A stretch of 63,648 nucleotides of DNA, counting the filler, from Octopus bimaculoides (taxonomy: Eukaryota): the NCBI RefSeq assembly GCF_001194135.2. It is 3 parts of 3 records of this genome, joined end to end, with 100 filler letters (N's around TTAATTAATTAA, not from the genome) between each part and the next. Parts side by side here need not be neighbours in the genome. Positions count along the whole stretch, not along the records: positions 19,229 to 45,109 come from NC_068983.1; 2 more parts are not named here. One strand, written 5' to 3'. Shown one piece after another: positions 1-63,648 of this stretch (its first letter is position 1; every line of letters starts with the position of its first letter). Both the position numbers and the translations under genes were made by a program. The notes under the pieces were generated by a model. It ran no database searches. It was not told the origin of the DNA and saw nothing but the letters and a program-made list of their open reading frames with translations.

Positions 1-120
1 TTGGCAGATAAAGACGTTCTATATCTGCCTTAGGGTGGTGCATTCTATGTATTGTCAACAGTTTTTGTATTTTTCTGTCAACATTACATATTTCAGTAAT
101 TGACCAGTTAACGATATTGA

Positions 121-193
<73 letters not shown>

Positions 194-196
<3 letters not shown>

Positions 197-348
197 TAGT
201 TTTATCTTTATAATGTGCTTTCACTTCACTACTGAGCGCAGCTCTGTGTGCCTAGTGTATGTGCTGTGGTTTGCTGTGATGCTCTTATGGTTACTGTATA
301 GAAAGTGTTTTACGTAGGACGTGTGCAGTGCCCAGTAGTGCAAATTTC
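194..348 (-). mobile_element. 3' end of an R4/Dong-like non-LTR retrotransposon embedded in (TAA)n
   Basis: Minus strand reads KFALLGTAHVLRKTLSIQ* (the LLGTAxILRKxL C-terminal motif of RLE-type LINEs) plus a short 3' UTR. (TAA)n flanks both sides (about 114-193 and 349-412). Confidence 0.65.
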
Positions 349-412
<64 letters not shown>

Positions 413-416
413 TCAG

Positions 417-537
417 AGAGCAGCAACACAATGGAATATATCATCCTCGCTTTGTACATTTTGGCTGTTGCCGGACTGAATGCTGCCTCCTGTGGTGATT
501 ATATTTACACCTCGGAACTCTATCCGACACAAATAAG
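417..537 (+). CDS. SLC22-like: SLC22-like transporter gene 1, internal exon (about TM10 and the ELYPT loop)
   Basis: tttcag|AG acceptor and AG|gtaaag donor. Translates ESSNTMEYIILALYILAVAGLNAASCGDYIYTSELYPTQIR, with the SLC22 'Y(T/S)xELYPTxxR' motif. Joins in frame to the 1295 exon. The start could alternatively be 419. Confidence 0.88.
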
Positions 538-1294
538 GTAAAGTACAAAGCCACTGGTAATAAATGTTTCTTTAGAATTACAAGAAACCTACCTTCTTAT
601 ATCTGACGACATATGAATTAGTTTTGAAATTTGAAATTCAAAATGGAACTAATATTTAACAGACACTCTAATTCATGTTGGAATCAATGAATATATTTCC
701 ATAATTTGAATACTAGTTCGAAACTCAGTTTTATATTAACTATTAGCAAATTGCTTATCAATATTTTCAAGTCACATATCTTCTACTAAATCTACTTTAT
801 TTCTTTTCCTATAAAACTTTTGATTTTATCGATTTGAAATTTGAAGCTTAAATGCTATAAATACATTCTACTAATTTCGAAATGAGAGAAATTTCAACTA
901 GTTAAGTTTATTGTTGAAATTTCATTGGTGCTTGGAAACTGGACTGAGAGTCAGAGAGGACGCAATGTAATTATTGCTGCATTTGAAAGTGTTATGTCTC
1001 AAGCTATTGCTATCTAGCACCTTCGGATGATCTCTACTCAACCGCTACACAACTGCTACTCGACTGCTACTCAACACACTACCACGGCCAGAATACCTCT
1101 ATTTATATGTCTTGGGAGATCCTACTTCTTTGCCTGGGGGCGTCGACATAACAGAAAGCAAGCTAAACATTATTTCCTAAAGACGCTAACCCATTATTCT
1201 AACTTTTCTAATCTTCCCAAGTGTATGACGTAGCTATTGATTCATACATTTTAACTAAACATTGTCTCTAATCCTAAATATCTTGTGATTGTAG

Positions 1295-1367
1295 AAGTAT
1301 TGGAAGTGGTTTTGCTACAACTTTCACGCGGATTGTATGCTTGTCATCACCTTTCCTGAAACTCTTG
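1295..1367 (+). CDS. SLC22-like: SLC22-like gene 1, penultimate exon (TM11)
   Basis: ttgtag|A acceptor and TTG|gtaagt donor, 73 nt (phase 2 to 0). Gives (R)SIGSGFATTFTRIVCLSSPFLKLL, matching the RxxGxG...R....P pattern of TM11. Too short for the ORF track. Confidence 0.88.
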
Positions 1368-1699
1368 GTAAGTGAATGCTCATTCTACTGAATATAAACT
1401 TAAAGAATATTTAACTACAACATCTTAATAAAAGCATCTAATAAATTGGAAGCAAGAAATAATTTGGATGATTTTAGTTAATTGTATGGTGCTTTTTGAG
1501 AATATGGAGTCATTTTTCTCCATCACATCTAGATCTTGATCTACAAGACGCCTGTATAATAAACTTACAAGCAGTACGTCAAGGGTCATTTTTCTCTTCT
1601 AAGAATGTCTTCAGTTATTCTTTTTGTAACAAGTTTAATGAAAGAACTGTACATGTAGATATAACACTGTATATTATGTCCACTTTCAGAACACTTTGA

Positions 1700-2930
1700 T
1701 TTAAATGTGTGTTGGATGTTATTGTAACTTGTGTCAACTTGGTAACTGCCCTGTCGCCTGTGGTCTACTGCTTTTTATATTTCTCCACCTCAATTTGTTT
1801 TCATTTGTGTGACTTCAAGACGTGTATGTTGCAATGCCCAGATCACTTTTACTACTCCAGGAATTCCAATGGGTTCTTCGAAGAAGGCAAAGGGTCATAC
1901 GACACTATCAAAATATTATTTTCTTTGATCAGGTATAATGATTTCAAATAGAAAGCTGGGGTGGACTTATAGATCATAAGTTATTTTAGCTAGAACGCAA
2001 AGCAATTACATATAGATATACTGTTTCTTGTGCCTGTGGGACAGCTAAGCTCGAAATGAGTACCAGAGTCGGCAGAATAGGCCAACACGTCATGAATGGA
2101 GACCAGAGAATAAACGCGTACAATATGTACAACTAGTTTCACCTGAGTTAATTGTGTTACCACCACTACATATAAAACTTGGAATCTTCAAAGATTTTCT
2201 GAAGTCACTGGACACTGAGTGCCAACCAATCAAGTTGTTAAAAGATATTTTTCCTGAATTAAGCGGTGCAAAGATTAAAGAAGGCGTGTTTCTTGGACCA
2301 AGCACTTGCAAATTGACGAAGGGTCTGATGTTCGGAGATTCACTAAATGGAGTTGAACGATGAGAGTATGATCCTGTATTAAGGACGATTGCAAACTTTG
2401 TAGGAAAAGAACTGGAGCCCGAATTACAAGGTAATCATAATTGATCTTCTGGATTCATTCAATGGTGCAAAGAGTTCCTGTTTAAAGAGTCACTTAGATT
2501 TCTTTCCTTTAGACAACGGCAACATCAGTGATAACCATCGTGAAAGATGTTATCAAGTGATCACCTCTATTGTAACAAGATACCAGAAGCAAATCGATAC
2601 ACACAGACTGTTGCTGGCTTCACGTCCATGCTAGTGATCTTGGCAATGAGCTTAAGGTTGTAACGTTTTCCTGGTAATTTTTTCAAAGTGTATATTGCTA
2701 TTTTAACAGCGATTCATTGAAGTTCAATGCATTAATAACTTAATACATTGTTCACAAGATTAGACAAGTCTTTTGTAAATGTGGTATATGTGAGATATCA
2801 TATAGATCAAAATGTAGGCGTGATGGAGCAAAATGCTTTTCATTTTCATAAACAGCACTCTAAAACTAACCAATATAACCTAAAGTAGTGTTTGCTGAAA
2901 TATTAGCGTCATGCAGTCTTGTTAACACTC
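1700..2930 (+). mobile_element. Degenerate DNA transposon transposase remnant (LPPLHIKLG family, probably Chapaev/CMC-like)
   Basis: Fragments YCFLCLWDS, LPPLHIKLGIFKDFLKSL, KIKEGVFLGP and SHLDFFP..GNISDNHRERCYQ, with stops and frameshifts. Superfamily name is from recall. Confidence 0.65.
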
Positions 2931-3716
2931 TTATCAATGACTTTCATTAACCAACACATGCGTGTGTGAGAGAATTATGTCTCTAACACTTCACTCTATC
3001 AATTTGCATGTCCATTTGATAAATGCATATGCATTATGAATCATACACATGTACCATACATTACCGTAGTATTTAGAACAAGTATCCTGTTAATGCATAA
3101 CATTGTGCATGAAATAATCCCTCAGATTTCTGTAAAAGAGCCTAATTTTGTTCTATTCAAGTTATGCTAGACAAATTCACAACACTTCATTTCAATAATA
3201 TAATTTTTCTCTTCAACATACTTCGTCAAAATTCAACATACATCCTTGCCTATTGTAACCTTCATTTTTTTACAACAGACTTTATTCTCTTAACCAGTAA
3301 CCTCTCTCTACATTAGTATACGTTGTGATGATTTTTGTAAAAGTCTTTTTTTTTTTTTTTTTCGGTACGAAAGAAGTTTTCTATTTCTAAAATGTCATTT
3401 CCCTCATTTCTCTCTATCTATCTCTCTCGTTCTCCTTCTATTCTTCCCCCTTTACATTTTCTTTAACATTTAATACATTCTTCTGACTAAGCTGTCCCCC
3501 TTCAATGATTAGATCGTTTTTTTTTTGTTATATGAATTCATATAGCTTGCTCTTCACATATATTTCCAATTGGATGAGATCGTATCCTTTCCTGGATCCT
3601 TGTTGGTCAGATTGTTATCTCTATCAATCTAAGGATATATATACATACATACATATATATATANNNNNNNNNNATATATAGTCATTTCACTCATATATTA
3701 AATTTTCTATCTACAG

Positions 3717-3902
3717 GCATTGGTAGTTCCGTGGGCTCCTGGGATTATCATAGGAAGCGGATGTATAGTTTCTTCAATTTTGGTTCAAGTATTTCTACCA
3801 GAAACTGGAGACCGTGTTCTACCACAGACAATCGAGGAAGTGACCAAAATAGAGAATGAAAAGAAAAGGAATAAAATTCACACTATATCCTACAGAGAAT
3901 GA
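3717..3902 (+). CDS. SLC22-like: SLC22-like gene 1, terminal coding exon (TM12 and C-tail)
   Basis: ctacag|GCA acceptor (phase 0). ALVVPWAPGIIIGSGCIVSSILVQVFLPETGDRVLPQTIEEV...* carries the SLC22 C-terminal 'LPET....LP.TIEE' motif. Stop at 3900-3902. Confidence 0.9.
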   Translation, partial: ALVVPWAPGIIIGSGCIVSSILVQVFLPETGDRVLPQTIEEVTKIENEKKRNKIHTISYRE

Positions 3903-4149
3903 GATAATCAATATAATCTGTAGCCTCAATCAGCAAAATTACGTTTATACAAATTCAGAACACGTAGTCTATATTGAAGTGATGTGTGTATGTATATGAA
4001 CATATATCACATTATATTCTATTATACTATATTGTATTATATTATATTATGTATATTATATGTAAAAAGCCTGGGAATAAGTTTCTTATATGATTAGGTA
4101 GTGAGAGCTAATCATATGATAGATTCTTTATATAATGAAATATGAAAAT

Positions 4150-5635
4150 TGTTCTATTTTATCCAGAATGTTCATCATTCTGTCACCTGAGCGATCCTAC
4201 AATATCATGAAACTTAGAGTCTTGTTTGACTTATCATATTCAGATGTATATATCGGTCTACTTCTTCTGCTGAGTAATTCACTTTGACATGCAGTATTCA
4301 AGAGATCGGAAAAGTTCACTCGGAAACTTTCAACGGGAATAGGAAGATGACTTAGTGAAACGATTTTACCCAAGATAGAAAAAAAAAGGACACAATCAAG
4401 GAAGAAATAGAAGCGCATTGTTACCAGCGAAAAATAATATCCGGTAGTTTAGTCGATTGCATTGTATAATACATTAAACAAAAACCTTTTTAAAAAATGC
4501 GATTCAATACACCCGTTTTCATTGAACACCAGATTTAGGAATGCTAGCCCCTAAACTATCCGGTTTGCCCATCTTTTACACTTTATTCGTTAAAATTAAT
4601 ATCGGGAAACAGAACCTGCGGATTCAGAGACTTACATTTTACATGCAACCACCCATACAAAACTATCTTCAACGGAGGCTTCTTGAAAATGACATCGAAA
4701 ACGTTAGAAATATTTTAGTCAGCAAAGCTATGAAGTCTATGGTTGATAAGTGCACTTGGATAAACAAACATCCAAACTCACTCAAGACATAGTCTATGAA
4801 TTGGAAGTTATATTTAAAAATAGAAACAAGAAAATAAATATCAAAATATAAAATGAAATGACAAAAAGATCTTTGAAAAATGATATTTGTCGATCATTTA
4901 TCGTCCCGACAGTGAAAAACAACTAATGGAATAGAGATAGAAATACAGAAATATAATATATCAAAGAAGGAAGAGATATTTGGTAGAAAGTCTTAAGCAA
5001 AAATGATCGTTGATAAATCGCTAATAGAAGCGATAATGATCCAGATCGCGGAAAATGTGACTTTATTCCGTTCTACAAAAGCCTCTACACATTACTTGGG
5101 TACCTACTCAAAGTGGTTTAGACCCTGCAGCCGTTTCTCCAAAAAACTTGTTGAAGTTCTGGAATCCTACAAAACCATCCAACGAAATATCACTTATCTT
5201 GAACTTTACTTTCTATTAAATAAAATATAATCAACCATATACTACCATTTTTCAATAATATTTATTCTTTCTTGATTCTTATACTTATATGCTTAATATT
5301 AGCCACTAGCAAGGACACAGTAATTCGTTCTGCATTCACAATATGCTACCAATTCAATATTGTGTCTTACTTTTGTGTTGGGAGTGCGATGTTTTCACTT
5401 TTAATTTTATCTCTATATCTTTTCTATAGAGTTCAGAGCCAGCAGCACGAGTTACGACGTTTCGTATACGAATACGTCAGTGTAAACAATATGATCGAAG
5501 ATAGAACAAATGGATATACCCATCGCCTATTTTTTCTATCTTCGATCGCATTGTTTACATAGGTGCATTTATATACGAAACGTCGTAACTTGTGGTGCTG
5601 GATCTGAATTCTATAGAAAATCTACAGAGATATTT
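4150..5635. mobile_element. Penelope-like retroelement remnants with a terminal long palindrome
   Basis: Minus-strand RT-like fragment (IYTSEYDKSNKTLSFMIL, cf. I.FT.E.E.N..LSFLD) at about 4197-4418, and a ~220-nt imperfect palindrome at 5409-5631. Confidence 0.4.
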
Positions 5636-6116
5636 ACAATTGTTTTATTCCTTATACAGTATTATATATTGGTAAATACTTTCATTTAGAGTTGTCCATT
5701 CTCAAATTTTTCCAAACTATTATGATTCCTGAATTCTAATGCTTCCATCCACTTCATAACAGGTTTTCACTTTTTTTTTTTTTTTTTCATTTATAACACT
5801 GGGGAACAGGGTTTTTGTTGTCTGATGTTGGAGACATATTTCCTACTAATTCTGGGGTGCCGATTTCAAAAATGAAATCCATTTTGCTCTATTGCGTCAA
5901 GTTTTTTCACAAACTCAGACGTTTATTTTCCAACATTTCTGGTATTGTCACTAATTCTAAGGATAGATTTGACTTCATTAAGTACGAACCCATATATGGA
6001 GCTTGACATTACTTTGAAAACATAGTTTTTTCCATGTCATTTAAAGTAAATTCTTCGAAAGTGAAAACAAAAGTCATGATTTCAGTATCTTCAGTAAATA
6101 AAATGTATCAAACTTA

Positions 6117-6520
6117 GGCGCAGGAGTGGCTGTGTGGTAAGTAGCTTGCTTACCAACCACATGGTTCCGGGTTCAGTCCCACTGCGTGGCACCTTGAGCA
6201 AGTGTTCTCTACTATAGCCTCGGGCCGACCAAAGCTTTGTGAGTGGATTTGGTAGACGGAAACTGAAAGAAGCCCATCGTATATATGTATATATATGTGT
6301 ATGTGTGTTTGTGTGTGTCTGTGTTTGTCTCCCTACCATCGCTTGACAACCGATGCTGGTGCGTTTACGTCCCCGTAACCTAGCGGTTCGGCAAAAAGAG
6401 ACCGATAGAATAAGTTCTAGGCTTACAAAGAATAAGTCCTGGGGTCGATATGCTCGACTAAAGGCGGTGCTCCAGCATGGCCGCAGTCAAATGACTGAAA
6501 CAAGTAAAAGAGTAAAAGAG
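6117..6520 (+). mobile_element. Full-length octopus-type tRNA-derived SINE
   Basis: tRNA-like head with Pol III A-box (TGGCTGTGTGG) and B-box (GGTTCAGTCCC), internal (TA/TG) microsatellite, conserved tail ending (GTAAAAGA)n. Many homologous copies in the window. Confidence 0.85.
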
Positions 6521-6994
6521 CAAAAGTGTAAACTTGAGCAACTTCCATTATTTTCAACCTAACCAGTTTCAAATGTCATGATGATGACAGAAATGTCCTT
6601 TATACAATTAGATGTTAAGAAACAACATATTTTTGTTGTCCTTCACAACATACATGTCTCATACTGGCTATTTGCGGAATTTTTTCGCAGATATGCTCAA
6701 TCTCTACTTAATTTAGTGTGACTATCATTGCAAACAAGATGAGACATGTTTTACTGAACTTCTAACTTTTTTTCTTTTTATGAAAATGGTATTTTGAATG
6801 TGCTCTTAATGTTTTAATTGAGGTCACATAGGTCAAGGTCGCTTTTCGCTAAGCACGGTCAAAGAACCGAAAACATTCATAGTATTTAGGCTCTTTATGG
6901 AACTTTGCCATCACAAATCTGAATTTGCTTACTTTATAACTGTTCACTATTCTGAAAATGATTTTCTCGGGTGACAACTGGCTTGAATATGTTT

Positions 6995-7320
6995 TCTATT
7001 TCAGAAAAATTGGCCAGTTGCAAGAGAAGAGAATGTAAAAACAGCCCCGATGTTACATTTCTATATTTAAGAGATGAGTAATTATGTACATTATTTACAT
7101 TATTTACATTTGACGAAAGCTTAGAGTTTTGGTATGTGAGATAATTAAGGTTGGTGCGTCTGATGGACCACATATTAGGTGGCTATTGCAGGACGAGCTA
7201 TTTTTGGAGACCGTGTCTGCCATTGAAAAAGAAGCATGGAATGCTTTTGCTGCAGTTATGTCTGATTTTCTGAGAAACAGGAAGTCATCAAATTATGAAG
7301 ATGACCTGTTAACCAGTTTT
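6995..7320 (+). mobile_element. Second, internally deleted remnant of the LPPLHIKLG-family DNA transposase
   Basis: EKLASCKRRECKNSPDV (N-terminal Zn-finger-like start) close to DGPHIRWLLQDELF...EKEAWNAFAAVMSDFLRNRKSSNYED. Confidence 0.5.
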
Positions 7321-7323
7321 CAA

Positions 7324-7396
<73 letters not shown>

Positions 7397-8174
7397 CGTG
7401 GAGATGTAGTAAGAAGCTTGTTCCCAATTGCATAGTTCTGGGTTCAGTCTTACTGCGTGGCACCTTGGGCAAGTGTATTTTACTATGGCCTGCTACGGAG
7501 TACATGGGACTTGCTTTCGAACGCTCCAAGTAAGTTCGTTTCAAAACATTTGTTTTCACCAGTTTGGTGCAGATGTTTCGTTTTATATTTTAATTCAAGT
7601 TGTTAATAGAAAAACCAGGGACATGTCACTAGTCTTTCTGTTTGTTTGGCCCCTCGTGGAGCCATGTGCGGAGACCAAATAATTCCACATACAATTCAAC
7701 AAGTTGGCGCAGCACATCTTGAAAGAATTAAGAACATAGACATCGAACGTAGACACAGCACACACATCAGCACCACCACCCCAACCACATTCACTCACAA
7801 CTACATTTAGCCCTTAAAAGAAAGCTCACGATCATCAATACTGAAACACCGAATTATGTGCTCGTGAGCAGAGCCAGCAAAAATTTGTTGGCTCTCATAA
7901 CCAGAAACAAGGAGATTGAGAGGCAGAGGGTGCAATTTACGACACCAGTACCCTTTCTGTTCCGGATCACCTAATGCTAATGCTACCCCTCAAAGCATAC
8001 AAAGAAATTCATTGGGATTTCCGGTATGAGTGGGAAGCCCAAACGTCCGCGCCACCAAGAGGCTTTTAGCCTGTTTCCCAAAGGAACCACATCCGGAGCC
8101 CGGATCACCGGGCTGCCAACAGCTCCAAGAGGGTAAGTAACCCTGTTCTTTTTTCTTTTCCTCAACCTTTTCAT

Positions 8175-9793
8175 GCCATCGTGGCTATTGTGAGAGTGGG
8201 TTGCATAAATGTTCGCTACCTGGGGTTACCCTGGAAACAAGGCCAATTGCTCAATGACTTCAGGTCGCTATTTTTTGGATGTGATAGCAACCAGTGAGGT
8301 CAAGATTTCCGACAGCGCCATCTTGCACCTATTTTCGACGATTATGAGATTTACGCATCGCTTAGTCGGCTCGGGATGGGAGACTGGGGGGGGGGCAGTG
8401 GTATTTAGGAAAGGCCTGGATCTTGAAGTTCGGACGACCTTCCTGGACCCGAAGAGTAAGCTGGTAGTTCTGAACGTGAAGGTGGTGCCTTTAAACTAGT
8501 CGCTGTTTACGCCCCCACGAAGGCGGAGCAGCCAGTTTTCTTCAGACGTTTGGAGNNNNNNNNNNNNNNNNNNNNNNNNNNNNNNNNNNNNNNNNNNNNN
8601 NNNNNNNNNNNNNNNNNNNNNNNNNNNNNNNNNNNNNNNNNNNNNNNNNNNNNNNNNNNNNNNNNNNNNNNNNNNNNNNNNNNNNNNNNNNNNNNNNNNN
8701 NNNNNNNNNNNNNNNNNNNNNNNNNNNNNNNNNNNNNNNNNNNNNNNNNNNNNNNNNNNNNNNNNNNNNNNNNNNNNNNNNNNNNNNNNNNNNNNNNNNN
8801 NNNNNNNNNNNNNNNNNNNNNNNNNNNNNNNNNNNNNNNNNNNNNNNNNNNNNNNNNNNNNNNNNNNNNNNNNNNNNNNNNNNNNNNNNNNNNNNNNNNN
8901 NNNNNNNNNNNNNNNNNNNNNNNNNNNNNNNNNNNNNNNNNNNNNNNNNNNNNNNNNNNNNNNNNNNNNNNNNNNNNNNNNNNNNNNNNNNNNNNNNNNN
9001 NNNNNNNNNNNNNNNNNNNNNNNNNNNNNNNNNNNNNNNNNNNNNNNNNNNNNNNNNNNNNNNNNNNNNNNNNNNNNNNNNNNNNNNNNNNNNNNNNNNN
9101 NNNNNNNNNNNNNNNNNNNNNNNNNNNNNNNNNNNNNNNNNNNNNNNNNNNNNNNNNNNNNNNNNNNNNNNNNNNNNNNNNNNNNNNNNNNNNNNNNNNN
9201 NNNNNNNNNNNNNNNNNNNNNNNNNNNNNNNNNNNNNNNNNNNNNNNNNNNNNNNNNNNNNNNNNNNNNNNNNNNNNNNNNNNNNNNNNNNNNNNNNNNN
9301 NNNNNNNNNNNNNNNNNNNNNNNNNNNNNNNNNNNNNNNNNNNNNNNNNNNNNNNNNNNNNNNNNNNNNNNNNNNNNNNNNNNNNNNNNNNNNNNNNNNN
9401 NNNNNNNNNNNNNNNNNNNNNNNNNNNNNNNNNNNNNGATGAAACCATCCTGCATGCACTAGAGCAAAGTCCATGCATTACTGACCTGTAGATCTTTCTC
9501 GAACAGCTGTTTTTACGTGTAGGATGGATCACCTCACTGCCTTCTTTTGGCCGGGAGGAAAAGGCAGCTTTTTTCTCCCTGGAAAGAAGTAGTGTTTTAG
9601 AAAGAAGTAGTGTGTTAGAAAGAAGTAGTGTGTTAGACGAGGTCGAAAGGACTGAAGACAGACACTTTCCTCTTCGGCCGAGCCTTTATTGACTTTTTCA
9701 AGTTCCATTTGAAAAGGAAAGTGAGGTTAGAGAAGGAAGTACTACCCCCAGTATGTTTGTTGAAAGGTGGGTGAATGTTGCGAAAATGGCTCG
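8175..9793 (+). mobile_element. L1/Tx1-clade LINE: APE endonuclease start and ORF2 3' end, split by gaps
   Basis: IVRVGCINVR...DVIATSE...GGGAVVFRKGL...LVAVYAP (AP endonuclease motifs). The 3' part FHLKRKVRLE..../FVERWVNVAKMA is shared with copies at 23800-24070 and 34560-34720. Confidence 0.7.
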
Positions 9794-11194
9794 NNNNNNN
9801 NNNNNNNNNNNNNNNNNNNNNNNNNNNNNNNNNNNNNNNNNNNNNNNNNNNNNNNNNNNNNNNNNNNNNNNNNNNNNNNNNNNNNNNNNNNNNNNNNNNN
9901 NNNNNNNNNNNNNNNNNNNNNNNNNNNNNNNNNNNNNNNNNNNNNNNNNNNNNNNNNNNNNNNNNNNNNNNNNNNNNNNNNNNNNNNNNNNNNNNNNNNN
10001 NNNNNNNNNNNNNNNNNNNNNNNNNNNNNNNNNNNNNNNNNNNNNNNNNNNNNNNNNNNNNNNNNNNNNNNNNNNNNNNNNNNNNNNNNNNNNNNNNNNN
10101 NNNNNNNNNNNNNNNNNNNNNNNNNNNNNNNNNNNNNNNNNNNNNNNNNNNNNNNNNNNNNNNNNNNNNNNNNNNNNNNNNNNNNNNNNNNNNNNNNNNN
10201 NNNNNNNNNNNNNNNNNNNNNNNNNNNNNNNNNNNNNNNNNNNNNNNNNNNNNNNNNNNNNNNNNNNNNNNNNNNNNNNNNNNNNNNNNNNNNNNNNNNN
10301 NNNNNNNNNNNNNNNNNNNNNNNNNNNNNNNNNNNNNNNNNNNNNNNNNNNNNNNNNNNNNNNNNNNNNNNNNNNNNNNNNNNNNNNNTAAGTATCAGCT
10401 GAACCCAGGGCGTCAATGTAATCAACCTCTCAAAAACATTTTAAGCTTTGTACTTATAGAAGAACGAATTATTATTATTAATGGTGGCTTGCTGACAGAA
10501 TCGTGAGAGGAAGGAAATATACTTTCGTGTTGTGAAGATCTGGCAAGTTTTCCCCAAGACCTCAAATATTCAGTTAAAAGAATGTCTATACGATACGTGG
10601 CTCGAGAGTCAAACGAAGCAATACTTATAGTAAGGATGTTGGTCTATAGATAATGGTGAACTTCATGGTCCTGGGTGCTAGGTCTATATTTTGGAAGTAA
10701 AATGCGATCAAGATAGTAATTTCAGCGTATCGGCTGATTATGCTTCAACAAAGCAATCTTAAAAACGTATTACAGTTATCAAGCATAACCTGAAAAATTT
10801 GTTTATCTTTAATATCAATGTCGCTTCTGGCAAAGCGGGAAGGGCCTAGAATATAAATTAAATTTTTGTGTATTATTCCATATTCAGTTTTTTATGTTCA
10901 GTCACAGAAAGCGTTAACATTGTTTTTGCTAAACCTGCCTTGATTTGTATTTTTGAAGATAATTTTCGTTTTAGGTTAATTTCAAAATGATATTCCGATA
11001 CATATATTTGTTAGAATAAATAATTTTAAGCTCGTGACATTCTATTTTTCATGAAATGCATTTAAGACATTATAAGCACCTAGAAAGATCTAATTTACGT
11101 CCGCTACTCACACACAAGAAAAACACATACGCCCAAACATAAACATGCAGATGCACAGACACACTGTCGAATAGACATAAACGAAGAAGACAAA

Positions 11195-11333
11195 ATGAAA
11201 TCTACCCAAGTGGATGTTGATGGAATCCTACGTTCTCTGGGACAAACAGGTTTTTTCCACACCAGCCAATGCATTTTGATTTGTGCATCTCTAATTGTAG
11301 CATCGACAAATAGTTTATTCTATATATTCTACG
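11195..11333 (+). CDS. SLC22-like: SLC22-like gene 2, coding exon 1 (N-terminus and TM1)
   Basis: ATG at 11195. MKSTQVDVDGILRSLGQTGFFHTSQCILICASLIVASTNSLFYIFY resembles the SLC22 'D.IL..LG..G.F' N-terminus. TAC G|gtatgt phase-1 donor is compatible with exon 16504. Confidence 0.85.
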
Positions 11334-11370
11334 GTATGTATAAAATTTAGATAAACGCATACTCTTACAC

Positions 11371-11412
<42 letters not shown>

Positions 11413-11822
11413 CAAAATCTATCTATCGACTAATCTATTATCTAATTCTATCTCTCTCTCTATATATATATATATATGTGCATGTGTGTATCTGTGTGTT
11501 TGTATATGTATACACATGTAAATATATATATACACATATATGCATTTATCCATATGTATATAATACATACATGCACGCACAAACACACACACACACATAT
11601 ATATATATATTTGTGTATCTATATATTTATACAATTATACACATAGGCGCAGTCGTGGTTTTATGGTACGAAGTTTGCTTCTCAGCCACATGCTTCCAGG
11701 TTCAGTACCACCACGACACACCCTAGGTTGCTGTATTCTGCTAAAGCCCCTGGCCGATCAAAGACTTCTGAGTGAATTTGGTAGACGGAAACTAAAAGAA
11801 AAAGCATGTCATACATGTACAT

Positions 11823-11892
<70 letters not shown>

Positions 11893-12442
11893 NNNNNNNN
11901 NNNNNNNNNNNNNNNNNNNNNNNNNNNNNNNNNNNNNNNNNNNNNNNNNNNNNNNNNNNNNNNNNNNNNNNNNNNNNNNNNNNNNNNNNNNNNNNNNNNN
12001 NNNNNNNNNNNNNNNNNNNNNNNNNNNNNNNNNNNNNNNNNNNNNNNNNNNNNNNNNNNNNNNNNNNNNNNNNNNNNNNNNNNNNNNNNNNNNNNNNNNN
12101 NNNNNNNNNNNNNNNNNNNNNNNNNNNNNNNNNNNNNNNNNNNNNNNNNNNNNNNNNNNNNNNNNNNNNNNNNNNNNNNNNNNNNNNNNNNNNNNNNNNN
12201 NNNNNNNNNNNNNNNNNNNNNNNNNNNNNNNNNNNNNNNNNNNNNNNNNNNNNNNNNNNNNNNNNNNNNNNNNNNNNNNNNNNNNNNNNNNNNNNNNNNN
12301 NNNNNNNNNNNNNNNNNNNNNNNNNNNNNNNNNNNNNNNNNNNNNNNNNNNNNNNNNNNNNNNNNNNNNNNNNNNNNNNNNNNNNNNNNNNNNNNNNNNN
12401 NNNNNNNNNNNNNNNNNNNNNNNNNNNNNNNNNNNNNNNNNN

Positions 12443-12835
12443 ACAGTGGTAAAAGCTTACTTCACAATCACATGGTTCCAGGTTCAGTCCCACTTGTCCG
12501 GCGTGGCACCTTGTGCAAGTGTTTTCTACTAAGCCTCAGGCCGACCAAAGCCTTGTGAGTGGATCTAGTAGACAGAAACTGAAAGAAGCCCGTCGTATAC
12601 TTGTGTGTGTGTATATATTTGTGTCTGTGATGGCGGTGGTGGGGTCTATCACAGACACAAATACACACACACACATACATGTATACGACGCGCTTCCTTC
12701 AGTTTTCGAGTGTTAGATCCACTCATAAGGCTTTGGTCGGCCCGAGGCTATAGCAGAAGACACTTACACAAGGTACCATGCAGTGGTACTGAACCTGGAA
12801 GCATGTGGTTGTGAAGTAAGTTTTTTACCACTATG
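12443..12835. mobile_element. Two SINE heads in opposite orientation separated by a (CA/TA) spacer
   Basis: + copy at about 12443-12600 and - copy at about 12685-12835 of the same SINE head. Confidence 0.7.
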
Positions 12836-13233
12836 TTTTTACCACTATGTTTTAATCTAGTTAGTGAACTGCGGACATGCTGGGACACACCTATGGGGGG
12901 TTTTTAGTCGATCGAATTACCAAGTACATATTTCACCCGNNNNNNNNNNTATCGGTCTTCAAAGGCAAAGTCAACTACTGCGGAATTTGAACTCAGAACG
13001 TAAAGACAGATAAAATACGGCTAAGAATTTTGTCCGGCGTGTTAACCATTCTGTCAGCTCGCTGCCTTATACACACACACACGTATGTATGTATGTATGT
13101 ATGTATGTATGTATGTATGTATGTATGTATATATGTATGTATGTATATATGTATGTATGTATATATATATATCCAAATTGAAGATGAGAAATCCGATAGG
13201 CTCGACAATTCAAAAGCATTACAATATAAACCG

Positions 13234-15250
13234 AGCCAAAAGGAGTATTAAAATATATTCGATGCATCTCTCATTAAAAAGTTCAATATCGAAACAATAC
13301 TAAAAAATTTCAAAATTACAGATGCATAAAAGATATTAAAAATATAAGTGACATATATGTACGACAAATTACGTGGATCTATAAAAATATATGAGAAATA
13401 TATAAACATATTAAAAGAAACAGTCCTACTTACTAACAAGTGGGCATGTATTCGGCTTGCGGAAGTTACATGTTTTTATTCGTGTCTCAACACTCATGCT
13501 CCGTATGATAATGATGCTTTAAAATTAAGTGGTTACAAGTATAATATATTTTATATTCCTAACCCTAAACTAAAAATAAAATCGGATAAATTATTCATGG
13601 GATCCAGCTTACAATCTAAAATTCTGTCCCCCTCCCACCGTTAAATGAACCGGCGAAATACATAAGTAATCAGGTTATTGGGAAAGCCCTAAAAACTGAC
13701 ACGTCATCCAAGAATTACCATAATAATATATTCTATAACTCTAACCATTTGAATGAATGTCCTCTAAATTAGGGAAAAGGGAAATTATATGGTTCACCCA
13801 TCCTCCTCCATTCTCAATTCAGGTCAGTAACTACGAAAAACATTTTTTATGATTTTGAGAGAATATTTCTCAAGGCATCACAAGTATTATTCTATCTTCA
13901 ACAAATCATATGTGAAGCTTTCGTATTCTACTATTCCAAATTTAGGATCAATCATAGCCTCCATAAATAGATCAAACTTTAGACGTAAAGTCTCATCTTG
14001 CTCTAATCCTACTACTTCACCCCATAACCAAGATATTCATATTAGAACTAATATAAATAATATGCAAGGCCACCCCACACCGCTCGAGGAGCCCATAACC
14101 TCAGTTAAACGTGGGACCAATTCTGAGGCACGAACAAAAGCATGTAACTGTCGCAACCCAGATACACGCCCGATTGCTGGATCTTATTTGCACAATAATG
14201 TGATGGATAAGTGCCGTGTAGTGATACCTGGAACAAACAGTATTAAGGTCTATATAGGAAGTACGGTTGATTTCAAGCGTCGCTACAGGGCTCACTTGAA
14301 CTCCTTCAATAATTTAAGATATAAACCCTCAAAAACGCTAGCTACATACATACATGATCTCAAGTTGAGCAATACACAATATTCTTTATCCTGGTCCATC
14401 GTGGCGGATGCCCTTCCCTATAGTACAATCACATGTATGCAGGCTTTGCATTAAGGACTCAGAAATATTCTCCGTAGTTATAATTCCTCATTACTGGATA
14501 AATCACCGATGCCATATACGCATGTATTCATTCAACTTTTAGGTATTTTAATCAAACTAGATAGGCGGACCGTTATACTCTAGAATTGACCATATTCCAC
14601 CTAACAATTCTATTCAAGCTTTATCACCGTCCTCTTGGTGTAATTTATTCCCTTGGAACCATACTTTCTATATTAACTTCCCAAAATTCCTACTACACTA
14701 TTTCCTCCTCCTGCTCATAGGTATAACTATATATAAAACCTAGCACTAAAATAGCTTTTCTAATAGTAAGCGAAATATTACTTCTTCTAACACTCCTGAT
14801 GATGGAAGCAGTTATCTAGAATTTTGGATATGAATACCTATTTGTTACAAGGATTAATGTACCCCAAAAATAGCCATAGGAGAATTGGTTTGATATTTGC
14901 TCTGAAAAAAATAAAAAACAACGAAAAACCAACGTTTAACCTTTGACTTATTTACTTTATACACTATACCCTAGACATCTTGTTTACTTTATACACTATG
15001 CCATGGACATCTTATAATCTTTTAACACAGTTTTTAACCTAACCTTTATTAGTAAGTAGGGCTATATCTTTTAATATGTTTATATATTTCTCATATATTT
15101 TTATAGATCCACATAACATGTCGTACATATATATCAATTATAATATTGATATTTTTCACGTATCTGTAATTTTGAAATTTCTAGTATTGTTTCGATATTG
15201 AACTTTTTAATAAGAGATGCATTGAATATATTATAATACTCGTTTTGGCT
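13234..15250 (+). mobile_element. Penelope-like element (GIY-YIG endonuclease fragment) bounded by ~200-bp inverted repeats
   Basis: ORF 13849-14454 has FNKSYVKLSYSTIPNL, CNCR..C, KVYIGST.DFKRRYRAHLNSFN and LATYIHDLK...SWSIV. 13234-13436 is the reverse complement of 15049-15250. Confidence 0.75.
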
Positions 15251-15312
15251 AGGATAATATTGATAAACTTACTTGGAAATGGATGCGTGGCGTTCGGTCA
15301 TATAATAATATA

Positions 15313-15367
<55 letters not shown>

Positions 15368-15479
15368 CGTTAGTTTTTCGTTGTTTTTTTTTCAGGGTAA
15401 ATATTAATTTAATTCTCCTATGGCCATTTCTGGGGTACAGTAATCCTTGTAAATAATAGATGTTCATATCCAAAATTTA

Positions 15480-15730
15480 AAGGTTTATATAGGAAGTACG
15501 GTTGATTTGAAGCATCGCTACAGGGCTAACTTGAACTCCTTCACTAATTTAAGATATAAATCTTCAACAACGCTAGCCACATACATACATACATACATAC
15601 ATATCTCCCAACCCGGCTCGTTTCCCTGCTCCGGCCTACGCTGCCGCACCTACCCTTGCCTCTCCAACATCACCCTCCTCACCGACACCCATTATCGACC
15701 CTATCATATCACTGACTCCTTCACCTGCAA
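15480..15730 (+). mobile_element. Penelope GIY-YIG fragments (partial second copy of about 14245-14350 plus a PGSFPC...ITDSFTC fragment)
   Basis: The sequence aaggtttatataggaagtacggttgattt...gctagccacatacatac is repeated from the upstream element, followed by a different PLE motif. Confidence 0.55.
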
Positions 15731-15879
15731 GTATCTTTTTTTTATAGCAAAAGCAATTAAATTTCCCATATTTATCAGTTCAAAATGTACAAGCAAAAAT
15801 AGAAAAGTGTTGAATATCCACGAAAAATGTATAAAACGACGAAAATACGATTCATTATAAGGAATTTGTGACATCACAA

Positions 15880-16345
15880 AAGAAAACTGTGAAATGCTGT
15901 GCAGTGAGAATAGGTTATATTATCTTCAAAGTGAGAGCAAAGTACAGATTAGGTATGCAACTGGAAAGGCAGCCAATTCCAAAACTATATATCCATCAAA
16001 AAGAAGAACAGTGTCCTTAATGCCATCTTCAACCAGATCAACTCCAGTGTCATCATCAACGTCTGAGGCAAAGTCTGAAAGTGAATATCAAAAGTTTTGC
16101 TTCTCAATGTTTGTCGATTCATCTCTTACAGCTGGGTAGATTTTCGGTTTACTGACCAAAATATTCAATGCACATGAATATCAGAAGTTTTGTGGTAGCC
16201 TGCAAATTCATAAAAAAGCATTGAGCTCTGTAAAAATCTTTTCGAGTCGAGAACTATCAAAACTCGAAATTCCCAGAACAAATCAGAGTGTAGAACGGGC
16301 AATTAAGTGCCTTCAAGATCTTTATGATGTTTATAAAAACAAGTA
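15880..16345 (+). mobile_element. Possible hAT-like transposase C-terminal remnant
   Basis: LEIPRTNQSVERAIKCLQDLY resembles the P.xNxxxERxxKxxxD C-terminal motif of hAT-related transposases. Interrupted frames. Confidence 0.3.
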
Positions 16346-16403
16346 GCAACACAAATGATTTGACACAAAATACATACGTAAGTATATAGATAAATAGACA
16401 GGC

Positions 16404-16454
<51 letters not shown>

Positions 16455-16503
16455 ATGTATGTATATATAATTTACTTTGGCTTCTCTCCAATCTGTTTTA
16501 CAG

Positions 16504-16712
16504 CCATCACACCTGAATACAGATGTAAAAATCTTACAGAATTTCAGCTCAATCAATACAATATATCAATCAATGAAGTAAGTCTAAAATATGATAGATG
16601 CTCCATAGACATCATCAACCGCGATGAAGAGATTACTACCGGAAACCAAACTCTGGACTGCCTCAATGGTTATTACTATACCACGCCCGTGGATAAGTCT
16701 ATAGTGTCACAG
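16504..16712 (+). CDS. SLC22-like: SLC22-like gene 2, exon 2 (large extracellular loop)
   Basis: tctgttttacag|CC acceptor and CAG|gttggt donor. (A)ITPEYRCKNLTE...CSIDI...LDCLNGYYYTTPVDKSIVSQ has the SLC22 loop cysteines, N-glycosylation sequons and 'SIVS' before WDLxC. Confidence 0.88.
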
Positions 16713-16997
16713 GTTGGTTGAATTCTGTTACTGTATTAAACAATTGTCTTATTTCAGTATTTATTTATTTGTCGCAATTTCATGTCACCTCTCTGTTTTC
16801 TGTAAGAAACGTATGGACATCGTAAGTTTGTAAAACATAACTTTAAAAAAAACACAAATATCATAATATTTAATACTTTTCCATCGTGTATTAATGAATT
16901 AATAAAGCGATCATCAATTATCAAATGAACGGGTGAATGTATTTATGAAGTAATAAAGATTATTTCATATAACTGTTTTCTTAAAATAAACAAATAA

Positions 16998-17246
16998 ATG
17001 CGCCCTTTTAAATCCTAGCCAGGATCATGGGCCCGGTTTCCCGGTTTCAATGGCGTATGTGTTCCCCAACTGGATGGGACGCCAGTCCATCGCAGCGTTA
17101 CTCATTTTTGCCAGCTGAGTGGACTGGGCAACGAGAAATGTAGCGTTTTGCTCAAGAACACAACGCGTCGCCCGGTCCAGAAATCGAAATCACAATCTTA
17201 TGATCATGATGCAGACACCATAACCACTAAGCCACGCGCCTCCACA
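16998..17246 (-). mobile_element. Second SINE family, near full length
   Basis: tRNA-like head (GTGGCTTAGTGGTTA...GTTCG-like), central CAGTCCACTCAGCTGGCAAAAATGAGTAAC and tail ...AAAAGGGCGCAT. Homolog at 48115-48335 (+). Confidence 0.7.
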
Positions 17247-17491
17247 ATTGTTTTCTTAGTGTTATATAATAGTAATGTTCATTAAGTCTCCTTTCATTAC
17301 GCTGTCATCTTTTAAAAGATATTATTAGACAAAACTAACAGACGACACACCACTATGAGCTATGAGGTTGAGGGAGCTGACTTACTGACATTGTCATTAG
17401 TCCAGTCCTTACAATCAGATACATGTCACACTGTCAGAAGAAATAACCGTTTTTAAACAGACTTTGCCGAGGTTTTGGCTGAAACCTGTTT

Positions 17492-17855
17492 TGAGCATGC
17501 CATATAACCTCCCATAGCTTTTTATCATATTTTGTAACTTTCAGAAAATTCTTGCGAATTTGTTCTACACGTAGGAATTCATATAACTATGCAAACACCA
17601 TATTTTTCGATATCTTTCTCCCCACAAACACATTTAATGGTCTATTGCTGGGATTTAAGCCAAACATTCACATTGTCCGTATTTTAAACTGTAATTTTTT
17701 TATGGAAAAATTAGAAGAACAATTTATTTTTAAATTTCGAAAAGTTAAAGAGTTATCTTAAAATTTCGAATTTTTTTTTTTAATAGTCGTATGAATTCCC
17801 GTGTGTAGAACACAAATTTACAAAATAAGTTATGAGGGATTATATGGAGTGCTTA
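17492..17855. mobile_element. MITE with ~90-bp imperfect terminal inverted repeats
   Basis: The left end tgagcatgccatataacctcccatagc...ttctacacgtaggaattcat mirrors the right end atgaattcccgtgtgtagaac...gggattatatggagtgctta. A related half copy lies at about 56643-56760. Confidence 0.6.
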
Positions 17856-18585
17856 ATGCAGAATTCTGTCGATGTTTCAACACTAAGAGGAGACAGAAAT
17901 ATTTATATGAGACAGCAAAATAAAAGTATAGAAGTTATTTTTTAATGTCTAAATAAGGACAAACATAGAAAAAAAATTGTATCTATTCGCGAATAAATTA
18001 TCCCCGTCTTCTTTCTAATACAGAAATAAATACCTATAATTTATTAGAAGATCGGTTCCATTCTTTTCCACCGCAGGTTTGAGAGACTCCGCACAAAGTT
18101 TATGTTTACAACGGTAACTTCAGATAAAAATAACGGTACATTTTTAGTGTCAAAATAACGGTACAATTTTAGTGTCAAGGAATAGAACCTGAAAAGGAGC
18201 ATGTTTGGTAAGGAACATAATGAATCTTTGATTTTGAATATTTTTAGTTACTCAGCTTATTAATTTAGTGTTTCTAGTCGTAAGGTATAAATGACTTTTG
18301 CCCATATGATGCCGTAACAACATACAGACAAAATTTGAACTCTCTATACACACCAGTTAATCAAGTAATCCTAACTTTGTCTATACTGTATGTTTCGGAG
18401 GACGGGTTAACATGTGTATGTGATTATTGGTTGCTCTTTCCCAACATCAAATATTACAGACTTACTTGGAGAAATTGCCTCCCTTAGAAATTTTCCGTCA
18501 TGAAAATGACATGCAGACAAAAGTTGAACTCTACACATTAATCAAGTAATTCTCTGTTCACTTTAAATTATGCTTGTTTTTACAG

Positions 18586-18816
18586 TGGGACTTGCTCTGC
18601 AACAGTGTAGGACTGGCTGAATCAACTCAGATGCTTTACACTTTTGGTCAAATGGTTAGTGGTCTATTAGCACCATGTTTGATTGAAAAATTCGGACGAA
18701 AATCTATAAGAGTGTTAAGTCACATCTTGCTGCTAGTTTTCAACTTAATCGCATCATATTCTCCGTATTATTGGTTGTTTACAACAATGAGATTTTTGAT
18801 TGGAGGAGCTCGTGAG
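18586..18816 (+). CDS. SLC22-like: SLC22-like gene 2, exon 3 (TM2-TM4)
   Basis: ttttacag|TGG acceptor and GAG|gtaatg donor, 231 nt. WDLLCNSVGLAESTQMLYTFGQMVSGLLAPCLIEKFGRKSIRV...SPYYWLFTTMRFLIGGARE contains WDLxC, the MFS motif-A variant EKFGRK and RFLxG. Confidence 0.92.
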
Positions 18817-19010
18817 GTAATGCTTTATACTCCTTCCTAACACATACATTCACTGAGACACACGCTGACCCTGACATATATATGTTCATTTATGTTTGAT
18901 AGTGTTGCATATACAGAGTACAAGCATACATGCATACGTACATACATACAATATATACTAAACTACACACACATACATTCACACACGCGCACACATACAA
19001 AGACGCATTA

Positions 19011-19045
<35 letters not shown>

Positions 19046-19172
19046 CATGTATAAATATATATAAATATGTATGTATGTATGTATATATATATATATATAT
19101 GTGTGTGTATGTATATATATATATATATNNNNNNNNNNNNNNNNNNNNNNNNNNNNNNNNNNNNNNNNNNNN

Positions 19173-19184
19173 TTAATTAATTAA
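19173..19184. other. Artificial assembly linker TTAATTAATTAA inside an N-gap
   Basis: Self-complementary 12-mer with stops in all six frames, flanked by ~44 N on each side. Identical structure at 45154-45165. Confidence 0.9.
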
Positions 19185-19489
19185 NNNNNNNNNNNNNNNN
19201 NNNNNNNNNNNNNNNNNNNNNNNNNNNNATATAACGCTACACTGGAAAAAGCAGGCTGTAATCAAAAAATTAAGTACCTTTACTCGGAGCCTAAAAAATA
19301 GCCCGAATAAAAGAATATCCATAATTATGATGATAGTAACAATAGTCACAATATCTATAATAATAATCATAATAAGAGTATCAATAACAATAATAGTAGT
19401 AATAATAAAAATAGTAGGAAGAACAATAAGACTCATAATAATATTAGTAATAACATTAGTTATGATAATGATAATACTAGTAATAATTA

Positions 19490-19572
19490 GAAGAAGAAGA
19501 AGAAGAAGAAGAAGAAGAAGAAGAAGAAGAAGAAGAAGAAGAAGAAGAAGAAGAAGAAGAAGAAGAAGAAGA
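19490..19572. repeat. (AGA)n microsatellite
   Basis: Perfect trinucleotide run. Confidence 0.95.
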
Positions 19573-19599
19573 CATCTAAAAGAACCAATGAAGTCCCTG

Positions 19600-21235
19600 T
19601 GAGCAATTATAATACCATGGTAACTAAAATAAATAAATCGAATAGGCAGAACCCTCCCAAGCTGGTAGCAATAGCAATAAAAATAACTAAAGAAAGAATA
19701 ATAATAATTATAACCATAAATTTACGATGTACAACAATATTGATAACATAAATTTACGATGTACAACAATACTGATAACATCTGGCTAATTATCCCCTTC
19801 GCGATAAAGCTGAAAACCAGTATAGTTAAATCTATAACGAGCCTTATAAATAAGGAGTTTAATATGAATACGAAATACTCAGAAATATTTAGTAATAAAG
19901 TTAGAATAGGCCATAGCCTAACTAGCAACCTAGCTACTATTGTAGCCTCTATTAACAATAAAAAAGCTAGACTCCTTCTACGAAACTAGGAAGAATAACG
20001 ATAATAACCACAACAACCAATCAATTGATATAATAAGCGATCCCTCAAATAATTCACCCTCTAAAAGTAAGGACATCCACCTTATAAATGATAATCTCTC
20101 TCACCATATAGGCACAGATAATCTAACTAATCTATGTGGTTGCAGCGATAAAAAAAATACTTGTGAATTCATGAATAAATGTAAAACTAAGAACGTAATC
20201 TACCAATGTGATGTATTCTCCAATAATTACAAGAATACTTATATGCGAGTAGAAATAAGGCTAACTCTACCGGATTAAGCAGGTACATCTGGGAACTTAA
20301 AGATAATGACATTAATAATAGATTAGAATGGCGCATCCTAGCCAAAACACCTTTATACAACCTTAAAAATAAAAGCTGCAATTTATGCATAAATGAGAAA
20401 TTCTTCATTTTAATGGCCAAATCAGATTTAATAAACGAGACGAGAAAAACAGAGAATGCTTACATAAAGATAAATTATTATTCTCTAAAACCGCTAATAC
20501 CTACATTACTGGTTACTAGCTGACTTGTCTAACCTCTGTTTACTTCTCTTTGGACCTCACCCTTACCACAGAGCACGACTTAATATCATAAATCACAATT
20601 ATATTCAAATTACTTTCGACTAACTGAATTATCTATCTTAGATGCACAATGTACACTCGGATCTATATTTCTCTGTAATATATTCACATTAAAATTAGAT
20701 CACTAACATACTAACTGCTAATGCTGTCTTTAATATATATATATACGATTAAACGGGCGATTTAGCCTATTCTGAGTAGATAATCTTGGTCACACATAAC
20801 AACACTTGATTTATTTATTATACCTATTTACGTAACCAAGATTTATACCATATATCACACTTAAACTTTTAAGAGCGTCCTTAATTTTTAACTAGGGCAT
20901 TGTTTGTAATCATAGGGACTTATGTAGCGGGCTCAAATGGCGTTATTTGTTACGATAAATGATACCGGATATTACTACCAAGTACAACCGCCGGTCATCT
21001 GGTCATTTTCCCCACTTTACTACTCCATTCATCTACTTGATGCAACTCTATACACACGTGCCATCTTTTAAGGACACGTAAATGTAAGCCAAAGACTTAA
21101 CGAACTTTTACCTTTTTCCTTTTTCTTTTCTTTTTATACTTTTTTCTCCTATCAACCTTCGTTCACCTGTCAATATTTTTCTGGTAAAGTTAAAATCATT
21201 CTGATGATGTTTGTTACATGGAACGACATATATGC
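19600..21235 (+). mobile_element. Degenerate Penelope-like element (GIY-YIG C-terminal region and 3' flank)
   Basis: TGLSRYIWELKDNDINNRLEWRILAKTPLYNLKNKSCNLCINEKFFIL at about 20270-20415 is a typical PLE C-terminus. Confidence 0.65.
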
Positions 21236-21253
21236 AAATTTACCTAAACAAAA

Positions 21254-21420
21254 GGCGTAGGAGTAGCTGTGTGGTAAGTAGCTTGCTTACCAACCACATG
21301 GTTCCGGGTTCAGTCCCACCGCGTGGCATCTTGGGCAAGTGTCTTCTACTATAGCCTCGGGCCGACCAAAGCCTTGTGAGTGGATTTGGTAGACAGAAAC
21401 TGAAACCCGTCGTATATATA
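21254..21420 (+). mobile_element. SINE head (same family as 6117)
   Basis: Near-identical to 6117-6285. Confidence 0.85.
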
Positions 21421-23609
21421 TATGGGTTGAAGTGTTTCCGGTGCATTGATAGAGAGGGAAGGTTTGGTATGTAGGTTTATGTCTTCGGGGCATTGGTCTA
21501 GGTGCTGGATTACAGGAATTTTCCTTGTGGTGAGGTCCTGGATTTGTTGCCTGGAAAGCATACTCATTAAAAATTATAAACCACGGCTGAATATCCTTTA
21601 GAAAGAAGAAAAAATAGTAAAAAGAAAAAGAAAAAAAGACTCAAAATCTCCACAAAAAAAACAACAACCAAGAACAAGCAATTTTTAAACACTTTAGTAA
21701 CAGTCTTCCACACGGGTTTCGAAACCGCAACTCCAAATCACCATAAAAACATCAGCTGCCGACGTCACCTGCCTCTAGACCAATGAAATTTTACAAATAC
21801 CAGTTGCTGACGTCACCCAACACTAGACCAATCAAAACCGAGCTTCAGCAAATACAACGAGAATCAACCAACCGGAACGATTGTTGACCGTTTACCACAG
21901 GGAAGCCAACCAGGCAAAACAACAAAACAAGCTTGTTCACCGGAAAAACAAGACGTCACCAGTATTTTAACGAATAAAAAGTCAGATCTGCTCGCGGAAA
22001 AAATTATAGATACACTTGATTCCAAAACATACCACTACAAGCGAAAACTCTTACGGAAAGAAGATCAGAGAAACTGTAAACCGAATTCCCATTTTTTTTA
22101 CTATCTTCATTTCTCCCTTGTTTTTTCCCTCTTAACACAGTATGACTGAAACTTTGATCATATTCATTTCTTGTCGATCACCACTCACATTAATGAGCTT
22201 TGTACATTCAAGCAAACTGATGCATAGTTTTAATATAATTGACTGCTATGAACATTTAAACTTGTACTTGTGCTCCTAATTCACAATTCTAAATTTGTCT
22301 GTTATGAAAATTTTAATTTGTCAACATTGAAACATATAAAGTTGTTTTTCTAATTCATAATTGCAAACTTTTACCATTCATAAACAAATGAATATTGTTG
22401 AAACTAGTTTCGTGTCTATGTAAATAAATGTATTTTAAACAATTACAAGTTTTCCATATTTAGGTGCGTTTTCAGCAACAAATTTGCCTATATTTTTTCC
22501 TGCGTGGAAACATCCCCAATCTTTTGTTATACATGCATACATACATACATACATACATACATACATGTATACATACATACATACATACATACATACNNNN
22601 NNNNNNNNNNNNNNNNNNNNNNNNNNNNNNNNNNNNNNNNNNNNNNNNNNNNNNNNNNNNNNNNNNNNNNNNNNNNNNNNNNNNNNNNNNNNNNNNNNNN
22701 NNNNNNNNNNNNNNNNNNNNNNNNNNNNNNNNNNNNNNNNNNNNNNNNNNNNNNNNNNNNNNNNNNNNNNNNNNNNNNNNNNNNNNNNNNNNNNNNNNNN
22801 NNNNNNNNNNNNNNNNNNNNNNNNNNNNNNNNNNNNNNNNNNNNNNNNNNNNNNNNNNNNNNNNNNNNNNNNNNNNNNNNNNNNNNNNNNNNNNNNNNNN
22901 NNNNNNNNNNNNNNNNNNNNNNNNNNNNNNNNNNNNNNNNNNNNNNNNNNNNNNNNNNNNNNNNNNNNNNNNNNNNNNNNNNNNNNNNNNNNNNNNNNNN
23001 NNNNNNNNNNNNNNNNNNNNNNNNNNNNNNNNNNNNNNNNNNNNNNNNNNNNNNNNNNNNNNNNNNNNNNNNNNNNNNNNNNNNNNNNNNNNNNNNNNNN
23101 NNNNNNNNNNNNNNNNNNNNNNNNNNNNNNNNNNNNNNNNNNNNNNNNNNNNNNNNNNNNNNNNNNNNNNNNNNNNNNNNNNNNNNNNNNNNNNNNNNNA
23201 ATCGACTGAACCCCTCCCCCGAAACTGCTCGCCTTGCGCAATAATATGAAACGAATATATATATATATCGGCACAGACATGGCCGTGTGGTCCAACCACA
23301 TGCTTTCAGGTTCAATACCACCGCATGGTACCTTGAGTAGGTGCCTTCTCCATGTATATGTGTGTCATTGCATCTGTGTTTGTCTCCCAACACCGCTTAA
23401 CTGGTGACGCTGTGTTTACGTTGCCGGAAATTAGCAGTTCAGCAAAGAAACCAGTGGAATACGTACAAAGTTTAAAAAAAGGGAGAAAAAAGAGTATTGA
23501 GGTCAATGCATTCGGCTAAAATTCTTGAAATTGGTGCCCTAACACGGTCGCAGTCTACATACTGAAACATGTAAAATATAAAGATAGCTAGCTAGATAGT
23601 TAGATAAAT

Positions 23610-24340
23610 TTCTTTATTAGCTACGCAGGACCGAACACAGGAATAATTTTTCTTTTTCGAAATCGATCAAAAGGAAACGAAAACCTCTTCCTTGTTTTGG
23701 ATGTGTAAACAGGGAATTAACACAAAAGTTGTAGTTAACAATAAAAGTTTCCAATGGGGGGAGGAAATGTAATATTGACTTGGTTTATCTGTGGAAAGAA
23801 GACCCTATGGAAAAGAACCTCGGTAACCTCGGAAATGGAAAAGAAAAACATTAATATGGGAGCAAAGGTTAATGTTCAAGGTGGTTCCATCATTTATTCG
23901 TGCCATCCTTGACACATTCACCAAACTTTTGTTGAAACTTTCATTAGACAAAACTTCCCTCTCTATTCTCTCCTTCCTGTTCAAGTGATACTTGAAGAAA
24001 TTGATGAGAGGTTGGCCAGAGAGGAAAGTGTTTGTCTCTAAACCATTCACGCAATCCGCCACACACATTTTTTCACCATAGCCACCAGTACAATGAAAAC
24101 TGCCTTGCCTTCCCGGTTAAAGGAAGGTGGCGGGGCAATATTCACAATAGACTTGGCCGACAACCGAATTCGTCACACACGTGACAGCAGCCGCTCGACA
24201 TGAGCCCACAGGTCTGAAATGCTTGAACATAGCACGAGTGTGTGCAGAACGGTTTCGTCGCTCTGACCGCATTTCAGAAAAGTCGGTCAAGCATTTCTAG
24301 AACCGTGCCTGTAGAGCTTATCCTGAACAGGTAATGCTTN
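23610..24340 (-). mobile_element. L1/Tx1 LINE ORF2 3' end
   Basis: Minus strand: FLSGQPLINFFKYHLNRKERIEREVLSNESFNKSLVNVSRMAR, homologous to the 34560-34720 copy. Confidence 0.65.
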
Positions 24341-24949
24341 NNNNNNNNNNNNNNNNNNNNNNNNNNNNNNNNNNNNNNNNNNNNNNNNNNNNNNNNNNNN
24401 NNNNNNNNNNNNNNNNNNNNNNNNNNNNNNNNNNNNNNNATATATATATACTTATATTGGAAATGAGCTGCTTGCCCTACCTCAAGCAACATCACTTACT
24501 TCCTTGGGAATCCTTTTATCACATCAACACCAAATTTTTCTAATAGTTCCTCACATCCTATGTTGTCTGGCATCCTTTTAATGTCTGTATTTATTTTCCA
24601 AAACTTAAAAATGTTTTTGTATTTTTCACCTCCTCCATCTGTTTTTTTCTGAAAGCAGCATACACATGTGCCGCCCTATTTTGTTCGGATATCCTTTTGT
24701 ACGAACAAATCTTGCCGTCTTCCAACTTGTTAACTTCCGAATTAGCTCCTGATTGTCATCGTCCGTCAGTATACAAACGTAATTCATTTCACGGGGAGGG
24801 GAATTCTTTGTACTTTGTTGTGAATACGTTTCTTTTTGGATTGTATAAGAGGGAGGTGGGTGGGTTCGGTGTCTGTATGGTGGGGTGGGTCTCAAAATGT
24901 ATGGGTCGGGTGAGTAAGGTTTGGGGTTCCACATTACACTGTTCTTTTT

Positions 24950-25750
24950 CCTTCTGTAATTTTCCATTCTTCCTATCTTTCTCTTTTCTCCTCTTGCTTC
25001 TTTTCCGGCCTCTCGTCCATCATTTCCATTGTCTGCTTTTGTAAAGGGCAGTGTGTTCTAATGTGGCCTTTTTGGCCACATTTAAAACAACTAGGAATCC
25101 TGCCCTCCACCCACACTTTCAACATCAGATCTCCGATTGATACCGTCTCTGCCAGATTTTCGAGTGTCTCCGCTGCAGCCTGTACAATCAGGTCCATTCT
25201 TTGTTCTTTCCACAATGAGTTTTCTGTCTTTGTGGCTTGGAGGATGGCTACTTCTTTCTCACTTCCCATAAGAACAGCCGCCACGACCCAAGCCACATCA
25301 ATTTCCGGTGGAATACCCTCTTCTTCCCATATAAGTGGGTAGAAGGACCACTTTGTTTTTATTGTGTTTGTCGCGTTCTCTCTTGCTTTGTCTTCCGTCT
25401 TGTAATGGATTATGATGGTTCCGAATTTATTCCATCTGGCCAGATACGTAATGTCTGGTCAGACTGAGCACAATACCTTTTCTATAATTACAGCTTCTAC
25501 GTGTTCAATTTTTCCTTCCTCCACTGAGTACACCTTGTAAACTACAGTCTTCCTGTCTATTTCGCCCATTATCTTCTGGGGTGGTGACAGCTTAACGTCA
25601 CCACCTACTCTAGTTGATATTTTTTTCATATATTTCAATATTTGAGAGGTCTACCCGCTTTTTCTTCACTTCCGTTTTTAGAACTTTATCCATCCTTCCG
25701 ACAGCACAAATCAGTTCCTCCTCCGAAGAGGTCAATTTGCCATGGCTATC
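24950..25750 (-). mobile_element. LINE ORF1 (gag-like) remnant with CCHC zinc knuckle
   Basis: VWVEGRIPSCFKCGQKGHIRTHCP (C-x2-C-x4-H-x4-C). Upstream on the same strand as the Tx1 3' end. Confidence 0.65.
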
Positions 25751-26468
25751 TCTCGACTTTATCGAGAGAAAGCATAACTAGAAACCGCTGCTAATGCAGC
25801 ACAAAACAACTAACGATTCCAATAACAGTAATTTCAAACAGCGACTTCAAACGATAACTAACCTTCAGCTACCCAGAATGTACAAAAAAAAAAAATTTCG
25901 ACTCCGAACTCTGAACTCACTCGGATCGTTACTATTTATACTTTACTCGGACCAGTCTACCCCTCGCAAGGGGACTTGTAACTCTCATCCCAACACAATT
26001 AAAACATGGACCTCCAGAGAGGTGTAATAAATATTCATTAACACATTTAGTTGGTTTGTGACGATAAAATACCACATGTTAATGAATCGAAATTCAAAAC
26101 TACTGCTTTTGTAGAGACTTATGAAAAATAATTATTAATATCAGAATAAGCTTGAAATTAATGTAAAAGCCTATATTTCGAGCTCATATTCAAAAGTTAT
26201 TTGGAATTGTTAAAGTTTCAGATTAAAATGATTTGTTTGTAAAAATGATACTAAGCTACTAGAAACTTGAATATATGCTAATGAATATTCTGCATTGTCA
26301 TCTGAGCTTAGCAAATTATGGCAAATATTACCAAAACCAAGGTGAACTTTCCCACCAAGACATATGGAAGAAGAATATTAAGGTTAGTATAACATTAATA
26401 TAGTGGTCGACTATATTTGGTGTTTGAATGGCAATTGAAAATCAAATATTTTCTCTTTCTACTCCTAT

Positions 26469-26491
26469 TTAAACATATCTGTTTAAAACAT
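26469..26491 (-). CDS. Possible short terminal exon of the MAM gene (DVLNRYV*)
   Basis: A 69-nt intron (gtaagt ... ttctaac branch-like site ... ttaactcag|AT) continues phase 1 to a TAA. No homology support. Confidence 0.3.
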
Positions 26492-26560
26492 CTGAGTTAA
26501 GACGAAAGCATTAGAGTTAGAAACAGAAATTGATTAAACAGAATAGATTTAAAAACTTAC

Positions 26561-26890
26561 CTAAACCTGGACATTTATTTTTCGTGACGTTGATATAATC
26601 AAGCGAAACTGAACTACCAACAGCTTGGTAAAAGATACTGTTTATCCTTTGTGTCAGGAAAATAAATTTGGTAGGCATCTTTCTCTCAATATATACTTGA
26701 TATATTAGCCATGGGGTTGTACCTCGACTCACCACACTGAAAAGTGATTTCTTGCTAAATGCATTATAAATGGTCAGGTTACAACTACCGATTATCTTGT
26801 ATCTTATTTGCACACAACTATTGGTAATGTTTTCAGTCGGAGATGCCAAACCATGAGTATTGTATCTAGGAGAAGCTTGCATGTACACAT
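26561..26890 (-). CDS. MAM-domain protein, main exon of MAM repeat 2
   Basis: Minus strand: tttcttctccag|AT acceptor and TTA G|gtaagt donor, 330 nt, phase 1-1. (D)VYMQASPRYNTHGLASPTENITNSCVQIRYKIIGSCNLTIY...PWLIYQV...KFIF...SVSLDYINVTKNKCPGL fits MAM (YM.AS, L.SP, C...Y..G..L.I, W, SLD.I.V...C). Confidence 0.82.
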
Positions 26891-28242
26891 CTGGAGAAGA
26901 AATTTGAAAATATATTTATTTTGTAAGGAATTTATATTTAGTGTTACAAAATTCACCTCATAATATAAAAGAATATCTTCATANNNNNNNNNNNNNNNNN
27001 NNNNNNNNNNNNNNNNNNNNNNNNNNNNNNNNNNNNNNNNNNNNNNNNNNNNNNNNNNNNNNNNNNNNNNNNNNNNNNNNNNNNNNNNNNNNNNNNNNNN
27101 NNNNNNNNNNNNNNNNNNNNNNNNNNNNNNNNNNNNNNNNNNNNNNNNNNNNNNNNNNNNNNNNNNNNNNNNNNNNNNNNNNNNNNNNNNNNNNNNNNNN
27201 NNNNNNNNNNNNNNNNNNNNNNNNNNNNNNNNNNNNNNNNNNNNNNNNNNNNNNNNNNNNNNNNNNNNNNNNNNNNNNNNNNNNNNNNNNNNNNNNNNNN
27301 NNNNNNNNNNNNNNNNNNNNNNNNNNNNNNNNNNNNNNNNNNNNNNNNNNNNNNNNNNNNNNNNGTATGACAATATAGATTAGATAGAAATGACTAAACT
27401 ACTTATCTTCACTAGTTGACTGAGGACGAATCAACTCAGTCAAAATTCTATTCCTTATCTATTCTTTAAGTGATATCCATTTATAGGTAGGAGAATCAAG
27501 TTATGGATACGGTACATTGAGTGTGATAAATACCAACTAAAACTACTGATTGTTAAAATGATGTCTCACTGACTAGGTCGGATCCGAATCCCAGATAGTT
27601 TTCTAGTAAAATAACTAAAGAGAACAGTAAGAGGAAAATATTTAGCGTAAGAAGTCTTGCCACCAAATTTGTAAATATGTTTGACTACATATTTTTCTAA
27701 AGGTGCATTTCTGTTACGCTTATCTGTATGCCTGTTTGTTGCTTCTAAGGAGATATAAGTAACATAGAGAAGTGAACAGTAAAACTAACATCCTTCACAA
27801 AATCCTGCCTTTGTTTTTGTGTGCATACTATGACAAGGCTACCTAGTATGATAATAATGATGATGATATAGATTAGGTAAAGGTATTAAACAACTGAACA
27901 TGTCTTAAAATTCTTTTATACCTACCGAAAGACATTGACGGTTTTATGTAGAATTTATAAGGTTGAATTTATAGGAATATGGGATCTTTTCCTTTTGGCC
28001 GGCACATAGAAAAAATAATTTTTTGTAACTAAACACTTTCAAATTTCGTATACTGGTAGAATGTGTCATTTAAAACATCATTAACCCTTGGTGTTTTTAA
28101 GAAAATTCTTTATTTTCGAAGTTATTTCGTGTTAAAGTTGTCGTAGTTCGGTACTTTCAACCAATCAATGACGTCTATTGAGGTGAAAACAATTACTGCT
28201 GTGGTTTGTCAACAAGACGTTCTGGCGATGTAAATTTACTCT

Positions 28243-28770
28243 GTCACTGTTATTTATGACATCGTTCGTACGTTTGTACTGGTTTTAGCTTTAGGGTTTT
28301 AGGGTTAGGGTTCAGGTTTTAGAGTTAGGGTTAGGGTTTTAGGGTCAGGATTAGGGATAGGGTTTTAGAGTTAGGGTTAGGGTTAGGCTAGGGTTTTTTC
28401 AGATACTATTTTCGGAAATACATTTTTGCCCCCTCCCCCTCTAATTTTTTCATTTTCCCCATTTTCCGTAGCTCTAACCCTAAAATCCCAACTCTAACCC
28501 TAACCCTAAAACCTCACCCTCAACCCTAACTCTAAAACCCTAACCCAAATCCTAAAACCCTAATATTAACTCTAAAACCCTAACCCTAACTTTAAAACCC
28601 TAACCCTAACTTTAAAACCCTAACCCTAAAGCCCTAATCCTAACCTGACCCTAAAATCCTAACCCTAACCCTAACTCTAAAACCCTATCCCTAACCCTAA
28701 AACCCTAACTCTAAAACCCTAAAGCTAAAACCAGTACAAACGCACAAACGATGTCATAAAAAACAGTGAC
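28243..28770. repeat. Foldback element with degenerate head-to-head telomeric repeats, (TTAGGG)n-spacer-(CCCTAA)n
   Basis: TTAGGG/TTTTAGGG units at 28291-28393 and CCCTAA units at 28472-28722. Flanks are mirror images (gtcactgtt.tttatgacatcgtt.gt.cgtttgtactggttttagct versus agctaaaaccagtacaaacgcacaaacgatgtcataaaaaacagtgac). Confidence 0.85.
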
Positions 28771-29552
28771 AAACGAAATATATACCGTCGATNNNNNNNN
28801 NNNNNNNNNNNNNNNNNNNNNNNNNNNNNNNNNNNNNNNNNNNNNNNNNNNNNNNNNNNNNNNNNNNNNNNNNNNNNNNNNNNNNNNNNNNNNNNNNNNN
28901 NNNNNNNNNNNNNNNNNNNNNNNNNNNNNNNNNNNNNNNNNNNNNNNNNNNNNNNNNNNNNNNNNNNNNNNNNNNNNNNNNNNNNNNNNNNNNNNNNNNN
29001 NNNNNNNNNNNNNNNNNNNNNNNNNNNNNNNNNNNNNNNNNNNNNNNNNNNNNNNNNNNNNNNNNNNNNNNNNNNNNNNNNNNNNNNNNNNNNNNNNNNN
29101 NNNNNNNNNNNNNNNNNNNNNNNNNNNNNNNNNNNNNNNNNNNNNNNNNNNNNNNNNNNNNNNNNNNNNNNNNNNNNNNNNNNNNNNNNNNNNNNNNNNN
29201 NNNNNNNNNNNNNNNNNNNNNNNNNNNNNNNNNNNNNNNNNNNNNNNNNNNNNNNNNNNNNNNNNNNNNNNNNNNNNNNNNNNNNNNNNNNNNNNNNNNN
29301 NNNNNNNNNNNNNNNNNNNNNNNNNNNNNNNNNNNNNNNNNNNNNNNNNNNNNNNNNNNNNNNNNNNNNNNNNNNNNNNNNNNNNNNNNNNNNNNNNNNN
29401 NNNNNNNNNNNNNNNNNNNNNNNNNNNNNNNNNNNNNNNNNNNNNNNNNNNNNNNNNNNNNNNNNNNNNNNNNNNNNNNNNNNNNNNNNNNNNNNNNNNN
29501 NNNNNNNNNNNNNNNNNNNNNNNNNNNNNNNNAATACAGAATATTTGTTTAC

Positions 29553-29663
29553 CATTTGTTGATCCGCTTACGTTTCCTGATTGTACTCTTTCCCATTTAC
29601 TGTACATAAAATTGTAATACTGGCATATCATTGGGTTTGAGAAGTTACAGGAAATGCTTCTGG
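29553..29663 (-). CDS. MAM-domain protein, N-terminal exon of MAM repeat 2
   Basis: Minus strand: ctttctcactaaag|CC acceptor and AAT G|gtaaac donor, 111 nt, phase 1-1. (A)RSISCNFSNPMICQYYNFMYSKWERVQSGNVSGSTN fits C.F....C.Y....W.R and has N-glycosylation sequons. Confidence 0.8.
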
Positions 29664-29989
29664 CTTTAGTGAGAAAGAGAAAAAAAGGCAATCTTCGTTA
29701 GCGCAATGTTAAGATATTAACAGTAATAATATACAACTTGTATTTTACATAGCACATAAACATAAGCAGCGATAAGTAGCGTTAAAGAATAGCACCAATT
29801 GGAGGTGAGTACTTTTTTCGCTGTGTAATATTAACTTTGAAAGAAAGTAGTGACTAAAACAATGGTTAGTCAAAGTTATTAATTAATGGAAAACCGTATC
29901 GGTCAGGCGATTGGTATCTAGATATAGTAGTCTGTGGACCAGTGGATAGGGATGGCCTAGGTTGTTCAGAATTCAAATTCATCGGTTAC

Positions 29990-30860
29990 ACAGACCACGC
30001 CTTTGTGATCTGAGCGGGCGACGTGTATAAACAAAGACCCGTTCCTTGACGCGTCACCACGGTGCGCCAAACTTAGTGAAACCTAATTAGCGAAATTCCA
30101 CTTTCTATTTAGGGGACGTGTTTCACTGGTCAGCTTCTCAATTTGCTGACAATATCCGCTGGGTGACGGACTAGAGAAGCCGTGGTTGATGATGCACAGA
30201 CATGTGTGCAGCCTGCGAGATCTTGAGCAATTTTTTGATGGTGAACAGGTATGATCGCCAATTTTCGGACGGGTCTCTTGATAAAGGAACAAACTGGGTC
30301 AAATAAAGACCAACACATAGTAGTCATCTGAGATGTCATCTAATGCTCAAACTCTTCCATGAGTTGAGAAGTGTGGTCAGTAGAAGTTCAACCATAGCAT
30401 CTTATGAGGGTTTGTAATGTGAAAGTGAGACGACGTTCTCAGGGAGGCTCTAGACGTTGACGAAAATCAATTGGCTGGTCTGCTCCGGAGGACTTCCTGA
30501 CATCCATGGATAACTCCCAAAATTCCTTACCTAGCAGTGCTACTGGAAAATGGAAACCTCCCCAAGATATACGCAGAGGAAGAAACTGTTCTGTACGCAC
30601 TCGTTCACTGCTCGAATATAGATAATTTGCGGAGTTTTGTCGAACAACTGATGTCGGGTGTAGGACGGATATAACTAATACATAGCACATTGTGGAGAGC
30701 GCCCTGGCACCTTCCTTTGGCCGAGGTGGACAAGTAGTATTTATTTCTGTGGTGACCTTCGCGAAAGTAGTTGTGGTCCAGATTGAAAGCGCTAGAGTCA
30801 AACATATTCCATTTTGAACAAACCTTTATCAGCATTTCAAGTTTCCCTTGAAAAGAAAAC
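29990..30860 (-). mobile_element. Possible BEL/Pao LTR retrotransposon 3' remnant
   Basis: FIKRPVRKLAIIPVH resembles the RPxxKLxxL C-terminal motif of BEL integrase. Otherwise heavily degraded. Confidence 0.3.
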
Positions 30861-30863
30861 AAG

Positions 30864-30911
<48 letters not shown>

Positions 30912-31394
30912 TGTTACCCTCCTGAAAATTTCTTAAAGAGTAGATGAGTGCAGCGACATGATCTAAATAAATAATCCCACTCTGAGCACATATCTGATTT
31001 AGGGAAGACCAGATGGGAAGGCACGTGCTTTAGTGTTCAGGTTTTGAGATATTTCCACGAGTAGAAATTTTAATTTCCCTCTTTTGAGGAATTATTTTTG
31101 GAATCTACTGTTGCTGGTCTTCTTTTTACTTACTTTTTGAAGCTATCTCACAGTGTATCGTGCTGTGCCATCCTCATAATTTTTGCGAAACCTCGGTGAT
31201 TACTAATGAAAATATTATCATTAAGGTTGTAAGACACATGTCTCAAAGTTTCGGGCCTTGCGCCTAATGTAGAAAGGATTATCATTNNNNNNNNNNNNNN
31301 NNNNNNNNNNNNNNNNNNNNNNNNNNNNNNNNNNNNNNNNNNNNNNNNNNNNNNNNNNNNNNNNNNGTTTATTATTATTATTATTATTATTATT

Positions 31395-32130
31395 TCTTTT
31401 TATCACAGGTTTTGTTGGAACTCATTGAGTCTTGCATGCGTAGCAGGCTTGCTACCTGCTATCCGCTCTTTCCAGCTATCTAATACTTTCCTGATTATTC
31501 TGGCCATACCAAGAAGGCCAAACTTTTGTAACAATTCTACTGGGCACTCTATTCCAGTTGCCTTGATATTCCTCTTGATGCCTTCTGATACTGTCCCCAA
31601 GGACCCAGAAACAGTTGGCACTATCTTCACCTTCTTCAGTTTTCATTGCCGTACTATTTCGTACTTAAGAGAGTTGTATTTATCTATTTTTGCGCCTTCC
31701 TTCTTGACTATTTGTCGGTCAAAAGGGCATGCAACATCAACCATATAGCACCTATAGTGCATCTTGTCCACTAACATTAGGTCCGGTCTGTTATACTCTA
31801 GCACCTGGTCTGTTTGGATTGAGAAATCACAGAGGATTTTGCTCGTCTCCGAATCCATAACTTTCTGCGTTTTGTGCTCATACCACGTCTTGCATCTTTC
31901 TAGCCCCCATTTTTTGCAATTTTCCAATGGAGCACTTACACTACTTGATCACGTCGCTACAACTTGTATTGCTTTTGGGCATGTCGTTTGTGATATGGGC
32001 AATGGCTTTATCCACAGCGGAGACACTTGTTCATTCCAAACGTTGACCCTCCATTTCGTGGTCAAAGATTGGTCTTGCGCTGCCAGTATAGTGCTTTCAG
32101 TCTCTTTTTTTAGTGTCCCCTACATGCGAT
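31395..32130 (-). mobile_element. R4/Dong-like LINE, restriction-like endonuclease domain and 3' end
   Basis: KTWYEH...CDFSIQTDQVLEYNRPDLMLVDK...DVACPFD..IVKKE..KIDKY..L...IVP.V.GSLG...LLGMARIIRKVLD. The 3' end runs into (AAT)n. Confidence 0.75.
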
Positions 32131-32219
32131 GAGAACTCTCAGCTTATTTTGCTGGGTATGATGCAAATTGTCAGCTGTCAACAGACAACAGACTAAAGTG
32201 ACACTTGTTTACTTTTCAA

Positions 32220-32760
32220 GCTTCATGCAATGCTAATTTTTGTAGGTGTTCTACCTTCACCCTCGCACCAATATTTTTTAGCCATGTTGCTTGTTGAATG
32301 CTGCGTGCCAAATACTATTGGTATCACGTCTACTCTTGTCATTGACCACAACATTCGTATTTCCCACTTCAAATCGTCATAGCTGTTTATTTTTTCTCTT
32401 TTCTCATTGAGCCTGTTGTCACCGGAGCATGCTAAATCAATTATCATGCCTGTTCTTTCTTTTATATTCACAACTGTGTCCGGCTTCTGATGTCTTGTCA
32501 GGTAGTTGCACTGAATCATCGCATCCTACAAGATTTTGCAATTCCTCATTTTCGTGACTCCTTCTGGGATTTGCCCATACCACGTCTTTGCACTTTGTAC
32601 GCCGTGATTTCCACAGAGTTCCCAATGGATCATCCTTATAACTGCTGAAATTCGGGAGTCCATGAGCAATTGCACAAGTTGCTGATCACCTGGTTTGGAT
32701 GGTACGCCCTATGAATTCTATGTACTCATGCCAGATTTGTTTGGCGACCTCTTAGCAGTC
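32220..32760 (-). mobile_element. Second R4/Dong-like RLE fragment
   Basis: HQKPDTVV..KERTGMIIDLACSGDNRLNEKREKINSYDDLKWEIRMLWSMTRVDVIPIVFGT. Confidence 0.7.
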
Positions 32761-32769
32761 GTCTACCCC

Positions 32770-34768
32770 AACTGGTAACAGAACGGGAGAATTCCTAGTG
32801 TTGTTAGCAGGGCGTGTGGTGACACTGCTGAGGAAAGACGTCGACCACGGGGATTTACTAGGAAATGTTCGGCCCATAACTCTGTTAAACACAGAGTTTG
32901 AGGATTTGGCCAAGGTGTTAGCGAAAAGGCTGGCGCTTTTCGTAGGTTACCTGATCGGAGAAACGCAGATGTGCGAAATCTCGAGTAGGTCTATCCATGA
33001 TAGCCTCCATCTTATGCGATACACCAGAGAGATGGCTGGGACCAAAGCTGGCTTTGGAGGTTCTCTGATCAATTTGGATCAACTGAAAGAATTCAATAGA
33101 GTCGGCCATCACTGCTTGGAATCCGTCCTGAAAGCAGGCGGTTTCGGACACACTTTTAGAGGATGGATCACTGCAATGCACAGAGACACCTGTTCGGTGG
33201 TCAGTGTAAATGGTCACCTATCGGAGTTGTTTGGCGTCGCACGCTCGGTCCGTCAGCGCTTCCCGCTGTCATCTCTTCTGTATTTGCACTCGAGCCACTA
33301 CTGCGAAAGTTAGAACAGCTAAGGGGCATCCCTTTTGAAATGGGACAGGGAAGGGCAATGTCGACATACACGGACGCCGTTACCATCACAGTCTCGGACG
33401 CCTCCGAAGTGTAGACGGTCGCCCCCATTCTAAAGGAATATTAGTCGGTTGCAGAGGCTAAAATCAACGACGACAAATCGGTAGGTTTGCAGTTGGGCTC
33501 CTGGAGAGGCAGGATGATACAATCGGACGGCGTCATCGTACGTCATCGAGCAGTTGGACCAGTTAAACTGCTCGGGGTCTGGTTTGGTCCCGACCTCCAG
33601 TTTGATAATAACTGAGATGTGGTGGCAAACATTGTGACCAGTCTTACCCAGAAATAGGCAGAGAGGAAGTTCTCTGTAAAAGGTCGGGCAAGGGTGGAAA
33701 ATGCGTACATCCTCTCCATTATTTATTGTCTGACCGTCGTACCTTGTCTTGGTTACTGCTTGACTAATTGGGAGCGTCTCTTATTTAAATTCTTGTGGAA
33801 GGATGCGTTCCAATGGTCAGGTGCTCAGTTTGTTGCCAGCATCTTCTGAATGGTGGATTAGGTGTGCCATGGTTCCTAATGAACAGACACGTTCTTAGGT
33901 TACTCCATTTGCAACGATTTCTGGATGGTGAGCGCTTGTAGGCTCCGTTTGTGTGTGGGATCCGTCTTACCGCAGCTCATCCTTCTGACGGAGCTGCAGT
34001 CCTGGGTGAAAAAAAGACCGACGTCGAGCAACAAGGCAAAAGCTCGCTCGATCTCACAGCCCTCTAACAGTCAGGCAATAGAATCGGAGGATGTTCCACT
34101 TTAGAAATTCATAGGGGATGAGTGGAGAGGAAGTGTGACGACATTCTCGGGGAGAATCTGGGCACCGACGAGTAAGAATTGGCTAGTCTGTTCTGAAAGA
34201 CTTTCCGTCGGGGACTATCATGGATAATTGTCTGATATCTTTGACCTGACAATGCTACCGCGGGCACTACCGATTCGAGATAAACTCTACAGGCACGTTT
34301 TTGTTGCCAGACGGACTTGTCCGAGATGAACGCTCTGAGAAGAACTCGTTCTGCATGCCCCTATTCAGTGTCCAGACATTGCTGACTTGTGGGGCTATGT
34401 CAAACAGCTACAGTCACGTTTGGGACGGATTCATCTGTCCGACGAGTCTGTAGGGATGACTTCCCCGCCACTCTCCCTCAATCAGGCAAGCAAGACAGTT
34501 TTTCTTTGCCTCGTGTCTGTGGCAAAAGAGGTCGTTTGAGGTAGAAGGCTGAAACGCATGAGGACAGATTCATTGCTCTTTGGTAGAGCACTGATTGACT
34601 TCTTCAAGTTTCACTTGCAAAGGAAATTGAGATTGGAGTGGGAAGTACTTTCTTCAAGTGAATTTATTGAAAGGTGGGTGAAAGTTGCGAATATGGCAAG
34701 AGTGGATGGTACCTCTCCGTGTATACCTGTAAGTCGGACAGAAGGAATTGGAGTGGGCAATGAAAACA

Positions 34769-34770
<2 letters not shown>
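32770..34770 (+). mobile_element. L1/Tx1-clade LINE, RT domain to 3' end (pseudogenised)
   Basis: NVRPITLLNTEFEDLAKVLAKRL...SRSIHDSLHLMR...LINLDQ.KEFNRVGH (RT subdomains), RSVRQ..PLS.LL, and a 3' end shared with the other copies. Multiple stops. Confidence 0.8.
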
Positions 34771-34821
<51 letters not shown>

Positions 34822-34927
34822 GAGTGAGAGAGCAGTGCATGCCATCAAAGTGACACTGGGGTAAAATATACGAAGTCCAGTATACCCATTATGACTACCT
34901 GTCCGATAAGGGTACACCAGGCACATG

Positions 34928-34961
<34 letters not shown>

Positions 34962-35400
34962 GAGTGAGAGAGCAGTACATGCAATCAAAATGACACTGAG
35001 GTAAAATATACGAAGTCCAGTATACCCATTATGATTACCTGTCCGATAAGAGTACACCAGGCACATGCATCACAACCATATCTGCGCGACATGGGGATCT
35101 CATATCAAGGTTAACAGCAGGTGCGGCCCAGTTAGATTTTCTTCAGGTTGAACAGCCAATTCTGCTTAAAAGGTCACTGAATAAGGGCTGTTTAAAGATG
35201 TTCATTCACTCATGTTTCTCCGGGTGAATCATCCAAACCCCAAAGAATTCCTCTCAACACAAGGCTTTTATGCTTCTCCACTACTTCTGCTCGTGATCAG
35301 ACATGCACATACCGTGAGCCGCTAAGGGACATACTCAACTGGTTAAAGTTAAACAACTGAGAAGCAAATCTTTGATATTGAACAGAATATTTGCTGTAGC
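34822..35400 (-). mobile_element. LINE-like 3' end with (AAT)n tail; terminal ~110 bp tandemly duplicated
   Basis: 34822-34930 and 34962-35070 are near-identical, each preceded on + by (TAT)n. Confidence 0.55.
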
Positions 35401-36285
35401 CCAACTTTTATACCAACCACATATTGAACCAACGAAGAAGTCATCTTGAGTTTAATTCACTTTTTTACAAATAAGGCTAAGTCTATATGTCATAACCTTC
35501 AACATGGTTGCAATATATAAAATATAAAACTTGTTTCCATCCGTTTTGCTAATTTCTGCTTGACAACCAAAGAACATTGTCTATTTTGTATCTAGTAAAT
35601 ATAATATGACATAGAAATAATTTTACACACGCACGCACACACATACAAACACACACAAGCACATACACAGACACACACACAATTATCAATTTATAGAATG
35701 TTGTGTAAGTATTGCTTAATGCTATGTTTGAAATTCAAATTTCTTAAATGACTGATATCTGAACGAAAAATATGAAGACAAAAATTTTATAACAGAACTA
35801 AATTTGGACCTATTGTAAATCTAAAACAATTAAGAATTCAAAGACCTTAATAAGTTAATCAAAGGCCTCCATTGTTCGACTTATCCAACAAAATCACTGC
35901 TTCGTTTTGCTTGAAGGAATAACCTAGAACAAAACGCAATAGTGAGCCAAATTTGATATTATAATGAATTTCGATATTCGAAATGAATACAGAAGATATA
36001 ATTTGGGAAAGATGTGTAACTATGCTTGCCTCAGTTCCCAGCAACATCTGTGGCTTTATGGTTAGTTACAAAAAGGATAACAATAAAAAAAAGTAAATTA
36101 TTTTTACGCCAGTGTGAAACAGAAAAGCAGAGAAACAATGCTATTAATAGGTGAATATACATGTGTTTAGACGGATAGATTGTGTGAAAGATAAATAGGT
36201 AAGTACATAGATTGGTCATTAGGTAGCTAGATAGACAAAAAGTTTGACAGATAGATCACTGCGACAGGGAAGTAAATAATTTTAC

Positions 36286-36480
36286 CTTGACAATATTCGT
36301 CTTTGAAACCAACATCAAGCAGGGCAATATGGCCATTAAATCCAAACCCATGTGTAGCAATAAATTGATAAGTATACTTTCTGCTGTAGTTGGGTACATT
36401 AACACAAGCAAAATTCCAGTTTCTGCTCTCAATTTCACCAGATTCTTCAAACAACTCTATGTTATTTCCATGCGAATCCT
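36286..36480 (-). CDS. MAM-domain protein, exon with the C-terminal part of MAM repeat 1 (5' part possibly lost in the 10-N gap)
   Basis: Minus strand: EDSHGNNIELFEESGEIESRNWNFACVNVPNYSRKYTYQFIATHGFGFNGHIALLDVGFKDEYCQ fits the MAM C-terminus (W...V......Y.F......G.IALxDV.F...C). Donor CAA G|gtaaaa is phase 1 and in frame with exon 29663. Confidence 0.8.
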
Positions 36481-36493
36481 CTGNNNNNNNNNN

Positions 36494-36576
<83 letters not shown>

Positions 36577-36584
36577 GCATGGTT

Positions 36585-37217
36585 TTGCAAAAGGAACCTT
36601 ACTTTTCTTTCACTACACCATCCCATGCATTCCTCTCAGAGTATGTCCTCGTATCGTCTGTAATACGCGGTAAAGGTAGTTCCTTCATCCGGTTTGTACT
36701 GAAATTTTTCGACAGAGTTTGCAACACCGACTGCTGAAAATGATTCTGCCGTACTTCTCGACTGCAGTAACAACTCTGTTAAATTCTGTAGTTGCTGCTG
36801 CTACTCTTGTTGTTTTACGACTGCTTTCAGTAACTCTTCCATTTCGGTACTAGTTTCAGTTTCAATATTGTTCGAATCCTCGGAACTCTTCGAAACCTTG
36901 ACGCCACTGTTGTATCAGTGGCGATATGGTCCGAATCCTCGTCGCCTCTGTTGTATCAATAGCGATATTGTCTGAATCGTCGACGCTACTATTGTATCGC
37001 ACTTTTGACATACGATATAACGGGATGATAAATAACGTCCTCGCAAATCGTTCCACTCAAGATACACAATACTTGTAATTACACTCGACAATACGCAACT
37101 CTCGGCTTTACACAGCTCTCCTAACTCTCTCCCCACACTCTCTGCGCATCTCCATTTACATTGTGGCACAGTCCATTAGGACCCAACCAAATAGGGGTGT
37201 TCTACTTCCACACAACA
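36585..37217 (-). mobile_element. Gypsy/Ty3 LTR retrotransposon 5' fragment: LTR, PBS and truncated gag
   Basis: The LTR starts TGTTG (37217) and ends CAACA. PBS-like (T/A)GGCGACGAGGAT is complementary to the tRNA-Ser(GCU) 3' end. gag from 36842: MEELLKAVVKQQ...VANSVEKFQYKPDEGTTFTAYYRRYEDI, like Gypsy gag 'F.YDP..G.TF..W..RYED'. Confidence 0.7.
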
Positions 37218-37499
37218 GCTTTATTTCTCTAATTCTCTAATTATACCACAATAGTATACACTACTGCAGCACGACAAAATTGATGAATACTTCGTTAGTT
37301 TGAAATGCTGAATGCAAATTCTATTGTGGATCTATTGGCAACATTGCGATTCAGACCGAAGTCTCTTTTACTTATATTTAAGCTTACAAATTTAATTTGA
37401 GTGCAACTTTGGCAGGCTAAATCAGGATAGCTTCATTAATGCAACTACTTCAATGCTTTAAACGACATATCCAAAATTCTGAAAGTTACCACAACAAGA

Positions 37500-37594
37500 T
37501 TTGATTAACTTGAACTTTTATAATAACGCCATTGAATGCACATGTGCTACTGCTTTTCTGGCTGGTTGCGACGTTTCATCACTCATCCATATCA

Positions 37595-37638
<44 letters not shown>

Positions 37639-39290
37639 ATATACATATATATGTATATGTATGTATATAGGTAGAAGGTTGAAAAGGAATACACGAGTAG
37701 TTGATATATATGGAAAAAAAGTCAAGGTAGAAAATGATAAAATAATTTTATAAAAAAAACATTTCAGTACTTGTTTCAGTTATTGAGACTTTTTCAATTG
37801 AAAGTATGGAAAACAATTAAATTTTAGAGAAATTAAATGAAAAGTATTTTAAAAGAATATTTGCATTGTATTCAAATACAAGAGGTATTTTCCTTGTTTC
37901 TGCCTGTCTCTGTCTCTCTGGCTTACTTTTGTGGGTACGAGGTCGTTGTGAATTCTTAGCAGAGAAGAAGAAGAAGAAGAGGAAGAAGAAGAAGAAAATG
38001 CGGGAGTGCTATGATAGTAGTAGGTTGTTAAATGGTCAAGTGCCATGAAAGTGACTTGTGGATGGTAGGAGTGATTGAATTCTTGAGATATTTCTTTTGA
38101 AGGTATTGTTTATAATATTTGCATAGGTATTATTCTAAACAGCAGTAGTAGTAAAGTAAGGAAGGAGTTGGCGAAAAAGAAAAAGGAAACAGAGAAGAAG
38201 AGAAAGAACAATAAGAGAATGCAGGACGGTAGGGTAGTAGTAGGATGTTAACTGATCAAGTGACATAAAAGTGGCTCGTTGTGGATTACAGCAGTGATTG
38301 GGACTGTTTTTAATGAATTCTTGGGTAGCTCTTTTGAATGTATCATTTTTGATATTTACGTGTGTGTTATTCTAAGGTCGTGGTGGATATGTCATTTGTT
38401 GTAGATGTATTCAAAAGTGGTCTGTATTTTGTAATAAAGAGAGACTCTACTAATTCGTTGGCTACAGGTTGTATCGTCCCTGAATTGATAGAGGGAACAA
38501 ATTCTGAAGCTTGGATTTTCGTTATTGGCGCAAATGTCGATGTGTTGGCTGAATGCTATTTTTCTGTTTTTTTTTTTTAAATTTGGATCTGGGATCTGTG
38601 CAGAGCCATTCTTTGACGTAGACTGTTTTTTGTTTGGCCTATGTATTGCTCTTGACACACAGAGCAGGTTAGTGCATATACCAGGTTCTCCGAAGCACAT
38701 GTGAAGCTGATTTTCACTGTGAATCGTTGTGCCTGTTTGAAGGAGAATTCTGATCCCTCAATTAAATCGACGCATATCCCACAGTTGGGTCTTCCACATT
38801 TTTTTACTGACGGCTTCAGTGTTGTTGTTGAGCGTATTCGGGCATGTGTTAGCAGACTTTGCATAGATTTAGGCTTTGGGCTATATGTTGCTTTTTATGA
38901 TGGTGTGTGCTTGGAGGATTAAGTTCATTCTGTGGTCCGTTTTTAGCAGGGAAACGTTTTGAGAGATGGTGTCGAAGGCATTATTGTTAAGGGGGTTGTA
39001 TGTGGAGATGTATGATAGGGCTTTTGATGAAAGCGTAAATATGTTTATAATTAGAAGAGAAAAAATTTGACTATACCTGAAGTTTTCCATTGTTTTTTGT
39101 GATATAATATGTAAAGTAGAGACTTTTGCCTGCAGGAGCTCGGATATTTGAAAATACAAGTTTTGACGTGTGTCCAGGTTGGCCCTTTGAAGATTGTGTA
39201 TACATATAATAATCTGAAAGAATAAAAAGTTTATATAAATAAAAAAAGAAAACAAAAACAACATCTAATCTAAGTTCTTTTATTACCAAA
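37500..39290 (-). mobile_element. Penelope-like element, RT C-terminus and GIY-YIG endonuclease remnant
   Basis: ORF 38577-38864: KKCGRPNCGIC...FTCASENLVYALTCSVCQEQYIGQTKNSLRQRMALHRSQI (GIY-YIG). Upstream LSYISTYNPLN..F..I..N...L. Confidence 0.75.
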
Positions 39291-39436
39291 GGGGATGTTA
39301 CAGGAAGGGAATTACATTATTTCTTCTTCCAGCTATTCTAAATATGACGATCTGTATAGGCAAAATAAATATTGCTACACGGAACATCACAGTTACACCA
39401 GTAGCGGCAACGGCAACAGTAATAACAACAACAACA

Positions 39437-39449
39437 ACTACTACTACTG

Positions 39450-39518
<69 letters not shown>

Positions 39519-39521
39519 TAC
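39437..39521. repeat. (TAC)n microsatellite
   Basis: Near-perfect trinucleotide run; gives a spurious poly-Thr/poly-Tyr ORF. Confidence 0.95.
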
Positions 39522-40959
39522 AGTTCTTGAATTTAGCAAAATATCTAAATTTGCATATTATGTATTTGCATATAGAGATTTTCTCTAACCCGATGTACTA
39601 GGTTAATATCTGTATTGATTTCGAAGATATTTTAATTCAGAGATGTAATTAATATTACTTATTATAAAACATAATAAAATAAGTTATCTCTGCATGTTTT
39701 AAGTTGCGAAACAATTTTTGTGATAATAGATTTTCCAATTGTTAAATAAATTTTATCATACTATTTACACCCCCCCCCACACACACACCTACACACATAG
39801 AAGATTTGAGAACTTTCCACCTGAAATCCGAAAAAAGACTTTTGGTTTGGTTCACCAATCCTATTGGCTATGAATACATATTTATGGCAAAATAGTTATT
39901 CTCCTGTGAACTCATATCAAGGAAATATTCAGCAAATGTGCAGTTCACCCTGATGTCAGAGAGGTGATACTTAATCTATAAAATTTGCGTTTCTGTTATG
40001 CGTTTTGAGAAACATTTTACTTGATCTTTAGAGAAGATAGCAGATTTTGCTCAGAATCGAATATATTCCATTTTTGTCTAGAGTAAGGTGTTGCTTGTTT
40101 TTACCAAAATTTACCATTTATTGCAGCCAATATAGTGCTTTGATTTGAAATATTTTGGAATAGTTCCATTTTATATTACGTTTTCATTCTTTTGGCTTTC
40201 AATTTGTTTCATTTTTAATCTGTTAATATTCTTACAAATTAGATCACTGTCAAGTATATAAAAACTGAATTGTAGAATAATGGATAATGTTAATAACCCT
40301 TGGTGTAAAATATATTTTTCTAATCTAACCCTAACTTAAAAGTAAAAACCACTTTGAATTCGTAGTCTGTCTGGATGCACATTATTGGAAATTATTACTA
40401 TACACTAAAAAATAGTGATTTTCCCCACTCGCTACATTTGCCATCCGAATATGTATTGATCACTGCCAGTTAAAAAATGTAAGGTATAATGACTCCAGCG
40501 AAATATGTAACTAGCCATCGCCGATCATCAACCTGTAACGCTTTATTAAGCGAAATTTCTTGTATTGGTGAGTTTGAAACAAACCACAGGGGAAAATCTG
40601 GTAAGTTTGTAATTATATTACATAAATATCAGAAAATGGGCTTCTTAAGCCACACACTTTACGATTATAATATCTTCTATAGATACAAGTCCAATTTTAT
40701 ACAAGGTATATTTAATCAATCCCAAATATTTCTATTATCAACCTCATCCAGGTTCACATCCAAATTTCAGTAGGATTAAATTCTAGTTATCCCAAGCTGT
40801 TTCTCAGAGAAGAGAGGTGACATTAGAGAGGAAATGTACAACATACAATTTTCTTTACAAGTTCATCAGCGTTGTAGACAATGGAACACTTAATATTCAC
40901 CTAAACATTAGTTAGATAATAGTTTATGGAATATAAAATCATGATTGTAAGTAATTTAC

Positions 40960-41130
40960 CTGAATCGGAATATGAGAAGTTTTCCGGATAGGGTAAGAAA
41001 TGAGATCGATAATAAGACACATCCTTGTAAGATCCTCGTTGCCATGTATATTCACTATTCTCTGGACATTCCACGTTATAATCACAAAAATGTGGTTCTT
41101 TAAATTCACAGAAATGATGCGTAATACCAA
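40960..41130 (-). CDS. MAM-domain protein, exon A (N-terminal part of MAM repeat 1)
   Basis: Minus strand: ctttcaacag|TT acceptor and TCA G|gtaaat donor, 171 nt, phase 1-1. GITHHFCEFKEPHFCDYNVECPENSEYTWQRGSYKDVSYYRSHFLPYPENFSYSDS fits the MAM start C.F....C.Y......W.R. Confidence 0.7.
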
Positions 41131-41164
41131 CTGTTGAAAGAAATTATCAAAATATTGATTTCGA

Positions 41165-41370
41165 AATTTAGTACAATGCCAGCAATTTTGGAGGAGGGGT
41201 TAAGTCAAATACATCGACCACAATACTCAACAGATACTTATTTTATCAACTACGAAGAGCTGAAAGTCAAAATCGACCTTGGCAGATTTTGAACTCAGAA
41301 AGTAAAAACGGACAAAATACCGCTAAGCATTTTACTCGGCTTGCAAAAGATTCTGCAAGTTCTCTGCCTT
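41165..41370 (-). mobile_element. Third SINE family (TTTCATCCTTTCGGGGTCGATAAAATAAGTACC core, Deu/Nin-domain-like)
   Basis: Homologous copies at about 12890-13062 (-), 55490-55700 (+), 56860-57130 (-), 58260-58400 (-) and 60110-60270 (+). Domain name is from recall. Confidence 0.6.
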
Positions 41371-42389
41371 ATGATCAAAATATTAGTAGTTTTGCAAGAC
41401 AAAATGGTTAAATAGTAAAATCATAAAGTTTACTAAAATCATGGATTCTTAAGCAAAATATGACAATATCTGTTACGTCTTCTATTGAAGACGTACACAG
41501 ATAAAGTTAGTGTTAAAACATTTAACGTAATAAATAATATTAACTGCTGTATAAAAAAAAACTATCCTCATCAAATATGTAAGACTAAAAATTAACAATT
41601 GCAAAGAACATCTATATTTTCAAGAATATATTGACTAATATGAATGTCATACACTGCCAAAATCCCATTTGCATAGATCTGAAAAGTCTACATTTTACTT
41701 GAAATATTCTATTTGTAAAATTTTATATATTTCTTATTCCATTTAGAAACTTTCATTCCTTTTCTTTGCTTAAAATAATATAGAATCGTTAGAAAAAATA
41801 TTTCCTAATGAATAGAGTTCCTATTTCATTTCTTCAGTAATTTTTCATCATATCAAATATTATTAAGATTTTGGTAACTAATATGAATGATTACGTGAGA
41901 TAATGCTTAATACTCGTATTCATATGTAAATTTTACTTGTTTGAGAGTTATACGATCTAACGTTAGGACTCAAATGATGGACTCTTTGATTGGACATAAC
42001 TGGCTCTTTTATATGAGTATATGAGTACATGGCTCAATGACTCAGAAGTATATTTCTCAAGCACAAAATTCTGGAGTCAATCCCACTTTATTAGCATTTA
42101 GAGCAAGTCTCTTCAAAATTTTGAGTTACTTCAAGTTATGTAAGTGAAATTAGTAAATGGAAACGTGTGTAATACATGGCACACGTAATCTGAGTGCCCA
42201 CATCATCACAACGTATCATATTGAGACTGTCTGTCTGACGACAGTGGCAAATCCCNNNNNNNNNNNNNNNNNNNNNNNNNNNNNNNNNNNNNNNNNNNNN
42301 NNNNNNNNNNNNNNNNNNNNNNNNNNNNNNNNNNNNNNNNNNNNNNNNNNNNNNNATATATATATATATATTTGGCCAGATAGACTATA

Positions 42390-43430
42390 CAAAAGCGGAC
42401 AGGTGAAAGAACAATTCGAAGGGCAGGCAAAAGTGGCGTGTCATTCGTGACCTTCTTTCCTCAGTCAAATTACCATCTGTCCTTACTATTTTAGGCACTT
42501 ACACATGAAACAGTTCGACCTGGTTGCCACAAAAAACAGATGCAGGGAATAATATACGCCATTCACAAGGAAGGATGCAGAGCAGATGACCTGTTCCTCT
42601 GATCTCACACATCAGGAATGCGATGGAACGAATAGTTCGAAGGCAATTAATTGCATTCATTGAAGAGAATAACTCGCTGACTGACACCCAGCACGGTTTT
42701 CGACCAGGTGGAAGCTACTAGACACAACTCTTGCAGCACTACCCCTAGGTGCTAAAAGCAGCTGCTTAACTTTGGACATAATATATCTCGACTTTGCAAA
42801 AATCTTTGTATGATATGTCACAAGCTGCGTACTCTTGGCATAGTTGGAAAACTTGGATAATGCCTACACGATTTTCTAAAAGATCGAAGTGAGGTAGTGG
42901 TGACGATCGAGGCCACCTCCGAGGAACACAGATAATAAGTGGCATTTCACAGGGCAGTATCCTGGGGAAGGTGCTATTCATAGGCCCTCTCAGGCAAGCC
43001 CTCAACTGACAAGGTCGCCACTCCTTCTAGCTATGCAGATACTAATATTTCTCAGAAGCTACAGAGTCCATGAGACGTTGCCTATCGACAACGGGAGTTC
43101 GACGCAACATATACGTGGTTTGAGGAAAATAACATGCAGTTTAATGCTGAAAAATCTCACGCCCTGCGCTAACAACACATGCAGCTCAATGAAAAGAACA
43201 TGAGATACACTGGTCCAAGAGGGATTGCAATCCCTGAATCCCAATCAGTGCGTGACCTGAGCATCGACATGACTAATGATGCCACTTTCTAATTGCATAT
43301 TACTAAGTTGGCAATAAAATGCAGACGCTAAGCCGGATGGATCCTTCGGACTTTCAAAACGAGAAAACAGGAAACCACGAAGGTCTTCTGGAGGACATTC
43401 ATCCTCAGCCGTCAGAATTACTGCTTCCAA
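42390..43430 (+). mobile_element. CR1/L2-clade LINE RT fragment (degenerate)
   Basis: TQHGFRPGGSY*TQLLQHY, DIIYLDFAK, QGSILG, SYAD, FNAEKS, VRDL.IDM and GWILRTFKTR motifs. Confidence 0.75.
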
Positions 43431-43435
43431 CAGTT

Positions 43436-44184
43436 AGTTTTCCAAAGCTATAATGGAAGTGACAAGGGAGTATATTCGGTATAAACTGCTTTATCATTTC
43501 AATAAAAGCAACAAGGCAACGGAAAAGAATATCAATGCAGTATATAGGGTTCGTACAGTAAGCGTAAGTCAATGTCAACGGTGTTTCCAGAAATTCCGAG
43601 CAGGAAACTCCAGACTAGAAGACAAGTCCCGTCCTGGAAAAATCTATAGAACTCGACGAGGATGTCCTGCAAATGCTCATGGAACAAAATCGCATCGTAA
43701 CTGTTGGGGAATTAACAGAAAAGCTTGGATTTAGTCATTCAACTATCCAGTGACACCTGCGCTAGAAGAAAAACGACCGTCTTTGGTTTCAAGACGAAAG
43801 ATGTTCTTAAATCAGGATAATGCTCGGCCACATACAGTGAGGATGACATTCCAAAGGCTAGAGAATTTTGGATGAAAAACAATGCCCCACCCACCAGATT
43901 CGCCTGGAATTACTCCATCTGTTGATCATTTATTCCGCAATCTTCAAAATCATTTGGATGGAAAAAATATGGCTTATGTAGAGGAGATCAGAACAGTACA
44001 AGAGGAGTATTTTTTGTTACGGACAAGTGAATTTTGGAAGAGGGGTCTTGTAAGTCTACCAGATAGATGGAAGAGCATTGTACAAAATGAAGGAGAGTAT
44101 ATTTTGCATTTAAAAGTACTGGGTTTATCTTAATTTTAAAAATAAAAGTATTAAAAAATCGTATTATTTGTAGGATGACCCAAT
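43436..44184 (+). mobile_element. Mariner transposon, internally deleted and degenerate
   Basis: IRYKLLYHFNKSNKATE..INAVY...SQCQRCFQKFRAGN..LEDKSRPG (HTH), QDNARPHT, PHPPDSPGITPSVDHLFRNLQNHL and LPDRWKSIVQNEGEY. Right TIR ...tattatttgtaggatgacccaat. Confidence 0.85.
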
Positions 44185-45153
44185 GTCTGTGTGTGTGTGT
44201 GTGGCTTTGGTCCGACTTGATAGGCTTTCTCCATATTAGCTACATACCATTTCAACTCAAGTCTAGCCATTCCCCTCCTATGGAAATTATACTATCTCCC
44301 CTCCTGGACTCCACATTAAACGCATCATCTCATACTTCTTTCCCAGAAATGTAATTCTTTGGAATTCTTCCTGCCTACCTTCCTCCTACCTACAGATTGC
44401 CAAATTATTCAGTAACTACATCAATCTCAAAAGAGTGAGAAAACCTGAAAAAAACTCTTGAGCACTGCTACACATAGACCTCTTCTAAATATTATACTAA
44501 CAGAATGTTATTTCACCATCTCAGTAGAATTTTTAAAATAGATAATATTTTACCATGATTAGGTAGAGGCAGGTAATTGTCATAATTCAGTTTTCACACT
44601 TACAGTCTGTATTGGTTAGTCTATAGGACAAGATGGTACCAGATTGGTGAGAATGACGGCGGCTATTCTGCTTGATATTTTGCTGGCAATTAGTTTAGAG
44701 GAACGGCAGCTGATGAAATATCAGTTGAGAAGCGAGGCAAGAGAGAGAGAGAGAGAGAGTAAGGATAGGAATGAGTAATTACATTTCTAGGAATGTAATC
44801 TACAACTTGTGCCGATATCTGTATGTATCAAGCGACAAAAAAGGCAAATTAGTGCTGGAACTAGATCTAATATCTGTGTGTAGCAACAGTACTGTCCCAA
44901 ATATGTGACCAGTAGTTTGTTGTGAATCTTCCTTGGGGCTTATAGAGACAAATTATATTCTGGACCCGAAGAATACTGCTTTATGGCACAGTCGTAAATG
45001 ATATCCTCAACCACTCAGATACGCTTGTATTGATGATGTCACGTCCCCTTTCCTCTCTTCCTGACACGTCAAGCCTTCCTCTCCACCCCCATCCACGCTG
45101 TACCCACCTNNNNNNNNNNNNNNNNNNNNNNNNNNNNNNNNNNNNNNNNNNNN

Positions 45154-45165
45154 TTAATTAATTAA
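45154..45165. other. Artificial assembly linker TTAATTAATTAA inside an N-gap
   Basis: Same as 19173-19184. Confidence 0.9.
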
Positions 45166-45311
45166 NNNNNNNNNNNNNNNNNNNNNNNNNNNNNNNNNNN
45201 NNNNNNNNNCAGGCTTACAAAGAATAAGTCCCGGGGTTGATTACTTCGACTATAAGGGCGTTGCTCCAGCATGGCCACAGTCAAATGACAAACAAGTAAA
45301 AGAATAAATGA

Positions 45312-45351
<40 letters not shown>

Positions 45352-46406
45352 GCGCGCGTGTAAGTGTGTGTATGAAAGACGCATGGGCCAGTGGTTAGGA
45401 CGTTTTTCTCAAGATTGCCTGGTCGTAGTTTCGTTTCCTGGACAGGCGCTTCGTTGTGCTCTTTTGCAAAACTCTTCACCTCACGTGGCTCAGCGATCAC
45501 CTCGATACCAGACGTGTGGTACACGGTGCATCTGTTCAGGGGTAATTATAGTTTGATGGAGGAAGCGACCTTATGTACAGCGCAGATATTTGATTACTAT
45601 AAACGAATCATTCTTCAGCAACAAATTCCAGAACAGGCTTTCTTGGACGTCTTTAATTTTTTAATCTTTTACTTGTTTTAAGCATGAGACTGCGGACATT
45701 CTGGAGTACCACCTTGAAGAATTTTTAGTCGAATAAAACACAACCCCAGTACTTTTATTTCTTAAAGCCTGGTGCCTATTCTATCGGTCTCGTTTTGCTT
45801 CGTTCAGTCTAGGTTCCCCAAATCCACTCAAAAGGATTTGGTCAGCCTGAGGCTATAGTAGAAGACACTTGCAAAAAAAGCCATGCAATGAGGCTGAACC
45901 CGGAACCATGTGGCTGGGCAGCAAATTTATTATCAGACCGGAAACCAATCTAAGTTTATTCATGGTGTATTTTGAGAAATATTTACTGCCAAAGCTTTCA
46001 GTAAACAAGTTACCGCTATATTCTGTCGTTGCTGCTATATTCTGTCGTGCGATTTCCTCGTCTCAGGACTGGAAATGTGGATTCGTTAGAGATTTTTTTG
46101 AAGTTTTGATACGTCGTAGCTTTTGCGCCTTTCTTGTCAAGAATGTATTAACGAACTGGGTAAATTCGAGTTTCTCGCATCTACTCTCGGGTAGAAATGA
46201 ATGTGTTTATGTACACACACCGATATATANNNNNNNNNNNNNNNNNNNNNNNNNNNNNNNNNNNNNNNNNNNNNNNNNNNNNNNNNNNNNNNNNNNNNNN
46301 NNNNNNNNNNNNNNNNNNNNNNNNNNNNNNNNNNNATTGTCTATATCTATCTAAACATTCAACATACATCAGCCACAGACATATTCTTTATATATACATA
46401 TATATT

Positions 46407-46443
<37 letters not shown>

Positions 46444-46566
46444 ATGCATATATGTATATATATTTAGCTTTGAATGTGCGCGTGCGTGTGTATTTATATA
46501 TATTGCGTATGTTCATATATTGGTAGAACATTTTATAGAACGGTGTAAGCAGAGAGAGAGAGGGGG

Positions 46567-46612
<46 letters not shown>

Positions 46613-46932
46613 GATAGAAACATCTATACAGAATCGACACATATAGAACTCAAACACATACACATACACACACACACAGGTACACACATGGCATCTATTA
46701 ATGTAGATCTTAGTGTATGTTTTTTTCTGAGAGTACAATAAACGGTTGTCTATTGACTTCGGAATAAGCTTGTGAAGTGGGTATCATATTTCTTGCATTG
46801 AATGTTAGCATGCCCCAAAACCTGTTATGCACACACACACGCACACACACACATTCCAGATACATTCATAAGAAAATACACGTGTTTATTTATAAATACA
46901 TACATATATGTATTTATGTACGAATATATATA

Positions 46933-47182
46933 TTTGGTTGGTGCACAATTATTGCGGCTTTTTTTCAACAAATTCTATTCAAGAAAAACAATAACAATAT
47001 TTAACGAAAACATCTTTAAATGACAGTCTGACCGTCTGCCAAGCAAATGGGAAGCAGTAATTGAAGTAGATGGTGAATATGCTCCGGAATAATCATTTAA
47101 AGATTTTTTTTATTACATGCTGTTACTGTTTTTATCGAATAAAATTTGTTGAAAAAACCTGTAATAATTATGCACCAACCCT
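46933..47182. mobile_element. Mariner-derived MITE (~250 bp)
   Basis: TIRs ttggttggtgcacaattattgcggc...aacaaatt and aatttgttgaaaaaacc...aattatgcaccaacc with TA flanks. Internal remnant LPSKWEAVIEVDGEYAPE* of a mariner C-terminus. Confidence 0.8.
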
Positions 47183-47257
47183 ATATATATATATATATGT
47201 GCACACACAAATATATGAATATATATATATATGCACATTTATATACATATGTAGGTA

Positions 47258-47288
<31 letters not shown>

Positions 47289-47386
47289 AAGCACAAACAC
47301 AGAATGGAAGAGGTCGATTAATATACACCCATCATACGCATGTTCGAATGCAAATAAACAACTAGAGGCACACGCATATATTCTTC

Positions 47387-47761
47387 AATTCTTTTATTCT
47401 TTTACTAGTTTCAGTTATTTGACTGGGCCATGCTGGAGTACCGCCTTTAGTCGAAACAAAATGAGCCCAGGACTTATTCTTTGCAAGCTTGCGACTTATT
47501 TTATCGGTCTCTTATCGAACCACTATGTTACAGGAACATAAACACACCAGCATCGGTTGTCAAGGGATGGTGGAGGGACAAACACAGACATATACATATA
47601 TACGACAAGCTTCTTTCAGTTTCCGTCTACCAAATCCACTCACAAGGCTTTGGTCGGCCCGCGGCTATAGTAGAAGACACTTGCCCAAGGTGCCACGCAG
47701 TGGGATTGAACCCGGAACCATGTGGTTGGGAAATAAGCTTCTTCCCACACAGCCACGCCTG
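47387..47761 (-). mobile_element. Full-length SINE (family of 6117), minus strand
   Basis: Reverse complement of head, microsatellite and tail. Confidence 0.85.
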
Positions 47762-48114
47762 TTCGTAAATAATATATATGTACATTTTTATATATAGATA
47801 TTGTATATGCATGTATAGGTATACATGCGCTTATGTGTGTATGTGTGTGGGTGTGTAAGTATGGGTGTGTATGTATGTATGTGTTTGTGTATGGATATGT
47901 TCGTGTATGTGTGTGCGTGCATATGTGTGTGTATTAATACATTTAGAAATATATACATGCATATCTGATATATTTAATATGTATAAAAATTAATAAATGA
48001 ATTACATAAAATGAGGAGTCACGTAGTCACCTGCATTAGCTTACATCTGTTTCTGATATTAGAAACTGCGCATCAAGCGGTGAATGACAAAATAGAATTC
48101 TTTATTTATTGAAG

Positions 48115-48335
48115 GCACATGGCCTCGTGGTTGGCAGGTTGCACTCACGATCGTGTTTTCGATTCCCCAGACCAGCTGCGCTTTGCCATTCTTGAATAAA
48201 ACACATCATTTCACGTTGCTCCAGTCCACTGAGCTATAAACGATTAGCTCTGCGATGGGCCGACTCTCCGTTCAGAAGGAAAGCCAGCGGGATGGAAGGC
48301 ATCATTTCAAGGGTATAGTAATACGAGAAAGCGCA
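48115..48335 (+). mobile_element. SINE, second family (homolog of 16998-17246)
   Basis: ggcacatggcctcgtggttggcagg...gttttcgattccc...tccagtccactgagcta...aaggg. Confidence 0.65.
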
Positions 48336-48681
48336 TAATGATCAGCGATGTGAATACAACAAACGATATTCAGTTTGTTATAGCGACATTACATTGTTTT
48401 CTACAAGAAAGAAACACGATGCTCTGGGTGCGTGGTTACCTACAGCAGAAACAGCTGTACGGCAATGAAGTTGATTGCTCGATTCGTGTTCGCCTGTCAT
48501 TGATTTATTACTTAATATTATGCTCCGTACTCACCTTATGTTTCATATTACAGAGCGAAGGACGTGATACCATTCACACCTTACTAATACCGTGAGGTAT
48601 AAGAACACCGAGTTCTAACATCTGGTCTTCACTGTCATGGATAAGTGGAAGCAATTAATGTAATGTACATACACGCGCAAG

Positions 48682-48920
48682 TACAAGAGTGGCTGTGTGG
48701 TAAAAAGCTTGCTTCCAAACCACATGGTTCTGGGTTCAGTCCCATTGCATGGCACCTTGGGCAAGTGTCTTCTATTATAGCCACGGGCCGATCATAGCCT
48801 TGTGGGTGTATTTGGTAGTCGGAAACTGTAAGAAGCCTGTCGTATATATATATCTATATATATGTGTGTCTGTGTATGTACGTATATTTATATTTACAGA
48901 TATGTAAGTATTTAAGTACA

Positions 48921-48974
<54 letters not shown>

Positions 48975-49172
48975 CATGTCTGTGCCAGTGTTTGTCCCTC
49001 ACCACGGTGTTGGTGTGTCCATGTGCCCGTAACTTAGCGATTCGGCAAAAAAACCGATAGAATAAGAACTATACCTAAAAACAAGTCCTGGGGTCGATTT
49101 GCTCGACTAAAACTCTCCAAGGCTGTGCTCTAGCATGGCTGCACTCAAGTGACTGATGCAAATAAAAGAAAA
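48682..49172 (+). mobile_element. Full-length SINE (family of 6117) with expanded internal (TG)n
   Basis: Head, expanded microsatellite and tail. Confidence 0.8.
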
Positions 49173-49499
49173 AAAAAGATACATTCACGCAGCCATACAC
49201 ACGCACGCGCGTATACTGAGTCACGCAACTTCTTTGTGGAGCAAAAGAGTCAAAGGTTTTTACATAGATTGCGCAACCCTTCAGTTCATCCTAACTTTAC
49301 CGAACCATGCAGTAACCACATACAGTCTTGACTCTACGCGCCAGACTTGCGTTGATTCCATAAAGGAAGATTTTGAGAACTTCCCCAGATGCCAAGACAA
49401 TCCTTGTTTCTTAGGACCCCCACCCCCACTCCAAGAAAGAAAAAAGAAAAAATTCTTAAGCTCTTTTCATATCAAGAAAACACAACTACACGGCATTTC

Positions 49500-49960
49500 A
49501 TCTAAATGAGAGTGGCACTGAGGCAGGGTTCTCACAGTCGCTCCAAATTCTGGGTTTTGCTATCATCATTGATCTGCCTCCTGGAGAAAACACATCTTTA
49601 GTATATCTAGAACCACGTCCCAAACATAAGCCCTTCACTTCAGGGCCAGAAAATATTTCACGTCTAGCAGTTGCTGATACTCTACAAGGGCCATGTGAGG
49701 CCCTCAGAGGAATACTACTTCCATACTCGAGACACTACTGTTACTGTAAACACTGAAATCCTAGAGTACACCTAGTGAAGGGCCAGTTGACTGATTTGCA
49801 TTCGATTATTAATACGAATCTTCACTCAGCCTCTGGCCCACACGTCTGCTGTCACCAAGCCCTCACTATTCTGTTGCTAATCTAATGGCCTCTAGTCCCC
49901 AGAGCTGGCTGCACATATTCATCTTTCAGTCAAGCACCCCGACTAACTGGTAACTGTACT
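49500..49960 (+). mobile_element. L2-like LINE 3' coding remnant
   Basis: SWRKHIFSISRTTSQ..ALHFRARKYFT resembles L2-clade post-RT motifs. Many stops. Confidence 0.4.
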
Positions 49961-50669
49961 TTTCGTTACTCATTTTGCGTCAACCCCGCTCGGCCCCGAA
50001 CAAACTCATATGCTCCTACTCCTCCCCCACCTACACAAAACATTGGACCTCTGGAATCTTTTCCGTGTTCGTGTCTTTTCCAAACGTGTTGCCATGCAAC
50101 AGTTAAAATAGAATATTGATAGCATCGACTTAACATCAAAAGGTGATCCATCTTTGAGGGCCTGCAAAGGACATGTGCGCCGCTCAGACTCAGAAAGTAC
50201 ACACACACGCATATATATACATATATAAATATATATATAATCTTTTACTTGTTTCAGTCATTAGATTGCGGCCATGTTGTGGCACTGTCTTCAAGAATTT
50301 TGAGCCGAATGAATCGGCCCCAGTACTTACAATCGTTTTGCTAAACTTGGTACTTATTCTATCGGTTACTTTTGCCGAACCGCTAAGTTACGGGAACGTA
50401 CACACACCAACACTGGTTGTCAAGCGGTAGGGCAGGACATAGACACAAAGACACACACACATATAACACATACACACACATCATATCCACTCATAATGCT
50501 TCTATTGAGATGCATTATCAACGATTTAATTAGCTTGCACGTGCCTTCCACAACCTCGGCCTGAGGCTATAGAAGACCCTTGACCAACGTGCCACGTAAT
50601 AGGACTAAACCCGGAACCAGGCGATTATAAAGCAAGCTTCTTACCACACAGTCATGCCTGCGCCAATGT

Positions 50670-50745
<76 letters not shown>

Positions 50746-63648: not shown

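What the first reader, a model, noticed from the sequence alone, without database searches (positions are those of the whole stretch)
26469..41130. Hidden minus-strand gene for a divergent tandem two-MAM-domain protein
Seen in sequence: four exons (41130-40960, 36480-36286, 29663-29553, 26890-26561) are all phase 1-1 with canonical GT-AG ends, and the last three splice in frame without stops. Established knowledge: the spacing C.F....C.Y...W.R / YM.AS..L.SP..C...Y..G..L / W...V...F...G.I(A/S)LD.I.V...C is the MAM fold signature, and phase-1 symmetric exons typify shuffled extracellular modules. Inference: with many N-glycosylation sequons and no TM or kinase exon found, this may be a secreted or lineage-specific MAM-only protein (possible end ...KCPGLDVLNRYV*). 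The sequence is far from canonical meprin/neuropilin/ALK MAMs.
Basis: partly seen in the sequence, partly recalled or inferred. Interest (0 to 1): 0.7.

Follow-up and report, generated by a model that had tools for sequence, protein, structure and literature searches.

The report
Octopus MAM/LDLa gene fragment, two MAMs
The minus strand really does carry exons for two tandem MAM domains, but they are an internal piece of an ordinary, already annotated octopus family of large MAM/LDL-receptor-A mosaic proteins, not a stand-alone novel MAM-only protein.

Summary
The four exons are real coding exons, and the MAM call holds. Pfam MAM scores 85.7 bits for the corrected product. An AlphaFold model of an 85-95% identical paralogue matches enteropeptidase, PTPRK, meprin and SR-C MAM structures.

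The gene model needs three corrections:
- A fifth exon (39213-39077, phase 1-0) carries the middle of MAM1 and was missed.
- The 'CAG acceptor' of the 36480 exon is coding sequence. The true acceptor and at least 7 nt of the exon lie in the 10-N gap, so this exon is phase 0-1.
- The proposed terminal mini-exon has no support.

The closest relatives are two Octopus bimaculoides loci on chromosome CM046603.1. [quoted passage not shown] Both are colinear with the window through the introns, at 82-98% and 71-89% nucleotide identity. In the closer locus exon E splices to an LDLa exon 9.7 kb downstream, beyond this piece's edge. That locus also has further MAM and LDLa exons on both sides.

The next relatives (38-50% identity) are about 2000-residue SRCR-MAMxN-LDLa-trypsin proteins of O. 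sinensis, O. vulgaris and Argonauta.

Verdict: an ordinary new paralogue of a known kind. Whether this copy is still functional is open: dN/dS is about 1 and one subfamily-conserved cysteine is lost.

The parts
40960..41130 (-). Exon A, 171 nt, phase 1-1. It encodes the N-terminal part of MAM1 (GITHHFCEFKEPHFCDYNVECPENSEYTWQRG...).
   Evidence: The frame is open and the flanks read caacag|TTGGTA...ATTCAG|gtaaat. tblastn to P0001 gives 63% identity with one indel. The family HMM covers positions 2-39.
39077..39213 (-). Exon B, 137 nt, phase 1-0. It encodes the middle of MAM1 (DYYMYTQSSKGQPGHTSKLVFSNIRAPAGKSLYFTYYITKNNGKLQ).
   Evidence: tblastn gives 89.6% identity to P0001 and 82% to P0002. 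The flanks read ctttcag|ATTATT...CTTCAG|gtatag. Adding it raises the MAM1 Pfam score from 29.2 to 63.9 bits with full-length 1-158 coverage.
36286..36493 (-). Exon C, the C-terminal part of MAM1 ((L-x-S)EDSHGNNIELF...LLDVGFKDEYCQ). The readable part is 36483-36286. The 5' end and acceptor are hidden in the 10-N gap 36484-36493. Phase 0-1.
   Evidence: L001 shows ttttcag|CTTGAATCAGAGGATTC where the window has N10+CAGAGGATTC. Identity is 85.5% to P0001. The donor reads GTCAAG|gtaaaa.
29553..29663 (-). Exon D, 111 nt, phase 1-1. It encodes the N-terminal part of MAM2 (ARSISCNFSNPMICQYYNFMYSKWERVQSGNVSGSTN).
   Evidence: Identity is 94.7% to P0001 and 92% to P0002.
26561..26890 (-). Exon E, 330 nt, phase 1-1. 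It encodes the body and end of MAM2 (DVYMQASPRY...LASPTENITNSCVQIRYKI...DYINVTKNKCPGL). It ends in an open phase-1 donor, GTTTAG|gtaagt.
   Evidence: Identity is 88% to P0001 and 72% to P0002. The family HMM scores 90.7 bits. In paralogue L002 this donor joins an LDLa exon 9.7 kb downstream.
26469..26560 (-).
   Evidence: Read-through of the donor hits a stop after GKFLNLFCLINFCF. The sequence is shown. No homologue carries 'DVLNRYV'.

Best explanation
The piece holds five consecutive internal exons (A-E, minus strand, spanning 41130-26561) of a cephalopod gene. The source is most likely Octopus bimaculoides or a very close relative. [quoted passage not shown] Shown: the exons, their splice sites and frames, the MAM identity, and the colinearity with two annotated O. 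bimaculoides paralogues that lie about 155-250 kb apart on the same chromosome.

Inferred from the closest paralogue and from relatives at 38-50% identity: the mRNA continues upstream into at least one more MAM domain. It continues downstream into LDLa-MAM-LDLa, and possibly SRCR and a C-terminal trypsin-like protease domain. The two MAM beta-sandwiches would then be part of the glycosylated, disulfide-bonded extracellular stem of a large secreted or membrane-anchored mosaic protein.

By analogy with the enteropeptidase heavy chain and with meprin and RPTPmu MAM domains, such a stem mediates oligomerisation or macromolecular recognition and has no catalytic role of its own. The LDLa exon is missing here because the piece ends 7.3 kb after exon E, whereas in the paralogue that intron is 9.7 kb.
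For: - Frames and splice sites.
- Pfam MAM: 85.7 bits in two stretches for the five-exon product, and 63.9 bits for MAM1 alone over the full model. MAM2 alone scores 26.7 bits.
[quoted passage not shown] P0002 (LOC106877508) is 72-92% identical.
- DNA colinearity through the introns: 82-98% with L002 and 71-89% with L001.
- L002 carries an upstream MAM exon, the LDLa exon, a third MAM start and a second LDLa exon. L001 carries a further MAM exon downstream.
- The whole 354-residue unit aligns end to end with internal repeats of 1200-2066-residue proteins of O. sinensis, O. vulgaris and Argonauta hians. The scanned relatives P0004, P0005, P0008 and P0012 carry MAM, LDLa and Trypsin, and three of them also SRCR. 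P0003 (O. vulgaris) showed LDLa and Trypsin but no MAM hit.
- The AF2 model of P0001 (pLDDT 87.9) matches enteropeptidase, PTPRK MAM-Ig-FN, meprin alpha/beta and the SR-C MAM domain.
- An HMM and phmmer scan of every six-frame segment of the piece finds exactly these five exons and nothing else.
- All five frames stay open despite 57-87 substitutions against the paralogues.
Against: - No upstream or downstream exon is visible in the piece. Continuation into LDLa or trypsin is inferred from paralogues and not seen for this copy.
- No transcript or junction evidence for this copy or its two closest paralogues was available. P0001, P0152 and P0002 are gene models.
- dN/dS against the paralogues is 0.76-1.65, not significantly different from 1, so purifying selection is not demonstrated.
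- The window copy has Ser where all six closest relatives have a Cys (GCSV becomes GSSV). This leaves Cys244, its co-occurring and likely disulfide partner, unpaired.
- The source species is not proven.
Confidence: 0.72

Rival explanations
1. A decaying or partial duplicate. The five exons are a recently copied segment of a neighbouring MAM/LDLa gene. It is no longer expressed as a functional protein, and not enough time has passed for stop codons to accumulate.
For: - dN/dS is 1.65 against L002 (49.5 non-synonymous and 7.5 synonymous differences) and 0.76 against L001. Neither differs from 1 (Fisher p = 0.31 and 0.26).
- Exon identity to L002 (83-98%) is no higher than identity in some introns (up to 98%).
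- A Cys conserved in the six closest relatives is lost.
- No exact or near-exact protein or transcript is in the collection.
- The locus is riddled with transposon remnants, and intron D-E carries an 824-nt insertion absent from both paralogues.
Against: - All five exons keep open frames, all readable AG/GT sites and correct phases.
- Assuming roughly 4-5% of random substitutions create a stop, the 57-87 substitutions seen would leave all frames open only about 2-7% of the time. This is my estimate from the counts.
- There are no frameshifting indels in the exons; the single indel, in exon A, is 3 nt.
- The canonical MAM cysteines and tryptophans are all kept.
Confidence: 0.22
2. One reading: a stand-alone, secreted, lineage-specific protein made only of two MAM domains, ending shortly after exon E.
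For: - NCBI's model for the paralogue LOC106877508 (P0002, 280 aa) is MAM-only and ends by read-through just after exon E.
- No LDLa, TM or protease exon is present in the 25.9-kb piece.
Against: - The P0002 model is truncated by the assembly. Its exon A equivalent falls in a 100-N gap, its start Met lies in intron sequence, and a further MAM exon lies 9.7 kb downstream in L001.
- Exon A opens in phase 1 without a Met or signal peptide.
- Exon E's phase-1 donor is conserved, and in the gene models at the closer paralogue L002 it joins the LDLa exon.
- Every relative down to 25-30% identity is a multi-domain mosaic protein.
Confidence: 0.05

Closest known systems
[quoted passage not shown]
   Same: It has the same five-exon MAM-MAM structure. 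Exons B-E are 85-95% identical at the amino-acid level and exon A is 63% identical. Colinear introns are 82-98% identical at the nucleotide level.
   Different: It is not the same locus: there are 57 coding substitutions, a 3-nt indel in exon A, and an 824-nt intron insertion found only in the window. Its LDLa exon and the following exons are visible, while the window's are beyond the piece edge.
Octopus bimaculoides LOC106877508, 'uncharacterized protein' (P0002), about 155-250 kb from the former on the same chromosome, in opposite orientation
   Same: Exons B-E are colinear. Amino-acid identity is 72-92%, and nucleotide identity is 71-89% including introns. It supplies the true acceptor of exon C.
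   Different: It is more divergent. Its annotated model is truncated because exon A falls in a gap and the 3' end is read through.
[quoted passage not shown]
   Same: The window's unit aligns end to end with their internal MAM-MAM-LDLa segment. It shares the 'LASPTENITNSCVQIRYKI' block and the extra Cys pair of MAM2.
   Different: Identity is only 38-50%. These proteins also have an N-terminal anchor or signal, SRCR, 7-8 MAM domains, several LDLa domains and a C-terminal trypsin domain. None of these can be seen in the window.
Vertebrate enteropeptidase (TMPRSS15) heavy chain; meprin and RPTPmu/PTPRK MAM domains
   Same: They share the MAM beta-sandwich fold. Enteropeptidase is the top structural match to the model of the paralogue (E about 1e-12), followed by PTPRK, meprin and the SR-C MAM domain. 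Enteropeptidase is also a MAM/LDLa/SRCR/trypsin mosaic, a point that rests on established knowledge.
   Different: Sequence similarity is marginal: PDB phmmer gives E=0.011 at best. No CUB or SEA domains appear in the octopod relatives, and their MAM domains occur in long tandem arrays.

Membership tests
MAM domain (Pfam PF00629) | Profile HMM score at or above the gathering cut-off of 26.4 bits | tested here: met
   MAM1 (exons A+B+C) scores 63.9 bits over model positions 1-158. MAM2 (exons D+E) scores 26.7 bits over 1-158. Both together score 85.7 bits.
MAM domain (Pfam PF00629) | Four conserved cysteines and the conserved Trp after the C-x-F...C-x-[YWF] start | tested here: met
   MAM1 has C7, C15, C131 and C169. 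MAM2 has C176, C184, C233 and C314. The tryptophans align with invariant columns of the 19-sequence family alignment.
MAM domain (Pfam PF00629) | Beta-sandwich (jelly-roll) fold matching solved MAM domains | tested here: met
   This was tested on the paralogue P0001 (85-95% identical over exons B-E), not on the window product, which the tool does not accept. The AF2 model has pLDDT 87.9 and pTM 0.85. Foldseek hits are enteropeptidase, PTPRK MAM, meprin, and the SR-C MAM domain at TM 0.69 and rmsd 3.4 A.
[quoted passage not shown] | An LDLa module (PF00057) following the MAM domains in the same reading frame | not testable with these tools
   No LDLa exon is present in 19229-26560. In the closest paralogue it lies 9.7 kb after exon E, and the piece ends after 7.3 kb. 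P0001 scores 35.2 bits for LDLa. The window's exon E keeps the phase-1 donor this junction needs.
Octopod SRCR-MAM-LDLa-trypsin mosaic serine proteases (S1 family with an enteropeptidase-like stem) | C-terminal trypsin domain (PF00089) on the same transcript | not testable with these tools
   The relatives P0003, P0004, P0005, P0008 and P0012 all have it. Nothing of the kind is in the piece. In L001 a Trypsin gene model spans the locus, but on the opposite strand.
   Exon A begins in phase 1 with no Met. No signal-peptide exon was found in 41131-45109. Exon E ends in a donor site. The proposed terminal mini-exon has no support from homologues.

The most novel reading that the evidence does not exclude
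The window copy, XP_052822097.1 and LOC106877508 may form a young octopus-specific cluster of MAM-MAM-LDLa units. Under this reading the cluster has come loose from the ancestral protease gene and is evolving under diversifying rather than purifying selection (dN/dS at or above 1, with frames kept open). That would fit a family of secreted recognition or mucus proteins. MAM/LDLa proteins are reported in Octopus vulgaris skin-mucus proteomes (PMC11431876), although nothing links those proteins to this locus.
Probability: 0.12. Interest if true: 0.35.

Novelty: new member of a known kind. Interest (0 to 1): 0.12.

Why it matters
It matters little beyond annotation. The result shows that short 'MAM-only' or 'uncharacterized' gene models in the gap-rich O. 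bimaculoides assembly are fragments of large MAM/LDLa mosaic genes. It adds one unannotated paralogue to that cluster. It also gives a corrected five-exon structure that could guide re-annotation.

If the near-neutral or diversifying evolution of the cluster were confirmed, it would be a modest example of lineage-specific expansion of extracellular recognition modules in cephalopods.

Tried and rejected
- Searched the piece for LDLa cores (D-x-S-D-E patterns) and further MAM starts by regular expression. Only the two known MAM starts turned up.
- Scanned every six-frame stop-free segment with a family HMM and with six full-length relatives. Nothing appeared beyond the five exons, and no upstream exon lies in 41131-45109.
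- Looked up the exon-E ORF as an exact product to identify the source sample. It is not on record.
- Ran a PDB sequence search. It gave only marginal hits, E=0.011 and 0.14, so fold comparison was used instead.
- Considered that the window might be the same locus as L002 in another assembly or haplotype. Rejected: nucleotide identity is only 82-98%, with 57 coding differences.
- Considered an orthologue in O. sinensis or O. vulgaris. This is unlikely, because their best annotated relatives are only 38-50% identical, and the pattern of N gaps (10, 100 and variable lengths) matches the O. bimaculoides loci. It is not proven.
- The literature search found only generic mentions of MAM/LDLa proteins in octopus mucus proteomes.
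Full report
**1. Observation**

On the minus strand, the four stated exons are each free of stops in the frame that starts at their third base. All are flanked by AG and GT. The piece has 37.5% G+C and 5.7% stop triplets. Stop-free segments average 18 codons, so a spliced 314-codon open frame has a chance of about 1e-8.

MAM2 alone scores 26.7 bits and the incomplete MAM1 29.2 bits, against a cut-off of 26.4. The core observation is therefore real.

**2. Corrections to the gene model**

A protein search found two relatives:
- P0001, 354 residues, with the architecture MAM-MAM-LDLa.
- P0002, O. bimaculoides LOC106877508, 280 residues.

*A missed exon.* tblastn of both against the window gave five exon matches, not four. 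The extra one is 39213-39077 and encodes 'DYYMYTQSSKGQPGHTSKLVFSNIRAPAGKSLYFTYYITKNNGKLQ'. Its flanks read ctttcag|AT...CAG|gtatag, so it is phase 1-0. With it, MAM1 covers the whole Pfam model at 63.9 bits, and the full product scores 85.7 bits.

*A wrong exon boundary.* Exon B ends in phase 0, so the next exon cannot start in phase 1 at 36480. The window reads N10+CAGAGGATTCG. The real acceptor and at least 7 nt of the exon are hidden in the gap 36484-36493.

*The other gaps.* The other three gaps lie in introns. Homologous proteins pass from exon C to D to E without extra residues, so no coding sequence is expected in them.

*Phases.* At the level of whole domains, both MAM modules are still bounded by phase-1 junctions.

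*The proposed end.* Exon E ends ...GGT TTA G|gtaagt. In P0001 and P0152 the next residues are V-CPPGTIKC..., an LDLa domain scoring 35.2 bits in Pfam.

**3. What the locus belongs to**

*Position of the paralogues.* Its locus (L002) and that of P0002 (L001) lie on the same chromosome, CM046603.1. They are about 155-250 kb apart and in opposite orientation.

*Colinearity.* The window is colinear with both, introns included. Nucleotide identity is 82-98% with L002 and 71-89% with L001. It is therefore a third, non-identical copy. It is most likely a paralogue in the same species, because the N-gap style is the same and O. sinensis and O. vulgaris have no close annotated counterpart. That point is an inference.

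*What surrounds the MAM-MAM unit in L002 and L001*:

| Feature | Locus | Coordinates |
|---|---|---|
| MAM-body exon upstream of exon A | L002 | 7965-8015, cut by a gap |
| LDLa exon, 9.7 kb after exon E | L002 | 48003-48143 |
| Start of a third MAM | L002 | 52189-52317 |
| Second LDLa exon | L002 | 55527-55646 |
| Further MAM exon | L001 | 29488-29814 |

*Why the NCBI model looks MAM-only.* The exon-A equivalent in L001 falls in a 100-N gap, which explains why NCBI's model is truncated.

*Why no LDLa exon is seen here.* The window piece ends 7.3 kb after exon E, so the absence of an LDLa exon is what a cut piece would show.

**4. Wider family**

An exhaustive HMMER search with P0001 gave 404 hits at E up to 0.001. 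After the O. bimaculoides copies, the best hits align over the whole 354 residues with internal repeats of large proteins. These include O. sinensis XP_036357547.1 (2040 aa), O. vulgaris CAI9719525.1 and Argonauta hians GAB1606841.1.

The five relatives scanned against Pfam (P0003, P0004, P0005, P0008, P0012) all carry LDLa and a C-terminal trypsin domain. Four of them show MAM arrays and three show SRCR; P0003, the O. vulgaris protein, returned no MAM hit. Read directly, the O. sinensis protein (not itself scanned) has the order N-terminal hydrophobic segment, SRCR, MAM array, LDLa and a C-terminal trypsin domain. In that protein the window's unit corresponds to residues 832-1134.

**5. Fold**

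An AlphaFold2 model of P0001 was built from a 19-sequence alignment. It has mean pLDDT 87.9 and pTM 0.85, and shows two beta-sandwiches followed by a small LDLa module. Foldseek against the PDB ranks enteropeptidase first (E about 6e-13). PTPRK MAM-Ig-FN, meprin alpha/beta and the S. frugiperda SR-C MAM domain (TM 0.69) follow.

By sequence alone, the PDB matches are marginal. So 'divergent' is fair, but the fold and family are ordinary.

**6. Is this copy functional?**

Against L002 the five exons carry 49.5 non-synonymous and 7.5 synonymous differences, giving dN/dS of 1.65. Against L001 dN/dS is 0.76. Neither differs significantly from 1.

In MAM2, the six closest relatives share an extra Cys pair (C-x-L-T ... 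G/V-C-S/E) that is absent in more distant relatives. The window keeps the first Cys and has Ser at the second.

On the other side, all frames, phases and readable splice sites are intact despite 57-87 substitutions. All canonical MAM cysteines and tryptophans are kept.

I therefore favour a still-coding internal gene segment (0.72). A decaying duplicate is less likely (0.22), and a stand-alone MAM-only protein is unlikely (0.05).

**7. Mechanism (inferred)**

The two MAM domains would form part of the N-glycosylated extracellular stem of a mosaic protein. There are 7 sequons. MAM domains in meprin, RPTPmu and enteropeptidase act in oligomerisation, adhesion or substrate recognition; this rests on established knowledge. 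No catalytic role is expected for this segment.

**8. Verdict**

This is a new paralogue of a known, annotated family. Interest is low.

Noticed in passing
window 27969-28792 (intron D-E): An 824-nt insertion absent from both paralogous loci. It consists of two inverted arrays of degenerate telomere-like TTAGGG/CCCTAA repeats, bounded by inverted terminal sequences (tgtcactgtt...gtactggttttagc / gctaaaaccagtac...cagtgaca). It looks like a foldback or MITE-like element and adjoins the 740-N gap.
   Followed up: partly
window 38577-38864 (-), 32798-33313 (+), 43453-43734 (+), 24973-25296 (-): Transposon remnants in the introns and flanks. They are a GIY-YIG domain ORF (23 bits; my guess is Penelope-like), a reverse-transcriptase fragment (RVT_1, 29.2 bits, just under the cut-off), a Mos1/mariner HTH_48 domain (44 bits) and a CCHC zinc-knuckle ORF.
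   Followed up: partly
L001 1-29827 (O. bimaculoides CM046603.1:35150288-35180114): A gene model with a Trypsin domain (197 aa) spans the whole LOC106877508 locus on the opposite strand. L002's gene runs toward this region on that same strand from about 155 kb away. The trypsin exons could therefore belong to the same very long gene as XP_052822097.1, with LOC106877508 nested antisense in an intron. This is untested.
   Followed up: no
L001 3092-3191 and 10001-10050; P0002: NCBI's LOC106877508 model starts at a Met inside intron sequence because the exon-A equivalent falls in a 100-N gap. It ends by read-through of the exon-E donor. The annotated 280-aa 'MAM-only' protein is an assembly artefact.
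   Followed up: yes
P0003 (O. vulgaris CAI9719525.1): Pfam reported no MAM hit at E up to 0.001 for this 1205-aa protein. Yet its residues 26-364 align with the MAM-MAM-LDLa unit at 38% identity. The MAM domains of this subfamily seem to sit at the edge of the Pfam model's reach.
   Followed up: no
window 36494-36580 and 22500-22600, 37620-37700: There are long (TG)n / (TGTA)n / (TA-TG) microsatellites. One abuts the gap that hides the exon C acceptor. In L001 a similar (GTAT)n tract lies about 40 nt upstream of the acceptor, so the real gap is probably nearer 50 nt than 10.
   Followed up: partly
L002 58745-59488: A PIF1-helicase ORF (247 aa) lies just downstream of the XP_052822097.1 model. 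It is probably a Helitron remnant.
   Followed up: no
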